Source of the DNA: Roseateles asaccharophilus
GTDB taxonomy: Bacteria > Pseudomonadota > Gammaproteobacteria > Burkholderiales > Burkholderiaceae_C
DNA: 32,000 nt
Direction of reading: 5' to 3'
Assembly: GCF_031458115.1 (NCBI RefSeq)
Contig: NZ_JAVDXV010000006.1
Coordinates: 382,276-414,275 of the forward strand
Shown: piece after piece, positions 1-32,000 of the stretch
How the letters are laid out: the number at the start of each line of letters is the position of its first letter
How positions within the stretch are numbered: position 1 is the stretch's first letter
Made by a program: the position numbers and the translations under genes
The notes under the pieces: generated by a model
Told to the model about the DNA's origin: nothing
Database searches by the model: none
Seen by the model: the letters and a program-made list of their open reading frames with translations, nothing else

Positions 1-372
1 TGGATGCTGGACCAGCGCGGCGCACCGCTGCCCGTGGGCCTGCTGAACGGCCTGGCCCACCCCAGGCTGGCACGCGCGCTGACCGCGGCGCACGCCCGTC
101 CCGGCGACGCCTGGACGCTGGAGCGGCTGGCCGCGGAAGCCGGCATGTCTCGCAGCCGCTTCGCGGAGGCCTTTCGCGAGGTTGTGGGCAGCACGCCTGC
201 CGACTACCTCGCCGACTGGCGGCTGACCATCGCGCGGGCGGAGCTGCGCGCGGGCAAGCCGCTGAAGCTGCTGGCCACCGAGCTGGGCTACGCCAATGCC
301 TCCGCGCTGAGCCGACTCTTCACCCAGCGGCACGAGGGGCTGTCGCCGCGGGCCTGGCTGCAACGCAGTTAA
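1..372 (+). CDS. AraC/XylS-family transcriptional regulator, C-terminal HTH part (5' end outside window)
   Basis: ORF 4..372 with no upstream stop. The two-HTH AraC signature is visible (WTLERLAAEAGMSRSRFAEAFREVVG...ELGYANASALSRLFTQ). Confidence 0.8.
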   Translation, partial: WMLDQRGAPLPVGLLNGLAHPRLARALTAAHARPGDAWTLERLAAEAGMSRSRFAEAFREVVGSTPADYLADWRLTIARAELRAGKPLKLLATELGYANASALSRLFTQRHEGLSPRAWLQRS

Positions 373-382
373 AGTGCGGCCC

Positions 383-727
383 ATGCGTCGCCCCGGCCGC
401 TTCCTCGTCCTCTGCCTGCTGCTCGTGCTGCTGCCTCTACGCAGCCTGCTTGCGGCCGCGCAACTGGAGTGCGCCCCGGTGCAGCCGACGCCTGCGGTCG
501 CCGGCCATGGCGACCACGAGCATCACGGCCATCACGAGGCCGATGCGCCAGCCGATGCCGACAGCTCGGCCTGCAAGCTCTGCGCGCCCTGCTGTCTGGC
601 CGCCGCGCCGCCACCGGCGCTGGTGCTGACCCCGAACATCCTGCCGGCCACACGCGTCGCGCAGGTACCGGCCGAGCGCTGGACCGGCGTCGTGCCGCCG
701 CTGCCCGACCCGCCGCCCCGGGCCTGA
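383..727 (+). CDS. Small secreted His/Cys-rich protein, putative copper-binding (CopL/DUF2946-like is a guess)
   Basis: ATG at 383 (GTG at 374 also possible). Hydrophobic signal-like N-terminus, then HGDHEHHGHHE and CKLCAPCC motifs. Sits at the head of the copper cluster. Confidence 0.5.
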   Translation: MRRPGRFLVLCLLLVLLPLRSLLAAAQLECAPVQPTPAVAGHGDHEHHGHHEADAPADADSSACKLCAPCCLAAAPPPALVLTPNILPATRVAQVPAERWTGVVPPLPDPPPRA

Positions 728-811
728 GCCTCCTGCCAACGCTGCTGTTGTTCCCGCCGCGCGCGCACTGACGCGCCCCGGCGGGCCGGTCATCCGTTCC
801 GAGAGGCTGTC

Positions 812-1066
812 ATGCCCCAACTGTTCCCCGTTGCCGGGGCGCTGCTCACCGCCTGCATCGCGTTGAGCGCCACAGCGCAACCGCGCCCCGACCCCGCCGA
901 CGCACGCGCCAAGGTGCCGCCCGTCGCCATCAAGAAGGCCCCATCGCCGCAAGCTGCAGAAGATCCACCGCCCGCCGACTGGCGCGCCGCCAACGAGCGC
1001 GTCGAACGCGTGGGCGGCTGGCGCACCTATGCCCGCGAGACGCCGCCGCAGGAGAAGAGCCAATGA
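812..1066 (+). CDS. Small exported Pro-rich protein (possible lipoprotein), unknown function
   Basis: Signal/lipobox-like LLTAC. Its stop overlaps the downstream start as ATGA at 1063-1066, suggesting translational coupling. Confidence 0.45.
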   Translation: MPQLFPVAGALLTACIALSATAQPRPDPADARAKVPPVAIKKAPSPQAAEDPPPADWRAANERVERVGGWRTYARETPPQEKSQ

Positions 1067-2436
1067 AGCGCACCCTGCATTTGACCGCGCTGGCGCTGGC
1101 GCTGACCGGCTGCGCCAGCCTGACGCCCGGTGACGAAGTCACCGACGTCAGCCGTCTGACCCAGCCCCACACCGGCCAGACCCTGGCGCTGGAGCCACTG
1201 CCGGCGGACACGCTCGCGGCGCGGCTGCGCGAACCGCTGACCGCCGACGCCGCCGTGCAGCTGGCGCTGCAGAACAGCCGTGCGCTGCAGGCCCGTCTTG
1301 CCCGGCTGGGCGTAACGGCCGCCGAGGTCGATGCGGCCAGCCGCCTGCCCAACCCCGGCTTCAGCTTCAGCCGCCTCACGCGTGGCGACGAGGTGGAGCT
1401 GGAGCGTGGCTGGCACTTCAACCTGGCCCGGCTGCTGACGCTACCGCTGGTGCGCCAAGCCGAGCAGCGCCGCCTGCAGGCCGAGCAGCAGCAGGCCGCC
1501 GCCGACGTGCTGGCGCTGGCTGCGGACGCACGCCGCGCCTGGGTCAGCGCCGTGGCCGCCGAGGAGACGCTGACCTACCGCCGCCAGGTGCTGGAAGCCG
1601 CCGACGCCGGTGCCGAGTTGGCCCGGCGCATGCAGGCCGTCGGCAACTTCAACGCGCTGGCGCGCGCTCGTGAGCAGGGATTCGCGGCCGAAGCCCGGCT
1701 CGCGCTCGCCCGCGCCGAGAACCAGCGCCTGGCGACTCGCGAGCGCCTCGTTCGGCTGCTGGGGCTGTGGGGCGCCGACGCTGCGGCACTGCGGCTGCCC
1801 GAGCGCCTGCCTGCCTTGCCCGCCGCCGCGCGCGAGCAGCCCGACATCGAAACGCTGGCCCTGGCTCAGCGCCTGGATGTGCAGGCCGCGCGGCTGCGGC
1901 TGGAGCAAGCGGGGCGCCAGCTGGACGCAGGCCACATCAACCGCTTCGTGTCCATGCTGGAACTGGGCGTGGCGCACAACTCGTCCAACGAGGCGCCGGT
2001 GCAGCGCGGCTGGGAGGTCACGCTGGAGCTGCCGCTGTTCGGCCCCGGCCCCTTGCCACGCGCGCAGGCGTTGGCCCGCGAGGCGGCACACGACGCCGCC
2101 GACACCGCCATCCGTGCCCGCTCCGAGGTGCGCGAGGCCTACGGCCTGTACCGCGGCGCCTGGGACATCGCACGCCAGCACCGCGACGAACTGCTGCCGC
2201 TGGCCCAGCGCATCTCCGACGAACAGCTGCTGCGCTACAACGGCATGCTGATCGGCGTCTTCGAGCTGCTGGCCGACGCCCGCGCGCAAGTGGCCGCCGT
2301 GGCCGCCGCGCAGGACGCGCTGCGCGACTTCTGGCTGGCCCAGGCGGACCTGGACCAGGCCCTGCTGGGCCGCGCGTCCCCCACCCTGCCCCAGGCCGGT
2401 GCTGCTCCCGCCGCCGCTGCGGCGGCTCCCCACTGA
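1063..2436 (+). CDS. Outer-membrane efflux lipoprotein, TolC/CusC/OprM family
   Basis: Lipobox LALTGCAS, 457 aa, two-repeat alpha-helical Ala/Leu/Arg/Gln-rich pattern typical of OM factors. Confidence 0.85.
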   Translation: MKRTLHLTALALALTGCASLTPGDEVTDVSRLTQPHTGQTLALEPLPADTLAARLREPLTADAAVQLALQNSRALQARLARLGVTAAEVDAASRLPNPGFSFSRLTRGDEVELERGWHFNLARLLTLPLVRQAEQRRLQAEQQQAAADVLALAADARRAWVSAVAAEETLTYRRQVLEAADAGAELARRMQAVGNFNALARAREQGFAAEARLALARAENQRLATRERLVRLLGLWGADAAALRLPERLPALPAAAREQPDIETLALAQRLDVQAARLRLEQAGRQLDAGHINRFVSMLELGVAHNSSNEAPVQRGWEVTLELPLFGPGPLPRAQALAREAAHDAADTAIRARSEVREAYGLYRGAWDIARQHRDELLPLAQRISDEQLLRYNGMLIGVFELLADARAQVAAVAAAQDALRDFWLAQADLDQALLGRASPTLPQAGAAPAAAAAAPH

Positions 2437-2452
2437 ATTGCAAGGACACCTG

Positions 2453-3826
2453 ATGTTCAACCGACGTTCCCTGCTCGCGGGATCGACGCTGGCGTCGCTG
2501 GCCGCCGTCTCCAAGGCATCGCTCGCCGCGCTGCCCGAGCCGGTCATCCAGACCTCGCCCGACACGCAAGCCCCGCTCGTCCCGCCCACCGGGCGGCCCT
2601 ACAACCCCGTCGTCACGCTGAACGGCTGGACCTGCCCCTGGCGCATGAAGGACGGCGTCAAGGAGTTCCACCTCGTCGCCGAGCCGGTCGTGCGCGAGAT
2701 GGCACCCGGCTTCAAGGCCCACCTGTGGGGCTACAACGGTCAGAGCCCCGGCCCCACCATCGAGGTCGTCGAAGGCGACCGCGTGCGCCTCTACGTGACC
2801 AACCGTCTGCCTGAAGTCACCAGCATGCACTGGCACGGCCAACGCCTGCCCAACGGCATGGACGGCGTGTCCGGCCTGACGCAGCCGGCCGTCCCGCCCG
2901 GCAAGACCTGGGTCTACGAGTTCGTCGCGCGCCGCCCCGGCACCTTCATGTACCACCCGCATGCCGACGAGATGGTGCAGATGGCGATGGGCATGATGGG
3001 CTTGTGGATCACGCATCCCAAGGCGAAGCATCCGCACATCGCCGAGGTGGACCGCGACTACGCCTTCCTGCTCAATGCCTATGACATCGAGCCCGGCAGC
3101 GCGACGCCCAAGATCATGACCATGCTGGACTTCAATCTGTGGAGCTGGAACAGCCGCGTGTTCCCGGGCATCTCGCCGCTGGTGGCGCGCCAGGGCGACC
3201 GGGTACGCCTGCGAGTGGGCAACCTGACGATGACCAACCATCCCATCCACATCCACGGCCACGAGTTCGAGGTCACGGGCACGGATGGCGGCCCGGTGCC
3301 CAAGACAGCACGCTGGCCCGAGGTGACGGTCGACATCGCGGTCGGCCAGATGCGGCAGATGGAGTTCATCGCCGACGAGGAAGGCGACTGGGCCTTCCAC
3401 TGCCACAAGGCCCACCACACGATGAATGCGATGGGCCACGACGTGCCCACGATGATCGGCGTGGATCACAGCGGCCTGGCCGCCAAGATCCGCAAGCTGG
3501 TGCCGGACTACATGCTCATGGGCGAGCGCGGCATGCACGACATGACAGAGATGAGCATGCCGCTGCCCGACAACACCGCCCCCATGATGGCCGGAGAAGG
3601 CCCGTTCGGCCCGGTGGCGATGGGCGGCATGTTCAGCATGCTCAAAGTGAGGCGCGGCTTGAAGCGCGGCGACTACACCGACCCCGGCTGGTTCCAGCAT
3701 CCGCCCGGCACCGTCGCCCACGAGGTGGGCGATGCCCCGGCCGCCGCCAAGGCGGCGGCGCCCACGCCGCGCGCCTCGGATGTCGAGGTGCAGGTTCGCA
3801 AGCCGCAAGGCCATCACAACCATTGA
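2453..3826 (+). CDS. Multicopper oxidase (copper-resistance CopA/PcoA-like), Tat-exported
   Basis: ATG 2453 after AAGGA. Tat motif NRRSLL. Copper-ligand motifs HWHG, YHPH, HPIHIHGHEF, HCHKAHH, and a Met-rich C-terminal stretch. Confidence 0.9.
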   Translation: MFNRRSLLAGSTLASLAAVSKASLAALPEPVIQTSPDTQAPLVPPTGRPYNPVVTLNGWTCPWRMKDGVKEFHLVAEPVVREMAPGFKAHLWGYNGQSPGPTIEVVEGDRVRLYVTNRLPEVTSMHWHGQRLPNGMDGVSGLTQPAVPPGKTWVYEFVARRPGTFMYHPHADEMVQMAMGMMGLWITHPKAKHPHIAEVDRDYAFLLNAYDIEPGSATPKIMTMLDFNLWSWNSRVFPGISPLVARQGDRVRLRVGNLTMTNHPIHIHGHEFEVTGTDGGPVPKTARWPEVTVDIAVGQMRQMEFIADEEGDWAFHCHKAHHTMNAMGHDVPTMIGVDHSGLAAKIRKLVPDYMLMGERGMHDMTEMSMPLPDNTAPMMAGEGPFGPVAMGGMFSMLKVRRGLKRGDYTDPGWFQHPPGTVAHEVGDAPAAAKAAAPTPRASDVEVQVRKPQGHHNH

Positions 3827-3833
3827 GACCGCG

Positions 3834-4316
3834 ATGAAACACATCATTACCGCCCTCGCGCTGGCCCTCGCCGGAGCCGGCGCACACGCCCATGGAGACC
3901 ATGCCGCCAGCGCCCCCGCCGCCGTCAGGAAGGAACAGAAACCCTGGGGCGTCGCTGGCGAGCGCCGTGCCGCCCAGCGCACCGTCAACATCGCGATGAG
4001 CGATGACATGCGCTTCACGCCGTCGCGCATCGAGGTGCGTCAGGGCGAGACGATCCGGCTGGTGATGCGCAACACCGGCGCCGTGCTGCACGAACTGGTC
4101 ATCGGCACGCAGAAGGAACTGGAAGCACATGCGGCGCAGATGCTGAAGTTTCCCGGCATGGAGCACGACGAGCCCTACATGGCCCACGTGAAACCGGGCC
4201 AGACCGGCGAGATCGTCTGGACCTTCAACCGGGCAGGCGAGTTCGACTTCGCCTGCCTCATCGCCGGCCACTTCCAGGCCGGCATGCGCGGCAAGTTCAT
4301 CGTCCGCGCCCACTGA
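3834..4316 (+). CDS. Cupredoxin/plastocyanin-like periplasmic copper-binding protein
   Basis: Internal ATG 3834 gives a signal peptide MKHIITALALALAGAGAHA. C-terminal FACLIAGHFQAGMRG matches a type-1 Cu site (C..H..M). Confidence 0.8.
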   Translation: MKHIITALALALAGAGAHAHGDHAASAPAAVRKEQKPWGVAGERRAAQRTVNIAMSDDMRFTPSRIEVRQGETIRLVMRNTGAVLHELVIGTQKELEAHAAQMLKFPGMEHDEPYMAHVKPGQTGEIVWTFNRAGEFDFACLIAGHFQAGMRGKFIVRAH

Positions 4317-4333
4317 ATCAAGGAGACCCACTC

Positions 4334-4648
4334 ATGAAGAACCTGCTTCTCTGCGCCGCGCTGCTGGCCGCACCCATCCTGTCCCTGGCCATGGAGCCGC
4401 CGGCCGCTGCGGCATCCGCCGCGGACGCCATGACGGACGCCGAAGTGCGCAAGGTGGACCTGGCCGCGGCCAAGGTCACGCTTCGCCATGCCGAGATCAA
4501 GTCACTGGACATGCCGGCGATGACCATGGTCTTCCAGGCCCGCGACAAGAAGCTGCTGGACGGCCTCAAGGTCGGCGACAAGGTGCGCTTCAAGGCGGCC
4601 CACGAAGGTGGGCAGTTTGTCGTGACCGCCATTGAGCCACGACGCTGA
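4334..4648 (+). CDS. CusF-like periplasmic Cu(I)-binding protein
   Basis: AGGAG RBS, signal peptide, and the motif VTLRHAEIKSLDMPAMTMVF typical of CusF/copper-binding OB-fold proteins. Confidence 0.8.
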   Translation: MKNLLLCAALLAAPILSLAMEPPAAAASAADAMTDAEVRKVDLAAAKVTLRHAEIKSLDMPAMTMVFQARDKKLLDGLKVGDKVRFKAAHEGGQFVVTAIEPRR

Positions 4649-4719
4649 GCCCGGCGGGCGCCTCGCTTCGTCGTACCCTGGCGGCTGTCGCACCGCGAGG
4701 TCAACGCAAGGACGCGCCC

Positions 4720-4947
4720 ATGGATATCTCTTCGAAAATCGCCGCGCTCGAGGCAACCGATCTGGTCTTGATCAGTTGCATCGGCGCGCTCATGTCCAGC
4801 ATCGGCTCCAAGGAACTGCTGGAGCAGTGCGCCAAGAACATGGAGAACATGGCCGCGCACCTGCTGCAGTCCGAGGACGAGAAGAAGCTGCAGTTGTTCC
4901 TCGACCTGAAGGACCAGTTGCTGGCGCAGTGGGGGATGAAGGGCTGA
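4720..4947 (+). CDS. Hypothetical small helical protein
   Basis: 75-aa ORF with host-like GC3-rich codons, AAGGA upstream and a terminator downstream. No recognisable motif. Confidence 0.5.
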   Translation: MDISSKIAALEATDLVLISCIGALMSSIGSKELLEQCAKNMENMAAHLLQSEDEKKLQLFLDLKDQLLAQWGMKG

Positions 4948-4962
4948 ACGCAGGCCCCAACG

Positions 4963-4988
4963 AAAAAGCCCGCACGAGGCGGGCTTTC
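4963..4988. terminator. Bidirectional rho-independent terminator
   Basis: AAAAA-GCCCGC-ACGAG-GCGGGC-TTT hairpin between the convergent 75-aa ORF and tRNA-Ser. Confidence 0.7.
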
Positions 4989-5013
4989 AAGACCTTGGGT
5001 CGAAACAAGGATT

Positions 5014-5104
<91 letters not shown>

Positions 5105-5168
5105 TGAATTCGGATTCGGCTAGAGCGAAGCCTCGCATTGTAGCCGGATTTTTCGACTCCGCCAGAAA

Positions 5169-6473
<1,305 letters not shown>

Positions 6474-6535
6474 TCAGAAATCGAACATGAAAACGGCGCC
6501 GATGTCAGCGCCGCCGGATGCATGAGGCACCGGCT

Positions 6536-7516
6536 TCAAGATCGAGAGGCGCTCACCTCGGCCATGGACTTGTCGCCCAGGCCCATGGGCAGCGGGAAGC
6601 GCACATGCTCTTCCACGCCCGGCAGGCTGCGCACCGTGGTGGCGCCCAGCGCGCGCAGGCGGTCGATGACGGCCTGCACCAGCACGTCGGGTGCCGAGGC
6701 GCCGGCCGTCAGGCCCACGCGCGGGCGGCCTTCCACCCACTCGGCCTTCAGGTCCTCGGCGGCGTCCACCATGTAGCCGGGCGTGCCCAGGCGCTCGGCC
6801 AGTTCGCGCAGGCGGTTGCTGTTGGAGCTGGTGGGGCTGCCGACGACGATGACCACGTCCACCTGCGGCGCCAGCACCTTGACGGCGTCCTGGCGGTTCT
6901 GCGTGGCGTAGCAGATGTCCTGCTTCTTGGGCTCGCGCACTTGCGGGAACACGCGCTTCACCTCGGCCAGGATCTCGGCGGCGTCATCCACGCTCAGCGT
7001 GGTCTGCGTGACGACTGCCAGCTTGGTCTGGTCTTTCACCTGGACCTTGGCCACGTCCTCGACCTCTTCCACGAGGAAGATGCCGTCCGACAGCTGGCCC
7101 ATCGTGCCTTCGACCTCGGGGTGGCCCTTGTGGCCGATCATGATGAACTCGAAGCCCTCGCGGTGCAGCTTGGCCACTTCCACATGGACCTTGGTGACCA
7201 ACGGGCAGGTTGCGTCGAACACCTGGAAGCCGCGCGCGGCGGCCTCGCGGCGCACCTCCTGGCTGACGCCATGGGCGCTGAACACCAGCGTGGCGCCGGC
7301 CGGCACATCGGCCAGGTCCTCGATGAAGATGGCGCCGCGCGACTTCAGGTCGTTGACGACATAAGTGTTGTGCACGATCTCGTGGCGCACGTAGATGGGC
7401 GCGCCGAACTTGATCAGCGCGCGCTCGACGATCTCGATGGCGCGGTCCACGCCGGCGCAGAAGCCGCGCGGCTCGGCCAGCAGCACTTCCTGGAGATTCA
7501 CGGCGGCTTCCATCAC
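6536..7516 (-). CDS. ispH: 4-hydroxy-3-methylbut-2-enyl diphosphate reductase
   Basis: 326 aa with [25 protein letters not shown] and the typical IspH/LytB layout. Coupled to the upstream fkpB by an ATGA overlap. Confidence 0.95.
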
Positions 7517-7956
7517 AACACCCCGATCACTTGCACCTCGAAGCTGACCGGCTGGCCCGCGAGAGGGTGGTTGAAGTCGAACAGCACCGCCTCGTCCCCC
7601 AGCTCGCGCACGATGCCGGCATAGCCGCCCTGCCCGTCCGGACCGGGGAACTGCACGACATCGCCGACGTTGTAGACCTCGTCCGGGTCACCCAGCTGGC
7701 GCAGCAGCGTCAGCTTCACGCGCTGCAGCAGCTCGGGGTTGCGCTCGCCGAAGGCTTCGCCGGGCGCCAGCGTGAAACGCTCGTGCGCGCCCTCGGGCAG
7801 GCCGATCAGGCGCGCCTCGATGGCCGGCGACAGCTGGCCGGTGCCCAGGGACAGCGTGGCGGGCTTGTCGTCGAAGGTGTTGACGATGTCGGCACCGTCC
7901 GGGCCCGAGAGCCGGTAATGCAGAGTCAGGAAGGACCCGGCCTGGATGGGGTTCAT
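7513..7956 (-). CDS. fkpB: FKBP-type peptidyl-prolyl cis-trans isomerase
   Basis: 147 aa with LHYRLS...[18 protein letters not shown], typical of SlpA/FkpB. The position upstream of ispH matches the known fkpB-ispH arrangement. Confidence 0.8.
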
Positions 7957-7996
7957 GCGAGAGAAGAAGACGCTTGGCTAGACTGGCGCCGATTTT

Positions 7997-8441
7997 ATGT
8001 CGCTGACCCATCTGCCCCCCGACGCCCGTCCGCGCGAGAAACTGCTCGCCCGCGGCCCACAGGCGCTGGCGGAGCCGAGCTGCTGGCGTTGCTGCTGCGC
8101 ACGGGGCTCAAGGGCATGCCCGTGCTGCAGCTGGCGCAGAGCCTGCTGGACCGCTTCGACGGCTGGGCCGGGCTGCTGGCGGCCAGCGTGCAAGACCTCG
8201 GCAAGGTCAAGGGTCTGGGGCCTGCCAAGCGGGCGGAGATCGCCGCCGTGCTGGAGATTGCGCGGCGCTCGCTGAACCAGCAGCTGGCCGAGAAGCCGGC
8301 AATGAACGACAGCGACACGGTGAAGACTTATCTGCGCCTGCACCTGGGCGGGCTGGGACACGAGGTGTTCGCGGTGCTGTTCCTGGATTCGCAGCTCAAG
8401 CTCATCGCGATGGAGACGCTGTTCCAGGGCACGCTGGCATC
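7997..8441 (+). pseudogene. radC: radC (RadC/YicR JAB-domain family) 5' fragment, interrupted by the prophage and also frameshifted near 8068-8072
   Basis: Frame 2 gives MSLTHLPPDARPREKLLARGPQALA. Frame 1 continues ..AELLALLLRTGLKG...EVFAVLFLDSQLKLIAMETLFQGTLAS. The homology stops at 8441. Confidence 0.85.
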
Positions 8442-8464
8442 GATCAGCGTGCTGTATTTGCGGA
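8442..8464. repeat. Left terminal inverted repeat (attL, phage-derived P' arm)
   Basis: GATCAGCGTGCTGTATTTGCGGA is the reverse complement of 20680-20702 with one mismatch. It is preceded by TC (8440-8441). Confidence 0.8.
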
Positions 8465-8498
8465 AATCGTGGCCTCCGCTCCGTGCGGCGTTACGGAG

Positions 8499-8529
8499 AA
8501 TTATGTGAATCTACATAATTATGTGAATC
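8499..8529 (+). repeat. Tandem direct repeat AATTATGTGAATC x2 (18-bp register) in an AT-rich patch
   Basis: Exact 13-mers at 8499-8511 and 8517-8529. Confidence 0.8.
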
Positions 8530-8544
8530 AGCATAACGCCTCGT

Positions 8545-8783
8545 AATGACGCACTGAGCGGCCCGCGGCAGGCGACAGCCCGCAGGGCAGTGACTCGCGG
8601 CCGCAGGCCGCTCCCCGCCGGTACGGCAGTGACTCTGATTGCGGCCGCTCAGCCTTTGCCGGAGGCAATGACTCTCAGCCCGCCGCAGGCGGGCTGCCAG
8701 GAATCATCCAGTGACTCGCCCCGCCGGCCAGGCGCCGCCGGAGGCGTGACTCTCGAAAACGCCCTTCCCTGCAGGTCGTTTTC
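8545..8783 (+). repeat. Periodic array of (G/A)TGACTC cores, each followed by a GC-rich hairpin (putative ori/packaging/iteron region)
   Basis: Cores at 8590, 8629, 8668, 8711 and 8746 (spacings 39, 39, 43, 35), plus a degenerate ATGACGC at 8546. Hairpins include 8597-8611, 8676-8696 and 8755-8783. Confidence 0.75.
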
Positions 8784-8809
8784 CACCCCTTCGATATCAG
8801 CGCCCCGCG

Positions 8810-8820
8810 CGCTATACAGG
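8810..8820 (+). promoter_or_regulatory. CGCTATACAGG motif, copy 1 (candidate phage promoter element upstream of the g5p operon)
   Basis: Same motif at 12141, 14911 and 16691, each upstream of a plus-strand phage gene or operon. Confidence 0.35.
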
Positions 8821-8955
8821 TTCAAGGGGGCCTTGAAAACAACAACAAGGTTCTGGGGCGCACCTTCCCCACTGTGAAGGTCGCCGGCGCGGCTCCAGCT
8901 CGCCCCCGGCCTACGCCGCAACTTCAACAACAACCGCTATTCCAAGGGGGAAATC

Positions 8956-9195
8956 ATGCTCAAAGTCGTCGTCTATCAAGCCCGCACCGCTCGTTCTGAA
9001 AAGACCGGTAAGGACTACGTCAGTCAGACCGTCGAAATCGTTCAGTCGCCTGATCGGCCGAACGTCACGATGCGTCGCTTCGCTAAGTCTGAAGCTGAGG
9101 CGCTCAAGCCCGGGCAGTACACCTGCAAAGTGTCCTTCTTCAACAAAGGACTTGACCTGTCGCAGTCGTTCTACGACTTCCAGCCTGCGAAGTAA
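8956..9195 (+). CDS. ssDNA-binding protein, Ff g5p-like
   Basis: 79 aa with AAGGGGG RBS. It starts MLKV.. and ends ..PGQYTCKVSFFNKG...FQPAK, paralleling M13 g5p as I recall it (MIKV...PGLYTVHLSSFKVG...LVPAK). Confidence 0.7.
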   Translation: MLKVVVYQARTARSEKTGKDYVSQTVEIVQSPDRPNVTMRRFAKSEAEALKPGQYTCKVSFFNKGLDLSQSFYDFQPAK

Positions 9196-9197
9196 GC

Positions 9198-9455
9198 ATG
9201 CCCGCCGGCTCGCTCGAGAACGTGATCGTCTGCCGGCCTTCTGCCACGCCAGCCGCTCCCTGCGGCGCCGGCGAGGCCCCGACGGTCCTTCAGGCGTATG
9301 TTCTCGCGCCCTCCAGCTCTTCGTTCGTCGACGCCGCTGCAGGCCCCTACGACTACGCCACGGGCGCCGCCTATTGGTCCGCAGCCTTCGTCTTCACCGT
9401 GTCGTTGTACTTGTGCACCCGAGTCATCGGCACCATCGTCAACATGGTTCGCTAA
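9198..9455 (+). CDS. Small membrane protein, unknown function
   Basis: ATG lies 2 nt after the g5p-like stop. There is a single C-terminal hydrophobic helix (AAYWSAAFVFTVSLYLCTRVIGTIV). Confidence 0.5.
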   Translation: MPAGSLENVIVCRPSATPAAPCGAGEAPTVLQAYVLAPSSSSFVDAAAGPYDYATGAAYWSAAFVFTVSLYLCTRVIGTIVNMVR

Positions 9456-9524
9456 CGCCGCTGGACGCATCCAGCAACCGCCGCGGGTCGGACACCCGCA
9501 CGCTTCAATAAGGAGAACAACAAC

Positions 9525-9740
9525 ATGAAGCTGAACCGTACCGCCGCGCTCGTCGCTGCATCCGTACTGGCCGCACCGGCCGCCTTTGCTGCCGGCCCTA
9601 GCGCTGGTGACCTGTCCAACTTGACGCCCGACGGCGCAACGATCATGACCGCGATTGGCGCCGTCGCCCTCGTGCTCATCGGCATCAACCTGGGCCTCAA
9701 GGGCTTCCGCATCGTCCAGTCCCTGGTCGGCAAGCGCTGA
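9525..9740 (+). CDS. Major coat protein, g8p-like
   Basis: AAGGAG RBS. Signal peptide ends in AFA. The mature ~48 aa has an acidic N-terminus, a hydrophobic core (IMTAIGAVALVLIGINLGL) and a basic C-terminus (KGFRIVQSLVGKR). Confidence 0.8.
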   Translation: MKLNRTAALVAASVLAAPAAFAAGPSAGDLSNLTPDGATIMTAIGAVALVLIGINLGLKGFRIVQSLVGKR

Positions 9741-9748
9741 TAGCGCAG

Positions 9749-9776
9749 AAGGGGCGGCTAACCCCGCCCCTTTCTC
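9749..9776 (+). terminator. Rho-independent terminator/attenuator after the coat gene
   Basis: GGGGCGG-CTAACC-CCGCCCC followed by TTTCTC. This is the typical position after an inovirus g8. Confidence 0.65.
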
Positions 9777-9792
9777 ATCAAGGGGGCCTTTT

Positions 9793-9882
9793 ATGACGAT
9801 CAACGAGCTCTGGTACCTGACGCTGTTCGTGCACGGCGTCATCTGCGCTTGCGCAGTCATCGCTGGCTTGCGGGGTCGTTGA
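9793..9882 (+). CDS. 29-aa hydrophobic protein, g7p/g9p-like minor coat candidate
   Basis: AAGGGGG RBS 6 nt upstream of ATG 9793. MTINELWYLTLFVHGVICACAVIAGLRGR. The stop lies 1 nt before the g3p-like start. Confidence 0.5.
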   Translation: MTINELWYLTLFVHGVICACAVIAGLRGR

Positions 9883-9883
9883 C

Positions 9884-11563
9884 ATGCGCAAGCTGCTCAT
9901 CGCTCTTCTAGCGTTCTCTGTCATCTTCTTTGCTGTTGAGCGCGTACGCGCACAGGCACTACCCTCTTCACCGTTCTCGATCACCGCTAGCGACGCGCTC
10001 ACACTTGCCCGCCAGTCATGGGGAAGTGCATCGCTCATCGTCGGTGGCGGCACCGCCGTCGCAACTACGCTAGCTACCGCTGCCGGCGGCTTGTTCGGTA
10101 TCACGCCTATCGGCTGGGCGGGCATTGGTCTCGTTCTGCTCGCTACAGTGTTGATGACAAGCGACGCCTCTGGCAACTCAATCGCTGTTGTCGTCTCTAC
10201 GCAAGACATCGACGCGTCGCCCAATCCAGACCTTGCTTCGGGCGGTCAGACAACCTCTGGCGTCAGCAACTACTACGCGCTTGCGCCGGTAACGGGCGGC
10301 ATCGTCAAATATATCTCTAGCTCTAGTTGGTCGGCAGTCGGCTCAGATATATTGTCAGAGCCCGCACTACGACTGCGCGCGTATATCGCAACGATGTTCG
10401 CCGTGCCTAACAGTTGGCTGGTCAATAGCATCACCCAGGTCGGCAATACATATGTTGCCAGCAACGGCGGCGATACAACTAATATTGCGTTGGGTCGCTG
10501 CCCGTCTACCTCTTCAGGTTGTGTCGCACTTATATTTACTGCGCCCGTCGGGACTACCAAAGCTGAGTTTGAGTCAGTAATACCGGCCCTGCCGCCGTTC
10601 GCTGCCGCAGCTTGGACGATTCGGCCTAGTGGCGGAGCTCGCCCCTATTTCGCCATCGCAGTTCCTCTGGTTCTCGTCAACGAGATTATCAACTGCGACC
10701 CTTCGACGAGTTACTACGAATACTCTACAGCCAGCTGCATTCTGCTAAAGCCTACAACTACTGAGCCGCTTTCCAACGGTATGTGCCGAGTTAGCTGGTC
10801 TACGGATGGCTGCCCGGTATTCAACCGGCAAGACCCGGACTGCGCTTCAGCAGCCATCACTTTGTCTTGCGGTAGTGCGTCAGTCGCGCCATCGGTCACT
10901 GTTCTTGATCGAGCCACGGGTCAGACAGTTACTACCTCGCGCCCTGCTGTCGCTAGCCAAGGCCAACCGGGCTCTGTAACTGTCAAAGAGCGTACTCCCA
11001 ACGCAGCAAATGGCACTACTGTTGAGCGCTTGACTACAACGCAGTACCAAGCCGCCCCGGCGGGTCAGCCGAAGCCTGCGCCCGTCACCAACGGCGCTAA
11101 CCAGTCGACGTTGCCGGGCACTGGCGCTAACACCGGCAGCACGCCTGTCGCGCAGGTATCTGTGAGCAACTGGCCCTCGGTCGTAAACGTTCAAGGCACG
11201 GTCACGTGCACGAACTGCTCGACCGCTCAACAGCCCGTCAATATCAACGTGCCCGACCGCTTCAAGATTGACGGCGAAGTTCCCGCTGACGCGACCGGCC
11301 TGCCTACGCCGCCTGAGGCCGCCCCGCCAGCCGGCTTCATCACGAAGCTCAAAGAACGCCTTGCCGGCTTCGCAAACATCGAGCTGCCGCCGCACACAGC
11401 CACGTGCCCGCGCCTGGACATCAGCTGGCACGCATGGGGCGTCAATCTCGACTTGTCTAACAACACGATGTGCGCGTTTCTCGAAGAGCACCGCACGCTC
11501 TTCCAGGGCCTCATGCACTTCGCTTACATCGCCACCGCGATCATCATCGTCTTGGGAGCCTGA
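9884..11563 (+). CDS. Adsorption/minor coat protein, g3p-like
   Basis: 559 aa with a signal peptide, paired Cys residues, Ser/Thr/Pro/Gly-rich linkers and a C-terminal membrane anchor (FAYIATAIIIVLGA). Position matches g3. Confidence 0.7.
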   Translation: MRKLLIALLAFSVIFFAVERVRAQALPSSPFSITASDALTLARQSWGSASLIVGGGTAVATTLATAAGGLFGITPIGWAGIGLVLLATVLMTSDASGNSIAVVVSTQDIDASPNPDLASGGQTTSGVSNYYALAPVTGGIVKYISSSSWSAVGSDILSEPALRLRAYIATMFAVPNSWLVNSITQVGNTYVASNGGDTTNIALGRCPSTSSGCVALIFTAPVGTTKAEFESVIPALPPFAAAAWTIRPSGGARPYFAIAVPLVLVNEIINCDPSTSYYEYSTASCILLKPTTTEPLSNGMCRVSWSTDGCPVFNRQDPDCASAAITLSCGSASVAPSVTVLDRATGQTVTTSRPAVASQGQPGSVTVKERTPNAANGTTVERLTTTQYQAAPAGQPKPAPVTNGANQSTLPGTGANTGSTPVAQVSVSNWPSVVNVQGTVTCTNCSTAQQPVNINVPDRFKIDGEVPADATGLPTPPEAAPPAGFITKLKERLAGFANIELPPHTATCPRLDISWHAWGVNLDLSNNTMCAFLEEHRTLFQGLMHFAYIATAIIIVLGA

Positions 11564-11566
11564 CGC

Positions 11567-11863
11567 ATGTACGCAGCACTTCTCGCCGTCCTGGGCCGCG
11601 TTTTTGCGTGGGTCATGGGCGCCGGCACGCTCAAATGGGCCGTTGGAGCATTCTTGCTCTTCGGCGTCACGATCCTCGTCGACATCCTGCTCGACCTGCT
11701 TCCCACTTGGTTCGACCCAGCCCAGCTCGTCGGCGCGACCTCCGTCTTCACGCCCTCGATCTGGTACTTCCTGGACTACTTCGCTTTCCAGACCGGGCTC
11801 TCGATGATGTTTGCCGCGTACGCAGTGCGTTTCTTGATTCGTCGTCTCCCGGTCATCGGCTAA
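11567..11863 (+). CDS. Integral membrane minor coat protein, g6p-like
   Basis: 98 aa, multi-helix hydrophobic, immediately after the g3p-like gene. Confidence 0.6.
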   Translation: MYAALLAVLGRVFAWVMGAGTLKWAVGAFLLFGVTILVDILLDLLPTWFDPAQLVGATSVFTPSIWYFLDYFAFQTGLSMMFAAYAVRFLIRRLPVIG

Positions 11864-11897
11864 GAAGCAGTGATCCCCTCTGGGGACGCCTAAACGG

Positions 11898-12140
11898 CTA
11901 ATCCGGCTTCGTCAGCTCAGCGCTGTGTACTCGCACCGCGTGCGAACCGCTCACTTGACACGTTAGTTTGTCGCCGACTCGCAGATCGCGCCAGTCCACG
12001 CCTTCCACACTCTTCCCTATGCTGAGCTGCAGCCCGCCTTCTGACTCAGCTCTTGCTATCTCGAGCTCTGCGACGACTGCCGTCACTGTCGCCGTGACAG
12101 TCTGCTGTTCGTAGTTCATGTGCTGATGTTGCCTGCGCAT
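11898..12140 (-). CDS. Doubtful reverse-strand 80-aa ORF in the g6-g1 gap
   Basis: It is the only ORF in a 303-bp plus-strand gap. There is no convincing RBS at either ATG (12140 or 12119), and it uses rare codons. Confidence 0.3.
   Translation of the reverse strand: MRRQHQHMNYEQQTVTATVTAVVAELEIARAESEGGLQLSIGKSVEGVDWRDLRVGDKLTCQVSGSHAVRVHSAELTKPD
12082..12098. promoter_or_regulatory. Inverted repeat GTCAC-N7-GTGAC
   Basis: GTCACTGTCGCCGTGAC, about 45 bp upstream of CGCTATACGG motif copy 2. Confidence 0.35.
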
Positions 12141-12150
12141 CGCTATACGG
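12141..12150 (+). promoter_or_regulatory. CGCTATACGG motif, copy 2 (upstream of zot/g1p)
   Basis: CGCTATACGGTCAAAAGGGGG parallels CGCTATACAGGTTCAAGGGGG at 8810-8830. Confidence 0.35.
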
Positions 12151-12166
12151 TCAAAAGGGGGACCGC

Positions 12167-13261
12167 ATGGCTATTCATGCAATCACAGGCGTTATGGGCT
12201 CTGGCAAGAGCTACGAAGCCGTTTCAGAGAAGATCGTTCCAGCGCTTCGAGACGAGGCCGCTCGTCGCGTAGTCACGAACATCGAAGGCTTGTCTGTGCC
12301 AGCTATCGCTGCGTACATCAACAAGCCTGAGAGCGAGGTCGAAGCACGCATCGTTCGAATCAGCTACGACCGCGTCAGCGAACCTGGCTTCTGGTACGAC
12401 CCTGAGCACGGCTCGGGGTCCGAAACCGTTGTCCAGCCCGGCGACCTGGTCGTACTCGACGAGGTCTGGCGCTATTTCAACCGTGGCGACAAACTGCCCG
12501 AGGATGCAATGCGCTTCTTCCGCATGCACCGACACTACGTGAGCGAGCAATCGGGTCTCACCTGCGACGTTGTGCTCATCAACCAGAGCTTTCGCGGTAT
12601 ACACCAGGACATTCGCGACGTAGTCGAGTTGCAGTTCCAATGCCGCAAGCTCAAAGCCCTCGGACGGCCTCAGAACTACCAAGTGCTCTTGCTGGAGGGC
12701 GGCGAGCGCAAGCCCTCGCACGACTACATTCGCACTTACTCGAAGAGGGTCTTCCCGCTATACAGCAGCTACGCCGGCGGCCAGGGCAAAGAGGCTGTCG
12801 ACAAGCGGCAGAGCGTCTTCAACACGCCCTTCTTCAAGGTCGTTCTGCCGCTGTTCGCGGTCCTCATGGTCTTCGGCGTCTACAAGACGTACAGCTACTT
12901 CGCCGACATGGGCAAGCCGGCTGACGGCGCAGCGCTCGTAACCCCATCAGCTGCTGCGTCATCGCCTTCGGGCCTGCCGACGCCGCCGTCAGCTGGTGCG
13001 GCTCCTGCGCCTGCGCAGTCAGCTTTCAGCACTGCGTCTGGCTCCGCGGCCGATTGGCGCCTCGTCGCACGCTACAGCGTCGGTGGCTTGCCTGTTGTCG
13101 TCATGGTCAACGCCAGTGGCCAGTACCGAACTGTGACGAGCGGCAGCTACACGCAGGGCGCGTCCACTGACGTCTCAGTACAGATTCCGCTCGATCCGTC
13201 TGATCGCGCTACGCCTTGGTCTGGCCCTGCTCCTGCATCGACCAAGGGGGCCGCGCGATGA
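12167..13261 (+). CDS. Zot/g1p-family assembly ATPase
   Basis: N-terminal Walker A GVMGSGKS, DE Walker B (VVLDEVW), a central TM helix (VVLPLFAVLMVFGVY) and a periplasmic C-terminal part. Confidence 0.85.
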   Translation: MAIHAITGVMGSGKSYEAVSEKIVPALRDEAARRVVTNIEGLSVPAIAAYINKPESEVEARIVRISYDRVSEPGFWYDPEHGSGSETVVQPGDLVVLDEVWRYFNRGDKLPEDAMRFFRMHRHYVSEQSGLTCDVVLINQSFRGIHQDIRDVVELQFQCRKLKALGRPQNYQVLLLEGGERKPSHDYIRTYSKRVFPLYSSYAGGQGKEAVDKRQSVFNTPFFKVVLPLFAVLMVFGVYKTYSYFADMGKPADGAALVTPSAAASSPSGLPTPPSAGAAPAPAQSAFSTASGSAADWRLVARYSVGGLPVVVMVNASGQYRTVTSGSYTQGASTDVSVQIPLDPSDRATPWSGPAPASTKGAAR

Positions 13262-14610
13262 ACCGCAAGATCGCCCTCATCGGCGGCTTCCTCGTTGTGA
13301 AGAAGATCGTCGTCATCGCGGTGCTGGCGATGCTCGTCGGGTCGAGTGAAGCCCAGCCGGCGCTCAAGCTCCCGCCGCCTCCGGCGCCGGTGCCTGCCTC
13401 CGGCTTTCAGACGTTCGGCACTGGTCTACCCCTTGCCGAGTTCTTGAAGATCGCTCTAGGCGAGCTCTCTGGCCGCCCCTACGTTCTCGCTCCGGAGGTG
13501 GCTGCTTCGTCTCAGCTTGTTGCTGCAGACCTGACTAAGTCGAAACTCAAAGACCCGCTGCCGCTCGTCCGGGCCGTCATTGAGCCGCTTGGCCTCGAAA
13601 TCCGAGACCTCGGCGGCGTTCTGCTCGTCGACAAGCGCCGCACTGAGGCATCGAAGAAGAGTCCAGGTGACACGTTCACCTACCGCCCTCGGCATCGCTC
13701 TGTCAACAGCCTTTCGACGTACTTCAATATGTTCCCCGAGCTCGCTTTCAGCTACTCGGGCGGCCTCGCTGTCCGCGCCCAGACCGTCTCCAGCTCCGAC
13801 TCCACCGAGCCCGGCAAGGCTCTGCAGCCGACCATGAGTAGCGGCGCCACCACTTTTAGCGCGCAGGACAAAGACCCGAGCTTTCTCGTCGTCGCCGGCG
13901 ACGCCGCAGAGATTAGTCGTTTCAAGACCTTGATCGTTGAGTTGGATGTGCCTGTTCCCCAGGTGCTCGTCAAGGCCTATGTGTTTGAAGTCCGGACTAC
14001 AGACGCTCGCGATGGCGGTGTGAAGCTCGTCGCTGATCTGCTTGGCGGCCGCGTCGGCTTCAACCTCGGCGGCGCGTCCAGTTCTACCACGCCGGATGCT
14101 CTACGACTCACTCTTCCCAACGTCAGTCTTGCTGTGTCTGCGCTGGCTGCGGACAGCAGAGTGCGCCTCGTCAGCTCGCCGGTTCTCAGAGTTGATGACA
14201 GCACTACCGCTAGCGCTACTGTGGGCACCTCTACGCCCACTCTGGGTGCTATCGTCAGTCAGAACGGCTCGACCCAGCAGAGCGTGTCATATCAAGAGGC
14301 CGGCGTTTTGCTGTCTGTTAGCGCGCGAGTCCTTGAAGCGAGCATCCGTCTTACCATCTCGCAAGAGCTGTCTAGCTTCGTCAAAACGGACACCGGGCTC
14401 TCGAACACTCCGACTAAGCTCCGCCGCGCTTTCAAATCTGACGTTGTCGCCCGTGACGGCGAAGCTCTTCTGCTCGGGGGCCTGACAGAAGCTCAAACGT
14501 CTGATGCCAAGCAAACCAGCTTCTTCGGCTTCGGCTCAGCCTCTAAGTCGACTTCAAGCTCTGAAGTCGTCGTGCTGTTGACTGCTACTCGTCTCGATCA
14601 GCAGCAGTGA
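13258..14610 (+). CDS. Secretin, g4p-like
   Basis: ATG 13258 overlaps the zot stop as ATGA. Signal/TM N-terminus and a C-terminal secretin-type domain (VLVKAYVFEV...RLVSSPVLRV...YQEAGVLLSV...ALLLGGL). Confidence 0.85.
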   Translation: MNRKIALIGGFLVVKKIVVIAVLAMLVGSSEAQPALKLPPPPAPVPASGFQTFGTGLPLAEFLKIALGELSGRPYVLAPEVAASSQLVAADLTKSKLKDPLPLVRAVIEPLGLEIRDLGGVLLVDKRRTEASKKSPGDTFTYRPRHRSVNSLSTYFNMFPELAFSYSGGLAVRAQTVSSSDSTEPGKALQPTMSSGATTFSAQDKDPSFLVVAGDAAEISRFKTLIVELDVPVPQVLVKAYVFEVRTTDARDGGVKLVADLLGGRVGFNLGGASSSTTPDALRLTLPNVSLAVSALAADSRVRLVSSPVLRVDDSTTASATVGTSTPTLGAIVSQNGSTQQSVSYQEAGVLLSVSARVLEASIRLTISQELSSFVKTDTGLSNTPTKLRRAFKSDVVARDGEALLLGGLTEAQTSDAKQTSFFGFGSASKSTSSSEVVVLLTATRLDQQQ

Positions 14611-14866
14611 GTGAGTCGATCCACATCTGCCATTCCTCATAAAACACACACTCCGTGCCGTCTTCGAGAAGCAGCAAAGCTCGCCTACTTCGCGCGAATT
14701 GAACGCATTTGTCTCTAACTTCTTCACCCATATCAGAGAGCACTACGTACCGAGTGCCACATGGCGTTGCGTGTACCGGTGTGAATCTCTTCTTCGACGC
14801 CACACAGCCTCCAAGCGTAAATATATGTAACAAGCCCGGGTCAGCCAAAAACGCCCACTGAATCAA
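14585..14866 (-). CDS. Orphan hypothetical protein (AT-rich cargo)
   Basis: 93-aa ORF convergent with and overlapping the secretin 3' end by 26 nt. No recognisable motif, and the start is uncertain. Confidence 0.4.
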   Translation of the reverse strand: MIQWAFLADPGLLHIFTLGGCVASKKRFTPVHATPCGTRYVVLSDMGEEVRDKCVQFARSRRALLLLEDGTECVFYEEWQMWIDSLTAADRDE

Positions 14867-14889
14867 GGCAGTTCTTCTAGCGCCTCCAA

Positions 14890-14905
14890 GTCACGATTTC
14901 GTGAC
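14890..14905. promoter_or_regulatory. Palindrome GTCACGA-TT-TCGTGAC (operator candidate)
   Basis: 7-bp perfect arms, 5 bp upstream of CGCTATACAGG copy 3, in a divergent intergenic region. Confidence 0.45.
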
Positions 14906-14910
14906 CTCGA

Positions 14911-14921
14911 CGCTATACAGG
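14911..14921 (+). promoter_or_regulatory. CGCTATACAGG motif, copy 3
   Basis: Identical 11-mer to 8810-8820. It lies upstream of the ORF starting at 14972. Confidence 0.35.
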
Positions 14922-14971
14922 TATGTACGGGCTGCGCGTTGCAGCCCCACCCAACCCTGAAAGGCGCTTCC

Positions 14972-15415
14972 ATGAACTTCGAATACTTTGACGACGGTTG
15001 CCATCACAATCTCGGCGACATCAATACAAATGGATATGTTTTCGTCGCATCTCAAGATGAAAACATTTCGTCTAGTGAGCTTGAATCTGCTGCATATGAA
15101 GCAGACGCGCGTCGCTTCTGCGCTGATTTGAAGACAATTCGTCGCATCAGCATGCTACCTGTGACTTTTCTTACGGGGCACCATGTCGTAGCTTGCATTC
15201 GAGTTACTACAGCGTCTCGGACGTATTCGCTCTACACCAACGATTTTGGTGACAGCCTGCTTGATGAGTCGCACTACACATTGTTCTTCAAACGCAATTT
15301 CAGTCTCTTTCGCTACGATCTTCAGACTCCTCAAGGCCGGGCCGCTGCTCGTGAATATGTTCGTCGCAAGTTGAAGTTTTTGGCACAGCACGGCAAGCCT
15401 TTTGACGGTTATTGA
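14972..15415 (+). CDS. Orphan hypothetical protein (AT-rich cargo)
   Basis: ATG 14972 within ORF 14939..15415 (the track start is TTG). 147 aa (MNFEYFDDGCHHNLGD...) with no recognisable motif. Confidence 0.5.
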   Translation: MNFEYFDDGCHHNLGDINTNGYVFVASQDENISSSELESAAYEADARRFCADLKTIRRISMLPVTFLTGHHVVACIRVTTASRTYSLYTNDFGDSLLDESHYTLFFKRNFSLFRYDLQTPQGRAAAREYVRRKLKFLAQHGKPFDGY

Positions 15416-15528
15416 GTACGCGCGGCGGTCGGCGGACAGCGAGCGAGGAGCGGACGGACACACATGCCTCGCCCGCACCGCAGCGAGGGTCCGTCGCCCG
15501 CCGCGACTCTTCAAAAACTCCAGTCCGG

Positions 15529-15711
15529 CTAGGCCGATTTCGCGCCCGTCAGTTTTGTAATTGCGTTCCTATACTGAATTGGAAGCGTGGTCACACTAGG
15601 GTACACATCGGCGGGCACTGGGGAGTGCCCGTCGTCCTTTCCGAATCTTTCTTCCACCTCGGCCGGCGTCAATCTGACGAACGGCCTCTTTTTCGCGTCA
15701 ATTTCGGTCAT
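15529..15711 (-). CDS. Small hypothetical protein, last gene of the reverse-strand operon
   Basis: 60 aa. Its ATG overlaps the upstream stop as ATGA (15708-15711). KKRPFVRLTPAEVEERF could be a ribbon-helix-helix, which is speculative. Confidence 0.45.
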   Translation of the reverse strand: MTEIDAKKRPFVRLTPAEVEERFGKDDGHSPVPADVYPSVTTLPIQYRNAITKLTGAKSA

Positions 15712-16088
15712 TCTTGATCTTCTTGATGCTCGCCCGCGCCCCGGCGCGGGCCCTGGTCCGGGTTTGCTTTCTTCGCTATCACTAGGTCGCCGACGACGTC
15801 AAACTCGATCTGCTGTCCTGGCCGCAGGTCCATAGCTCTACGTATCGCTGCGGGTATCGTTATTAAGTTCCGCCTGTTCATGGTCGAGTGCCATTGCATA
15901 CTCTGCTTCGCTCGGTCGACTATCGTCTCGACGCGAGGAACAAGCTCAGACTTCAGCGCTTCTGCGATCCAGCGCACTTCGTGCTCAGACGGGTCGTGAA
16001 TTCGAATCTGCGCCACGATCTGCTGCACGAGCTCTGACAGCACTCTGTTGCGCTCAAACTGAATCATTTCTTCGTCACTCGGGATCAT
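15708..16088 (-). CDS. Protein with a C-terminal AbrB/SpoVT/MazE-type DNA-binding domain (candidate phage regulator or antitoxin)
   Basis: NLITIPAAIRRAMDLRPGQQIEFDVVGDLVIAKK fits the looped-hinge-helix pattern. The likely start is ATG 16088 (MIPSDEE..). The track ORF extends to 16130. Confidence 0.55.
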   Translation of the reverse strand: MIPSDEEMIQFERNRVLSELVQQIVAQIRIHDPSEHEVRWIAEALKSELVPRVETIVDRAKQSMQWHSTMNRRNLITIPAAIRRAMDLRPGQQIEFDVVGDLVIAKKANPDQGPRRGAGEHQEDQE

Positions 16089-16434
16089 TTTTGATCCCAA
16101 AAGCTCGGTACGCGGCTTCTCTAGACACAATGTGCTTGTTCTCGGGCGCTGACGCTGCTGCGATCACGCGCAGCGCACCTTCCGCAGTCTTGAACCGCTC
16201 TTCTGTCGTGCGGATGAGCCATCGCACGTCTGCTCTCGTGAGCGCCCAGCACTTCTCGTTCGACTGCCGCATCAGCGGCCGCGCCAGGTATGCGACTTTG
16301 AATCCAGCACTGTGCGCCCGCCTGCGTGTTGCCACGCTTACAAGCTGATCCGCGAGGTCGTTGAGCTTCTCGAAGCGCAAGAACATCTGCCCTTCGTTGT
16401 CGAAGTCCGTCATATCCGCACAGTCTTGGTGCAT
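16075..16434 (-). CDS. Hypothetical protein, first gene of the reverse-strand regulatory operon
   Basis: 119-aa ORF divergent from rep, overlapping the next gene by 14 nt. An alternative start is at 16413. No motif recognised. Confidence 0.5.
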   Translation of the reverse strand: MHQDCADMTDFDNEGQMFLRFEKLNDLADQLVSVATRRRAHSAGFKVAYLARPLMRQSNEKCWALTRADVRWLIRTTEERFKTAEGALRVIAAASAPENKHIVSREAAYRAFGIKNDPE

Positions 16435-16636
16435 TTCAATAGCTTGCCGCTATCGAAAAATCGACGGTTTCGCGCCTCCCGGCTGCATCGAGTTTTTGCA
16501 ATCCTCACTACGTCGGACAGCAGCCTGAGGCTGCATGACTCTACTCTAACGTCGGACGGCATGGGGAGCCTATCTTCTCTCGCTTCAAAAACTCGATGCT
16601 AGACCGTCGCTCCTGAGTCGGCAAAAAGCGCATTTC

Positions 16637-16648
16637 TTGCTATAGCAA
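16637..16648. promoter_or_regulatory. Perfect 12-bp palindrome TTGCTATAGCAA
   Basis: Read directly, in the rep/regulator divergent intergenic region. Confidence 0.4.
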
Positions 16649-16667
16649 AAACCAATCGACTTTCGGG

Positions 16668-16680
16668 GTCAAGACTTGAC
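16668..16680. promoter_or_regulatory. Palindrome GTCAAG-A-CTTGAC overlapping a TTGACA hexamer
   Basis: 6-bp perfect arms, 10 bp upstream of CTATACGGG motif copy 4 (16691-16699). Confidence 0.4.
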
Positions 16681-16690
16681 ATCGCCGGAC

Positions 16691-16699
16691 CTATACGGG
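16691..16699 (+). promoter_or_regulatory. CTATACGGG motif, copy 4 (upstream of rep)
   Basis: Shares CTATAC(A/G)GG with copies at 8812, 12143 and 14913. Confidence 0.35.
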
Positions 16700-16792
16700 G
16701 TGTACCCCCACAACGGCCCCGCGAGGTAGATCACAGCGCACTGCGCAAATCGAGGACATGAGTCGGATAGGGCCATCAACCCAGCCCTCCCC

Positions 16793-18736
16793 ATGTCCGC
16801 TTCTACTGCCATCTCCCCGGCGGAGCTTCTCCACTCTGCAGAGCTCAACGCCGCTCCCGCACCTTCATCTGCCTTCGGCCCGCTGCCCCTCGCAAAGGCG
16901 CTGCAAGCCGGCCTTCTCGCTGCACGCGCAGAGTTCTGCGGCGACCTTCCAGCCCACCTTATTGGCGCCACTGCGCCGGAGCGCTACGACGCCGCTGCTG
17001 CGACGGCTGAGCGCTTTCAAATGCTTCTGGGAACGGCGAGTGACGATCACGCTCTGCTTGACCGCCTTGTTCAGCTTGCGCAGGCCGATCTGGGTGGCTT
17101 CGCTTGGCGCAGCTCGACCGTCGCGTCGGCGGTCACCTCGAAGTTGATCGAGCGGCACAAAGTGGAGCTCAAGTCTGTCGCGGCCGTCTTTGAGTTCGAT
17201 GCTTCTGTGGGCGAGCGTGTTCTAGCTATCGCCAACGCACACCTCGGCCGTCCTGTTCCCGGCGACTCGCTTCAAACGAAGGTCTCGCGCATACTCGACC
17301 GCAAGTTCTGGCTTCGGCACTACTCAAAGCTCGCCCGCCAGCGTGACGAGTTCTCCTTCATCAAGTCCGGCTTCGTTTCTGCGGCTGGCGAGAAGTACAT
17401 CAGCGACCGCGGTCTGTCACGCCACTCCGAAGCTCTGGCGGCACAGCAAGCGTGGCTCGAGTCGACCGTCCTCATCGACCACAGCGCAGCAGCTTCTACT
17501 GGCAAGTTCAAGTACATCAAGCTCGCTGACGCAGCGAAGCGCGCGGCGCACCGTGATGCAAGCCTGTGGGCGTTCCTCACCGGCATCGAGCAGCTCAGCA
17601 TCGAATCCAACCTCGAATGCGCGCTCGTCACCCTTACGGCGCCGTCATCCTTTCACGCCTGCCCCGGCACTCGCTCCAAGTTGTTCGACGGCGTCAGCAC
17701 ACCCCTCGACTCGCACAAGTACATCGCTAGCCGCTGGACGGCCTTCCAGCGCGATCTTGACAACGAAGGCCTCGCGGTCAGCGGTGTCCGCGCTACTGAA
17801 CCGCAGGGCGACGGCACATGCCATTGGCATGTCTGGCTGCACTATGCGCCCGACACTCTGCCGAGCATCCTCTCCCGCTTGGCTCACTACTTCCAAGGCG
17901 ACACCGCTCGCCGTGTCGAACCTGTAGTCGTTCGTCAGGTCGAAGCTGACTTGGCCGGCCGCAAGGTCAACAAGAAGACCGGTGAGCGCTTCAGTGAGTC
18001 GTTCAGCGTTCTGCGCGCCGGGGCGCTCGTTCAGCGTTCAACGAAGCCAGCTGCTCAGGTCGACTTCAGCGTCATCAATCGCTCGTACGCGTCCGGCGCT
18101 ACTTACATGGCCAAGTACACGGTCAAGTCGTTCGATCAGTCCGAGAACAGCAAGCGTGTCCACGCATGGCGCTGGACCTGGGGCGTACGCGGCTTCCAGC
18201 TCTTCGGGCTGCGCAACTGCCGCGGACTCTGGGATGAGCTCTACCGCGCCACTGAGCGCCCCTTCGATTCGCGCGCCGCTGCGCTGTGGGACGCTGTCCA
18301 CGCTGAGCCCGGCAAGCACACCCGCCAGGTCATCAACCCGCTTACTGGACTGCAGGAGGTTGAGCACTACGAGGGGGGCACCGCTGCATTCATTCGCCTT
18401 CAAGGCGGCCTCGCGGCTGCCGGTGGCGCTGCAGGCCTGCGCATCAAGATCACCTACGTGCCTGCTGAAGGACGCTATGGCGACTTCATGAAGCGCCGCC
18501 GCGGACTTCGCATCATGCTTGGCGACACGGTGCTCTACAGCTTCAAAACCCGCGAGCCGGGGCGCTGGGTCATGTCTGCCGAGGGACGCGTTGAGCAGAC
18601 CTTCAGCGCTCTGCGCCGCATCCCGTTCGTCGATGCGGCAGAGCTGATCGAGCTGACCTGCGCTGAGTTCAAAGCCCTCCTCGCCAGCTATGCGGCCGGC
18701 GTCGACCCGTTCACCGGCGAAATCCTCGACGCATAG
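16793..18736 (+). CDS. Rolling-circle replication initiator (HUH endonuclease)
   Basis: 647 aa. HUH-type motif GTCHWHVWLHY (HWH at 17822-17830) and tyrosine motif YMAKYTVK (Y..KY at 18104-18118). Confidence 0.75.
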   Translation: MSASTAISPAELLHSAELNAAPAPSSAFGPLPLAKALQAGLLAARAEFCGDLPAHLIGATAPERYDAAAATAERFQMLLGTASDDHALLDRLVQLAQADLGGFAWRSSTVASAVTSKLIERHKVELKSVAAVFEFDASVGERVLAIANAHLGRPVPGDSLQTKVSRILDRKFWLRHYSKLARQRDEFSFIKSGFVSAAGEKYISDRGLSRHSEALAAQQAWLESTVLIDHSAAASTGKFKYIKLADAAKRAAHRDASLWAFLTGIEQLSIESNLECALVTLTAPSSFHACPGTRSKLFDGVSTPLDSHKYIASRWTAFQRDLDNEGLAVSGVRATEPQGDGTCHWHVWLHYAPDTLPSILSRLAHYFQGDTARRVEPVVVRQVEADLAGRKVNKKTGERFSESFSVLRAGALVQRSTKPAAQVDFSVINRSYASGATYMAKYTVKSFDQSENSKRVHAWRWTWGVRGFQLFGLRNCRGLWDELYRATERPFDSRAAALWDAVHAEPGKHTRQVINPLTGLQEVEHYEGGTAAFIRLQGGLAAAGGAAGLRIKITYVPAEGRYGDFMKRRRGLRIMLGDTVLYSFKTREPGRWVMSAEGRVEQTFSALRRIPFVDAAELIELTCAEFKALLASYAAGVDPFTGEILDA

Positions 18737-18929
18737 CGCCTCGCAAGTTCGAATCCGCCTGATCCGCTCAGGCCCACACACCCCGCACCCGCGGGGCGCA
18801 GCCACTGGCGAGCCTCTGAAGTGTGATGGGATTCGAACCAACCCTCAGGTCTGAGCTTCGCCGATCCGCGCGGCGCTTCGCGCGGGCGACGCCTCGAAAC
18901 CGGCTTAACCGGGCCGGCAAGGCGCCTCA

Positions 18930-18953
18930 GGCGGGCCCCGTAGGGGTCCCGCC
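18930..18953. terminator. GC-rich hairpin between convergent rep and recombinase genes
   Basis: GGCGGGCCCC-GTA-GGGG(T)CCCGCC. There is no clear U-tract, so terminator function is uncertain. Confidence 0.35.
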
Positions 18954-18991
18954 CTTGGATAGATATGCGTAACTTTCTAACCCTGAATTTA

Positions 18992-20611
18992 CTAGGACTT
19001 TTTGAGGCTCGGCAGTTCAAGCTCACCTTTCAGGCTTGCAGCCCAGGCCGGCTGCGCGTCGCCCTGCGCTTTCACCCCGAGCGGTATCGTCAGCAGCTGC
19101 TGCGAGTTCTTGAACTGAACTGCGACTAGGTCATACGCCCAGAGCCAAATCACGTCCACGGCTCGTCGTAGTCTGTTGTTGCAGTCCGCGCGTAGACGCA
19201 TCGCATCGTCTGACGTCTCGAACAGCACTGCGATGACTTGCTCTGCGTAAGCCGTGTCAAATAGCGAGTTTGGGTTGACTGCCAGCTGCGCTTTGAGCTC
19301 TTCGATGACGTTCTCAAGCTGCTCACGTTCAGCGGTCAACCTGGCAATGTCTTGAAGTACCTCGGGCACGGCGCCCACGGCTCTGCTGACTGCTACGACG
19401 TTTGCTATTGCGGTCTTCACGTCAGCGAGCTTTGACTCAGCTACCGCAACTTCTTTCACCGCTGCGTCTTTGTCGTACCCCAGGCCCAGGTGCGCTCCCG
19501 CGTACGCACATATGTCTAAGATGACCTGCGCTTCGGTCTTCAGCGCTGACATCGTCTTGCACTTCGTAATCCCGGCCGCTTTTGAAGAGCAGATCAGCTG
19601 TGCCCTGCTCCAGCCGCGGTACTCGACTTTTCGCTGTATCGACGCGCCACAGTGCCCGCACCTGAGCAGTCCACTGAATACGTGAAAGTAGTTGCCATCG
19701 CGTTTTGGCGGCGCTGTTTTGCGCGTCTGGACTGACGATCTTGCGAGGTGCCAGAGGTCGTCACTTATCACCCGAGGGTAGTAATCCTTGATCGGTGGTC
19801 CTACTGCTACAGGCACGTCACTCTCAAGCTCTTTCAACACGTTCTTGCCTTTGAGCTTGTGCTGAGCCTCTCCCAAAACTGCCCTGTTCTTCAGGATGAT
19901 TTGCGGCATCCTCGAATGCCAGTGTTCTGTTGTCATCGAGGTCACGCGTGTAGGTACCGGCCAGCCTTCTGCGTTCGCTAGCTTCGCAATCGTAGGCCCG
20001 CCCATTCCGCGGCCAGCCGCTTCGAACACTTTTCTCACGGACTCAGCCAGCTCTTCGACAACTTCCCAGTCGCCTCCCGCTTGACTTCTTCTCAGCCACC
20101 CCGGAGCTGAGCCGAAGACCTTCTTGCCTTCTTCTCGTTTTCGCTTGAACGTCTCGCTTACACGCCCGCCCTTGCGAAAGCTCTCTTCGTGCGCTTGCGC
20201 GAACGCAAGCATCATGCCGATCAGAGCGGCGATGTTGTTCAGCGACTTCTTCGTGTAGATGTGCCCGTCGAGCAACGTGACGATGTTCACGTCTTTGCGC
20301 AGGATCGACTTGACCAGCGTGTCTGCATCGTCAATCTCTTCGCGACTGAGCCGGTCGAAGTGTTCAATCAGCAGATAACTGCCCTTCGGCACCCTGCCCT
20401 CTTCCACCTGCTCCAAGAACGCCGCGAGGTTGCCTTTCGTTCTGTGCTTGCCGGTGAAAGCACTCAAGCCGAGGTCCGCGACGCTCTCATCGAGCTTCAT
20501 GCCGTGCTGCGCGCACCACCGCTCTGCTGCATCGCCCTGTCGTTCTTCTGAGCGCCCTTTTGATTGTCTTGCCGACGAAAATCGAACGTAGCTGATGACC
20601 CGAGGCTTCAT
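18992..20611 (-). CDS. Large serine recombinase (integrase)
   Basis: Resolvase-type N-terminus ([12 protein letters not shown]...[11 protein letters not shown]), a recombinase domain, a Cys4 zinc-ribbon (CGHCG...C..K..C) and a coiled-coil C-terminus. ATG 20611 is preferred; the track start TTG 20623 is possible. Confidence 0.9.
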
Positions 20612-20679
20612 GTCGATAGTCAAATCCTTGTTCCGAAGATATGGAATTCTAGTGCAGATCAGCGTTCAATATCTTCGAA

Positions 20680-20702
20680 TCCGCAAATACAGCACGCTCA
20701 TC
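20680..20702. repeat. Right terminal inverted repeat (attR, phage-derived P arm)
   Basis: TCCGCAAATACAGCACGCTCATC followed by TC (20703-20704). It is the reverse complement of 8442-8464 with one mismatch. Confidence 0.8.
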
Positions 20703-20933
20703 TCCACGACCGTTCACCCGCGCGAGGTCGTCAAGCGCGCGCTGGCGCTGGGCGCGGGTGCCGCCATCCTGGCGCACAACCACCCCAGCGGCCACGCCGA
20801 GCCGTCGCGCGCCGACGAGTTGCTGACGAAACAGCTCAGCGACGCGCTGGCGCTGGTGGACGTGCGCGTGGTGGATCACCTCGTCGTGGGCGCCGGTGAT
20901 GTCGTTTCCTTTGCCGAGCGGGGTCTGCTGTGA
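20703..20933 (+). pseudogene. radC 3' fragment (JAB/MPN domain)
   Basis: ..[42 protein letters not shown]...[21 protein letters not shown] carries the canonical RadC C-terminal motifs HNHPSG and SFAE. Confidence 0.9.
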
Positions 20934-21006
20934 GCGCTGCGCCGGGCCGCCCCAAGCAAGCTCGCTCCCGCTTGGCGGGACAGGCCGCAGGCCGAAGGGT
21001 GCACCA

Positions 21007-21651
21007 ATGACCAAGGTCGTCCGCAGCCTGGCCGACCTGAAGCCGCTGGCCCGCGAGATGGCGGCCGCACGCCTGGCCGCCGAAGTCGAACGCGAGCGCA
21101 TCGCCGCGGCCATGCGGCTGGCCGAACAGGAGCGGCGCGTCTTCGAGTTGACCGTGGGCCCCGTGACGCCGCTGCGCACGGTGGACCGGGTCATCCATGA
21201 CCGCGAGCAACCCACGCCCGAGCCTCGCCAGCGCGAGGCGGACGAGCGCGCGGTGCTGCTGCAGGCGCTGTCCGACGAGATCGACATCGACACGCTGCTG
21301 GACACCGACGAGACGCTGTCCTTCCGCCGCGAAGGCATCTCGCTGGAGGTGGTGCGCAAGCTGCGTCGCGGCCACTGGTCGTTGCAGGCGCAGCTGGACC
21401 TGCACGGCCTGCGCCGCGACGCCGCGCGCGAGGCGCTGGGCCAGTTCGTCCATGACAGCGCGCGGCGTGGCCTGCGCTGCGTGCGCGTCATCCACGGCAA
21501 GGGGCATGGCTCGCCGGGCCGCGAGCCCATCCTCAAGGGCCGCGTGCGCCGCTGGCTGGTGCAGAAGAACGAGGTGCTGGCCTTCGTGCAGGCGCGCGCC
21601 AGCGACGGCGGCGCGGGCGCCCTCATCGTGCTGCTGAACGGCACGCCCTGA
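21007..21651 (+). CDS. Smr-domain protein (SmrA/YdaL-like)
   Basis: Internal ATG 21007 (MTKVVRSL..). C-terminal Smr motif LDLHGLRRDAAREAL...VRVIHGKGHGS. Confidence 0.8.
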   Translation: MTKVVRSLADLKPLAREMAAARLAAEVERERIAAAMRLAEQERRVFELTVGPVTPLRTVDRVIHDREQPTPEPRQREADERAVLLQALSDEIDIDTLLDTDETLSFRREGISLEVVRKLRRGHWSLQAQLDLHGLRRDAAREALGQFVHDSARRGLRCVRVIHGKGHGSPGREPILKGRVRRWLVQKNEVLAFVQARASDGGAGALIVLLNGTP

Positions 21652-21806
21652 CACGGCCCTGACGCGAACTGACCGCGCGCTGGCGCGTCGTTTTCCGCAG
21701 ACGCGGAGCAATGCCATTGACCTCGCGCGTTAGGCGGGAGTAGCCTGGGCTCATCAGCCGCTGATGCGCGCGAAGAAGGTTTCCCAGCCACCACCGAGGA
21801 GAGCCC

Positions 21807-22448
21807 ATGGACCTGACCCGCCAATCCCCCGCGCCCACCCGCTACATGGGCATCGGCCTGGTGATCGCCCTGCACCTGGCAGGCATCTACGCGCTGAGCG
21901 CCGGGCTGATCAAGCCGTTGACCCAACCGCCGACCATCACGACGCTCAAGCCGCTGCCTCCCGATGTGAAGGAGCCGCCGCCGCCCACCGAACCGTTCCC
22001 GGTGGACGGCCCGAAGCTGCACCAGCCGCAGCCCATCCCGGTGCCGCCCATTCCTTTTGACGTGACGCCGACGCAAACGCCGCTGATCAGCACAGTCCCG
22101 TTGGACGGCACTCCCGTCACGATGGTGCCCACCGCAACGGGCAAGGCGGACCCGACACCGCATCAACCTAGCGTCGTCGTGCCGCAGATCAGCACGGCCG
22201 GCGCCGTCTGCTCGGTCATGCCCAGGCCGGAGGTACCTGCCGTCAACTGGAGCGGCGAGGCGGTACTGCAGGTGCTGGCCACCGTGAAGGGCGGCCGCGT
22301 GGTGGGCCAGGACGTGCGCGTGCTGCAAGGCGCGATGGACGGCAAGACCCGTCGCTCGCTGCAACGCTCCGTGGAATCCGCGCTGGCCGGCTACCAGTGC
22401 CAGGGCGACGCAACCTTCCAGCAGGACTTCGCGTTCCGTCTCGACTAG
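21807..22448 (+). CDS. TonB-family energy transducer
   Basis: GAGGAG RBS, an N-terminal TM helix, a Pro-rich spacer (KPLPPDVKEPPPPTEPFP) and a C-terminal TonB-like domain. Confidence 0.75.
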   Translation: MDLTRQSPAPTRYMGIGLVIALHLAGIYALSAGLIKPLTQPPTITTLKPLPPDVKEPPPPTEPFPVDGPKLHQPQPIPVPPIPFDVTPTQTPLISTVPLDGTPVTMVPTATGKADPTPHQPSVVVPQISTAGAVCSVMPRPEVPAVNWSGEAVLQVLATVKGGRVVGQDVRVLQGAMDGKTRRSLQRSVESALAGYQCQGDATFQQDFAFRLD

Positions 22449-22846
22449 ACGTTTCTCATCCAGTCAGCCGTGCCGGCAAAGGACTCGGCCAGGCGGTCGC
22501 GCAGGGCCGGGTCCACACCCACCTCGTCCATCGCCTGCGCCATGCACGCCAGCCATTCGTCGCGCTCGACGATGCCGATGCGAAACGGCATGTGCCGCGC
22601 GCGCAGCCGCGGGTGGCCGAAGCGGCTGATGTAGTGGTCGGGCCCACCCAGCCAGCCGCACAGGAACCAGAACAGCTTGTCGCGCGCGCTGTCCAGCGCG
22701 TCGCCATGCGCCGCGCGCAGCCGCGCGTAGGCCGGCTCCAGGTCCATCAGGTCGTAGAAGCGGTCGACGAGTTCGCGCACGCGCGCCTCACCGCCCATCC
22801 ATTCGAAAGCCGTCGTCGGGGAATCAGCCAAGCAGCTTGCTCGCAA
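22445..22846 (-). CDS. Group-II truncated hemoglobin (GlbO/YjbI-like)
   Basis: GGEARVRELVDRFY...GHPRLRARHMPFRIGIVERDEWLACM matches the trHbO signature. Its stop overlaps the tonB stop as CTAG. Confidence 0.85.
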   Translation of the reverse strand: MRASCLADSPTTAFEWMGGEARVRELVDRFYDLMDLEPAYARLRAAHGDALDSARDKLFWFLCGWLGGPDHYISRFGHPRLRARHMPFRIGIVERDEWLACMAQAMDEVGVDPALRDRLAESFAGTADWMRNV

Positions 22847-23639
22847 GGGCCTTGATGGCCTGGGCGGCGTCGCAGCCCGGGTAATGCTCCAGCATCAGCT
22901 GGCGCTTCAGCACGGCCTGCTTGACGGCCATGTCGGCCTTGACCTCGGCCAGCAGTTCCAGCCGGAAGTTCTGGCTCGGCGCCGGGCCGATGAAACGCTG
23001 CAACACCTGCTGCAGCTGGCCGCAGATCAGCTTGCCTTCGCCCACGCGGTTGGCCTGGTTGACCACCAGGCCCACATGACGGCGCTCCTGCTGCGTGGCC
23101 AGCACCTTGATGGTGGCGTAGGCATCGGTCAGCGACGTGGGCTCGGGCGTGGCCACCACCAGCACGTCGGTGGCCAGCGAGATGGCGTACAGCACCACGT
23201 CGGAAATGCCGGCGCCGGTGTCCAGCAGCACCCAGTCGAAGCGTGGCTTCACGAGGTCGATGATGTGCAGCAGCTTGTCGCGCACCTCGGGCGTCAGGCG
23301 CGAGTACTCCACCATGCCCGAGCCGGCCAGCAGCACGGAGAAGCCGCCCGGCGCGGGCAGGATGGCCTGCTCCAGCGTCGCCTTCTCGGTGAAGACGTCG
23401 TGCAGCGTCAGCTTGGGGTGCAGGTTGAGCACCACGTCGAGGTTGGCCAGGCCCAGGTCGGCGTCCAGTACCAGCACCTTCTGGCCGCGTGCGGCCAGCG
23501 CTGCGGCGAGGTTGGCGGTGACGAAGGTCTTGCCGACGCCGCCCTTGCCGCTCGTGACGGCCAGTGTGCGGGCGCCGCCGCGCGCGGCGGACCGCGGTGG
23601 CGAGGTGGCGGGAGCAGCAGGATCGGGAGTCGTGCTCAT
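22824..23639 (-). CDS. ParA/MinD-family P-loop ATPase
   Basis: Start ATG 23639 (MSTTPDP..) overlaps the GGDEF stop as ATGA. Deviant Walker A VTSGKGGVGKT and VLVLDADLGLANLD are present. The 5' extension of track ORF 22824..24227 is an artefact. Confidence 0.85.
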   Translation of the reverse strand: MSTTPDPAAPATSPPRSAARGGARTLAVTSGKGGVGKTFVTANLAAALAARGQKVLVLDADLGLANLDVVLNLHPKLTLHDVFTEKATLEQAILPAPGGFSVLLAGSGMVEYSRLTPEVRDKLLHIIDLVKPRFDWVLLDTGAGISDVVLYAISLATDVLVVATPEPTSLTDAYATIKVLATQQERRHVGLVVNQANRVGEGKLICGQLQQVLQRFIGPAPSQNFRLELLAEVKADMAVKQAVLKRQLMLEHYPGCDAAQAIKALASKLLG

Positions 23640-24376
23640 GGCGTCGTGTCCTGTTGCAGATCTGAATTCAAGGTAGCGAACAACATGCCCTTTTCTTCGG
23701 CGCTGACCAGGGAGTCGATCTGCGGCTCCAGGCAAGCGCGGTTGCGGCCCTCGGCCTTGGCACGGTAGAGCTGGCGGTCGGTGCGCTCCATCCACAGCAG
23801 CGGCGACGAGCGCACCCATTGCGGTGCGAACGCGCCACCCAGGCTGACCGTGACGCCCAGCATCTGGCCAGGAGAGACCTCGATGCTCAGCTCGGAGACG
23901 CGTTCGCGCACGCGCTCGGCGACAGCCAGTCCCACATGTGAGGCACAGTTGGGCAGGATGATGGCGAACTCCTCGCCGCCCACGCGGGCCACGAGGTCCA
24001 TGGGGCGCACGGTCTGTGCAACGGCCTGCGCGACGGCGCGTATGACCTGGTCCCCGGCGTTGTGGCCATGCGTGTCGTTGACGGCCTTGAAGTGGTCGAT
24101 GTCCAGCATCAGCAGCAAGGCGGCTTCGCCGGAACGCGCGACGCGGTCGACCTCGCGGGCCAGCGCCATCTCGAAGCTGCGACGGTTGACCATGCCGGTC
24201 AGCGCATCCTTGCTGGACAGATCGCACAGCGCGTCAATAACCGCCTGCAGCCAGGCAGTGCTGTGAGGCGCCTCGTCCGGAAGCAATGCCCCGGCCTGCT
24301 GCAGCAGTTGCAGGGCCTGGTCCAGAGCGAGCGCATGGGCTTCGATCGGGTGCGGGGCAGGCAAGGCGGGATCCAA
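23636..24376 (-). CDS. Diguanylate cyclase (GGDEF domain)
   Basis: 246 aa with RVGGEEFAIILP (GGEEF active site) and DIDHFKAVND. There is only a short N-terminal region. Confidence 0.85.
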   Translation of the reverse strand: MDPALPAPHPIEAHALALDQALQLLQQAGALLPDEAPHSTAWLQAVIDALCDLSSKDALTGMVNRRSFEMALAREVDRVARSGEAALLLMLDIDHFKAVNDTHGHNAGDQVIRAVAQAVAQTVRPMDLVARVGGEEFAIILPNCASHVGLAVAERVRERVSELSIEVSPGQMLGVTVSLGGAFAPQWVRSSPLLWMERTDRQLYRAKAEGRNRACLEPQIDSLVSAEEKGMLFATLNSDLQQDTTP

Positions 24377-24589
24377 CGGTTGGGATGCAGGACGAGGGGA
24401 CGGCCGGATTGTGGTGTCGGGCCAGTCTAGCAGCGGCCACCCGCAGCGCAGGTCGTGAAACAGGCACGTTCCTGCGGCCTGTTTGCACTATGCTGGCCCG
24501 AACCACGGCCGTACAAGAGCCCTGCGGTGCAGAATCGGCGCGCCAACGCCAGAACTGCTGCGAGCACCCACAAATCTGATTCACGAGAC

Positions 24590-25441
24590 ATGCCCGCACC
24601 CGATCTCGCCTCCGGCAACGACTCCCTCGATCACGAGTTCAGCTTCAGCAAGGCGGACTTCGATCGTGTGCGCGAGTTGATCTACAAGCATGCCGGCATC
24701 AGCCTGCATGACGGCAAGCATGCGATGGTCTACAGCCGGCTGTCGCGCCGCCTGCGCGAGACCGGGCACAAGAGCTTCGCGAACTACCTGCAGTGGCTGG
24801 AGGCCTCGACCGGCCCGTCCGGCGCCGCCGAGTGGCAGGAATTCGTCAACTGCCTGACGACCAACCTGACCTCGTTCTTCCGCGAGGACCATCACTTCCA
24901 CGCGCTGAAGGACGACCTGAAGCCGTTCGTGGGCAAGCAGGTGCGCATCTGGTGCTGCGCCGCCTCGACCGGCGAAGAGCCCTACTCCATCCTGATGACC
25001 TGCAGCGAGGCACTGGGCGCCGGCGCGTCGGTGCAGCTGGTCGCCAGCGACATCGACACCAACGTGCTGGCGACGGCGCGGCGCGGCGTGTACAACGCCG
25101 ATTCGCGCGGGCTGGACGCCGCAAGGTTGAAGACATTCTTCATGCGCGGCACCGGTGCCAACTCGGGCAAGATCCGCGTGAAGCCCGAACTTCAGCGCTG
25201 GGTGGACTTCCGCCCGCTGAATCTGATGGACGCGCAGTGGCAGCTGGGCGACCCCTTCCACATGGTGTTCTGCCGCAACGTGATGATCTATTTCGACGCG
25301 CCCACGCAGCGCAAGGTGCTGGAGCGCATCCATCGCGTCATGCGGCCGGGCGGCCTGCTCTTCGTGGGTCACTCCGAGAACTTCACCGAATCGCGCGACC
25401 TGTTCAAGCTGCGCGGCAAGACGATTTACGAACGGGTCTGA
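24590..25441 (+). CDS. cheR: Chemotaxis protein methyltransferase
   Basis: ATG 24590 within ORF 24455..25441. Shows the CheR N-terminal helical domain plus SAM-MTase motifs (IWCCAASTGEEPYS, VFCRNVMIYFD). Confidence 0.9.
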   Translation: MPAPDLASGNDSLDHEFSFSKADFDRVRELIYKHAGISLHDGKHAMVYSRLSRRLRETGHKSFANYLQWLEASTGPSGAAEWQEFVNCLTTNLTSFFREDHHFHALKDDLKPFVGKQVRIWCCAASTGEEPYSILMTCSEALGAGASVQLVASDIDTNVLATARRGVYNADSRGLDAARLKTFFMRGTGANSGKIRVKPELQRWVDFRPLNLMDAQWQLGDPFHMVFCRNVMIYFDAPTQRKVLERIHRVMRPGGLLFVGHSENFTESRDLFKLRGKTIYERV

Positions 25442-25443
25442 CC

Positions 25444-26109
25444 ATGAGCACTCCCTTCGCCTCTCCCCCCAACGTCGGCCTGGGCAACCCGGTCGCCGTG
25501 GCGTGGGTGAACAAGTTGAAGGCCCAGCCGCGCAAGCAGGGTGAGGCCTCGTTCTTCTTCTACGACGCGCATTTCAAGAACGCGGCCGTCAAGATCCTGC
25601 CGGGCGAGTACTTCGTCGACCAGGAAGACCTGCTGGTTATGACCACGCTGGGCTCCTGCATCGCGGCCTGCCTGTGGGACCGCGTGGCCAAGGTCGGCGG
25701 AATGAACCACTTCATGCTGCCCGAAGGCAATGGCGACTCGGGCCGCTACGGCTCGTTCGCGATGGAACTGCTGATCAACGAGATGATGAAGCGCGGAGCC
25801 AGCAAGGCGCGCATGGAGGCCAAGATCTTCGGCGGTGGCGCCGTCATCTCGGGCATGAACTCCATCAACGTCGGCGAGCGCAACACCAACTTCGTCATCG
25901 ACTATCTGAAGCTGGAGCGCATTCCCATCGTGTCCAAGGACGTGATGGATGTGTACCCCCGCAAGGTCTGCTTCCTGCCGGCCAGCGGCAAGGCGATGGT
26001 CAAGCGCCTGGCGCCGACGAACACCGACGCGCTGGTCCAGCAGGACAAGCAAGCGATCCAGAAGGTGCAGCCGGTCGCGAGCAGCGGCGGCTCCATCGAT
26101 CTGTTCTAG
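25444..26109 (+). CDS. cheD: Chemoreceptor glutamine deamidase
   Basis: ATG 25444 (MSTPFASPP..). Contains [20 protein letters not shown] and KIFGGG, typical of CheD. Confidence 0.85.
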
Positions 26110-26131
26110 AGAGTTGTTAGGAGGGCCAACG

Positions 26132-27220
26132 ATGGCCAAGACCAAGGTCGTGGTGGTGGACGATTCGGCGCTGGTGCGCTCCATCCTGACCGAGATCATC
26201 AACCGCCAGCCCGATATGGAATGCATTGGCGCTGCGGCCGACCCGCTGGTCGCGCGCGAGATGATCCGCAACCTGAATCCCGACGTCATCACGCTGGATG
26301 TGGAGATGCCGCGCATGGACGGGCTGGACTTCCTGTCGCGCCTGATGCGGCTGCGGCCCATGCCCGTCGTGATGGTGTCCACGCTGACCGAGCGTGGTGC
26401 CGAGGTCACGCTGAAGGCGCTGGAACTGGGCGCGATCGACTTCGTCGCCAAGCCCAAGATCGGCGTGGCCGACGGCATCCGCCTGCTGGCCCAGGACATC
26501 ACCGACAAGATCCGCATCGCCTCCAAGGCGCACATCCGCCGTGCGCCGGCCGCGCCGGCTCCGGGCGCGCCGGCCGCTGCACCCGTCAAGGCCGTGACCA
26601 TGGCCAGCCTGGGCAAGGCGTCCACCGAGAAGATCATCTTCATCGGCGCCTCCACCGGCGGGACCGAGGCCACCAAGGACGTGCTGATCAACTTGCCGGC
26701 GGACAGCCCGGCCGTGGTCATCACGCAGCACATGCCGCCCGGCTTCACGAAGAGCTATGCGACGCGGCTGGACGGCCTGTGCAAGATCCGCGTGAAGGAA
26801 GCGCAGGACGGTGAGCGCATCCTGCCGGGCCACGGCTACATCGCGCCCGGCGGCCTGCACCTGAGCATCGAGCGCAGTGGCGCGAACTACATCGCCCGCG
26901 TGCAGGACGGCGAGCCCATCAACCGGCACAAGCCGTCGGTCGAGGCGCTGTTCCTGTCGGCCGCCAAGGTCGTGGGGCCCAATGCCATCGGCATCATGCT
27001 GACCGGCATGGGCGCCGACGGCGCGCGGGCCATGAAGGTCATGAAGGACGCTGGCTCCTACAACTACTGCCAGGACGAAGCCAGCTGCGTCGTCTTCGGC
27101 ATGCCCCGCGAGGCCATCGCGGCCGGCGCGGCGGACGAGGTGCTGCCGCTGAACCAGATCGCGGCCAAGGTGCTGGAGCGGCTGCGCGCCACGTCCGGCA
27201 TGTCGCTCAACCGCGTTTGA
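26132..27220 (+). CDS. cheB: Chemotaxis response regulator protein-glutamate methylesterase
   Basis: GGAGG RBS. REC domain ([11 protein letters not shown]...[11 protein letters not shown]) plus methylesterase domain (IGASTGG, HMPPGFT, GMGADG). Confidence 0.9.
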
Positions 27221-27517
27221 TCAGCGCCGGGCGCCCGGGGCATCCGCCTTGGCCAGCGTCGTGGTCTGCGGTGCAGGGCTTTCGGCCGGCATCACGGGCC
27301 GGAATCCATCCAGCTTCTTGGGCGATGTCGGCACCCAGGCTGTGCGCACCGGCGCCCGGGTGGCCTTGCCCGTGATGACGACACGCGCCGGCCCATCGGC
27401 GGCCGCCTCCTTCAGCGCGGCGTTGCTGTCAGTGAAGGCCTGGGCGGTCGTGGCGGCGCCGATCAGGGCGACGGCCAGCGGCAAGGCAAAGGCGATCCAG
27501 CGAAGGTTGTTTTGCAT
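27221..27517 (-). CDS. Small secreted hypothetical protein
   Basis: AAGGAG RBS before ATG 27517. Signal peptide MQNNLRWIAFALPLAVALIGAATTAQA. Confidence 0.5.
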   Translation of the reverse strand: MQNNLRWIAFALPLAVALIGAATTAQAFTDSNAALKEAAADGPARVVITGKATRAPVRTAWVPTSPKKLDGFRPVMPAESPAPQTTTLAKADAPGARR

Positions 27518-27608
27518 GACTGCTCCTTGAGTGCTGGTTATGCTACGCAACCAATCAACGCTCAAGAAGCGCTGATTTCTTCATTCGCTGGTCGATTTTG
27601 CTTACCAT

Positions 27609-28535
27609 ATGGCTTCGCTGGACCGTTTTCCGCTGCACTACCTCGCCGCCTTCCGGGCCGCCGCGCAGACCGAGAACCTGCGCGCCGCAGCCGAAAGCCT
27701 GCACCTGACACACAGCGCGGTCAGCCAGCAGATCCGTGGGCTGGAGACGGCGCTGGGCTTCGAGGTCTTCACGCGCCAGGGCCGGCGGCTGGTGCTGAAC
27801 CCGGCTGGCCAGGCGCTGCAGCGCGCGGTGGCCAAGGTGTTCGCCGAGCTTCAGGCCGGCGTGCTGGCCGCCACGCAGGCGCACGGCAAGACCGCGCAGA
27901 CGCTGCGCGTGACCGCCCTGCCCTCGTTCGCGCAACGCTGGTTGATGCCCCGGCTGCCCCGCTGGCAGGCCATGCAGCCCTGCATCTCGCTGGACCTGCA
28001 CACGTCACACCAGGTGGTGGACCTGGAGCGCGAGGGTTATCACATCGGCCTGCGCGTGGGCCGCGGCCCGTGGTCAGGCCTGGTCACCGAGCGACTCTTC
28101 CATTCACCGCTGATCACCGTGGCTGCGCCGGTGCTGGCGCACAAGCTGATCGGCCAGCCAGTCGCCGCGCTGGTTAACGAGCCACTGCTGGGAGACACGG
28201 AGGACTGGCAGGAGTGGTTTGCCGGCTTGGGAGTGAAGGCCTCGCCCGTGGTGGTGGCCAGCTTCAACGATGCCGGCGTGCTGCTGCAGGCCGGCGAGCA
28301 AGGCATGGGCGTGGCCCTCGCCCGCGAGCTGCTGGCGGCTGACGCGCTGCTGGACGGCCGGCTGGTGCGCATCCATGCCCACATGGTGGATCTGGATGCG
28401 GGACGCGACTACCAGATCGTCTACCCCGAAGCGCTACGCGACGACCCGGCCGTGCGGGCTTTCAGCGACTGGCTGCACGCCGAGATCGCAGCCCTTCAGC
28501 AACGACTCACAGAAACAGCGACTGCAGATCGCTGA
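27609..28535 (+). CDS. LysR-family transcriptional regulator
   Basis: N-terminal HTH (LRAAAESLHLTHSAVSQQIRGLE) plus a LysR substrate-binding domain; 308 aa. Confidence 0.9.
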   Translation: MASLDRFPLHYLAAFRAAAQTENLRAAAESLHLTHSAVSQQIRGLETALGFEVFTRQGRRLVLNPAGQALQRAVAKVFAELQAGVLAATQAHGKTAQTLRVTALPSFAQRWLMPRLPRWQAMQPCISLDLHTSHQVVDLEREGYHIGLRVGRGPWSGLVTERLFHSPLITVAAPVLAHKLIGQPVAALVNEPLLGDTEDWQEWFAGLGVKASPVVVASFNDAGVLLQAGEQGMGVALARELLAADALLDGRLVRIHAHMVDLDAGRDYQIVYPEALRDDPAVRAFSDWLHAEIAALQQRLTETATADR

Positions 28536-29691
28536 GGAAGTCGAAGCCCCGCGCGGTAGGCTGGATGCGCGCCGGGTCGGCCTCCAGCAGGCCGCGCGCA
28601 CGGGCCTCTGCCAGCCCCTTGGCGATGCTGGACGGCGGCAGGCCGGTGCGCTCCAGGAACTGCGTCAGCGTGACGCCCTCCTTCAGCCGCAGCGCGTTCA
28701 GCATGAACTCGAACGGCAGGTCCTTGCGCACCACTTCGTGCTCGTTGCTGACCTTGTTGGCCTGCGCCATGAAGGCCGCCGGCTCGCGCCAGCGCACCTG
28801 GCGCAGCACGCGGTTGGGGAAGGACAGCTTGCTGTGCGCGCCCGCGCCAATGCCGAGGTAGTCGCCGAACTGCCAGTAGTTCAGGTTGTGCGTGCAGCGG
28901 TGGCCGTCGCGCGCGTAGGCCGACACCTCATAACGCTGCAAGCCCGTGGCGCCGGTCTTGGCGGTGATCAGGTCCAGCATGTCGCTGGCCAGGTCCGGGT
29001 CGGGCAGGTGCTCGGGCGTGCGCGTCGCGAACACGGTGTTGGGTTCGATGGTCAGGTGATAGATGGACAGATGCGGCGGCTTGAAGGCCAGCGCCATGTC
29101 CAGCTCAGCAGCCAGATCGGCCAGCGTCTGGCCTGGCAGCGCGTACATCAGGTCCAGGTTCCAGGTGTCGAACGCACCCGCCGCCTCGGCCAGTGCCTCG
29201 CGCGCCTGCGTCGAACTGTGCACGCGGCCCAGCGTCTTCAGCTGCGCGTCGTCGAAGCTCTGCACGCCCACCGACAAGCGCGTGACGCCGGCCTGGCGGA
29301 AGCCCGCGAAGCGCTCACGCTCGAAGGTGCCGGGGTTGGCCTCCAGCGTGATCTCGCAGCCTGCCTCCAGCGGCAGCCGCGCGCGGATGTCGGAGATCAG
29401 CTGCCCGATCTGCTCGGGGTTGAACAGGCTGGGCGTGCCGCCACCGATGAAGATGCTGACGACCGGCCGGCCCCAGATCAGCGGCAGCGCGGCTTCCAGG
29501 TCGGCACGCAGCGCGGCGAGATAGGCCTCTGCGGTGTCGAGCGCCAGCGCCCCACCCTTGACCTCGTGCGAGTTGAAATCGCAGTACGGACATTTGCGCA
29601 GGCACCAGGGCAGGTGCACGTAAAGCGCGAGCGGCGGCAGCGCCGGCAGCTGCAGCGTGCCCGGGCGCATCAGATGCAACAGGTCCGCCAT
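28507..29691 (-). CDS. hemW: Radical SAM heme chaperone / coproporphyrinogen-III-oxidase-like protein
   Basis: CLRKCPYCDF (CxxxCxxC) radical-SAM motif, 394 aa, downstream of rdgB as in the common rph-rdgB-hemW arrangement. Confidence 0.85.
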   Translation of the reverse strand: MADLLHLMRPGTLQLPALPPLALYVHLPWCLRKCPYCDFNSHEVKGGALALDTAEAYLAALRADLEAALPLIWGRPVVSIFIGGGTPSLFNPEQIGQLISDIRARLPLEAGCEITLEANPGTFERERFAGFRQAGVTRLSVGVQSFDDAQLKTLGRVHSSTQAREALAEAAGAFDTWNLDLMYALPGQTLADLAAELDMALAFKPPHLSIYHLTIEPNTVFATRTPEHLPDPDLASDMLDLITAKTGATGLQRYEVSAYARDGHRCTHNLNYWQFGDYLGIGAGAHSKLSFPNRVLRQVRWREPAAFMAQANKVSNEHEVVRKDLPFEFMLNALRLKEGVTLTQFLERTGLPPSSIAKGLAEARARGLLEADPARIQPTARGFDFLSDLQSLFL

Positions 29692-29692
29692 G

Positions 29693-30298
29693 TCAGCCGA
29701 GGCGCCAGACCTCGCGGAATTGAGCGATCAGCTGGACCGCGGCAAGCGCGCGGTGGCTGTGCCGGTTCTTGACCTCGGCGCCCAGGCGGGCCACGGTCTG
29801 GCCCAACTCGGGAATCTGCATCAGCGGGTCATAGCCGAAGCCACCCTCACCGTCGGGTGAGGTCAGGATCTCGCCCATCCAGCGGCCCATCGCGATCAGC
29901 GGCTCGGGGTCGTCGGCACTGCGCACGGCCACCAGCGCGCAGACAAAGCGGGCGCGGCGGTCTTTCACATCGGCCAGCTCGCGCAGCAGGCGCTCGTTGT
30001 TGGCGGCATCGCTCTTCTCACCCCCCACGTTCAGCGCGTAGCGCGCCGAGCGCACGCCCGGTGCGCCGCCCAGCGCATCGACGCTGATGCCGGAGTCGTC
30101 CGCCAGCGCAGGCAGGCCGCTCAGCCTGGCCGCATGCCGTGCCTTGGCCAGCGCGTTCTCGGCAAAGGTGTCGAACGGTTCCTCCGCCTCCGGAATGCCC
30201 AGGCTGCCCTGCGTCACCAGCTCGATGCCGAGCGGCGCGAACAAGGCCTGCAGCTCGACGAGCTTCTTGGCGTTGTTGGAGGCCAGAACGAGCTTCAT
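29693..30298 (-). CDS. rdgB: dITP/XTP pyrophosphatase (Ham1 family)
   Basis: MKLVLASNNAKKLVEL...ADDSG...FGYDP motifs; 201 aa. Confidence 0.9.
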   Translation of the reverse strand: MKLVLASNNAKKLVELQALFAPLGIELVTQGSLGIPEAEEPFDTFAENALAKARHAARLSGLPALADDSGISVDALGGAPGVRSARYALNVGGEKSDAANNERLLRELADVKDRRARFVCALVAVRSADDPEPLIAMGRWMGEILTSPDGEGGFGYDPLMQIPELGQTVARLGAEVKNRHSHRALAAVQLIAQFREVWRLG

Positions 30299-30383
30299 GT
30301 CTGCCCCTCGCCCGATGAGTACATCGGCCGATCCCCCGAGGGGATAGCCGCTTGCCTGGGGCGGCCCGGCGCTGCGCGGCCTG

Positions 30384-31106
30384 TCATGCGCTCTTTTGCA
30401 ACGCGATCAGCTCGCGGATGCCCTTGTCGGCGAGGTCCAGCAGCGCGTTCATCTCGTCGCGCGTGAACACCACACCTTCGGCCGTGCCCTGCAGTTCGAC
30501 AAAGCCGCCCGAGCCGGTCATGACCACATTCATGTCGGTGTCGCAGGCGGAGTCTTCGGTGTACTCCAGGTCCAGCAGCGGCACACCGTCGACGATGCCC
30601 ACCGAGATGGCGGCCACCGAATCCTTGATCGGCGAGCGCGACAGCTTGCTGTCGGCGATGAGCTTGTTGACGGCGTCCGTCGCGGCAACGAAGGCACCGG
30701 TGATGGCCGCCGTGCGCGTGCCGCCGTCGGCCTGCAGCACGTCGCAGTCCAGCGTGATGGTGCGCTCGCCCAGCGCGGCCAGGTCGAACACCGCGCGCAG
30801 CGAGCGGCCGATGAGGCGCTGGATCTCCTGCGTGCGGCCGCTCTGCTTGCCCTTGGCCGCCTCGCGGTCGCTGCGGGTGTGCGTGGCACGCGGCAGCATG
30901 CCGTACTCGGCCGTCACCCAGCCCTCGCCGGAGCCGCGCTTGTGCGGCGGCACGCGCTCTTCGACCGACGCCGTGCACAGCACGCGCGTGTCGCCGAACT
31001 CGATCAGTACCGAACCCTCGGCATGCACGGTGAAACCGCGGGTGATGCGCACGGGGCGCAATTGATTGGCAGCGCGGCCTGCGCTGCGCGTGGAGGTCTT
31101 GGTCAT
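30384..31106 (-). CDS. rph: Ribonuclease PH
   Basis: 240 aa with [12 protein letters not shown]...[16 protein letters not shown]...[19 protein letters not shown]. Confidence 0.95.
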
Positions 31107-31118
31107 GGGGAAGAAGAG

Positions 31119-32000
31119 TTAGCGGCGGTTGAGGCCGCGGCCGGACTGGCGGATGACTTCATTGATCTCGCGCACCGAGCGCTCGATCTCTTCGTCGTCC
31201 ATCGCGGCAACGAGATCGGCATCGAGCGCCCCCTGGATGGTGGACGCGAAGCCGGAATTGCCGAGGTTCTGCGTGGTGTCGCCGGCGGGGTCGCCCTCGC
31301 CTTCCCACTCGACGGCGAGCACGGTGACGTTGTCGCTGCGGGCACCGCCGCGGCGCAAGGCCTGCTCGACCAGTTCGGGCACCACTTCGGCGATGGTCTG
31401 CTCGCCGAGGTGCTGCACGATCTCGTGGTCCTCGACGCTGCCCCACAGGCCGTCGGAACACAGCAGCAGGCGGTCGCCCGACTCCATCACCATAGGCCCC
31501 TGGCAGTCCACCATGGGCTTGCCGGGGCTGCCCAGGCAAGTGAACAGCACGTTGCGGTTGAAGACCTCGGTGCCACGTCCCACGCGGCCCAGGGCCTCCT
31601 GCAACTCGGAATAGGAATGGTCGCGCGTGCGGGCGATCAGCTTGCCGGCGCGAACGAGGTACAGGCGCGAGTCTCCGCAATGCGCCCACCAGGCCTGATT
31701 GCCTTGCAGGATGCAGGCGACCACGGTCGTGCGAGGCGTGTCGGACAAGCCCTTGCTCTCGGCATAGCGCAGCAGTTGCTGGTGCGCGATGACGATGGTT
31801 TCCTGCAGGAAGCGCTGGGGGTCGTCCAGCACCGGACGGGCCTCCTGCTGGAACAGCGCGGCCAGCGTCTGCAGCGCGATCTGCGCAGCGACCTCGCCTT
31901 CCGGATGGCCGCCCATGCCGTCGGCCAGCGCGAACAGGCCAGCCTCCCGCGTGAAGCAGTAGCCCATGCGGTCTTCATTGGTCTCGCGGCCGCCGCGGCG
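31119..32000 (-). CDS. PP2C-family Ser/Thr protein phosphatase (N-terminus beyond window)
   Basis: ALADGMGGH and LLCSDGLW motifs. The reading frame stays open upstream of M at 31967 (..GGRETNEDRMGY), so the real start is outside the window. Confidence 0.85.
   Translation of the reverse strand, partial: RRGGRETNEDRMGYCFTREAGLFALADGMGGHPEGEVAAQIALQTLAALFQQEARPVLDDPQRFLQETIVIAHQQLLRYAESKGLSDTPRTTVVACILQGNQAWWAHCGDSRLYLVRAGKLIARTRDHSYSELQEALGRVGRGTEVFNRNVLFTCLGSPGKPMVDCQGPMVMESGDRLLLCSDGLWGSVEDHEIVQHLGEQTIAEVVPELVEQALRRGGARSDNVTVLAVEWEGEGDPAGDTTQNLGNSGFASTIQGALDADLVAAMDDEEIERSVREINEVIRQSGRGLNRR

Follow-up and report, generated by a model that had tools for sequence, protein, structure and literature searches.

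The radC gene of a Roseateles asaccharophilus genome is split at codon 149, within the window analyzed here (the whole 32,000-nucleotide stretch of DNA), by a 12,263-bp insert. This insert is very probably a temperate inovirus that entered radC by conservative site-specific recombination, using its own large serine recombinase. The mechanism is an ordinary one in a new setting: a new large serine integrase carried by a new inovirus.

Junctions of the insert and the interrupted radC gene

The left junction reads GGCA-TC(8440-8441)-GATCAGCGTGCTGTATTTGCGGA(8442-8464) and the right junction reads TCCGCAAATACAGCACGCTCATC(20680-20702)-TC(20703-20704)-CACGACC. The 23-bp arms at 8442-8464 and 20680-20702 are inverted repeats in which 22 of 23 positions are complementary, a TC lies outside each arm, and the complementarity ends abruptly on either side. 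Such TC-flanked 23-bp inverted repeats with one mismatch had been claimed in a sequence-only reading of this DNA, and their coordinates were reproduced here. When the 32-kb window was searched exhaustively for inverted pairs of 23-mers with at most one mismatch, only two were returned, one of which is the junction pair, and that pair coincides exactly with both break points of radC. About 5e-4 such pairs are expected by our own calculation, which uses a uniform base composition. The junction repeat is no chance match. The G+C content is ~68% in the flanks versus 53-65% between the junctions.

The left junction lies in attL (8417-8464), which consists of the radC B half-site, the TC crossover (8440-8441) and the P2' arm (8442-8464), and the right junction lies in attR (20680-20727), which consists of the P2 arm (20680-20702), the TC crossover (20703-20704) and the radC B' half-site. 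When the element ends are joined, the attP joint is rebuilt as ...GCACGCTCATC-TC-GATCAGCGTGC..., with a further attP-like unit (attP1, described below) directly upstream. The attB in radC is ..GGCACGCTGGCA-TC-CACGACCGTTC.. and its symmetry is weak. The attP is laid out as 23+2+23 bp, attB has only the core in common with it, and the repair proceeds without gain or loss of a base. The attP is reconstructed rather than observed, since no free form was found in the collections searched (see below). Given the near-symmetric arms, the non-palindromic TC alone would set the orientation of insertion.

The radC 5' fragment (7997-8439, plus strand) carries codons 1-148 and was assigned by frame analysis, DNA alignment and the domain matches of the repaired protein, and the 3' fragment (20703-20933, plus strand) carries codons 149-224 with the JAB motif HNHPSG...D. 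Joining 8439 to 20703 keeps the frame and gives GCA TCC ACG ACC GTT CAC CCG. The repaired, frame-corrected RadC is 224 aa long and matches UPF0758_N and a complete RadC JAB domain (positions 2-121 of 121). Every one of its best 120 protein-database matches is also 224 aa long, at 81-95% identity, and most of them are named as RadC of Roseateles or Pelomonas. In ungapped comparison, none of these 120 closest orthologues has extra residues at the junction, and three (P0001, P0002 and P0007) have exactly the junction peptide. Alignment of the repaired radC to uninterrupted orthologues had been put forward as a check on the crossover, and no residues resembling ISVLY or YSTLIS were found in any of the 120. 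At the DNA level, the empty site reads ...GCA-TC-GAC... within the same FKBP/radC/Smr synteny (FKBP upstream on the opposite strand, Smr downstream), and the uninterrupted site of the closest orthologue is ...GGCACGCTCGCA-TC-GACAACC....

The earlier claim that deleting the element plus one TC repairs radC in frame thus held, with a 224-aa RadC and an ungapped junction, and the claim of an intact radC attB held for the site but not for the gene, which has an extra 1-nt deletion in its 5' fragment. Codons 1-25 (from 7997) and the remainder are read in different frames; the deletion lies between 8073 and 8074, where the C of the Asp26 codon GAC is gone, and appears as a gap at column 77 of an alignment with four uninterrupted orthologues. 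Because of this deletion, excision would rebuild the attB site and not a functional gene. The frameshift could be a sequencing error.

Gene content and recombinase of the element

By its gene content, the insert appears to be a complete inovirus prophage, with Rep, a candidate ssDNA-binding protein, pVIII, a pIII-like protein, pVI, pI/Zot and pIV. Its sequence shows all the features that define inoviruses, namely Zot, a small major coat protein of the pVIII type, a rolling-circle Rep and compact size (genomes of ~5-15 kb). Neither the inovirus nature of the element nor its second, internal attP-like unit had been mentioned in the sequence-only reading.

A non-coding phage intergenic region (8465-8955, plus strand) follows the left arm. 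Within it lie an 86-nt imperfect palindrome (8476-8561), a pair of 18-bp direct repeats (8499-8534) and repeats containing GTGACTC, three of which are spaced 39 bp apart, and its predicted single-stranded DNA fold is strong (z = -4.3). The region probably has a role as an origin or in packaging. The virion and morphogenesis genes are all on the plus strand. They begin with a candidate ssDNA-binding protein of the gV-like type (8956-9195, 79 aa), which was assigned from a weak match to phrog_2866 (E = 0.0026) and its position in the gene order. The pVIII-like major coat protein (9525-9740, 71 aa) matches phrog_2186 and phrog_6548 (major coat protein) and has a signal peptide, a hydrophobic core and a basic C-terminus. 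A candidate pIII-like adsorption protein (9884-11563, 559 aa), assigned from a match to phrog_7187 over its C-terminal part and from its place in the gene order, precedes a pVI-like minor virion protein (11567-11863, 98 aa; phrog_974, E = 2e-14). The pI/Zot morphogenesis ATPase (12167-13261; Pfam Zot, 4e-25; phrog_197, 3e-65) shares at most 37.5% identity with any protein of a deposited phage or known inovirus, and its gene is followed by that of the pIV secretin (13216-14610; Pfam Secretin; phrog_1012, protein IV of M13, 2e-73). A divergent accessory block (14585-16434) includes an AbrB/MazE-fold DNA-binding protein (15708-16130, minus strand; Pfam MazE_antitoxin, 1.6e-7), a candidate phage regulator. 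The rolling-circle replication initiator of the Phage_GPA family (16793-18736, plus strand) matches PF05840 (2e-29) and phrog_91 (nicking at the origin).

A megablast search with the whole element returned no DNA-level relatives among deposited phages. Neither a free circular form nor a second copy of the phage was present in deposited phages, viral contigs or metagenome contigs, and exact scans for the attP core and for the 22-mer at the attP1/attP2 boundary had no occurrence in viral or metagenome contigs. Nor did searches of viral contigs detect any close relative of the recombinase, of Zot or of Rep.

The enzyme of the element is a large serine recombinase (serine integrase), and this assignment is supported by domains, conserved residues and predicted structure. 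Its gene (18992-20611, minus strand) has its ATG at 20611, 91 nt inside the right junction, and encodes a 539-aa protein that is 100% identical to P0121 of Roseateles asaccharophilus. Three Pfam domains scored above their curated cut-offs: PF00239 Resolvase (1.8e-19), PF07508 Recombinase (2.7e-9) and PF13408 Zn_ribbon_recom (2.9e-6). The catalytic serine lies within YVRFSSARQ, in which the motif Y-x-R-x-S-S/T-x-x-Q is present. Across 29 relatives, residue 12, R14 and S16 are nearly invariant, and Q20 is invariant, as are C322, C325, C345 and C355, the four cysteines that are the zinc-ribbon ligands. A confident AlphaFold (AF2) model with a pLDDT of 84 comprises a catalytic domain, a long alpha-E helix, a recombinase domain, a zinc ribbon and a coiled coil, the last as a helical hairpin after the ribbon (helices 385-416 and 420-448) that represents the coiled-coil insert. 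Foldseek matched the model over its full length to DNA-bound integrases of SPbeta (9dxh, 1.7e-16), phiC31 (9tep, 9e-14) and Bxb1 (9iu2, 2e-12), at only ~16% identity in the structural alignment. The sequence-only link to solved structures is weak (4e-5), and identity to any phage-encoded integrase is at most ~33%. No recombination directionality factor was identified for the element.

Related elements, core dinucleotide and alternative explanations

Relatives of the recombinase (34-69% identity) were examined in 19 distinct genomic contexts, from Comamonas, Massilia, Rhodoferax, Thauera, Pseudorhodoferax, Rugamonas, Pseudoduganella, a gammaproteobacterial genome bin and several metagenomes. 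A radC fragment split at the codon used in the window adjoins the recombinase in 17 of the 19, an Azonexus locus and a 2.6-kb contig being the two that differ; the split falls three codons ahead of the conserved V-H/Y-P-R-E. Seven relatives, whose elements measure 7.1-11.9 kb, have both junctions; each of the seven gives a near-palindromic attP around a dinucleotide common to attL and attR, and each repair is in frame. The attP arms are symmetric at 13-20 of 23 positions in the five relatives scored. The earlier assignment of the window site as a large-serine-recombinase attP with a 2-bp crossover is in agreement with the enzyme class, the geometry and these seven elements. The cargo of the relatives includes restriction-modification systems, Abi, DndB, RepC, a D5-type primase, a TrwB coupling protein and mobilisable elements. 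The phage structural genes of the window occur in none of them and its Rep in two only. The window element is the sole inovirus of the set.

Together with these relatives, the integrase forms a clade specific to radC and not described before. The literature searched contained no large serine recombinase targeting radC in proteobacteria and no inovirus in radC, an absence that is not proof. radC is also unmentioned in the text and the supplements searched of a systematic catalog of large serine recombinases and their sites.

Half-sites were compared in eight elements, seven of them quantified. The inner 10 bp of the attP and attB half-sites matched best at a shift of 0 (0.46, or 46%, versus 16-30% elsewhere), and the outer attB motif fitted attP when moved outward, by +6 bp on the B arm (0.55) and by +3 bp on the B' arm (0.44). 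None of 500 shuffles reached these values; the sequences are related and not independent, and the statistics are indicative only. The pattern is the one known for serine integrases, whose zinc-ribbon motif lies ~5 bp further from the center in attP than in attB. This outward position in attP is reportedly derived from the structure of a Listeria integrase bound to attP.

The core dinucleotide is CA in the relatives and TC only in the window element. Read in the sense of the recombinase, the center is TG in the 14 tabulated relatives whose recombinase faces the 3' side of radC, and the polarity is reversed in two inverted elements (L008 and L010, with one junction available for each). The window core is GA in the recombinase sense, that is, TC on the radC sense strand, where it matches the Ser codon TCC of the host, and the hosts of the relatives have a CAx codon (Gln or His). 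This behavior is as expected if the protein does not read the core, which must only match its partner and sets the polarity. Within radC codon 149, the core dinucleotide takes up positions 1 and 2.

The favored reading, integration by the phage's own enzyme, would proceed as follows. Integrase dimers would bind the 48-bp near-palindromic attP on the double-stranded replicative form and also the weakly symmetric attB inside radC, and would make 2-bp staggered cuts at the TC in both sites. Half-sites would then be exchanged by subunit rotation and religated, and the products would be attL (8440) and attR (20703), with no bases gained or lost. The junction sequences, the exact repair in frame, the enzyme class, the phage genes and the recurrence of site and geometry in related elements are observed, and from them we infer the 2-bp stagger, the rotation, recombination on the replicative form, present-day activity and a requirement for a directionality factor in excision.

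The position of the crossover could in principle be placed elsewhere, as attL and attR are also identical from -11 to -5, where both read GCACGCT. Exchange or deletion across this heptamer would likewise be in frame and conserve the length of the gene, with an ancestral radC encoding GTLISTT. This is very improbable on the evidence of the uninterrupted genes: Ile occurs at that position in none of the 120 closest orthologues, which have Thr, Ser or Ala, the three closest have exactly LAS, and the empty-site DNA contains GCA-TC. A crossover there would also leave the center of attP far less symmetric (GGCA versus GATC), and in the relatives the two junctions have in common the central dinucleotide and a few bases beside it, not this heptamer. 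A shared heptamer is expected in any case from an inner recognition motif common to the attP and attB half-sites in register. An equally slight chance attaches to a transposon-type insertion, in which a transposase would have produced 23-bp terminal inverted repeats with a TC target-site duplication. Terminal inverted repeats beside a short direct repeat do give a formally identical picture. However, no DDE or other transposase family was found in the ten largest ORFs, and the sole recombinase is the large serine recombinase; serine recombinases make no target duplications. Use of the same radC codon across genera is also at odds with transposition, as is the biased orientation, which tracks the polarity of the dinucleotide and would not do so for a transposon with symmetric ends.

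A different question is whether the element is still active. It may instead be a fixed, decaying prophage, placed by a past serine-integrase event and since deprived of excision and phage production, a reading that we regard as unlikely but deserving of serious attention. The frameshift in the radC 5' fragment is what a permanently dead gene would be expected to show, suggesting long residence and a prophage that may no longer excise, and no free form or second copy was found in the collections searched. Against decay, all phage genes including that of the recombinase are intact ORFs with the catalytic residues conserved, the att arms are nearly perfect (22/23), and the frameshift could have arisen in sequencing. 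Decay in any case concerns present activity and not the origin of the junctions, for which integration by the element's own recombinase is the preferred explanation. A phiRSM-like use of a nearby tRNA-Ser gene was considered and rejected: tRNA-Ser(CGA) at 5014-5104 is 3.3 kb away and intact, the enzyme is 539 aa long and the core is 2 bp.

The location of the recombinase gene beside attP provides a lead on its expression. The distance from the center of attR to the recombinase ATG is 37-48 nt in ten relatives versus 91 nt in the window, which has one additional 48-bp unit, and in the closer relatives the attP arm extends to within ~17 nt of the ATG. With the ATG so close to the crossover, any promoter would have to sit beyond attP, next to the gene in the circular form alone. 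In the window, a promoter-like site identified by consensus match only (8527-8500, minus strand) is formed by the two 18-bp direct repeats and points through attP toward the recombinase gene; the same scan gave no equivalent site in six relatives. Uncoupling of the promoter by integration may be considered a weak lead. In Tn4451/Tn4453 TnpX (Lyras and Rood 2000), ICEclc and ICEKp1 (PMC13023037), promoter and gene are brought together by circularization alone. The short distance from crossover to ATG in the ten relatives and the one promoter-like site of the window are the points of likeness to these systems.

A tandem attP-like unit and comparison with known systems

An intact internal attP-like unit, attP1, with the sequence TCCGAAGATATGGAATTCTAGTG-CA-GATCAGCGTTCAATATCTTCGAA, occupies 20632-20679 and directly abuts the arm of the used site (20680-20702). 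The att region is in this respect more complex than the simple model. Aligned in register, attP1 is identical to the used site (attP2) at 30 of 48 positions and to the reconstructed attP of L019 at 41 of 48, and its arms are symmetric at 16 of 23 positions. It stands where the relatives have their sole attP. An internal palindrome of this kind occurs in no relative, and each of the 17 radC-associated relatives has just one site. In its circular form the phage would thus have two attP units in tandem, one with a CA core and one with a TC core.

Codon 149 varies among the best 120 RadC orthologues, with Ser in 68, His in 27, Ala in 15 and Gln in 10, and the His and Gln codons (CAx) together account for 37. 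A CA-only site would match about one-third of the codon-149 alleles; a His-allele attB of Roseateles, as in L001, reads ..GCTGTCA-CA-CACGACG... It is possible, if rather doubtful, that attP1 (CA) and attP2 (TC) are both functional and serve as two keys for one integrase; attP1 may work as a second key, be left over from the ancestral site, or serve in regulation as a binding site in the leader of the recombinase gene. Integration through attP1 would give an attL of B-CA-GATCAGCGTTCAATATCTTCGAA-TCCGCAAATACAGCACGCTCATC-TC-GATCAGCG... and an attR of ...TCCGAAGATATGGAATTCTAGTG-CA-B'. No second phage copy showing use of attP1 was found in metagenome or viral contigs. The literature searched contained no natural tandem attP, dual attP being reported only as engineered landing pads, and this absence is not proof. 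The mechanism is otherwise textbook, with the tandem attP as the one feature out of the ordinary.

The enzyme shares its three-domain organization with a coiled-coil insert with the integrases of phiC31, Bxb1, SPbeta (SprA/YokA) and Listeria A118 (LI integrase). These phage integrases likewise use an attP of ~48 bp with inverted arms and a non-palindromic 2-bp core, and a shorter, weakly symmetric attB in a host gene. The likeness extends to the confinement of attP/attB identity to the core and to the outward shift of the outer motif in attP. The A118 (comK) and SPbeta (spsM) prophages presumably split coding genes in the same way as the window element. Unlike those phages, the window element has a proteobacterial host, appears to be a small filamentous ssDNA phage rather than a tailed dsDNA phage, targets radC and carries a tandem attP-like unit.

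Serine recombinases in inoviruses are already known, and a large survey listed them among inovirus integration genes. The Ralstonia inoviruses phiRSM1 and phiRSM3 integrate and excise by means of a serine recombinase that they encode, and attP lies beside its gene; this Int is of the small resolvase/invertase type, and attP has a 13-base identity with a tRNA-Ser gene (PMC4471427). The window enzyme differs from it in its 539-aa length with recombinase and zinc-ribbon domains, in its 2-bp core and in its radC target.

A change of the core dinucleotide alone gives orthogonal site pairs for one integrase (PMC10083194; see also PMC3936721). The dual att landing pads engineered for Bxb1, phiC31 and Kp03 are man-made, and attP1/attP2 of the window look, as judged from their sequence, like a natural version. 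If both units are functional, they would parallel in nature the engineered landing pads with orthogonal dinucleotides and offer a serine-integrase element a simple route to a wider host range.

The analysis provides a base-pair-resolved attP/attB pair for an uncharacterized proteobacterial large serine integrase, together with seven natural variants, and these site pairs are directly usable for trial as an orthogonal genome-engineering integrase. For the biology of these elements, radC is a conserved integration hotspot, at which one clade of recombinases brings very different cargo to one codon in Burkholderiales and beyond. If both sites of the window element work, integration into both major radC allele classes would be open to it, and the tandem CA/TC pair would show how the core dinucleotide both limits and expands host range.

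Attachment-site region and left end of the prophage

Immediately next to the TC-centred site that was used by the inovirus prophage lies a further attP-like palindrome (attP1, 20632-20679), which is internal to the element, intact, and has CA at its centre. Its homologue in related elements is their only attP. A second attP-like site of this kind was found in none of 15 relatives.

At the left end of the element, two 18-bp direct repeats (beginning with AATTATGTGAATC) at 8499-8534 jointly make a sigma-70-like promoter on the minus strand (TTCACA-16-CATAAT, 8527-8500), which is directed outward. Given this orientation, transcription from the promoter-like site in the circular form of the element would cross attP and enter the recombinase gene. 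No comparable outward promoter-like site was detected in six related elements. Within the non-coding region, 8586-8755 is occupied by GTGACTC-containing repeats, in which GGCAGTGACTC is present as three copies at exactly 39 bp spacing with two further copies beyond. Possible roles for these repeats are as iterons bound by Rep or as repeats of the origin.

The split radC gene and its host flanks

Comparison with four uninterrupted orthologues revealed that the 5' fragment of radC (7997-8439) is missing one base at 8073/8074, the C in the GAC codon for Asp26, which places the first 25 codons out of frame with the remainder. Either the gene has been inactivated a second time by this deletion, or the missing base is a sequencing error. 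On the other side of the prophage, attR creates a predicted ORF (20595-20933, plus strand) in which 36 phage-encoded residues are fused to the 76-residue C-terminal fragment of RadC, with the JAB HNHPSG motif within the RadC part. This predicted fusion ORF overlaps the 5' end of the recombinase gene, the two being encoded on opposite strands.

The window holds two inverted copies of a 21-nt sequence, GCCGGGCCGCCCCAAGCAAGC (20941-20961, plus strand, and 30350-30370, minus strand), which are 9.4 kb apart and differ by one mismatch; the chance expectation for such inverted pairs is ~0.02. The first copy begins 8 bp past the radC stop codon, within an ORF for a Smr-domain protein. An intact tRNA-Ser(CGA) gene (5014-5104, minus strand) is located 3.3 kb from the prophage. 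Whereas the filamentous phages of the phiRSM group have a tRNA-Ser-type gene as attB, this nearby gene was not used by the prophage in the window.

Targets and cargo of related recombinases

In one related locus (L014, 7391-10001), the recombinase gene is separated from the radC junction by ~2.5 kb, as if a secondary insertion had occurred there. The relative of the recombinase in Azonexus (L016, 34% identity) is not adjacent to radC, and its target is presumably another site. In four loci from other genera (L007, L018, L019 and L022), relatives of the recombinase have inserted at this radC codon with cargo of the defence type, including Eco57I, XhoI, BsuBI/PstI and Eco29kI restriction-modification genes, DndB, and an Abi C-terminal domain. 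For the bacteria of these loci, radC has the look of a gene in which small defence islands preferentially insert, a hotspot.

Follow-up and report, generated by a model that had tools for sequence, protein, structure and literature searches.

The window, a stretch of 32,000 nucleotides from Roseateles asaccharophilus, contains a prophage block of 12,263 bp (∼12.3 kb; 8442–20702) that interrupts the host gene radC, and the proteins of the block are recorded under this species. The GC content over positions ∼8500–20500 is 0.53–0.65, compared with 0.67–0.68 in the left flank and 0.68–0.71 in the right flank, and since it is 5–15 points lower than in the flanks, a foreign origin of the block is indicated. 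This was in agreement with the initial annotation, which had described an inovirus-like prophage, AT-richer than both flanks, within the same limits. Positions 8442 and 20702 proved to be exactly the first and last phage bases flanking the TC crossover derived here, the listed genes were all recovered at their coordinates as open reading frames, the Zot, secretin and Rep families were all matched by profile, and the module order given for the circularly permuted form (rep, recombinase, attP, non-coding region, g5) was confirmed.

The 5′ fragment of radC (8089–8441, + strand; Pfam UPF0758_N and positions 2–50 of the RadC profile) has the crossover TC (8440–8441) as its last bases. Its frame continues for 22 codons in phage DNA to a stop at 8508, and the gene called at 5923–6342 of the Logan contig L001 corresponds to window positions 8089–8508. 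The 3′ fragment (20703–20933, + strand) encodes the JAB domain (positions 43–121 of the Pfam RadC profile, 2.4e-29). When the halves are joined at the 2-nt TC (8440–8441/20703–20704), the frame is restored and the length equals that of the uninterrupted radC in 17 related species, in which the junction region reads LFQG[ST]L[TSA][SHA]TTVHPREV; the predicted restored gene is ...GCACGCTGGCA-TC-CACGACCGTTCAC.... Empty sites, which the initial annotation had suggested looking for, were found: in each of the 17 closest Roseateles/Pelomonas-clade genomes, the syntenic radC lacks the 12 kb. The crossover TC would make up positions 1 and 2 of a Ser codon where the JAB domain begins, a codon that is TCN, CAC or GCC in Roseateles alleles.

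The recombinase gene beside attP can now be assigned more precisely, to a large serine recombinase (LSR, integrase) of 539 aa (18992–20611, − strand; Resolvase 1.8e-19, Recombinase 2.7e-09, Zn_ribbon_recom 2.9e-06; phrog_95 integrase 2.3e-62). It carries the catalytic motif YVRFSSARQ, and its N-terminus is kept in homologs. The prophage ends are the two halves of the attP that was used. The right arm, P′_out (GATCAGCGTGCTGTATTTGCGGA; 8442–8464, + strand), forms attL together with the TC at 8440–8441; it is a 22/23 inverted repeat of 20680–20702 and has the same register as the P′ arms in the related elements L083 and L086. The other arm, P_out (TCCGCAAATACAGCACGCTCATC), forms attR with the crossover TC (20680–20704, + strand). 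Compared by eye in the same register, it agrees with the half-site consensus of the family at 14 of 19 specified positions. The predicted attP junction of the circular form is ...CAGCACGCTCATC-TC-GATCAGCGTGCTG.... P_out is abutted by attP_in (20632–20679, + strand), an intact, unused 48-bp attP-like site with the structure TCCGAAGATATGGAATTCTAGTG-CA-GATCAGCGTTCAATATCTTCGAA. The int-proximal arm of attP_in is identical to the L083 P arm at 20 of 23 positions and is placed like the single P arm of every relative (7–21 nt from the int ATG). The prophage arms belong with the half-sites of nine elements that carry related LSRs and have their crossover at the same radC codon; these relatives use the attP_in-type arm with a CA crossover and have one CA site each.

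The inner site is orthologous to the attP or P arm of all nine relatives, at the same int-proximal position, and LSRs of this family evidently target radC often. These observations would also fit a history in which the outer half-sites (8442–8464 and 20680–20702) are attL/attR scars of an earlier radC element, the phage arrived by homologous exchange and the inner CA site is the true attP. We consider this improbable. Recognisable phage sequence adjoins the outer half-sites with no extra DNA in between, the spacing between P_out and attP_in is zero, and P′_out is 17/23 identical to P′_in, as for one duplicated phage locus. Moreover, the insertion cannot have been mediated by the intact attP inside the prophage, and the scar history needs two events, whereas the tandem-site model needs one.

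The structural and assembly genes lie on the + strand. A 79-aa protein (8956–9195; phrog_2866, E = 0.0026) was modelled with AF2 as an all-beta fold with a pLDDT of 89, and the top Foldseek matches of the model are Pf3 SSB (1PFS; TM 0.72, probability 1.00) and then the Ff gene V protein. The model supports its assignment as a g5p-like ssDNA-binding protein, which had formerly been made from position. The following 85-aa protein (9198–9455; phrog_3679, 1.7e-05) has a C-terminal membrane segment and 48–74% identity in the metagenomic inoviruses L086, L087 and L090, and is probably a conserved small virion or membrane protein. In the 71-aa major coat protein precursor (9525–9740; phrog_2186, 3.9e-07; phrog_6548 ‘major coat protein’, 3.3e-05), a signal peptide, an acidic N-terminus, a hydrophobic core and a basic C-terminus can be read directly. 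The coat gene is followed, as first annotated, by an intrinsic terminator (9766–9795, + strand) composed of a hairpin (9766–9787) and a T run, the 3′ arm of which is also the AAGGGGG Shine–Dalgarno sequence of the next gene. This gene encodes a 29-aa hydrophobic protein (9793–9882), a candidate g7/g9-like small minor coat protein, which is kept in L086, L087, L089 and L090 (65–86% identity) and is a called gene in L087 and L089.

The 559-aa protein encoded at 9884–11563 has an N-terminal signal peptide and a C-terminal membrane anchor, and residues 371–559 match phrog_7187 (1.8e-10). Its position, its architecture and this PHROG of unknown function suggest the role of a g3p-like adsorption protein. 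Identity to the counterparts in L087 and L090 is 30% and 35% over the full length; the values of 34% for L086 and 41% for L089 apply only to residues 278–559, and the L089 contig ends before the N-terminal part. Next come a 98-aa g6p-like minor coat protein (11567–11863; phrog_974, 2.2e-14; Pfam DUF2523 under its cutoff), the 364-aa Zot/pI assembly ATPase (12167–13261; Pfam Zot 4.3e-25, phrog_197 2.7e-65) and a 450-aa pIV-type secretin (13258–14610; Pfam Secretin 7.5e-17, phrog_1012 ‘protein IV of M13’ 1.6e-73). The tight coupling and the shared Shine–Dalgarno sequence noted in the initial annotation were both observed: gaps are 2 nt (9195/9198), 1 nt (9882/9884) and 3 nt (11563/11567), with an ATGA overlap at 13258–13261, and AAGGGGG lies 5–7 nt ahead of the ATG in four genes, those for the 79-aa protein, the 29-aa protein, Zot and the secretin. 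All five AAGGGGG copies in the window are on the + strand and within the island; this count by itself lacks significance, as 9 of 100 shuffled sequences also reach 5, and it is the placement that is telling.

The replication gene (16793–18736, + strand) encodes a rolling-circle Rep of the HUH superfamily, Phage_GPA family (Pfam Phage_GPA 2.4e-29; phrog_91 7.5e-44), which narrows the earlier HUH call to the P2 gpA/phiX A type. Its length of 647 aa depends on an uncertain start codon assignment (16793), as homology starts at codon 34. The motifs HWHVW and YMAKYTVK can be read directly, and the protein is 63% identical to the Rep of L087. Between the secretin and rep genes lies a minus-strand module of three ORFs (15529–16413; called genes in L001) encoding 60 aa (15529–15711), a 126-aa AbrB/SpoVT-domain protein (15708–16088; Pfam MazE_antitoxin 1.6e-07, TIGR01439 AbrB 2.3e-07) and 112 aa (16075–16413). 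In its N-terminal part, the 126-aa protein shares 44% identity with the product of the L087 minus-strand gene 3′ of the secretin gene, and its position divergent from rep makes it the likely repressor. Two accessory ORFs have L089 counterparts at the same positions: a 158-aa ORF (p158; 14939–15415, + strand; 36% identity), with CTATACAG upstream, and a 73–80-aa ORF between the g6 and zot genes (11898–12119, − strand; 41% identity to a minus-strand gene), the counterpart of which is absent from L086, L087 and L090. Profile searches gave no family match for either, and for several accessory ORFs no homolog of known function was found.

The intergenic region upstream of gene 5 is structured (fold z = −4.3 for the whole region). 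It contains a palindrome (8476–8561) with two 18-nt direct repeats, AATTATGTGAATC... (8499–8534), and within it a minus-strand promoter-like site (8527→8500) that in the circular form would face across attP to int. Five RTGACTC motifs (8586–8755, + strand), spaced by 35–43 nt and each beside a GC-rich hairpin (CCGCAGGC-type), account for five of the seven copies in the window and are packed in 163 bp. The same motif-plus-hairpin array is found in the non-coding region upstream of the ssb gene in L086 and L087, and the array is a candidate Rep-binding, origin or packaging region. The motif CTATACRG has five matches, all on the + strand of the prophage, versus 0.26 expected (8812–8819, 12143, 12758, 14913 and 16691). 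Four of them precede genes, namely ssb, zot, p158 and rep, and GCTATAC occurs at equivalent positions in L086, L087, L089 and L090; the motif probably serves as a −10 promoter element or as an operator.

The closest relatives of the structural module are these four metagenomic inoviruses (Logan assemblies L086, L087, L089 and L090), none of which is known from radC of Roseateles. Their structural modules are colinear with that of the prophage, and the structural genes are 52–81% identical (Zot 57–79%, secretin 60–81%, g6 52–63%), with the exception of the g3-like protein (30–41%). L087 shares the Rep and the RTGACT-plus-hairpin array but has a methyltransferase gene and a 351-aa gene at the place of int. 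L086 encodes an LSR with 47% identity and has a single attP, which is, however, CA-type; in L090, Rep is fused to a UvrD-type helicase. No close relative was found among deposited phages, in which the best Zot is <38% identical and integrase identity is ≤33%.

The closest integrases (56–69% identity) are instead found in non-phage radC islands (L082 from Comamonas, L083, L085, L091, L093, L101 and L102), which have the same crossover codon and the same P-arm family adjoining the int start. A Phage_GPA Rep is next to int in L082, L085 and L091, and the Rep proteins of the islands are 47–50% identical to that of the prophage. The islands differ in lacking virion genes and in having a CA crossover and one attP arm throughout, and their cargo comprises restriction–modification, Mrr, SMC-like, Abi, RepC or D5-type replication protein and plasmid-type genes. 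Because such similar LSRs occur in islands with restriction or defence cargo, the module for radC-specific integration must move from one replicon to another. The same kinship could suggest that the block is a non-viral element, either a genomic island or an integrative rolling-circle plasmid, which encodes a secretin and a Zot-like ATPase by chance. This is highly implausible given that no part of the inovirus structural set is missing (coat, g3-like, g6-like and 29-aa proteins, and g5p with the Pf3 SSB fold), and given its canonical order, the terminator 3′ of the coat gene and the colinearity with four inovirus contigs.

We are highly confident that the block is an integrated, gene-complete temperate inovirus that was put into radC by its own large serine integrase. 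It is a filamentous (M13-like) virus genome, apparently complete, of an ordinary kind but belonging to a lineage that has not been studied. The analysis establishes which genes are present and in what order, how the att sites are built, that the site is empty in relatives and that the element is related to other inoviruses. Judged from its sequence, the prophage would be complete in having all genes and intact att sites, a term that refers to gene content and not to activity. It was found in one genome lineage in the collections searched, so the intactness of every gene cannot be confirmed by conservation. This restricted occurrence is also what would be seen for a decaying, non-inducible remnant, domesticated or stranded in radC, with ORFs intact only through recent insertion. 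Such a remnant could likewise account for the lack of a circular junction or second copy (0 matches in IMG/VR and only chance 19-mer matches in metagenomes), for the lack of a recognised recombination directionality factor in the prophage, and for the truncation of int and rep by the automated Logan gene caller, which points to ambiguous starts. We regard decay as unlikely, since the core genes are all full length and colinear with four relatives, both att halves keep their 22/23 symmetry, the catalytic motifs of Rep and integrase are intact, and the Shine–Dalgarno sequences, terminator and repeated regulatory motifs are preserved.

For an intact inovirus of this type, the nicking site, regulation, excision and virion production can be predicted from the biology of the families involved. 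Integration itself is best explained by insertion of the double-stranded replicative form by the integrase, through recombination between the 48-bp attP (23-bp inverted arms, central TC) and the matching TC in the radC Ser codon, which splits radC. After excision, the two-tyrosine Rep would start rolling-circle synthesis by nicking an origin within the structured non-coding DNA that precedes gene 5, and the g5p-like protein would coat the + strand. Extrusion of the DNA would then be the task of the Zot/pI ATPase and the phage-encoded pIV secretin; on the way, the DNA would gain the mature coat protein of 49 residues together with the 29-aa, 85-aa, g3-like and g6-like minor proteins. The AbrB-type protein is the putative repressor.

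The overall plan resembles that of the Ff phages (M13/f1/fd, genus Inovirus), with the gene order g5–small proteins–g8–g3–g6–g1–g4, a terminator 3′ of the coat gene, a pI/Zot ATPase, an own pIV secretin, a rolling-circle HUH Rep and a structured non-coding region adjoining g5. However, a search of the phage collection detected no sequence identity to Ff phages, which have no integrase, are not temperate and have a Rep (pII) from a different family. In the prophage, int, attP and the non-coding region lie between rep and g5, and the minus-strand regulatory module is inserted between g4 and rep. The betaproteobacterial Ralstonia phages phiRSM1 and phiRSM3 are temperate inoviruses that integrate by a phage-encoded serine recombinase of the small resolvase/invertase type into a 13-nt sequence of tRNA-Ser, and their int–attP unit lies in or beside the replication module, next to a repressor gene (PMC4471427). 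The prophage shares this mode of integration and the location of the unit, but its enzyme belongs to the large serine integrases, having Recombinase and zinc-ribbon domains, and its target, with a 2-nt crossover, is within a protein-coding gene, radC. In tailed phages, large serine integrases are known that insert into genes (Listeria A118 into comK, Bacillus SPbeta into spsM; others are those of phiC31 and Bxb1); in such systems, an attP of ∼50 bp has inverted arms and a non-palindromic central dinucleotide, and the host gene is split without target duplication. The integrase domain architecture and att structure tested here agree with these systems, whereas the carrier is a 12-kb ssDNA filamentous phage, and two tandem attP-type sites are present in place of one. 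These back-to-back attachment sites are the sole unusual detail of the prophage.

The segment at 8442–20702 is an inovirus-type prophage, as proposed in the initial annotation: Zot, Secretin, Phage_GPA, coat and g6 profiles match its genes, and its boundaries are exact, with the two proposed ends being the first and last phage bases when the crossover is placed at a TC dinucleotide. Every ORF listed in that annotation was present at its coordinates, and the profile searches it had suggested as a check returned the Zot, secretin and Rep families. The GC content is 0.67–0.74 at the far left and in the right flank and 0.63–0.65 around 4000–5500, and it falls to 0.53–0.65 in a contiguous trough at ∼8500–20500, so the block is, as described, richer in AT than the far left and right flanks. 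A shallower second dip (0.64–0.66) is found downstream of the prophage at 24000–26500. Inovirus genomes are small (∼5–15 kb), and their genes are colinear, lie on a single strand and leave little space between them. The structural genes of the prophage are all on the plus strand and are separated by 1–3-nt gaps or overlap, and the coupling noted earlier is confirmed: three gaps measure 2, 1 and 3 nt, and at 13258–13261 two genes overlap by ATGA. Records from Roseateles asaccharophilus include the Zot and recombinase proteins, and the same locus is found in a Logan assembly (L001). On every point that can be tested in sequence, the element agrees with an inovirus and with a large-serine-integrase system, the g3 assignment excepted. 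The original finding is correct and precisely delimited, and it concerns an uncharacterised lineage.

The prophage splits the host radC gene into an upstream fragment, which contains the N-terminal domain and positions 2–50 of the RadC profile, and a downstream fragment, which contains positions 43–121. Four crossover points were tested and judged on radC frame, radC length and attP symmetry. The sole candidate that fits all three is TC at 8440–8441/20703–20704, which coincides with the crossover codon of relatives. When radC is rebuilt at this TC, it is in frame and equal in length to the uninterrupted gene in 17/17 of the closest genomes, where it reads LFQG[ST]L[TSA][SHA]TTVHPREV. These genomes belong to the Roseateles/Pelomonas clade, and the uninterrupted radC in all of them speaks against the block being common to all relatives, a possibility raised in the initial annotation. 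The attP that was used is TCCGCAAATACAGCACGCTCATC-TC-GATCAGCGTGCTGTATTTGCGGA, in which two 23-nt arms, 22/23 complementary, flank a non-palindromic centre; an attP of ∼50 bp with inverted arms around a non-palindromic dinucleotide is how sites of large serine integrases are classically built. Each junction (attL and attR) has a single TC, with no target duplication. From the TC crossover, the length of the element between its att sites is therefore 12,263 bp, the predicted outer attP junction is CAGCACGCTCATCTCGATCAGCGTGCTG, and the predicted empty site is GCACGCTGGCATCCACGACCGTTCAC. The other three crossover points were rejected. The shared TCA (8444–8446/20698–20700) yields an attP that is a perfect 19-1-19 palindrome but a radC that is three codons longer than in 17/17 relatives, a crossover within the 7-nt direct repeat GCACGCT restores the native length but would be off-centre in the inverted repeat, which does not fit the mechanism of large serine recombinases, and CATC causes a frameshift. 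Two further features of the split gene were observed. The radC frame is open for ∼185 codons (7531–8088) upstream of the called TTG start at 8089, and the segment just before the conserved AELLALLLRTG is unlike the usual RadC N-terminus; for this strain, the called start is a candidate. On the other side, an ORF on the plus strand (20595–20933) has its ATG within the phage, facing the 5′ end of int, and reads through in frame to the radC fragment with the JAB domain. In principle, a chimeric C-terminal RadC could be expressed from it by the prophage.

The integrase is encoded on the minus strand (ORF 18992–20623, with the start ATG at 20611) and matches Resolvase (1.8e-19), Recombinase (PF07508, 2.7e-09) and Zn_ribbon_recom (PF13408, 2.9e-06), all above cutoffs. 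Its nucleophile motif, YVRFSSARQ, is conserved in 11 homologs, and homologs also share the N-terminus that begins at ATG 20611. Recombination directionality factors are non-homologous across systems, and no candidate for one was recognisable by sequence. It is established that temperate inoviruses may rely on tyrosine or serine recombinases, on transposases or on XerCD (PMC6813254; PMC4471427). Among them, the phiRSM phages of Ralstonia use a small resolvase/invertase-type enzyme that targets tRNA-Ser, with an attP identical to part of tRNA-Ser (PMC4471427). In contrast, the prophage enzyme is a 539-aa protein with large-serine-recombinase domains, its target is radC, and its att structure is different, which rules out a phiRSM-type Int-attP unit; the tRNA-Ser gene of the window (5014–5104) is not adjacent to the element. 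XerCD/dif inoviruses of the CTXphi type have no phage integrase and integrate at chromosomal dif. This type was also rejected, as the element has its own integrase and is located in radC with att sites of the large-serine-recombinase type. In being inserted into a gene by a large serine integrase, the prophage resembles A118 and SPbeta, both of which insert in this way. In the part of the literature that was covered, no paper was found on an inovirus that is inserted in radC and has a large serine integrase.

A second att site lies between int and the used site. This inner site, TCCGAAGATATGGAATTCTAGTG-CA-GATCAGCGTTCAATATCTTCGAA (20632–20679), is intact and unused, and its int-proximal arm is identical at 20/23 positions to that of a non-phage radC island (L083). 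The used TC site is located directly outside it, head-to-tail and with zero spacing. In nine relatives, only a single P arm is found beside int, 7–21 nt from the start codon (9/9), and the crossover is at CA, with which that radC codon begins (9/9). The arms of the outer site agree with the half-site consensus of the family at 14/19 specified positions, and the innermost nine bases on the P′ side are identical in the outer and inner sites. Among 17 related species, nine have TCN as the radC crossover codon, six have CAC and two have GCC. Compatibility between serine-integrase sites is set by the central dinucleotide alone. Because the dinucleotide governs compatibility and the radC codon varies among species, the outer site looks like an adaptation to the TC allele. 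We tentatively propose, as a possibility that we regard as somewhat doubtful, that two head-to-tail attP sites with differing central dinucleotides are a natural feature of this phage and serve one serine integrase, an ancestral CA and a TC that matches the derived Ser codon (TCN) of the host. Alternatively, the inner CA site, unused in this integration, is a relic. It is less likely that the outer half-sites are scars of an earlier element, as this reading needs two events and no extra DNA was left behind. The CA/TC pair may serve two radC allele classes for one phage; it could just as well be a snapshot of attP re-targeting through duplication and divergence. A 19-nt arm of the outer attP had no matches in IMG/VR; in JGI metagenomes it had seven, none with related proteins or radC context, and these are attributed to chance. 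No paper on natural tandem attP sites was found within the literature covered. Engineered orthogonal att-site sets in synthetic biology exploit the central dinucleotide (PMC3936721), and the tandem CA/TC attP, if true, would be their natural counterpart. The pair is a small, concrete and testable lead on natural shifts in the target specificity of serine integrases.

The virion and assembly genes begin with the 79-aa gene at 8956, for which a g5p-like product had been claimed. Its profile match is weak (phrog_2866, 0.0026). The AlphaFold (AF2) model, built from six homologs, has six strands and a pLDDT of 89, and in the PDB it best matches the Pf3 ssDNA-binding protein (1PFS; TM 0.72, probability 1.00) and the Ff gene V protein. 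Because the model is confident and these are its best structural matches, the identification as a g5p-type ssDNA-binding protein stands on the predicted fold. The major coat gene (9525–9740, plus strand) matches phrog_2186 (3.9e-07) and phrog_6548 ‘major coat protein’ (3.3e-05), and the Pfam search gave no coat family match. Read from the sequence, the 71-aa coat precursor has a signal peptide, an acidic N-terminus, a hydrophobic core and a basic tail. A terminator hairpin with a T run (9766–9787, plus strand) is located directly 3′ of the gene, so the coat-plus-terminator unit was correctly recognised at the outset, as were the g6-like minor coat protein (11567–11863, plus strand; phrog_974, 2.2e-14), the Zot/pI morphogenesis ATPase (12167–13261, plus strand; Pfam Zot, 4.3e-25, above cutoff; phrog_197, 2.7e-65) and the secretin (13258–14610, plus strand; Pfam Secretin, 7.5e-17; phrog_1012 ‘protein IV of M13’, 1.6e-73). 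The prophage-encoded secretin and the terminator after the coat gene are Ff-like features. PDB sequence searches with the g5-like, coat and Rep proteins gave no meaningful match. The 29-aa protein is 65–86% identical in four related metagenomic contigs, and the gene calls of two of these, L087 and L089, include it. The 559-aa g3-like protein has a signal peptide, a C-terminal anchor, a position after the coat gene and a PHROG match without assigned function. It is 30% identical to its counterpart in L087 and 35% to that in L090 over the entire protein; the values of 34% for L086 and 41% for L089 refer to aligned residues 278–559 only (the L089 contig ends before the N-terminal part). In these sequence comparisons it is the least conserved of the putative structural proteins, as expected of an adsorption protein.

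The rolling-circle Rep (16793–18736, plus strand) matches Pfam Phage_GPA (2.4e-29), and its HWHVW motif agrees with the HUH class to which it had been assigned. A second motif, YMAKYTVK, contains two tyrosines that are also found in the A protein of phiX174. The Rep called in the Logan assembly, at 571 aa, is too short; because similarity to a related Rep extends from codon 34 onwards, the long ORF is in essence correct. The interval between the secretin and rep genes contains one plus-strand ORF (158 aa) and three minus-strand ORFs, the middle of which has an AbrB/SpoVT DNA-binding domain and is divergent from rep. Inovirus repressors usually sit divergent from rep, and from this location we infer that the AbrB-type protein (gene at 15708–16088) is a likely repressor. 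A minus-strand ORF of 73–80 aa between the g6 and zot genes has a counterpart only in the closest relative, L089. The accessory ORFs (minus-strand 73-, 60- and 112-aa, 158-aa and 93-aa) had no match in Pfam, PHROG, NCBIfam or PADLOC, and the 93-aa minus-strand ORF (14585–14866), with no support at all, is probably not a gene.

The motif AAGGGGG occurs five times in the 32 kb, always in the island and on the plus strand. This count by itself is not significant, as 9/100 shuffles reach five, and it is the placement that matters: four copies precede, at a distance of 5–7 nt, the start codons of the genes for the 79-aa protein, the 29-aa protein, Zot and the secretin, in line with its proposed use as a shared Shine-Dalgarno sequence. 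The 490-nt region upstream of g5 folds markedly better as ssDNA than shuffled sequences (z = −4.3). Within it are a palindrome of 86 nt, in which an 18-nt direct repeat occurs twice, and five RTGACTC motifs spaced 35–43 nt apart, each adjoining a GC hairpin. Two related inoviruses have the same array of motifs and hairpins in the corresponding region, and the RTGACTC/CTATACAG array is taken to be a candidate origin and packaging region. Another motif, CTATACRG, is present in five copies (0.26 expected), all on the plus strand of the prophage. Four of them are upstream of the ssb, zot, p158 (158-aa ORF) and rep genes, with GCTATAC at equivalent positions in relatives, and the motif is probably a promoter element or operator. 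Because the sites returned by a sigma-70 consensus scan were no more numerous than expected by chance, statements on promoters rest on the conserved CTATACRG and stay inferences. The best sigma-70-like site of the island, TTCACA-16-CATAAT (10/12; 8500–8527, minus strand), points leftwards out of the palindrome; speculatively, transcription from it would cross attP into int when the genome is circular, and integration would uncouple int from it. The Rfam search returned tRNA-Ser only.

The whole island had no megablast match among 50,697 phage records, and a scan of IMG/VR with the Zot protein found no relative. The best Zot from a deposited phage is <38% identical, and the best deposited-phage integrases are ≤33% identical, nearly all in tailed phages or in records of unstated type. 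Relatives were found among metagenomic contigs: L086, L087, L089 and L090 share the same structural module at 52–81% identity, with the g3-like protein as the exception (30–41%). The integrase of L086 is 47% identical and accompanied by a single attP. L087 shares Rep at 63% and has a methyltransferase in place of int; there, the slot between rep and the non-coding region (108–2101) contains an N6/N4 methyltransferase and a 351-aa gene. L090 encodes an 863-aa protein (203–2794) that fuses a Phage_GPA Rep domain to a UvrD-type helicase. The closest integrases (56–69% identical) are encoded by non-phage 10–20-kb islands in radC of Comamonas (L082) and other Burkholderiales (L083/L084, L085, L091/L092, L093, L101 and L102/L103), all at the same radC codon. 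Their cargo includes Eco57I/XhoI/BsuBI restriction-modification, Mrr, type ISP, SMC-like, Abi_C and RepC or D5-type replication proteins; together, these islands make up a family of small elements, of defence or plasmid-like type, that target radC. In some of them, a Phage_GPA Rep that is 47–50% identical to the prophage Rep adjoins int. Because integrases and Reps are shared with non-phage islands, the radC-specific integration module is a cassette common to different small replicons.

The prophage adds a well-delimited, gene-complete temperate inovirus from a host genus (Roseateles) and a phage lineage that both lack a cultured or deposited representative. The understanding of inoviruses is unchanged, as inoviruses with serine recombinases, and secretins encoded by phages, were known before. 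The base-precise attL, attR, attP and attB make excision and integration directly testable, and a radC-specific large serine recombinase that, in Burkholderiales, is found both in filamentous phages and in small islands of defence or plasmid type is useful for annotating such islands and for finding integrases whose natural targets are known. The upstream host context was read from the L001 gene calls, shifted by +2166. It comprises, at ∼2450–6460, a copper-resistance cluster (multicopper oxidase, cupredoxin and CusF), followed by tRNA-Ser(CGA) at 5014–5104, serS, ispH and an FKBP gene.

Follow-up and report, generated by a model that had tools for sequence, protein, structure and literature searches.

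A conserved array of direct TGACTC repeats paired with a distant 21-nt element forms a probable replication control region in Burkholderiales inoviruses

The window analyzed here, that is, the complete 32-kb stretch of DNA, holds a 12.3-kb inovirus (filamentous phage) prophage of Roseateles asaccharophilus inserted in radC. About 150 bp inside the left end of this prophage, upstream of a g5-like gene, lies an array of five RTGACTC heptamers, and five to six same-strand TGACT cores are found in the same place in five further independent related phage genomes. The array core corresponds to the 5' portion of a 21-nt element present as a single copy (ATGACTCTACTCTAACGTCGG, 16535..16555, + strand; hereafter element E) and located 237 nt upstream of rep, so that the cores can be described as partial copies of E, and E occurs once on the + strand in every array-bearing genome. 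Because related phages keep the repeats, the array is, as judged from comparative sequence analysis, a real non-coding, cis-acting control element, and probably one for replication.

The prophage is bounded by attL (8429..8463), in which a shared GCACGCT (8429-8435) is followed by a phage arm containing CAGCGTGCTGTATTTGCGG (8445-8463), and by attR (20681..20698), with the phage arm CCGCAAATACAGCACGCT beyond which the C-terminal part of radC resumes. The position of attL was deduced from the radC reading frame. The identified genes comprise those for the major coat, g6-like, Zot/pI and secretin/pIV morphogenesis proteins, together with Rep (16793..18736, + strand), an HUH initiator of the Phage_GPA (P2 A / phiX174 A) family with the HUH motif HWHVWLHY. 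The morphogenesis operon begins with the g5-like gene (8956..9195, + strand, 79 aa), which is so assigned solely by position and conservation, its homologues in the same position being 52-72% identical and a family search giving no match. The array lies in the 520-bp gap ahead of this gene (8436-8955), which is the main intergenic region of the prophage.

The five cores reported by the first-pass annotation are all present, with spacings of 39, 39, 43 and 35 bp over a span of 163 bp and all on the + strand. They are cores 1 (8590..8596) and 2 (8629..8635), both GTGACTC in the context GGCAGTGACTC, core 3 (ATGACTC, 8668..8674, context GGCAATGACTC), core 4 (GTGACTC, 8711..8717, within CATCCAGTGACTC) and core 5 (GTGACTC, 8746..8752). 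The degenerate ATGACGC that had been listed with them is likewise there (8546..8552, + strand), and its status as a possible sixth copy is uncertain, with no counterpart in relatives. Only two other RTGACTC copies occur in the 32 kb, one at 9421 on the - strand and one at 16535 on the + strand, and the window-wide total is ordinary (7 versus 6.8 expected). Hence, it is the clustering on one strand, and not the number of heptamers, that makes the array unusual: five cores fall on one strand within 170 bp, versus a maximum of two in 300 first-order Markov simulations. Tandem Repeats Finder did not call the array as a tandem repeat, because the spacers differ.

Related genomes were obtained through a search for homologous proteins, followed by inspection of the contigs encoding them, and about ten genomes entered the comparison. 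The array-bearing relatives (L006, L007/L008, L011/L023, L047/L048 and L051) carry their TGACT cluster always on the + strand, about 200-370 bp upstream of the g5-like gene and 58-123 bp upstream of a conserved (G/A)GCTATAC block, and all 32 cores in the six arrays share one orientation. The conserved core claimed at first pass therefore survives the comparison, the array being kept. Core 4 is the unit best conserved in position, with CAT.C.GTG[A/T]CTC found in all relatives; core 3 matches in position an ATGACT(A/C) unit that relatives have ahead of a hairpin, and core 5 corresponds to their terminal YTGACTC. The period of about 39 bp described initially holds in this phage and fails as a general rule, since four of the six arrays have units of 14-17 bp and core spacing ranges from 8 to 44 bp across arrays. 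L006 and L051 have nearly identical arrays in intergenic regions that otherwise share about 56% identity, and the L051 array is one unit longer. These data also bear on whether the cores might belong to a protein-coding ORF (8590-8877, 95 aa) or form a chance cluster in GC-rich DNA. The open frame does exist, and spurious palindromes and ORFs abound in GC-rich genomes, but the 95-aa product has no family match, relatives show no conserved ORF, frame or start codon, the cores lie in different frames with spacings that are not all multiples of three, and a clustering never reached in simulations is independently conserved in five other genomes. Both readings are regarded as excluded, and the array is non-coding, as had been supposed.

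The distribution of the array is restricted to this group of phages in the collections that were searched. No TGACT cluster was detected in 80 more distant inovirus loci (818 kb), and no core array in four relatives with Rep-UvrD fusions. It is absent from L009, L046, L049 and L136, in which g5 follows rep and has no intergenic region of its own. Similarity in Zot does not separate array-bearing from array-less genomes; L049, lacking the array, has a Zot 58% and a g5 72% identical. Anchor-pattern scans of genomes and metagenomes returned one true relative (L023) and 33 chance matches to the downstream anchor pattern, which served as negative controls and have zero or one TGACT upstream. Locus scans with Zot as single protein gave no match in genome or viral contigs, a blastn search of the array region and E against 50,697 phage records (INPHARED) gave none, and Rfam returned only noise for both regions. 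Core-pair pattern matches in IMG/VR were coding or unrelated tandem repeats and were treated as chance (L001 and L003 lie in coding region, and L002 has a primase-helicase replicon), and the match from an iteron-pair scan is a coding DDDSG repeat. Two further candidate explanations were rejected: host REP-like repeats, given that the region has no more than scattered 11-mers in common with the remainder of the window, and CcrM-type GANTC methylation sites, given that TGACT is more conserved than GACTC and 6 of the 32 cores read GACTA or GACTG.

On its 5' side element E has the hairpin GCAGCC-TGA-GGCTGC (16520-16534), and a direct repeat, ACGTCGGAC, has one copy on either side (16510-16518 and 16549-16557). 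The core copy near rep pointed out in the first reading of this DNA is thus real, and belongs to a longer element kept in all array-bearing relatives. In three of the four genomes with a GPA Rep, E lies about 240-270 nt upstream of rep. A CTATAC block that precedes rep follows E at roughly 150-250 bp. In genomes encoding a 376-aa protein it is not upstream of any promoter, and in L006 and L051 an extra, inverted copy is found at the edge of the variable cassette described below. The distance from the array to E is either 4.3 kb or 7.9 kb. E was not found in the Rep-UvrD relatives or in the distant inovirus loci, and it is present in two tailed-phage-like contigs in which no GPA Rep is detectable.

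The array and E accompany two unrelated replication modules. A Phage_GPA Rep is present in the window, L005, L007 and L047, and was not found in L051 (a complete circle), L006, L011, L137 or L138, the last examined up to the contig end. The second module consists of a 376-379-aa protein (sub-threshold TrfA match), an RHH protein and four 22-bp iterons. As array and E also occur in complete or near-complete genomes devoid of Phage_GPA Rep, a Rep-specific origin is hard to sustain, and the earlier suggestion of Rep iterons was not affirmed. Nor did an AbrB-domain protein, put forward as a possible reader of the cores, prove to be conserved among array-bearing phages: they have no regulator in common, with AbrB/MazE-like, RHH and 67-aa proteins each lineage-specific. 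Within rep itself (window, L007, L047 and L005), no stretch with extra synonymous-site conservation was observed; there is no conserved cis element inside the gene, and the origin used by this Rep clade should therefore lie elsewhere.

In this phage the cores are embedded in hairpins, all on the + strand. Four cores have a perfect GNA-triloop mini-hairpin 0-1 nt upstream, namely GCCC-GCA-GGGC (8578..8588), 1 nt 5' of core 1; GCCG-GTA-CGGC (8617..8627), 1 nt 5' of core 2; TTGCC-GGA-GGCAA (8656..8668), abutting core 3; and CGCC-GGA-GGCG (8736..8746), abutting core 5. These mini-hairpins account for the GGC(A) prefix of the cores; core 4 is preceded by just a weak GGA-ATCA-TCC stem. The four hairpins reported previously are present as well. 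GCGGCC-GCA-GGCCGC (8597..8611) directly follows core 1, the weak CTGA-TTGCGGCCGC-TCAG (8635..8652, 10-nt loop) shares the last base of core 2, CAGCCCGCC-GCA-GGCGGGCTG (8676..8696) starts 2 nt 3' of core 3, and GAAAACG-N15-CGTTTTC (8755..8783) comes after the last core, the first and third again having GNA triloops. A hairpin and loop in L006 resemble the one at 8755..8783 (CCCT..CCTGCAGG). DNA triloops of the type c(GNA)g form exceptionally stable mini-hairpins, and on the + strand all six perfect triloop hairpins in 8540-8800 and all three in the L007 array have GNA loops, against a background in the rest of the window of 14 GNA and 15 TNC among 211 triloops (GNA 6.6%). This bias indicates folding of viral-strand ssDNA and therefore supports a single-stranded, viral-strand role of the hairpins; around the cores, it is what selection for ssDNA mini-hairpins would leave as a signature. 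Folded as ssDNA, as the first-pass annotation had proposed for both strands, the region is more stable than shuffled sequences (z = -3.1 for the + strand and -4.5 for the - strand), the + strand scoring no better than the - strand.

Across relatives, the larger hairpins begin 1-4 nt past a core in four genomes. At the position following core 3, a hairpin of other sequence recurs, strong in L011 and L047 and moderate in L007, and not significant in L006 and L051. A hairpin conserved by covariation is thus partly true only (strong in three genomes, moderate in one, not significant in two). Similarly, the description of each core as followed by a hairpin applies within this lineage, as four of the six arrays are made of tandem units of 14-17 bp, and their first three or four cores are not separated by hairpins. 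Loops vary by unit and by phage (GCA, GTA, GGA, GGC, ACC, CGCCA), and the conserved sequence lies between stems. Since neither spacing nor hairpins are conserved, the array appears to be built of two layers, conserved iterons and lineage-specific hairpins. Stable + strand GNA-loop hairpins clustered within 240 nt could instead make up a packaging (morphogenetic) signal, that is, a multi-hairpin segment of the viral strand that stays free of ssDNA-binding protein and is bound by the assembly proteins, with TGACTC as sequence determinant. Orientation specificity would be expected of such a signal, and, whatever the replication module, the array goes strictly with the morphogenesis module and sits directly upstream of g5. 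Nevertheless, relatives with the same assembly proteins (L049, and similarly L009, L046 and L136) have no TGACT cluster, four arrays have few or no hairpins, and E in tailed-phage-like contigs would go unexplained, all of which makes a packaging signal improbable.

The surroundings of the array include elements that might belong to a promoter. A candidate promoter-like block, GCGCTATAC (8809..8817, + strand), is conserved in four aligned relatives, its L051 counterpart being AGCTATAC, and its CTATAC is also found ahead of rep. Further downstream, two conserved leader blocks, GGCTCCAG (8891-8898) and ACGCCG (8913-8918), precede the g5-like gene (8891..8918, + strand), and a leftward promoter is predicted at 8527 to 8500. 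The cores themselves do not qualify as -35 boxes, as no -10 element lies at the right distance. A regulator binding the TGACTC(CGRGG) iterons and E as double-stranded DNA would make the array an operator or upstream regulatory region that controls two promoters, the one of the g5-to-g4 morphogenesis operon and, by way of E, the one of rep; the regulator would be host-encoded or a small unrecognised phage protein, and the hairpins would be unrelated, interleaved ssDNA signals. Simple 14-17-bp tandem iterons devoid of hairpins, as found in four genomes, are typical of protein-binding repeats, the distances of array and E to their respective CTATAC blocks are compatible with such a role, and the array, located between the predicted leftward promoter and the g5 side, is missing exactly where g5 follows rep without its own intergenic region. 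Independence from the replication-protein family would also fit a host regulator. On the other hand, array-bearing genomes share no regulator, the array lies anywhere between 58 and 123 bp from the putative promoter, core spacings of 8 to 44 bp break any fixed helical phasing, and GCGCTATAC is only a putative promoter, a sigma-70 scan having given no + strand promoter. Binding of double-stranded DNA does not explain the single orientation of 32 out of 32 cores and the strand bias of GNA loops, nor does promoter control explain E in the 376-aa genomes. Such an operator is accordingly an unlikely alternative.

The explanation that best accommodates these observations, and which we hold tentatively at somewhat less than an even chance, is that array and E form an origin-type cis element whose heptamers are read on the viral strand by the replication machinery. 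Its first, clade-wide layer would be the five to six direct viral-strand TGACT(C) repeats as partial copies of E, and its second layer, limited to this phage and its closest relative L007, the GC-rich GNA-triloop hairpins flanking each core. On viral ssDNA, or on an extruded supercoiled replicative form, each heptamer would remain unpaired between two stable stems and could serve as a sequence-specific recognition site for the phage DNA-replication machinery. E would represent the site in full and most likely act as the origin, or nick region, of the plus strand. The array, placed where the replication/lysogeny module meets the morphogenesis operon, would supply further sites for binding or termination in an auxiliary role. 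Holding the sites exposed would be the task of the hairpins, which would probably also provide the complementary-strand origin and/or the packaging hairpin required by any inovirus. Such exposure cannot be indispensable, because four of the six arrays lack hairpins between their first cores. As to what reads the sites, a rolling-circle initiator and host enzymes engaged in complementary-strand priming seem to us equally probable, each of them a doubtful candidate when taken singly. Multiple functional nick or termination sites are expected to yield sub-genomic circles, which counts against the origin-type explanation.

E and the array bracket a variable replication/lysogeny module in all array-bearing genomes. 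Of the two arcs, the one running from array to E contains conserved morphogenesis genes alone, and the other, from E back to the array, a variable cassette, which may be a Rep with a serine recombinase, a Rep with a methyltransferase, or the 376-aa/RHH/iteron module. It is conceivable, if distinctly unlikely, that E and the array are matched recognition sites delimiting an exchangeable cassette in this Burkholderiales inovirus clade, at one of which a nicking initiator starts and at the other of which it ends. Sub-genomic single-stranded circles and cassette swaps between phages would then be possible, and one could explain why L051, L006 and L011, which carry a plasmid-type iteron replicon instead of a rolling-circle initiator, have the full virion module, E and the array; these phages would need an initiator in trans or an unrecognised ssDNA route. 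In a related scenario, E and the array are paired targets for cassette exchange at module junctions, through initiator-mediated start and termination or through a recombinase, and the repeats are scars and substrates of that process. The same division into conserved and variable arcs in every genome speaks for it, as do the inverted E copies in L006 and L051, the variation in core number and spacing between close relatives (one more core in L051 than in L006), and the module shuffling implied by a Zot similarity that does not separate genomes with and without array. However, this scenario is drawn purely from synteny in about ten sampled genomes and assigns the exchange to no particular enzyme, and an array so well kept between L006 and L051 looks more like one still in use than like a scar, leaving junction recombination with a slim chance of being correct.

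To our knowledge, inovirus cis signals (plus origin, minus origin and packaging) are essentially unmapped except in Ff and in some few phages of Vibrio and Pseudomonas. In a clade of uncharacterised environmental betaproteobacterial inoviruses, the single-copy 21-nt E and the TGACTC array, with its five to six repeats, define a conserved, testable pair, which stays with the morphogenesis module as one replication module is exchanged for another. Finding their reader would show either how inoviruses use P2-type HUH initiators or on which host function these phages rely. Array and E could also serve as markers for annotating the origin region in this clade and for phagemid-type vectors for Burkholderiales.

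Among known systems, the closest in style are arrays in other inoviruses, GAGGTTATTTGGTCGC occurring six times at 54-59 bp in L087/L098 and TTCTGACGTTGGAA six times at 27-29 bp in L124. They too repeat a short, unchanging core some six times in a single orientation, with differing spacers and in non-coding DNA, but their cores and positions are others; the style recurs, and recurrence by itself does not establish function. A literature search for inovirus iterons gave nothing usable. Plasmid centromere arrays (sopC / parC type) were rejected as a model, with spacers and palindromes here differing per unit and no partition genes in the prophage. Pf phages were ruled out as well, the Pf4 initiator being a Rep_trans rather than a GPA protein (PMC4863604). 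HUH origins of the iteron-plus-hairpin kind (pMV158 bind/nic; geminivirus and circovirus iterons) likewise combine direct repeats and variable GC-rich stem-loops with an element-encoded HUH initiator. The pMV158/geminivirus type, however, places its nick sequence in a hairpin loop with adjacent iterons, whereas no conserved nick sequence was found in the loop of a positioned hairpin here: loops vary, the conserved sequence lies between stems, and the full-length site is found at a distance of kilobases.

Single-strand initiation signals (G4-type and ssoA-type) resemble the array in having stable hairpins on the strand that becomes single-stranded and a short conserved motif set in structured sequence that varies, and a host enzyme as reader would explain why the elements do not depend on one initiator family and why E turns up in phages of other types. 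The tandem 14-17-nt iterons of four genomes, which lack hairpins, are atypical of priming sites; Rfam gave no match to a single-strand origin above noise, and we know of no similarity to the G4, phiX174 n' or ssoA (RSB, CS-6) motifs.

The P2-family origin belongs to initiators of the same Pfam family as the Rep found here and consists of a hairpin followed by (C/T)(C/T)GG^A(G/C)TC(C/G)TGTCAATAAC inside gene A, with the nick annotated at NC_001895:29892. A hairpin also precedes E. When E is aligned with the P2 / phiE12-2 nick region and one 2-nt gap is allowed, 12 of 17 positions agree, in the blocks GACTC, T, TC and TAAC, a marginal similarity at p about 0.02 in a post hoc search; the GA(C/G)TC core is near-palindromic and so matches in both orientations. 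In inovirus L094 the true P2-type origin is found on the viral-sense strand, and E has the same placement, an observation in favor of the origin reading; the exact P2-type site occurs in L094 and not in this clade. Unlike the single P2 site inside its gene, E is outside rep and is joined by an array whose cores share only (T)GACTC with P2, and both also occur where no GPA Rep is detectable. Minus-strand nicking, considered for an 11-nt match between an L051/L006 unit and the reverse complement of the P2 nick site, was dropped because in phiE12-2 and L094 the central base of GA(G/C)TC varies and the site is on the sense strand.

The Ff (M13/f1/fd) intergenic region contains a packaging hairpin, minus-strand origin hairpins and a plus-strand origin with gpII-binding repeats. 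No sequence similarity to it was detected, the array lies upstream of g5 and not between gIV and gII, the Rep of this phage is a Phage_GPA (PF05840) HUH protein and not a member of the gpII family (Phage_CRI), and Ff has nothing that corresponds to a repeated heptamer with a full-length copy, E, far away from it. What the two have in common is that each is the main non-coding region of an inovirus, strand-specific and cis-acting, with viral-strand hairpins and short repeats; in this prophage the non-coding stretch accompanies canonical morphogenesis genes, and its viral-strand hairpins fold as ssDNA. As in Ff, the signals for packaging, for synthesis of the complementary strand and for starting the plus strand would be expected to reside here.

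The radC gene of this high-GC chromosomal DNA is interrupted by a filamentous prophage of about 12.3 kb (approximately 8436-20698): besides the UPF0758 N-domain, the upstream ORF (7531-8508) encodes no more of the RadC JAB domain than positions 2-50, and positions 43-121 follow at 20595-20933. Its products are a g5-like protein of 79 aa (8956-9195), so assigned from its position alone, a protein of 85 aa, the major coat protein, g3-like, g6-like, Zot/pI and secretin (pIV) products, a leftward AbrB/MazE-like protein, an HUH Rep of the Phage_GPA (P2 A / phiX174 A) family (16793-18736) and a leftward large serine recombinase (18992-20623). The Zot-like protein shows 100% identity to one named from Roseateles asaccharophilus. 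The array lies within the 520-bp non-coding stretch from the left prophage end to the g5-like gene. Joining the predicted prophage ends (8429-8463 and 20681-20698) rebuilds an attP with a perfect 19-bp inverted repeat and an 8-bp spacer (CCGCAAATACAGCACGCTG-GCATCGAT-CAGCGTGCTGTATTTGCGG); its 7-bp identity with radC, GCACGCT, sits off centre in the left arm, which is unusual for a large serine recombinase. Two 18-bp tandem repeats at 8499-8534 (AATTATGTGAATC(T/A)(A/G)CAT) overlap a - strand sequence that makes a good sigma-70-like promoter (8527 to 8500, TTCACA-16-CATAAT, 10/12). In the circular form this predicted promoter points across attP to the recombinase gene, so that integration would separate the two.

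The heptamer RTGACTC occurs seven times in the 32 kb, a count that matches the shuffle expectation, and five of the seven copies are clustered on the + strand, at 8590, 8629, 8668, 8711 and 8746. The maximum number of same-strand copies within 170 bp was two in 300 first-order Markov simulations of the window, versus five in the array, confirming the cores reported by the first-pass annotation. The array was not called by Tandem Repeats Finder, because its spacers differ. All of the hairpins previously listed are present, and closer inspection reveals a regular unit composed of a 4-5-bp GC mini-hairpin with a GNA triloop, 0-1 nt, the (G/A)TGACTC core, 0-2 nt and a larger hairpin. The mini-hairpin is perfect at cores 1, 2, 3 and 5 (triloops GCA, GTA, GGA and GGA), with only a weak equivalent at core 4. 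Within 8540-8800, all six perfect triloop hairpins with a stem of at least 4 bp are of the GNA class on the + strand, versus 14 of 211 in the remaining 31 kb, where the complementary TNC class accounts for 15 of 211. Triloops of the c(GNA)g type are classic extra-stable DNA mini-hairpins, and the loop bias accordingly indicates that the + strand has been selected to fold in single-stranded form; analogy with all known inoviruses makes it the viral strand. Folding both strands, a check proposed with the original observation, gave energies better than those of shuffled sequences in both cases (z = -3.1 and -4.5), so fold energy alone cannot identify the functional strand.

Among relatives, no conserved frame, start codon or peptide was found across the array region, and the ORF at 8590-8877, put forward earlier as potential counter-evidence, has no family match. 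A search of the array region against Rfam returned only noise, the rest of the window contains no further copies of its hairpin sequences, and blastn against 50,697 phage records produced no match. A coding ORF, a known RNA and host repeats were rejected on the lack of a family match and of a conserved frame, the Rfam noise and the unrepeated hairpins, respectively; given also the simulations, an explanation by coding or by chance is scarcely credible.

Zot homologues at 45-79% identity lie nearly all on short metagenomic contigs, and twelve such contigs, together with one found by a DNA anchor pattern, were compared. In all genomes with a separate non-coding region ahead of the g5-like gene there is a cluster of five to six TGACT cores, so that the array survives the refuting condition named in the first-pass annotation, related phages lacking any conserved core or periodicity here. 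The clusters are always on the + strand, about 200-370 bp upstream of g5 (L006, 2314-2391; L007 / L008, 2196-2323; L011 / L023, 2772-2862; L047 / L048, 4495-4585; L051, 6637-6734). They are absent from the whole contig in four relatives (L009, L046, L049 and L136), in which a Rep-UvrD fusion gene abuts g5. These fusions of a Phage_GPA nickase and a UvrD helicase, of 812-922 aa, lie directly upstream of g5 (L009, 203-2794; L046, 3135-5798; L136, 7304-10072; L049, 3-2441). A further 80 inovirus loci at greater distance, covering 818 kb, contained no TGACT cluster, and the 33 matches that the anchor pattern made by chance had only 0-1 TGACT on their upstream side. L006 and L051 share a nearly identical array, with one unit more in L051, against about 56% identity over the remaining intergenic region. 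The clusters in relatives, their absence from distant loci and this near-identity mark the array as conserved, clade-specific and under constraint.

Across genomes TGACT is invariant and is followed by C in 26 of the 32 cores, with spacings ranging from 8 to 44 bp. The arrays of L006, L011, L047 and L051 open with three or four simple tandem iterons of 14-17 bp, (A/T)TGACTCCG(A/G)GG, with no hairpin between them. A shared terminal module follows, consisting of ATGACT(A/C), a GC hairpin, CAT.C.GTG(A/T)CTC and a final YTGACTC; the hairpin differs in sequence in every phage, with strong versions in the window, L011 and L047, a moderate one in L007, and none that reaches significance in L006 or L051. 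The period of about 39 bp with a hairpin after each core thus holds for the window but not as a general rule. Since cores are present in all array-bearing genomes and hairpins in every unit only in the window and L007, we read the array as two superimposed layers, conserved iterons and lineage-specific viral-strand hairpins. In L006 and L047, which have long intergenic regions, and in the array-less L009, the hairpin clusters are kept elsewhere.

Several further features were observed around the arrays. An N6/N4 DNA methyltransferase gene (1160-2101) directly adjoins the array of L007, and GANTC is contained in most cores, in element E (below) and in P2-type nick sites alike. A (GCG)CTATAC block, not called by a sigma-70 scan, stands ahead of both the rep and g5 transcription units in nearly all relatives (window, 8809-8817 and 16690-16697; L047, 1500 and 4640; L046, 3100 and 6811) and may be a shared promoter or operator element. 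Downstream of rep in L047, a hairpin-rich 1.3-kb non-coding region contains three 38-bp tandem repeats (3608-3725, GCTGATACGGATGATACTTTAGCTCTAAAGTTGGCCAA), each with the palindrome ACTTTA-GCTC-TAAAGT.

The isolated core copy near rep, also noticed in the first-pass annotation, is real and belongs to a 21-nt element, E, with consensus ATGACTCT(T/A)CTCTAACGTCGG, identified by listing all + strand TGACT in the six genomes. One + strand copy is found in each array-bearing genome and in L005 (window, 16535-16555; L005, 5856; L006, 146; L007, 9029; L011, 9456; L047, 1253; L051, 4430), with an additional inverted copy in L006 and in L051, and none in the Rep-UvrD genomes or the 80 distant loci. E is bordered on both sides by direct repeats (..GTCGG..); in the window the hairpin GCAGCC-TGA-GGCTGC immediately precedes it. 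The array cores, above all the GGCA(G/A)TGACTC(T) of the window, look like partial copies of its 5' half (GGCTGCATGACTCT). All copies (window, 16535-16549) can also be read as a putative four-codon mini-ORF, ATG ACN YTN CTC TAA (MTLL*), varying mostly at third codon positions and with an upstream GAGG in some. Exact copies of E with the same GTCGG flanks occur in two IMG/VR contigs (L137, 3217-3237, - strand; L138, 8677-8697) whose genes are tailed-phage or host-like (a baseplate-hub-like protein, a ResIII helicase, SRAP), with no inovirus genes and no TGACT array. Gene maps and positions reveal that E and the array split the circle into two arcs in every genome, one holding only conserved morphogenesis genes, from g5 to g4, and the other a variable replication/lysogeny cassette.

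E was further considered as the origin of the GPA Rep. In the P2 record the nick made by the A protein is placed at 29892, in GCCTCGG^AGTCCTGTCAATAAC; the corresponding site of Burkholderia phage phiE12-2 reads CCCTTGGACTCGTGTCAATAAC, a sequence also present in inovirus L094 (below). E matches the P2-family nick site at 12 of 17 aligned positions (GACTC, T, TC, TAAC) with one 2-nt gap, but random 23-mers equal this alignment 1.75% of the time, which makes the resemblance a lead and not proof. In its favor, three of the four genomes with a GPA Rep have E some 240-270 nt ahead of rep, and within the rep genes of this clade no stretch stands out by synonymous-site conservation as a possible internal origin. 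However, L051, L006 and L011 carry the array and E but lack a GPA Rep, and none is detectable in the available sequence of the two tailed-phage-gene contigs. L051 is judged a complete circle because its contig ends overlap within g3. Comparison of array-bearing with array-less genomes yielded no phage protein shared by all of the former and missing from the latter; candidate readers of TGACTC and E would be the initiator, in some lineages, a host protein or an unrecognised factor. L051 (apparently complete at 8.4 kb), L006 and L011 have a full morphogenesis module and no detectable HUH or Rep_trans initiator. Their cassette instead encodes a 376-379-aa protein (phrog_26900, with a faint, sub-threshold TrfA match) and a 57-aa RHH protein, with four 22-bp iterons (GTGGAGATGAAGCC; L051, 4626-6167; L006, 316-1802; L011, 1-641). 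In the distant inovirus L094, the viral-sense strand of the GPA rep (1826-3634) contains CCTTGGACTCGTGTCAATAACTGTAC (3451-3496), a sequence that the tailed phage phiE12-2 has unchanged in its origin region and that is homologous to the nick site annotated in P2.

Any mechanism must cover the single viral-strand orientation, cores that are partial copies of a longer single-copy site, heptamers exposed between GNA hairpins in two genomes and arranged as tandem iterons in four, independence from the initiator family, and absence where a Rep-UvrD gene abuts g5. We tentatively favor a cis element of the origin type that is read from the viral strand. About half of this limited confidence goes to heptamers that would be recognized, bound or used for termination by a rolling-circle initiator, and the other half to complementary-strand priming driven by the host. 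The hairpins would probably also supply a complementary-strand origin and/or packaging hairpin. Among the rivals, a double-strand operator array for the morphogenesis promoter is rather unlikely, a packaging signal improbable and a set of recombination sites at the cassette junctions very improbable; a share of the probability about as large as that of the operator array is given to none of these readings.

Same-style arrays with other cores occur in distant inoviruses, with six copies of GAGGTTATTTGGTCGC at 54-59 bp and variable spacers (L087, 989-1300; L098, 448-730) and six of TTCTGACGTTGGAA at 27-29 bp just after the secretin gene (L124, 10589-10740); the architecture hence recurs in inoviruses, and no description of it was found in the searchable literature. 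A 6.1-kb IMG/VR contig encoding a DUF5906 primase-helicase (L002) has 16-nt tandem repeats (1500-1600, GGCAATGACTCCAAC) that have the 11-mer GGCAATGACTC in common with the third unit of the window array, a likeness to the iterons of a different kind of replicon that is probably due to chance. The TGACTC element is real, conserved and amenable to experiment, and it does not show the defining features of any known family for which these could be tested. The array lacks a P2-type sequence, and no origin lies inside rep, in contrast to P2-type origins; the array works like the iteron-plus-hairpin origins of HUH replicons, but without a conserved loop nick sequence, and like the Ff origin region, whose gpII-type initiator is missing here. 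Most likely it is one of the signals to be expected in an origin region.

Follow-up and report, generated by a model that had tools for sequence, protein, structure and literature searches.

The window analysed here, a stretch of 32,000 nucleotides from Roseateles asaccharophilus, contains an inovirus prophage of ~12 kb, integrated in the host radC gene. Two reading frames lie in the middle of our analysis, ORF1 at 14585..14866 on the minus strand (93 codons, TTG start) and ORF2 at 14972..15415 on the plus strand (147 aa, ATG start). Both exist where the first-pass annotation had placed them, and ORF1 does overlap the 3' end of the secretin gene (stop at 14610) by 26 nt. This secretin (PF00263, phrog_1012) is the left neighbour of the pair. 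To the right follow an AbrB/MazE-like gene, a second minus-strand gene, a GPA-type Rep from the P2 gpA family (PF05840; rep, 16793-18736, plus strand) and a serine recombinase of the large type, with Recombinase and Zn-ribbon domains, whose target is radC. The frames are correctly described as lying after the secretin and before the regulatory genes. ORF2 is separated from rep by 1.4 kb and by three minus-strand genes, and it is convergent with the regulator operon.

The ORF1/ORF2 region is the AT-richest part of the prophage. The GC content is 0.47 in ORF2 and 0.53 in the gap at 14611-14971, compared to a prophage value of 0.596 and to 0.68-0.69 in the host flanks, which agrees with the drop in composition reported after g4. 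Low GC of the ORF2 type (0.47 against 0.60 in the flanks) is specific to the window and absent in 11 other loci, and this restriction to a single locus points to allelic replacement.

Searches for close relatives of the whole prophage were negative. Megablast of positions 8900-20700 against GenBank phages gave no match, tblastn of the secretin and Rep against the same phages returned distant matches only (24-34% identity), and pattern scans for Rep and the secretin in the genome and viral contig collections gave no match.

The ORF2 protein family

A profile search recovered the ORF2 family as 24 clusters among ~1.84 billion representative proteins, with E-values down to 4e-25. The family shares the conserved motifs TDxxGDGLY, RDFSLHRYDL and AREYVRRKL. 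The ATG at 14972 is backed by two members whose N-termini also read MN... (P0004 and P0024) and by DNA that stays conserved as far as this ATG. Judged from its sequence and relatives, ORF2 is a real gene, whose product is a member of an uncharacterised and rare protein family found on mobile elements. The carriers include inoviruses, tailed-phage-like contigs and small integrative islands, as well as one plasmid-like and one ICE-like element. In the minimal members of the family the protein is basic, with a pI that is mostly 9-10.7. We rejected a DNA-mimic or anti-restriction reading of ORF2, which is unfit because the family is not acidic.

Structure prediction followed by Foldseek had been proposed for these frames. 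The AF2 model of ORF2 was confident when the family alignment was supplied (pLDDT of 86.4, compared to 59.5 with a two-sequence alignment), and the protein is predicted to be a small, cytoplasmic α/β protein. The model has one helix at the N-terminus, a sheet of four strands and, at the C-terminus, an invariant basic helix, which carries the AREYVRRKL motif. Foldseek found no match for this model in the PDB (best E = 0.28, TM ~0.2) or among the BFVD viral structures (best E = 0.038, TM 0.2), so the structure and function of ORF2 would be new knowledge.

ORF2 had no match in the Pfam, PHROGs, NCBIfam and PADLOC HMM libraries, in which ORF1 gave one chance hit far below the cutoff and nothing otherwise, in line with the earlier remark that neither frame holds a recognisable motif. 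The family profile matched nothing among the PDB sequences at E ≤ 10. When the 24 members were scanned, one matched phrog_33741, a PHROG without an assigned function (E = 1e-4), and Pfam returned nothing below E = 0.027. The searches did not detect a helix-turn-helix (HTH), winged-helix or ribbon-helix-helix (RHH) fold in the family, or any other fold known to bind DNA. ORF2 also showed no homology to the routine inovirus core proteins (gI-gX) in PHROG and Pfam searches, which readily recognised the neighbouring g1, g4 and Rep. ORF2 and a short family member, P0005, found no relative in GenBank phage records by tblastn, and no match among PLSDB plasmids. The expectation of a novel gene without an assigned function holds for ORF2, a real protein of atypical composition that resembles no routine inovirus protein and has its own candidate operator and promoter.

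Gene order and control elements

We examined gene neighbourhoods at 12 distinct loci. A first family alignment (A2) was too diverse for contig pattern scans and a second one (A3) was used, which identified one locus in the genome contigs, in a Massilia MAG, and none in the viral and metagenome contigs. The closest relative of the prophage is L007, with amino-acid identities of 79% for g1, 80% for g4 and 81% for g8. Its gene order is secretin, HTH gene on the minus strand, conserved promoter block and ORF2 homologue, and the contig stops before Rep. Structural genes are ~80% identical between the two, compared to 36% for ORF2 and 29% for orf119.

The order in L012-14 is secretin, ORF2 homologue, GPA Rep and serine recombinase, and in L016/17 it is serine recombinase, ORF2 homologue and a GPA+UvrD Rep, with a 75-bp gap. 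The short contig L011 holds the ORF2 homologue and then a GPA Rep, the sole gene identified there. In L005, which is inovirus-like with a different layout, the stop of the homologue overlaps the start of a gene for a 219-aa protein with a weak phrog_270 match, and in L006 and L015 an initiator-like HTH_36 protein is encoded next after the homologue. L001 places it between a Rep3/TrfA-like gene (weak, sub-threshold) and ParA. Altogether, seven other loci have an ORF2 homologue directly 5' of a replication initiator, confirmed or putative. Four of the 12 loci (L002, L004, L008-10 and L007) have no recognised adjacent initiator. Among these, L002 and L004 are tailed-phage-like contigs in which the homologue adjoins endolysins, and L008-10 carry it as a gene on its own within an ICE-like element, not far from a restriction-modification gene of the MmeI type.

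The first-pass annotation had suggested comparing related prophages to see whether this is a variable cargo slot. For ORF2 it is not, because each related inovirus lineage that was recovered (L007, L012-14, L016/17 and probably L011) has the homologue in the same place, between secretin and Rep, over secretin identities from 28% to 80%; a homologue is also present in L005. From gene order, ORF2 appears as a fixed part of the replication/regulation region, secretin to Rep, in this inovirus clade. What varies among the relatives is the regulator set (HTH in L007, AbrB-like in the window) and the ORF2 allele.

The DNA between ORF1 and ORF2 contains the operator-like palindrome and promoter motif that had been described there. 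The palindrome GTCACGA-TT-TCGTGAC (14890..14905) is perfect and unique in the window, and is a candidate operator. It is followed by a candidate promoter motif, CTATACAGGTATGTA (14913..14927, plus strand), in which TATAC is -10-like. A second copy of this arrangement lies upstream of rep (16668..16704, plus strand), where a related palindrome, GTCAAG-A-CTTGAC (16668-16680), precedes another CTATAC...TGTA. The pattern CTATAC-N3-6-TGTA has two matches in 32 kb, at 14913-14927 and at 16691-16704 upstream of rep, against 0.00 expected, a statistic that is optimistic since the operator and promoter pattern was drawn up after both sites had been seen.

A regulatory block upstream of ORF2 (14811..14951) is conserved with 75% identity over 141 nt in L007 (5938-6076), where it forms the intergenic DNA separating the HTH gene from the ORF2 homologue. 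The CTATAC..TGTA motif is found upstream of the L007 homologue and upstream of the operon that contains the homologue in L016/L017, and in L012 the CTATAC element stands ahead of both the homologue and rep. A second copy of the L012 palindrome TGTTTCACGTGAAACA, which would have supported autoregulation, was not found before the L012 rep. A small inverted repeat, GGCTGC-N5-GCAGCC (14930..14946, plus strand), lies just 5' of the ORF2 ribosome-binding site and is kept in L007; its folding energy alone is not significant.

Possible roles of ORF2

We favour a reading, at a probability of about 0.5, in which ORF2 encodes an early protein that belongs to the replication/regulation module and shares its regulation with rep, and ORF1 is most likely a chance ORF. 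The operator/promoter design that ORF2 has in common with rep argues that it belongs to this module and is not free cargo. Since both genes keep one control design, a GTCA..TGAC palindrome and then CTATAC..TGTA, we infer that they are switched together by a single phage repressor, with ORF2 produced early, alongside Rep. In the relatives, the homologue immediately 5' of the initiator would often be near enough for co-transcription, and in the window a minus-strand regulator cassette (AbrB-like and others) separates ORF2 from rep. ORF2 is probably a nucleic-acid-binding regulator, which may act through the basic C-terminal helix and conserved polar loops to tune rep expression, the copy number of the replicative form or the lysogeny switch. 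Its AT-rich, highly diverged allele could be the result of allelic exchange in a hypervariable regulatory region of the heteroimmunity type, and such an exchange, in place of the acquisition of a new cargo gene, would explain the composition.

Small regulators directly upstream of an initiator are known from CopG of pMV158 (copG-repB) and Cnr of satellite phage P4 (cnr-alpha), and Cox of P2 is the first gene of an early operon that ends in the GPA-type gene A. ORF2 is likewise small, on the same strand as the initiator and 5' of it, and probably often co-transcribed with it in the relatives. The position expected of a Cox/Cro/CopG-type regulator, directly upstream of an initiator or initiator-like gene, was found in L011, L012-14, L016/17, L005, L006 and L015. 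In L007, the homologue is divergent from the repressor-like HTH gene, with a common control region, as for C and Cox of P2, and the Rep of the prophage is itself of the P2 gpA family. However, the HTH, winged-helix or RHH fold of these regulators was not found in ORF2, by sequence or by fold similarity, and in the window ORF2 is cut off from rep by the intervening minus-strand genes.

We also compared the region to the extra genes of integrative Ralstonia inoviruses of the phiRSM/phiRSS type (ORF13, the ORF14 serine recombinase, the ORF15 repressor and phiRSS0 ORF10/11/13). Both groups have a serine recombinase, reverse-oriented regulators and unknown ORFs by the assembly genes or within the replication module. 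Relatives of the phiRSM/phiRSS type differ in the regulator and its upstream regulatory sequence (PMC4471427), and the window shows the same pattern of divergence in its regulator region. The phiRSM recombinase is resolvase-like and targets a tRNA-Ser gene (PMC4471427), whereas the enzyme here is of the large type and targets radC. A further difference is that ORF2 has no relative among GenBank phages, in the tblastn searches with ORF2 and P0005.

Some features of the loci weigh against an early-gene reading. A recognised adjacent initiator is missing from four of the 12 loci, the window ORF2 is distant from rep and runs towards the regulator operon, chance accounts in part for closeness to rep in small genomes, and a known DNA-binding fold was not detected.

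The accompanying initiators belong to unrelated classes, which argues against a partnership of ORF2 with one specific initiator. We tentatively raise the possibility that ORF2 founds a new fold family that travels with unrelated replication modules (HUH/GPA, HTH_36-like and Rep3/TrfA-like initiators) in filamentous phages, Gabija-carrying integrative islands and plasmid-like and ICE-like elements. Such a family might serve a general establishment function, either as a novel type of copy-number or replication switch or as an inhibitor of a host factor, namely one that blocks the replication of incoming mobile elements. Because inovirus genomes are tiny, ORF2 would represent a real gap in our picture of replication and lysogeny control in temperate filamentous phages, and because islands and plasmid-like elements carry the family next to initiators of unrelated types, a function for ORF2 would annotate a cross-element module. 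The pay-off would be moderate, since the family is rare (24 clusters in 1.8 billion) and carries no pointer to an unusual mechanism.

The slot had been proposed to hold cargo, and part of this idea survives. ORF2 would then be a moron, with an anti-defence, superinfection-exclusion or host-modulating activity, transcribed from its own promoter and acting on a host or competitor protein, not on the control of phage replication. ORF2 is small, a composition outlier (GC 0.47 against 0.60 in the flanks) and a stand-alone transcription unit with its own candidate operator and promoter. The family is spread over unrelated mobile elements, at sites that resemble those of morons, beside the endolysins of tailed-phage-like contigs and as the isolated gene by the MmeI-type restriction-modification gene of the ICE-like element. 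An identity of 36%, compared to 80% for the structural neighbours, is as in an arms race, and the lack of a known fold or domain is common among anti-defence proteins. The slot is constant, however, and the position of ORF2 is kept in all the related inovirus lineages recovered, across the full range of secretin identities. The direct coupling to an initiator gene in seven loci, the control architecture common to ORF2 and rep, with the co-regulation that it suggests, and the lack of a match to PADLOC defence models also speak against a moron, and ORF2 is neither acidic nor DNA-mimic-like. We consider this alternative doubtful.

It is unlikely that ORF2 is a replication accessory that works through protein-protein contact, recruiting or neutralising a host replisome factor (a helicase such as Rep, UvrD or DnaB, or SSB or primase) on behalf of any initiator that the element carries. 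In function but not by descent, it would resemble P2 gpB or lambda P. The three unrelated initiator classes (GPA HUH endonuclease, HTH_36/phrog_270-like and Rep3/TrfA-like) would fit a host-directed function better than a specific partnership, the adjacent Rep in L016 is fused to a UvrD helicase, and one family member has a very weak DnaB_bind hit (E = 0.03, not significant). Nevertheless, the family has no detectable similarity to known helicase loaders, and homologues are also found in loci without an adjacent initiator.

ORF1 and the gap after the secretin

Our preferred reading treats ORF1 as a chance reading frame, not a gene, and comparison with the relatives makes this the most likely assignment. 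The divergent pair of genes described previously is therefore probably spurious on the ORF1 side. ORF1 had no homologue among 5.8 billion proteins, in which no gene call was made for it either, no match among GenBank phages and no counterpart in any other locus carrying an ORF2 homologue. An ORF of at least 93 codons appeared in 13.6% of dinucleotide-preserving shuffles of the 361-bp gap (n = 2000). A GGAGG, read by eye from the sequence, sits 16 nt from the TTG. ORF1 runs across a 209-bp spacer specific to this phage and over the edge of the conserved promoter block, and its first ~18 codons are DNA that is conserved but non-coding in L007. The spacer (14602..14810, GC 0.52) lies between the secretin end and the conserved block, and neither blastn nor tblastx matched it to L007, to another locus or to any other part of the window.

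At the position of ORF1, L007 has an unrelated, divergent gene, preceded by a good Shine-Dalgarno sequence, that encodes an HTH-like protein of 88 aa. BLASTP of ORF1 against this protein found nothing, and a decayed copy of the L007 gene was rejected for want of tblastx or blastn similarity.

A reading with two real genes that work as a divergent pair, such as a regulator with its target or a toxin-antitoxin-like unit, and with ORF1 as a lineage-specific orphan, is very improbable. The genuine HTH-like gene at this position in L007, a leftward sigma-70-like site at 14848-14820 and a gap of 361 bp, long for an inovirus if ORF1 is removed, would favour it, but ORF1 has no homologue and does not resemble the L007 gene, a frame of this length is not significant, its start region is non-coding in L007, the promoter-like site lies inside ORF1 and downstream of the TTG with 0.8 such sites expected by chance, and upstream gaps of ~230-800 bp without a called gene occur at other family loci too. 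Domain and PADLOC scans found no recognisable toxin or antitoxin domains, and with ORF1 absent from the other loci there is no conserved two-gene unit.

We also considered the gap as a single-strand origin or packaging hairpin, which was rejected as the ssDNA of 14611-14971 is not unusually structured (z = -0.72). Around ORF2, no Rfam ncRNA matched 14400-16900 at E ≤ 1, and no canonical intrinsic terminator was identified directly after the gene. The structured elements of the region are at 16430-16800 and at 15400-15720, the latter folding with z = -2.29. Downstream of ORF2 lies a G+C-rich imperfect hairpin element (15421..15518), whose arms are a 30-nt inverted repeat. Positions 15438-15507 share 82% identity with L007 5494-5565, which in that relative lie directly after the secretin gene.

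An inovirus prophage within radC

The ORF1/ORF2 locus lies in an integrated filamentous phage (inovirus) of ~12 kb, which spans roughly 8465–20650 of the window and interrupts host radC. From the translations, RadC breaks off near 8460, at the end of its N-terminal part, and restarts near 20650 with the JAB-domain C-terminal part (boundary regions 8460–8510 and 20595–20933). The prophage has a GC content of 0.596, compared to 0.68–0.75 for the host DNA. The gene order begins with a g5-like SSB (8956), an 85-aa ORF, g8 (9525), g3 (9884), g6 (11567), an 80-aa minus-strand ORF (11898–12140), Zot/g1 (12167) and the secretin g4 (13216–14610), directly before the locus. ORF2 is followed by a minus-strand block containing a 60-aa ORF (15529–15711), an AbrB/MazE-like gene (15708–16130) and orf119, a 119-aa ORF (16075–16434). 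Beyond these lie a P2-gpA-type (GPA) Rep gene, rep (16793–18736), and a minus-strand large serine recombinase (18992–20623) with Resolvase, Recombinase and Zn-ribbon domains, which adjoins the radC C-terminal part.

The 80-aa ORF sits within an otherwise plus-strand morphogenesis module. Both L007, the closest relative (about 2717–2899, 41% identity, E = 9e-15), and L002, a tailed-phage-like contig (635–817, E = 1.5e-7), have a conserved counterpart, which marks the ORF as a genuine gene of unknown function. L007 apparently contains two g8-like (major coat) coding segments (25–225 and 2381–2530), 81% and 56% identical to the window g8.

The first-pass annotation described an AT-rich, divergent pair of orphan genes without recognisable motifs in a cargo/moron slot. 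The locus is indeed the AT-richest stretch of the prophage (GC of 0.47 for ORF2 and 0.53 for the preceding gap) and both ORFs are present: the 93-codon minus-strand ORF1 (14585–14866) shares 26 nt with the 3' end of the secretin gene, and the 147-codon plus-strand ORF2 (14972–15415) starts with ATG at 14972. Searches of Pfam, PHROGs, NCBIfam and PADLOC gave no match to either. The observation holds, but the interpretation is only half right. ORF2 is a genuine gene, whereas ORF1 is probably spurious, and ORF2 is a conserved module component and a real unknown rather than slot cargo.

The ORF2 family and its neighbours

The family of ORF2 is rare. Word-indexed searching returned a single relative (35% identity), and profile searching across 1.84 billion representatives identified 24 genuine members of 93–209 aa (E down to 4e-25); a 25th match, a repeat protein, was discarded as spurious. 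Neither the GenBank phage records nor the PLSDB plasmids contained a homologue. The family alignment shows strongly conserved TDxxGDGLY, RDFSLHRYDL, GR and AREYVRRKL motifs, and a variable N-terminal extension (FDDGCHH) is common to a few members. AF2 used with this alignment produced a confident model of ORF2 (pLDDT 86.4, pTM 0.72), comprising a helix (34–53), four strands (56–65, 72–80, 84–89 and 103–105) and a second helix (120–140). For this model, the best Foldseek E was 0.28 in the PDB and 0.038 (TM about 0.2) in BFVD, neither of them a match; the family profile found nothing among PDB sequences, and scans of all members against Pfam and PHROGs gave nothing meaningful. ORF2 is a conserved, cytoplasmic small protein with a fold unmatched in PDB and BFVD, and the family is of moderate interest. 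Minimal members are mostly basic (pI 9–10.7), which rules out a DNA mimic.

We compared 12 distinct loci, including the window, where the order is secretin, spacer, ORF2, three minus-strand regulator genes and GPA Rep 1.4 kb downstream. The L007 inovirus has secretin, a hairpin element, an HTH gene (minus), a promoter block, the ORF2 homologue and an orf119 homologue (minus). Other inoviruses show secretin, ORF2 homologue, GPA Rep and serine recombinase (L012–14), or secretin, serine recombinase, ORF2 homologue and GPA+UvrD Rep (L016/17). The ORF2 homologue is followed by GPA Rep in L011, a short contig that is probably an inovirus. In inovirus-like L005, which has a tyrosine integrase, the end of the homologue extends into the start of the gene for a 219-aa protein that weakly matches a replication-initiator PHROG. 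Elsewhere, it precedes an HTH_36 initiator-like gene and Gabija (GajA/GajB) in low-GC integrative islands (L006, a Massilia MAG, and L015), lies between a Rep3/TrfA-like gene (weak matches) and ParA in a plasmid-like contig (L001), stands alone near an MmeI-type restriction-modification gene in ICE-like loci (L008–10), and adjoins endolysins in tailed-phage-like contigs (L002/3 and L004).

A replication initiator or initiator-like gene immediately adjoins the homologue in 7 of the 11 loci other than the window, and ORF2 lies in the replication/regulation module. We propose, with a probability of about 0.5, that an early ORF2 product would tune rep expression, copy number or the lysogeny switch through nucleic-acid binding. 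Binding may involve the C-terminal helix, which is invariant and basic, together with conserved polar loops, although a specific DNA-binding step is more tentative. By position, ORF2 resembles the small regulators of CopG-repB, Cnr-alpha or Cox...A. A homologue occurs in every related inovirus lineage recovered, which means that ORF2 is not variable cargo within the clade. We regard a true moron (accessory cargo gene of a temperate phage) or an anti-defence protein as unlikely. That ORF2 is an accessory factor directed at the host replisome is more doubtful still.

The islands (L006 3498–15166 and L015 1–10740) combine a large serine recombinase, 39% identical to that of the window, with the ORF2-family gene, the HTH_36 initiator-like gene and complete Gabija (GajA E = 9e-303, GajB E = 4e-250), and have the recombinase and ORF2 family in common with the inoviruses. 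L016 encodes a GPA-type initiator fused to a UvrD-like helicase (8639–11209; 856 aa; Phage_GPA, UvrD-helicase and UvrD_C domains).

Coding status of ORF1

ORF1 is unlikely to be a gene. A search of a 5.8-billion-protein collection returned no homologue, nor even a gene call for ORF1 from the genome of the window itself, and neither tblastn against GenBank phages nor comparison with the 17 related loci fetched gave a match. Dinucleotide-preserving shuffles of the 361-bp gap produce an ORF of this length in 13.6% of cases, and by reading the sequence, the start is TTG with the sole GGAGG 16 nt upstream. L007 is decisive. At the ORF1 position, this relative, with 79–81% amino-acid identity to the window in g1, g4 and g8, carries an 88-aa HTH-like gene that is unrelated to ORF1 and is preceded by a proper Shine-Dalgarno sequence, and window 14811–14951, including the first ~18 codons of ORF1, aligned (75%) to a non-coding intergenic region of L007. 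The other 209 bp (14602–14810) found no counterpart in L007, the other loci or the rest of the window. A real ORF1/ORF2 gene pair is very improbable.

Control regions and structured elements

The palindrome and promoter motif reported between the ORFs are present, as a perfect GTCACGA-TT-TCGTGAC (14890–14905) and CTATACAGGTATGTA (14913–14927). The same design recurs before rep, with the palindrome GTCAAG-A-CTTGAC (16668–16680) followed by CTATACGGGGTGTA (16691–16704). CTATAC-N3-6-TGTA has two matches in 32 kb, before ORF2 and before rep, versus 0.00 expected; the palindrome pattern has three versus 0.05 expected, two being the ORF2 and rep sites, although this pattern is post hoc and the statistics optimistic. 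The DNA block 5' of ORF2 is conserved in L007, and pieces of it (GATTTCGTG ... CTATAC ... GTATG) can still be made out in L012, which is much more distant. The relatives lack the window palindromes, which is expected if these are phage-specific immunity operators. ORF2 and rep have a common control architecture, and we infer that they are switched together. In the window phage, the regulator cassette probably came to lie between ORF2 and rep, and the control region occurs in two copies.

In the 11 other loci, the ORF2-family gene is as GC-rich as its flanks or richer, and only in the window is its GC 13 points below them. Identity to L007 counterparts is 36% for ORF2 and 29% for orf119 (L007 6507–6851), versus about 80% for structural genes. 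The immunity-type regulators of these two closely related phages also differ, HTH-like (88 aa, 5650–5916) in L007 versus AbrB/MazE-like in the window, which suggests that the phages are heteroimmune. The low GC, low ORF2 and orf119 identity and swapped regulators fit the pattern of allelic exchange in a hypervariable immunity/regulatory region. For phiRSM-type inoviruses, the regulator and the sequence upstream of it are described as variable in the same way (PMC4471427).

The non-coding region upstream of rep (16430–16800) is strongly structured (ssDNA fold z = -3.43) and includes a 14-bp perfect inverted repeat (16485–16498/16586–16599). Within it, 16491–16572 shares 79% identity with L011 1096–1178, likewise just upstream of GPA Rep, and the region is a candidate origin or packaging element. 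A G+C-rich hairpin element (15421–15518) is 82% conserved with L007 5494–5565. It follows ORF2 in the window and directly follows the secretin in L007, the packaging-signal position in Ff phages, and this difference indicates rearrangement around the ORF2 cassette. Finally, a perfect 11-bp G+C-rich stem-loop (15609–15634, z = -3.5), behind which the plus strand has a T-rich tract, may be a terminator for ORF2 transcription; it lies within the 60-aa minus-strand ORF (15529–15711) and throws some doubt on that ORF.

Follow-up and report, generated by a model that had tools for sequence, protein, structure and literature searches.

A three-gene operon divergent from rep in an inovirus prophage, encoding a protein with a C-terminal AbrB/MazE domain: a possible lysogeny and replication control module

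What is the role of three small, coupled genes that are transcribed away from the replication gene of a filamentous prophage, and how should one of them be read when its AbrB/MazE-type DNA-binding domain lies at the C-terminus? The prophage is found in the 32,000-nucleotide stretch of DNA analysed here (the window), is about 12.3 kb long, and splits radC of its Burkholderiales host. An earlier note had taken it to be a temperate inovirus with a serine integrase, and the gene content agrees: an inovirus set of Zot, secretin, coat, g6, SSB and GPA-type Rep proteins is accompanied by a large serine recombinase. The whole prophage gave no match to the phage collection by megablast, and no related loci for protein B (below), Rep, Zot, or the integrase were found in the genome and viral contig collections. 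It is a single orphan element in an uncultured-type Burkholderiales lineage, without relatives to generalise from. The genes that concern us are as follows.

15529 to 15711, reverse strand: gene C, 60 aa, Pro-rich, orphan
15708 to 16088, reverse strand: gene B, 126 aa from its ATG, acidic (pI 5.6)
16075 to 16434, reverse strand: gene A, 119 aa (112 aa from the ATG at 16413), basic (pI 8.7; 9.6 for the short form), orphan
16793 to 18736, forward strand: rep, a P2 gpA-type rolling-circle replication initiator and the presumed regulatory target of the operon
18992 to 20623, reverse strand: the integrase gene, encoding a large serine recombinase

The coupled arrangement described in the earlier note is confirmed by open reading frames at these positions. 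A and B overlap by 14 nt (16075–16088), B and C overlap by an ATGA (15708–15711) in which the start of C lies on the stop of B, and the operon as a whole is divergent from rep. All three genes are also present in an independent gene call on the identical public contig, where A is 112 aa long with its start at 16413 and B is 126 aa long. Of the six possible frames, the annotated one had the best codon log-odds in A, in each half of B, and in C. Within the operon the top score (0.29 per codon) belongs to the N-terminal half of B, while C exceeds one reverse frame by a slight margin (0.166 vs. 0.134). Applied to 104 windows of phage reference genes, the same test chose correctly in 102, a check that is partly circular in that the codon table was trained on those very genes. 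The GC1/2/3 pattern of the operon genes is that of the phage core genes, and the GC content of the module (55–59%) is in line with the core value, unlike that of an adjoining segment of about 920 bp, which is lower in GC and looks acquired. The A/B junction carries a further feature.

16081 to 16098, reverse strand: RNA hairpin GGGAUCA-AAAA-UGAUCCC, with the GGGA ribosome-binding-like motif and the AUG of B inside it

Translation of A would open this hairpin and thereby couple the translation of B to that of A. The tight coupling, junction hairpin included, argues that A and C are real, co-expressed genes. A frameshift fusion of A and B was rejected, as B is read in the +1 frame with respect to A and a canonical slippery site is lacking.

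Protein B can be divided into three parts.

15897 to 16088, reverse strand: residues 1–64, orphan N-terminal extension with two long predicted helices (residues 5–27 and 35–64)
15768 to 15896, reverse strand: residues 65–107, AbrB/MazE/SpoVT swapped-hairpin DNA-binding domain
15711 to 15767, reverse strand: residues 108–126, a short, probably disordered tail with the acidic run EHQEDQE at its end

Judged by sequence profiles, residues 65–107 are a genuine AbrB/MazE domain. They pass the cut-offs of both Pfam PF04014 (MazE_antitoxin; 31.9 bits, cut-off 24.7) and NCBIfam TIGR01439 (AbrB; 30.4 bits, cut-off 28.3), and the motif NLITIPAAIRRAMDLRPGQQIEFDVVGDLVIAKK accounts for residues 74–107. It had been claimed beforehand that an AbrB/MazE motif lies C-terminally in B, between a helical extension and a short acidic tail, and profile or structure comparison had been named as the check that might refute this; the description stands in each of its parts, the domain at the level of profiles. 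A search of the PDB with the domain profile retrieved AbrB, Abh, SpoVT, and Sso7c4-type transcription factors. In every significant match (E ≤ 0.03), including full-length SpoVT (178 aa), the domain is N-terminal and begins at residue 8–23. When B is aligned by HMMER with the N-domain of Abh, its R83-R84 fall opposite an Arg-Arg pair, which corresponds to the DNA-contacting R23/R24 of AbrB, while a Leu stands opposite AbrB R15. A single-sequence AlphaFold2 (AF2) model of the domain places strands at 73–77, 93–99, and 102–106 and a helix at 80–85, with a pLDDT of about 50–65 and the first strand (65–71) not modelled. The possibility that the domain is made as a separate small protein from Met64 or Met70 was rejected, as the 63 codons upstream are in the same frame and carry the strongest coding signal, and the gene call gives 126 aa.

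The only match to B among 50,697 phage records is the MazE of Microcystis phage MaAM05, which is 42% identical over 50 residues, the homology covering residues 65–114 of B. The best labels for B in Pfam, PHROGs, and NCBIfam are likewise antitoxins (MazE_antitoxin, phrog_4681, and PrlF). An exhaustive phmmer search with B against 1.84 billion representatives returned two weak matches, both to the AbrB domain alone. Within the prophage, B is the sole recognisable DNA-binding regulator, with no recognisable regulator domain in any other open reading frame by Pfam, PHROGs, and NCBIfam scans.

For the N-terminal part of B, neither a homologue among about 15 billion proteins nor a matching family, toxin, or defence model was found. 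In a low-confidence AF2 model of B (pLDDT 60), residues 1–64 fold as a helical hairpin, a proposed oligomerisation or partner-binding domain. By analogy with AbrB, in which a C-terminal domain multimerises, the extension could stand in for that domain with the order reversed. B shares with AbrB, Abh, and SpoVT a domain above both cut-offs, profile matches in the PDB, a retained Arg-Arg pair, and a second domain available for multimerisation. It differs from them in that the DNA-binding domain occupies residues 65–107 of 126 instead of the N-terminus, in having an orphan helical hairpin as its extra domain, in the Leu at the AbrB R15 position, and in being encoded by a betaproteobacterial phage as opposed to a Firmicute chromosome.

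The two flanking proteins had been described as orphans, and broader searches have not altered this. A word-indexed search of 5.8 billion clusters for homologues of A, B, and C returned the window's own proteins only, and across about 15 billion proteins nothing homologous to A or C turned up. At E ≤ 1, Pfam, PHROGs, NCBIfam, and PADLOC offer neither of them a family, toxin, or defence model. By tblastn against phages, A and C gave chance matches or none, and sequence searches of the PDB gave chance matches only. The single-sequence AF2 model of A is mostly helical (pLDDT 50). Foldseek searches with the low-confidence models of A and B (pLDDT 50 and 60) against the PDB and BFVD gave nothing at E < 0.3. 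A candidate HEPN-type toxin motif in A was rejected, as its spacing is R37-x3-H41 and the motif is defined as Rx4–6H.

The non-coding regions that flank the operon contain the following features.

16435 to 16792, no strand: divergent A–rep intergenic region of 358 bp, a candidate operator/origin that is structured as single-stranded DNA (z −3.4, significant)
16485 to 16599, no strand: perfect 14-nt inverted repeat GCATCGAGTTTTTG, arms at 16485–16498 and 16586–16599, 87 nt apart
16510 to 16522 and 16549 to 16561, inside the inverted repeat: two 13-nt direct repeats, ACGTCGGAC(A/G)GCA
16596 to 16624, reverse strand: weak promoter-like site for the operon, TTGCCG-17-TAGCAT (8/12)
16637 to 16648 and 16668 to 16680, no strand: small palindromes TTGCTATAGCAA and GTCAAGACTTGAC, respectively, in the part of the intergenic region nearer rep
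15408 to 15520, no strand: imperfect hairpin between C and the convergent open reading frame at 14972–15415, with 30-nt arms that are 77% complementary

The inverted repeat forms a predicted hairpin of 125 nt (dG −24.9 kcal/mol, z −4.25), and its right arm overlaps the −10 hexamer of the promoter-like site. This site is a putative one: a stricter promoter scan gave nothing at 16596–16624 and no convincing sigma-70 promoter. The module is flanked by exact GAGTTTTTGAAG repeats, of which the third copy (15509–15520, minus strand) is the one in the hairpin downstream of C. That hairpin was rejected as a canonical terminator, as it has no T-run and its z of −1.6 against shuffled sequence is not significant. 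No Rfam RNA families were detected in 14400–17000. No LexA-box-like CTGT-N8-ACAG is present in the control region, and window-wide matches to it are below chance.

The reading that we favour, while holding it somewhat below an even chance, is that B is the partner-modulated repressor of the phage and acts on the palindrome-rich A–rep intergenic region. As a module, the three genes would then control lysogeny and replication in a temperate filamentous phage, with B as the DNA-binding component. The C-terminal domain of B would dimerise into a swapped-hairpin barrel and contact DNA through the helix with the conserved Arg83-Arg84, and its N-terminal hairpin would mediate higher-order assembly or the docking of a co-translated partner, most likely A. 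By binding the palindromes of the 358-bp region, B would repress the operon that encodes it as well as the rep promoter facing the other way, giving a quiet prophage and immunity. A and C, produced in a fixed ratio with B by translational coupling, would modulate it as co-repressor, anti-repressor, or stabiliser. The data establish the structure and coupling of the genes, the identity and position of the domain, the divergent location beside rep, and the lack of another recognisable regulator; the binding of B to the candidate sites, the repression of rep, and the contact between A and B are inferred. In favour of the reading are the inovirus setting, the operon position, the AbrB cut-offs and PDB profile matches, the Arg pair, the lack of another regulator, the repeats and palindromes, of which one repeat arm overlaps the weak −10 element, and the coding N-terminal extension.

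Other inoviruses offer a partial parallel. The immunity or regulatory genes of CTXphi (RstR) and Pf4 (Pf4r/XisF4) run opposite to the structural genes, and CTXphi rstR and Pf4 pf4r occupy the same reverse-strand position, divergent from rep. In RSM3, a reverse-strand block (ORF13-14-15) comprises a recombinase and an annotated "putative phage repressor". The operon described here resembles these loci in lying on the reverse strand beside rep and the integration module, and by analogy its expected role is theirs, the control of rep and lysogeny. It differs in being a coupled three-gene operon instead of a single repressor gene and in encoding an AbrB fold instead of a helix-turn-helix; described inovirus repressors are generally single helix-turn-helix proteins, which counts against the repressor reading. 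Also against it, neither A nor B could be aligned with the RSM3 ORF15 repressor, no convincing sigma-70 promoter came to light, B is second in the operon with A as the rep-adjacent gene, and the closest sequence relative of the B domain is a canonical MazE paired with MazF. This last similarity points towards a toxin–antitoxin ancestry. The large inverted repeat, moreover, may instead function in single-stranded DNA, for example as a packaging signal or minus-strand origin. Conservation and co-variation can lend the repressor reading no support because the proteins have no homologues. Should B be a repressor, lysogeny control in filamentous phages would extend to the AbrB/MazE fold, with a reversed domain order. 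The literature search gave no report of an AbrB-type regulator from an inovirus, the only trace of one being a two-member "MazE_antitoxin" family in the catalogue of Roux et al. (PMC6813254).

A toxin-first type II toxin–antitoxin or addiction system of a new family is the closest competitor to the repressor reading, and we regard it as unlikely, if still a serious candidate. A would be the toxin, B the antitoxin, and C an accessory third component; B would neutralise A through its N-terminal hairpin and autorepress the operon through its C-terminal AbrB domain. The module would stabilise the prophage or its replicative form and may affect phage production in the manner of PfiT/PfiA in Pf4. 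Besides the antitoxin labels of B and its identity to the MaAM05 MazE, which belongs to a MazE–MazF (PemK) pair, the small overlapping genes fit such a system, as does the charge pattern (pI 5.6 for the acidic B, 9.6 for the basic A in its 112-aa form), which is only suggestive. B is also small and acidic like the MazE/PemI/PrlF antitoxins, and a 14-nt partner overlap is common to B and the MaAM05 MazE. A canonical MazE, in contrast, has an N-terminal domain followed by a toxin-binding tail of 25–35 residues and then by a recognisable MazF/PemK gene, whereas B has an N-terminal extension and some 19 residues past the AbrB domain, too short for a MazE-type toxin-binding arm, and neither of its neighbours matches a toxin family.

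Closer in layout are HicAB, MqsRA, BrnTA, pasABC, paaR-paaA-parE, and PfiT/PfiA, in which a basic upstream protein precedes an acidic one with a C-terminal DNA-binding domain. Like the operon, such systems are translationally coupled, may include a third gene, and can be carried by prophages. In the toxin-first systems HicAB, MqsRA, and BrnTA, the DNA-binding domain of the antitoxin is C-terminal, and this order would explain the "atypical" placement of the AbrB domain in B. The domain in known toxin-first antitoxins is a helix-turn-helix or ribbon-helix-helix, not AbrB, and neither A nor C has toxin homology. The search was able to detect a toxin, as the MaAM05 MazF was recognised at 1e-10 as a positive control, yet neither A nor C matched a toxin model, and A does not resemble that MazF in sequence. 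In its low-confidence model A is mostly helical, unlike the RelE, HigB, and MazF folds, and the module occupies the usual position of a regulator. Precedents do exist: 15 toxin–antitoxin sets, including one MazE_antitoxin family, are reported in 181 inovirus genomes (PMC6813254), Pf4 carries the PfiT/PfiA pair (PMC7264888), and tripartite toxin–antitoxin systems are documented (PMC4803016). Such pairs occur, though, in only about 3% of catalogued inoviruses (PMC6813254). The earlier note had named three possible functions without choosing among them. Two of these, the repressor or immunity reading and the toxin–antitoxin-like reading, are both compatible with the evidence, and sequence alone does not separate them. 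Were A and B a toxin–antitoxin pair, they would represent a new toxin family and a further toxin-first case with a C-terminal DNA-binding domain. In either case the scope is narrow, a small operon with a DNA-binding regulator beside rep being expected for a temperate inovirus.

The two readings might also be combined, in that A and B, with or without C, would found a new toxin-first family with a toxin of new fold and an antitoxin that joins an N-terminal helical neutralising domain to a C-terminal AbrB/MazE domain. Recruited to the repressor position, the one complex would both stabilise the prophage and gate rep expression; we consider this improbable.

Comparably improbable is that the operon is accessory cargo (a moron) for host manipulation that has nothing to do with phage control, with B acting, for instance, on host promoters or the module serving in superinfection exclusion, or that A and/or C are not real genes. 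All three proteins are orphans, and uncharacterised accessory genes abound in inoviruses (PMC6813254). The acquired-looking segment next to the operon, the GAGTTTTTGAAG repeats that flank the module, and the narrow codon margin of C would also fit. The codon statistics favour the annotated frames, however, and are joined by the concurring gene call, the tight coupling with its junction hairpin, and a GC content like that of the phage core, all of which argue against cargo or spurious genes.

Least probable of all, and in our view very doubtful, is that the module controls excision, with C or A serving the large serine integrase as its recombination directionality factor and B regulating the expression of that factor. 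The prophage has no recognised directionality factor, and the corresponding regulatory region of Pf4 contains an excisionase gene, mentioned alongside the repressor gene in PMC7264888. No positive evidence singles out A or C, which lack family matches and homologues and are separated from the integrase gene by about 2.5 kb, with rep in between. Serine-integrase directionality factors are small, diverse, and often orphan (TP901-1 Orf7, for example, has 64 aa), and to our knowledge no sequence family defines them. A directionality factor and a repressor that were constitutively co-translated would, moreover, oppose each other.

The small regulator operon that lies beside rep in an inovirus prophage of Roseateles asaccharophilus is of the module type expected at that position, put together from a regulator of inverted AbrB architecture and two orphan proteins. 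Its three coupled reverse-strand genes, here called A, B and C, were located exactly where an earlier note, reading the sequence only, had placed them (16434–16075, 16088–15708 and 15711–15529), and the overlaps it claimed, of 14 nt between A and B and of ATGA between B and C, can both be read in the sequence. An independent gene call on a public assembly with an identical prophage gave the same three genes, of 112, 126 and 60 aa.

The GC content of the window, ~65–74%, falls to 55–63% in an island at roughly 9–21 kb. This island is a filamentous (inovirus) prophage. Its host is a Burkholderiales betaproteobacterium, whose SerS is most similar to that of a Pseudomonadota MAG (82% identity), ahead of those of Sphaerotilus, Hydrogenophaga, Piscinibacter and Rhizobacter (80–81%). 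The following genes surround the operon:

8956–9195, +, SSB-like protein
9525–9740, +, major coat protein
9884–11563, +, g3-like protein
11567–11863, +, g6-like protein
12167–13261, +, Zot/pI
13258–14610, +, pIV secretin
16793–18736, +, P2 gpA-type rolling-circle initiator (rep), 647 aa (PF05840, 2.4e-29)
18992–20623, −, large serine recombinase

Zot matches those of inoviruses of Ralstonia, Vibrio and Xanthomonas and of metagenomic origin, at identities of at most 37%. The nearest phage relatives of rep (24–26% identity) are P2-like tailed phages, not inoviruses. The start of rep is placed at 17021 by the public gene caller, whereas codon statistics support 16793. An 80-aa ORF without a family match (11898–12140, −; 73 aa in the public gene call) lies between g6 and Zot, against an otherwise one-directional structural module.

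The prophage divides radC, which is undivided in relatives, into an N-terminal part (8089–8508) and a C-terminal part (20595–20933). Both junctions share GCACGCT (8429–8435 and 20692–20698) and carry inverted arms of 18–19 nt at 8445–8463 and 20681–20698 (CAGCGTGCTGTATTTGCGG and CCGCAAATACAGCACGCT). They probably represent arms P′ and P of a serine-integrase attP, of which such inversion is the expected pattern. The prophage extends over ~8436–20698 (12.3 kb). A tRNA-Ser gene is the target site of those Ralstonia RSM inoviruses that have small serine recombinases; a tRNA-Ser(CGA) gene is found here at 5014–5104 (−), 3.4 kb from the prophage, and is not the integration site.

Since A, B and C had no homologues, their coding potential was assessed by sequence-internal tests. 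GC content at codon positions 1, 2 and 3 follows the pattern of phage core genes. A codon log-odds model built on five core genes ranked the annotated frame first of six for A, for C, and for both halves of B taken separately. As a control, 104 reference-gene windows of 189 nt were put through the test, which picked the true frame in 102; these windows were drawn from the training genes, so the control is partly circular. The least secure of the three is C, with 0.166 vs. 0.134 for one reverse frame. The highest score, 0.29 per codon, belongs to the first 63 codons of B, and hence the AbrB domain (residues 65–107 of 126) is genuinely C-terminal. Coding signal in the upstream codons also ruled out a separate small AbrB protein starting at Met64. 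At the A/B junction the transcript can fold into a perfect hairpin, GGGAUCA-AAAA-UGAUCCC (16098–16081), enclosing a GGGA motif and the AUG of B. Ribosomes completing A would unfold it, a classic layout for translational coupling.

By profile criteria, B is a member of the AbrB/MazE/SpoVT domain family without the family's usual architecture. The AbrB/MazE identity proposed for this segment held in profile comparison, where B exceeds the cut-offs of both Pfam PF04014 (31.9 bits; cut-off 24.7) and NCBIfam TIGR01439, "transcriptional regulator, AbrB family" (30.4 bits; cut-off 28.3); a PHROGs antitoxin family gave a weaker match. In PDB sequence comparison, residues 74–110 align with the Abh N-domain, and R83–R84 coincide with the Arg-Arg pair in the recognition helix of Abh. 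The small domain profile matched PH1932 (2glw), Abh, SpoVT, AbrB and archaeal AbrB-type regulators. Wherever the match was significant (E ≤ 0.03), full-length SpoVT included, the domain starts at chain residue 8–23, bearing out the claim that its usual position is N-terminal. Across all collections, B is closest in sequence to a 78-aa protein from Microcystis phage MaAM05 (42% identity over B residues 65–114), which is a canonical MazE, with an N-terminal domain and a following PemK/MazF gene overlapping by 14 nt. In B, only about 19 residues, ending EHQEDQE, follow the domain, and two long helices (5–27 and 35–64) are predicted at low confidence in the extension before it. B thus carries a DNA-binding domain of the MazE/AbrB type from which the toxin-binding arm, normally C-terminal, has been lost, and to which an orphan extension has been added on the N-terminal side.

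No relatives are detectable for A, for C or for the N-terminal part of B. In a word-indexed search of 5.8 billion clusters, the window's own proteins were the sole matches of A, B and C, and an exhaustive phmmer search of 1.84 billion representatives with B produced two matches, both weak and both confined to the AbrB domain. A and C matched no model in Pfam, PHROGs, NCBIfam or PADLOC, and gave chance matches only in PDB sequence searches and phage tblastn. Queries of genome and viral contigs with B, Rep, Zot and the integrase found no related prophage. The quality of the single-sequence structure models was too low for folds to be compared.

In temperate inoviruses, the genes divergent from rep normally control lysogeny, as with rstR of CTXphi and pf4r/xisF4 of Pf4. 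The reverse-strand block of RSM3 comprises a recombinase and a putative repressor. No DNA-binding regulator other than B is recognisable in the present prophage. Our best reading, held tentatively, is that B is a partner-modulated repressor. Its AbrB domain would dimerise and bind intergenic palindromes, its helical N-terminal domain would mediate higher-order assembly or bind co-translated A, and together they would repress the operon itself and rep. A and B show no similarity to the RSM3 ORF15 repressor, and B is therefore not filed under any inovirus repressor family already known.

The main rival, somewhat less likely, is a toxin-antitoxin pair in toxin-first order, in which A would be the toxin and B its antitoxin; the two readings are compatible with each other. 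In its favour, the B domain has a MazE as its nearest relative, A and B are respectively basic and acidic, and antitoxins of known toxin-first systems have C-terminal DNA-binding domains. Against it, neither A nor C matches a toxin family, whereas a control MazF was recognised at once, and the module occupies the regulator position. B is not filed as a type II toxin-antitoxin system, as no known toxin was found next to it. Such pairs are present in inoviruses (PMC6813254; PMC7264888) but rare, in 181 of 5,964 genomes (PMC6813254), which also counts against this explanation. A recombination directionality factor among the three is improbable, and the findings speak neither for nor against it; the rest of the probability falls to unrelated accessory cargo, or to A or C not being real genes. 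The catalogue of Roux et al. holds a single two-member inovirus family annotated MazE_antitoxin (PMC6813254), and our literature search found no description of an AbrB-type regulator in an inovirus. The element is a singleton, with no sign of a mechanism beyond known categories.

The 358-bp control region between A and rep (16435–16792) is more structured than shuffled sequence (z −3.4) and contains:

Control region, perfect 14-nt inverted repeat GCATCGAGTTTTTG, arms 87 nt apart, closing a 125-nt hairpin (z −4.25)
16510–16522 and 16549–16561, two 13-nt direct repeats ACGTCGGAC(A/G)GCA, 39 nt apart, inside the large hairpin
Control region, palindromes TTGCTATAGCAA and GTCAAGACTTGAC

These elements could be operators, and could equally be a packaging signal, minus-strand origin or Rep iterons of an ssDNA phage. 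Besides the two ACGTCGGAC(A/G)GCA repeats there is a third, partial copy, GTCGGATAG, at 16762–16770, just 5′ of the rep start; instead of operators, these copies may be Rep iterons or parts of the origin. The sole promoter-like site for the operon is weak (8/12), its −10 hexamer overlapping the right arm of the inverted repeat, and a stricter promoter scan returned nothing there. No LexA-type box was found in the control region.

Between the secretin gene and C, ~920 bp (14611–15528) have a lower GC content (48–51%) and no gene in the public call. An ORF at 14939–15415 (+) opens with TTG (147 aa from the ATG at 14972) in the best of six frames; neither it nor a weaker ORF at 14585–14866 (−) has a family match. 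The module, taken with its upstream 150 nt, is flanked at 15509–15520 and 16583–16594 by 12-nt direct repeats that agree exactly (CTTCAAAAACTC on the + strand, GAGTTTTTGAAG on the −), and each belongs to the right arm of a large inverted repeat. At up to 2 mismatches, the window holds 8 matches vs. 0.98 expected. The repeats may serve as shared protein-binding sites, be left over from cassette acquisition, or have arisen by chance.

Follow-up and report, generated by a model that had tools for sequence, protein, structure and literature searches.

Filamentous phages are known to enter the host chromosome by way of host XerCD, tyrosine integrases, transposases or a small resolvase-type recombinase, with host XerCD acting at dif and transposases being common routes among the inoviruses. 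The phiRSM-type phages of Ralstonia are reported to have a tRNA-Ser gene as their target. Published accounts of phiRSM1 and phiRSM3 (Askora et al. 2011, via PMC10975378; PMC3816273, PMC4471427) describe a serine-family recombinase of the phage's own, its gene adjoining the attachment site, and site-specific integration. The largest survey of inoviruses (Roux et al. 2019, PMC6813254) reports tyrosine recombinases, one small serine-recombinase family and transposases, the small type being the only serine type given in its supplementary text. The prophage-boundary rule of that survey requires direct repeats of at least 10 bp, and under it the 2-bp overlap left by a serine integrase would be undetectable. 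A large serine integrase is not described for filamentous phages in the literature searched.

Within the window (the whole 32,000-nt stretch of DNA that was analysed), the region 8442-20702 is, judged from its genes and ends, a 12.26-kb inovirus prophage of Roseateles asaccharophilus that splits the host gene radC (Table 1). We put at roughly 85% the probability that it was integrated there by its own large serine recombinase (LSR), through conservative site-specific recombination, with an integration module and a recombinase clade as described below. Gene content, protein architecture, junction anatomy, the match to empty sites and the target common to the whole recombinase family are what was observed; from these we infer that the 539-aa protein is the catalyst, in what order the events took place and what a second, inner attachment site may do.

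Table 1. Features of the prophage and its flanks, in window coordinates
Feature	Position	Strand	Basis or remark
5' part of host radC	7998..8441	+	Pfam UPF0758_N and RadC positions 2-50; collinear with intact radC of L092/L094
Crossover dinucleotide TC in attL	8440..8441		only sequence common to both junctions
Outer P' arm, GATCAGCGTGCTGTATTTGCGGA	8442..8464	+	22/23 inverted repeat with 20680-20702; perfect match to family half-site pattern
Sigma-70-like promoter match (TTCACA, 16 nt, CATAAT)	8499..8529	-	10/12 match, 0.2 expected; predicted only
Five RTGACTC repeats, 35-43 nt apart	8590..8752	+	hairpin-rich non-coding region
Putative ssDNA-binding protein (pV-like), 79 aa	8956..9195	+	PHROG 2866, weak (E 0.0026)
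Major coat protein, 71 aa	9525..9740	+	PHROG 2186/6548
Large pIII-like adsorption/minor coat protein, 559 aa	9884..11563	+	PHROG 7187, gene position, homologues in inoviruses L098 and L099
pVI-like minor virion protein, 98 aa	11567..11863	+	PHROG 974, E 2e-14
Zot / pI assembly ATPase	12167..13261	+	Pfam Zot E 4e-25; PHROG 197 E 3e-65
pIV secretin	13258..14610	+	Pfam Secretin; PHROG 1012 E 2e-73
140-aa protein with C-terminal AbrB/MazE-type DNA-binding domain	15708..16130	-	Pfam MazE_antitoxin E 1.6e-07
Rolling-circle replication initiator (Phage_GPA)	16793..18736	+	Pfam E 2.4e-29; convergent with recombinase gene
Large serine recombinase (LSR, integrase)	18992..20611	-	539 aa from ATG
Inner intact attP-like site, TCCGAAGATATGGAATTCTAGTG CA GATCAGCGTTCAATATCTTCGAA (plus strand)	20632..20679		comparison with relatives' attP
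Outer P arm, GATGAGCGTGCTGTATTTGCGGA (minus-strand reading)	20680..20702	-	inverted repeat; half-site pattern match
Crossover dinucleotide TC in attR	20703..20704		junction comparison with empty site
3' part of host radC	20705..20933	+	Pfam RadC positions 43-121; JAB domain with HNHPSG motif

Phage genes of the element

The genes for the putative ssDNA-binding protein, the coat protein, the pIII-like and pVI-like proteins, pI and pIV follow one another as one co-directional module, and all the phage genes of the prophage are intact open reading frames (the pIV frame is listed from a TTG at 13216 and likely starts at the ATG at 13258). Compared with those of other small inovirus contigs, Zot is 57-79% and pIV 61-79% identical. 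The putative ssDNA-binding protein is 59% identical to the product of an ORF adjoining the attP region of L098, a metagenomic inovirus that also has GAGTCA repeats at the place equivalent to the RTGACTC repeats of Table 1. The hairpin-rich stretch in which the latter lie, with an intergenic ssDNA fold z-score of -4.07, is probably the origin or packaging region, and the 140-aa AbrB/MazE-type protein is a candidate phage regulator. The replication initiator is of a type recorded in inoviruses (iPF_00075; PMC6813254). No tyrosine recombinase or DDE transposase was found among the larger ORFs of the element that were scanned. Its predicted products mark the element as a genuine inovirus.

Junctions with radC

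The 5' part of radC encodes RadC residues 1-148 and ends in TC, the first two bases of codon 149, while the 3' part runs from the last base of that codon to the stop. Joined at TC, the two flanks give an in-frame RadC of 224 aa, which is also the length of all the RadC homologues listed (at least 120). The intact radC of the closest relatives reads GCA TC G at the junction, and the joined flanks align across it without a break; at that point the restored RadC is identical to the product of uninterrupted radC in related Roseateles, and the empty site was confirmed in L092, L093 and L094. A comparison of frames places a 1-nt frameshift near 8068-8075 in the 5' part, either a sign that the prophage has long been fixed in radC or else a sequencing error.

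At either end of the prophage a 23-bp inverted repeat, identical at 22 of 23 positions, lies flush against TC, and TC alone is common to attL (the outer P' arm plus 8418-8441) and attR (the outer P arm plus 20703-20727), with neither a target-site duplication nor a long direct repeat. This anatomy of a 2-bp overlap, 23-bp arms and no longer direct repeat is typical of a serine integrase. The outer arms are more like the P'-type arms found in close relatives, and like those of a subclade further off (L004, 17-18/23), than like the P arm of the closest relatives (13/23); being unlike that conserved arm, they leave recognition of the outer site by the enzyme as an assumption. Two other registers were tried and set aside. 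A crossover using ATC at both junctions adds 2 nt, puts radC out of frame and no longer agrees with the empty site, and a 9-nt direct repeat, GATCAGCGT (at 8442 and 20657), taken as a tyrosine-type core, leaves 39 nt of non-radC sequence outside the element.

The recombinase

The recombinase gene is also listed as a longer frame (18992..20623, minus strand) that opens with TTG and encodes 543 aa; the ATG at 20611 is the start in all relatives, and 539 aa is the length of the NCBI protein as well. Pfam assigns a Resolvase domain (residues 5-163, E 1.7e-19), a Recombinase domain (PF07508, 187-296, E 2.7e-09) and a Zn_ribbon_recom domain (PF13408, 312-364, E 2.9e-06), all three above the curated cut-offs. 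In an alignment of 24 sequences D86, R87 and R90 are invariant, as are the zinc-ribbon cysteines C318, C321, C341 and C351, and Y8, R10 and S12 are conserved in at least 90%. In the AlphaFold model (pLDDT 80.8) residues 127-160 form a long helix, the strands of the zinc ribbon lie at 316-345, and two antiparallel helices, 381-412 and 416-444, make up the coiled coil. A search of the PDB with the family profile matched the SPbeta, TP901-1 and PhiC31 integrases, and the best Foldseek matches of the model were the SPbeta integrase (E 1.9e-16), the PhiC31 integrase and a Listeria LSR-DNA complex (4kis), the first two over the full length. By alignment and predicted fold, then, the 539-aa protein is a complete LSR with intact active-site residues and the full LSR layout.

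These results bear out most of what an earlier note on this DNA had proposed, namely an inovirus carrying a large serine recombinase directly against the right junction: the three Pfam domains, the inovirus gene set and junctions of serine-integrase anatomy are all present, the Ser/Arg constellation that the note wished to see checked by alignment is there (Y8/R10/S12/D86/R87/R90), and Pfam, alignment and AlphaFold agree on the resolvase, recombinase, Cys4 zinc-ribbon and coiled-coil parts. The gene does not, however, end about 70 bp from the right repeat, as the note had it: it is the 5' end of the gene that faces the junction, 68 nt (ATG) or 56 nt (TTG) from that repeat. Its remark that no recombination directionality factor can be recognised also stands, as the only small ORFs conserved together with the recombinase across elements are shadow ORFs inside the recombinase gene.

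The same note had suggested that expression of the recombinase depends on the integration state. In the integrated state no sigma-70-like promoter was found between the recombinase gene and position 21000. One predicted match near the left end, set within two copies of AATTATGTGAATC (8499-8511 and 8517-8529), points out through attL (8527 to 8500) and would reach the recombinase gene only in the circular form, in keeping with the suggestion, but an outward far-end promoter sought in L084, L088, L098 and L120 was in none of these four relatives present in the right orientation, and it was dropped as a family feature.

Relatives of the recombinase

Some 30 LSR relatives, 35-69% identical, lie against a radC that is interrupted at the same codon, with a centre of 2 bp in every case, which makes the recombinase clade radC-specific; where both ends were available (L004, L084 and L088) the joined ends rebuild an in-frame radC. 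The central dinucleotide is CA in all of the approximately 30 relatives examined and TC in the present prophage alone. Most of the relatives sit in non-phage islands of about 10 kb with restriction or defence genes. The nearest of these, in Comamonas, Massilia, Thauera and others (L082-L089), encode recombinases 56-69% identical to that of the prophage, target the same radC codon and have the recombinase facing the junction likewise. A convergent Phage_GPA Rep gene of the same kind lies beside the closest LSR relatives (L082, L083 and L096), its product 46-50% identical to the prophage Rep. Unlike the prophage, L082-L089 lack Zot, secretin and coat genes and carry restriction-modification, Abi, DndB and Mrr-type genes as cargo, and each has a single attP arm with a centre that is always CA, whereas the prophage has a second attP and TC at the site in use. 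When Zot and the other phage proteins of the window were compared with the first 81 related loci (tblastn, phmmer), Zot was found in none; the recombinase thus has mostly non-phage relatives. As the integration module and Rep are common to the phage and the small radC islands, which are not phages, exchange with such elements is the probable source of the module in the phage.

The prophage is not a unique case: two further inovirus lineages with a related LSR were found in metagenomes. One, L098, is a contig whose ends are not joined and which has no radC by the site; the other, L120, is circular with a 120-nt terminal overlap. In both, a single palindromic attP precedes the LSR gene by 38-110 nt. 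In IMG/VR the recombinase has just one relative, a distant one (34%); Zot and pIV have no close relatives there, and neither attP arm occurs as an exact copy. Among GenBank phage records there was no inovirus with a similar recombinase, the best match being an unannotated 12.7-kb faecal contig at 33% identity. In the literature on phage WO radC is mentioned only as a phage gene and not as a target. The longest contig is of 7027 nt for both P0115 (recombinase) and P0262 (Zot); a contig common to the two would be a possible fourth recombinase-carrying inovirus.

A second attachment site

The 9-bp inverted repeat that had been pointed out upstream of the recombinase gene, CGAAGATAT at 20634-20642 and ATATCTTCG at 20669-20677, is present as described, but it is not an isolated operator-like hairpin: its two copies are the outer tips of a 48-bp (23+2+23) att-like palindrome, which makes up a complete second attP. 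A half-site pattern derived from the relatives is matched perfectly at just four places in the 32-kb window, namely the four arms of the outer and inner sites (chance expectation 0.09 even with 2 mismatches allowed). The gene-proximal inner arm agrees at 22, 21 and 20 of 23 positions with the P arms at work in L088, L100 and L084, respectively, and stands at the same distance from the ATG as those arms do; the second inner arm agrees with the P' arm of L088 at 17 of 23. Relative to seven relatives the window has a 48-nt insertion here. The inner site, oriented as the outer one and placed where the relatives keep their sole attP, is by this comparison the counterpart of their working attP, with their universal central CA. 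The leader beside the inner arm is only 9-14/20 identical to that of the relatives, and for the recombinase coding sequence nucleotide identity is no more than 64-71%; set against these weaker values, the 20-22/23 of the arm suggests that it has been maintained.

Proposed integration and alternatives

The double-stranded replicative form would carry a 48-bp attP with near-identical inverted 23-bp arms around TC, and dimers of the recombinase would bind this site and the matching attB in codon 149 of radC, GGCACGCTGGCA TC CACGACCGTT. Both sites would be cut at TC, the half-sites rotated and then rejoined, giving attL (radC 5' part, TC, P' arm) and attR (P arm, TC, radC 3' part) and splitting the JAB domain of RadC. 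The rejoined outer attP expected in circular phage DNA is CGCTCATC TC GATCAGCG. The TC of the site used matches the radC allele of the Roseateles host, and the 48-bp site between attR and the gene start is an intact copy of the usual CA attP of the clade.

That host XerCD at a dif-like site, or a transposase, did the work while the recombinase was a passenger is highly improbable: these may be common inovirus routes, but the insertion is inside radC and not at dif, the junctions share 2 bp only and have inverted arms in place of a target-site duplication or long direct repeat, the scan of the larger ORFs turned up neither a tyrosine recombinase nor a DDE transposase, and about 30 relatives of the recombinase occupy the same radC site. 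It is also conceivable, if unlikely, that an earlier integrase of other specificity made the junction and was later swapped for the LSR gene and its own attP from a radC island, so that the prophage cannot excise. Such a history would accommodate outer arms with their best match in L004, an element whose recombinase has no more than 40% identity, inner arms that match the closest recombinase relatives, a recombinase and Rep that form a module common to non-phage islands, and the frameshift in the radC 5' fragment. It needs an extra replacement event, however, exactly beside the old arm, and all the phage genes have remained intact; moreover the outer arms also agree at 16-17/23 with the P' arms of L088 and have the same distal TGCGGA motif, which puts them within the range recognised by the subclade.

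Under integration by the prophage's own LSR, which we prefer, the inner site can be read in two ways. On one, whose chances we rate somewhat short of even, it is a relic or an operator: a duplication of attP, or a palindromisation of a P'-like arm, made the new TC site, and the old CA site no longer recombines, serving at most as a place where the recombinase binds before its own gene, leading to autoregulation. The outer arms, a near-perfect palindrome (22/23) that agrees at 16-17/23 with the inner P' arm, fit a recent derivation from the latter. The inner site takes up 48 of the 91 nt between crossover and ATG, where a promoter or leader must be, and with 40-43 nt between P arm and ATG in the relatives, predicted binding of the recombinase in the leader is a family trait. 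Against this reading, the inner arms look no more decayed than the functional arms of the relatives, and no promoter was detected at the inner site. On the other reading, possible but rather doubtful, the inner (CA) and outer (TC) attP are both functional substrates of one recombinase, each fitting different radC alleles. The inner site is complete, in the same orientation and at the attP position of the relatives, with a gene-proximal arm better preserved than its surroundings, and CA is the centre in every relative while TC is peculiar to this prophage. Host alleles do vary: the central RadC codon encodes Ser in 68, His or Gln in 37 and Ala in 15 of the close homologues listed (at least 120), and at the DNA level the centre is TC in L092 and L093 and CA in L094. 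PhiC31 att pairs with different central overlaps are described as orthogonal sets (PMC3936721). Yet no prophage inserted through the inner site of the present phage was found, the conservation may only reflect a recent origin of the outer site, and the literature searched holds no natural precedent. The inner and outer P arms, too, have only 5 of 12 recombinase-domain-proximal bases in common (counted by eye), so that a single enzyme may not bind both. If both sites did function, hosts that have drifted from the universal CA of the clade could be lysogenised and the host range would be wider, since a serine integrase requires the central dinucleotide of attP to be that of attB; the two sites would then parallel in nature what has been engineered as orthogonal att pairs.

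Implications

Large serine integrases in at least three inovirus lineages would add a further integration route for filamentous phages, and they indicate a blind spot in prophage boundary calling. The radC clade, with about 30 natural integrase/att pairs and a fixed crossover position, is a compact resource on how serine integrases read their sites, and the tandem CA/TC sites make a testable case of an integrase system tracking a change in the host target. Through the recombinase-Rep module, which restriction and defence islands carry too, filamentous phages are connected with a pool of small integrative elements; inoviruses and small defence-gene islands may pass the module to one another, and one possibility is that the islands depend on such phages.

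Comparison with known systems

With the phiRSM type the prophage has in common its own serine-family recombinase by the attachment site and site-specific integration. The phiRSM-type enzyme, however, has about 200 aa, made up of a resolvase domain and a C-terminal helix-turn-helix (ORF3 of RIP1, with these two domains, has 196 aa), whereas that of the prophage has 539 aa with recombinase, zinc-ribbon and coiled-coil domains, and its target is a protein-coding gene, radC, entered with a 2-bp overlap and 23-bp inverted arms. Nor does the prophage resemble CTXphi, which uses XerCD and dif, since it lies inside radC with a 2-bp overlap and has its own recombinase.

There is likeness also to the large serine integrases of tailed phages (SPbeta SprA, PhiC31, TP901-1, Listeria A118/LI and Bxb1), which have the same domain order and predicted fold and, as here, an attP some 48 bp long whose arms are dyad-symmetric and whose central dinucleotide is non-palindromic; SPbeta, A118 and Bxb1 also insert inside a host gene. 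Sequence identity to these enzymes is only 14-18% in structural alignments, and the present case differs further in that the carrier is a 12-kb ssDNA filamentous phage, that the clade is radC-specific and found in Betaproteobacteria and relatives, and that a second complete attP lies beside the first. For the last feature a parallel is the set of engineered PhiC31 sites (PMC3936721), where one integrase is described as serving a number of attP/attB pairs, with no cross-reaction between pairs of different 2-bp overlap, the principle behind the dual-attP reading; the engineered sites are alike except in the overlap, whereas the sites of the prophage are natural, tandem and different in their arms.

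The recombinase and its prophage

The recombinase ORF as listed occupies 18992..20623 on the minus strand, beginning from TTG; the start in all relatives, and in the identical NCBI Roseateles asaccharophilus protein of 539 aa, is the ATG at 20611. The three Pfam domains of the protein (see table) are those of a large serine recombinase. When the protein is aligned with 23 homologues, D86, R87, R90, C318, C321, C341 and C351 are invariant and Y8, R10 and S12 are conserved at 90% or more, the catalytic Ser/Arg set thus being intact; a profile of the family matches the SPbeta, TP901-1 and PhiC31 integrases in a PDB search. The AlphaFold model (mean pLDDT 80.8) starts with a catalytic domain and a long helix (127-160), followed by the recombinase domain, then by zinc-ribbon strands (316-345) and an antiparallel helix pair (381-444) that is a predicted coiled coil. 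In structure it comes closest to full-length SPbeta integrase (E 1.9e-16), to PhiC31 integrase and to the Listeria recombinase-DNA complex 4kis.

The element that carries the gene is a genuine inovirus, lying in a lower-G+C island (55-63%, roughly 8.5-20.7 kb) of a window with about 69% G+C, with phage genes identified by PHROG and Pfam searches. Its Phage_GPA initiator is of a replication type recorded among inoviruses in the supplement of a 2019 survey (iPF_00075; PMC6813254). The earlier note's observation and main interpretation, a large serine recombinase in an inovirus, are upheld by the domains, the active site, the phage genes and the anatomy of the junctions.

Features of the prophage (window positions), domains of the recombinase (residues) and example islands among loci L082-L089 (locus positions)
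Feature	Position	Strand	Basis or remark
ssDNA-binding protein	8956-9195	+	weak match
Major coat protein	9525-9740	+	PHROG/Pfam
Large pIII-like protein	9884-11563	+	PHROG/Pfam
pVI-like protein	11567-11863	+	PHROG/Pfam
Zot/pI	12167-13261	+	PHROG/Pfam
pIV secretin	13258-14610	+	PHROG/Pfam
140-aa protein with AbrB/MazE-type domain, candidate regulator	15708-16130	-	Pfam
Phage_GPA rolling-circle initiator	16793-18736	+	PHROG/Pfam; convergent with recombinase gene
Resolvase domain	residues 5-163		Pfam, above curated cut-off
Recombinase domain	residues 187-296		Pfam, above curated cut-off
Zn_ribbon_recom	residues 312-364		Pfam, above curated cut-off
Island L083	9727-20000		
Island L084	9724-21033		
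Island L088	2622-12697		

From attL to the ssb gene runs a non-coding region with five RTGACTC repeats (plus strand, 8590-8752, 35-43 nt spacing), each beside a G+C-rich hairpin. Its ssDNA fold has z = -4.07, and it is probably an origin, packaging or regulator-binding region; the inovirus contig L098 has GAGTCA repeats (6820-6915) at the same position. A 27-nt non-coding stretch 5' of the Rep gene (16529-16555) is 96% identical to L098 214-240, outside which nucleotide identity between the two phages is about 70-75%; ATGACTC occurs in it, and it fits the half-site pattern of the relatives' att sites at all but 2 positions. The Rep and recombinase genes converge on a G+C-rich hairpin, GGCGGGaCCCC…GGGGcCCGCC (18929-18955), which is likely a bidirectional terminator, though it has no T-run and went unreported by a terminator scan. 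For a 158-aa ORF of the accessory region (14939-15415), the Massilia radC island L006 has a homologue at 43% identity, and inovirus contig L099 has a weaker one.

Integration into radC

The plus-strand radC is split into an N-terminal part running to 8441 and a C-terminal part from 20705. The element is bounded by a 23-nt inverted repeat (8442-8464 and 20680-20702, matching at 22/23), with TC adjoining the outer side of each arm (8440-8441; 20703-20704). With B and B' the radC half-sites and P and P' the phage arms, we propose that attL is B-TC-P' and attR is P-TC-B'; the outer attP would then be TCCGCAAATACAGCACGCTCATC TC GATCAGCGTGCTGTATTTGCGGA and attB would be …GGCACGCTGGCA TC CACGACCGTT…. 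This reading is supported by three comparisons: the joined flanks encode a RadC of 224 aa, the length in all 120 homologues listed; the uninterrupted radC of the closest relatives, 95% identical in amino acids and 88% in nucleotides, has …GCA TC G… at the junction spot; and the joined flanks align with uninterrupted radC with no break across the junction. The gene order FKBP, radC, Smr is the same in relatives with an uninterrupted gene. Only 2 bp are common to both junctions, which is the signature of a serine recombinase and does not match XerCD, a tyrosine integrase or a transposase. An ATC crossover register was rejected, as it breaks the reading frame. A 1-nt frameshift in the radC 5' fragment (8060-8080), with MSLTHLPPDARPREKLLARGPQALAE in one frame and AELLALLLRTG… in another, may stem from a sequencing error or from decay after the gene was disrupted.

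Relatives of the recombinase with 35-69% identity come from Comamonas, Massilia, Thauera, Rhodoferax, Duganella and many metagenome contigs. The closer ones (about 35% identity or more) adjoin a radC fragment in nearly all loci inspected, and the break falls at the same radC codon in every readable junction, about 30 loci in all; the clade is thus radC-specific. Where both ends are present (loci L004, L084 and L088), joining them gives an in-frame radC (G-S/T-L-T/D-Q-T-S-V). The relatives' recombinase gene almost always faces the junction, its ATG only 40-43 nt from the crossover.

A second attachment site

Alignment by MAFFT with seven relatives places a 48-nt insertion in the window between radC and the conserved P arm. 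On the plus strand this insertion (20632-20679) reads TCCGAAGATATGGAATTCTAGTG CA GATCAGCGTTCAATATCTTCGAA, that is, CA flanked by 23-nt arms that are complementary to each other at 16/23 positions. The 9-bp inverted repeat pointed out in the earlier note is present here but does not stand alone, its 9-mers being the arm tips of this second attP. The gene-proximal arm matches working P arms of relatives at 22/23 (L088), 21/23 (L100) and 20/23 (L084) positions and lies, as theirs do, 43 nt from the ATG; the adjoining leader is only 9-14/20 identical to theirs, and the recombinase coding sequence only 64-71% in nucleotides. The other inner arm agrees with the P' arm of L088 at 17/23 positions. A degenerate half-site pattern drawn from the relatives fits perfectly at four places in the window, against an expectation of 0.09, and these are the four arms. 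The phage therefore keeps, right next to the attP that it used, an intact one of ancestral type. The outer arms, an almost perfect palindrome, agree with the inner P' arm at 16-17/23 positions, the first nine bases (GATCAGCGT) being identical for the outer P' arm, and because of this resemblance they may derive from it.

The crossover dinucleotide is CA in every relative examined (TG on the recombinase-gene strand), while the window prophage recombined at TC. The radC crossover codon is Ser (TCC) in this host and Gln or His (CAx) in most of the relatives' hosts; among the 120 close RadC homologues listed (P0121-P0240) it is Ser in 68, His/Gln in 37 and Ala in 15, with nearly fixed flanking residues in these proteins of close Roseateles-like genomes, and in DNA the dinucleotide is TC in loci L092 and L093 and CA in L094. 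Serine integrases need matching central dinucleotides in both att sites, so a phage with only a CA attP should not integrate into this host's TC radC; the extra TC site would explain how this one did. Altered central dinucleotides give orthogonal pairs of att sites (PMC3936721).

The inner site, with arms so like those at work in relatives, might itself still recombine and give the phage two usable sites, which we consider possible but rather doubtful. That it now serves as an operator bound by the recombinase, beside whose gene it lies, or is a recent relic, has for the two taken jointly somewhat under an even chance. In a further scenario the present recombinase cassette took the place of an older integrase, and the prophage was left locked; we regard such a replacement as improbable.

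A consensus scan of 18700-21000 found no sigma-70-like promoter on either strand. The only promoter match near the element ends, TTCACA-16 nt-CATAAT (8527 to 8500, minus strand), sits in two copies of AATTATGTGAATC and points out through attL; once the element is a circle, transcription from this promoter would cross both attP sites and enter the recombinase gene. The earlier suggestion that expression depends on the integration state fits such a promoter, but the match to the consensus is a single one, in an organism of high G+C, and nothing comparable was seen in four relatives. No small ORF accompanies the recombinase from element to element, in agreement with the earlier view that no recombination directionality factor is identifiable.

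Carriers of related recombinases

The closest relatives (56-69% identity) are carried not by phages but by radC islands of about 10 kb, in which an HMM built from 120 Zot homologues found no Zot and no virion genes were found. Their replication proteins are Phage_GPA (L082, L083, L096), RepC (L084, L088) or a D5-type primase (L087), and their cargo includes Eco57I/XhoI or BsuBI restriction-modification, Abi, DndB, Mrr or type ISP enzymes. In L082, L083 and L096 the GPA initiator beside the recombinase is 46-50% identical to that of the window and in the same convergent orientation, so that the recombinase-Rep pair is a module common to phage and islands; the islands carrying it may be independent elements or may depend on filamentous phages.

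Two further inovirus lineages have relatives of the recombinase. In L098/L102, a 9.7-kb contig, the recombinase is 47%, Zot 57%, pIV 61% and ssb 59% identical to those of the window; L120/L122 (JACCDM011125955.1, JACCDM011123512.1) are circular inovirus genomes, complete at about 10.24 kb, with ends that overlap by 120 nt, a 35%-identical recombinase and a palindromic attP, CCCCGAATGGTGGCTGGTGGTC TG GGTTAAGGGCCACCAATTGGGG, about 110 nt upstream of its gene. Flanking radC was not seen in either. In each, just one palindromic attP precedes the recombinase gene, the arrangement that the excised window phage would have. A rough neighbour-joining tree intersperses the three inovirus recombinases with those of islands, which suggests repeated exchange of the module. 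The L098 recombinase gene has no adjoining Phage_GPA gene; a different ORF follows on the same strand (9159-9689), which may be a plasmid-type initiator, and the replication module evidently differs among these inoviruses.

Comparison with known inoviruses

Full-text literature searches found no paper on a large serine recombinase in an inovirus, on radC as an inovirus target or on natural tandem attP sites. The supplement of the 2019 survey has one serine-recombinase family, Resolvase with occasional HTH_7, and a six-member 'RadC' family among inovirus genes, which may reflect boundaries overshooting into a split radC (PMC6813254). Prophage boundaries in that survey needed direct repeats of at least 10 bp, so that a 2-bp overlap would be missed (PMC6813254). 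Variation at the radC crossover codon could affect host susceptibility to radC-specific integrative elements. What is new here is a known class of enzyme in an unreported carrier, with a defined, family-wide target in radC; what is unexpected is the apparent spare attP, whose centre (CA) differs from that of the site used (TC).
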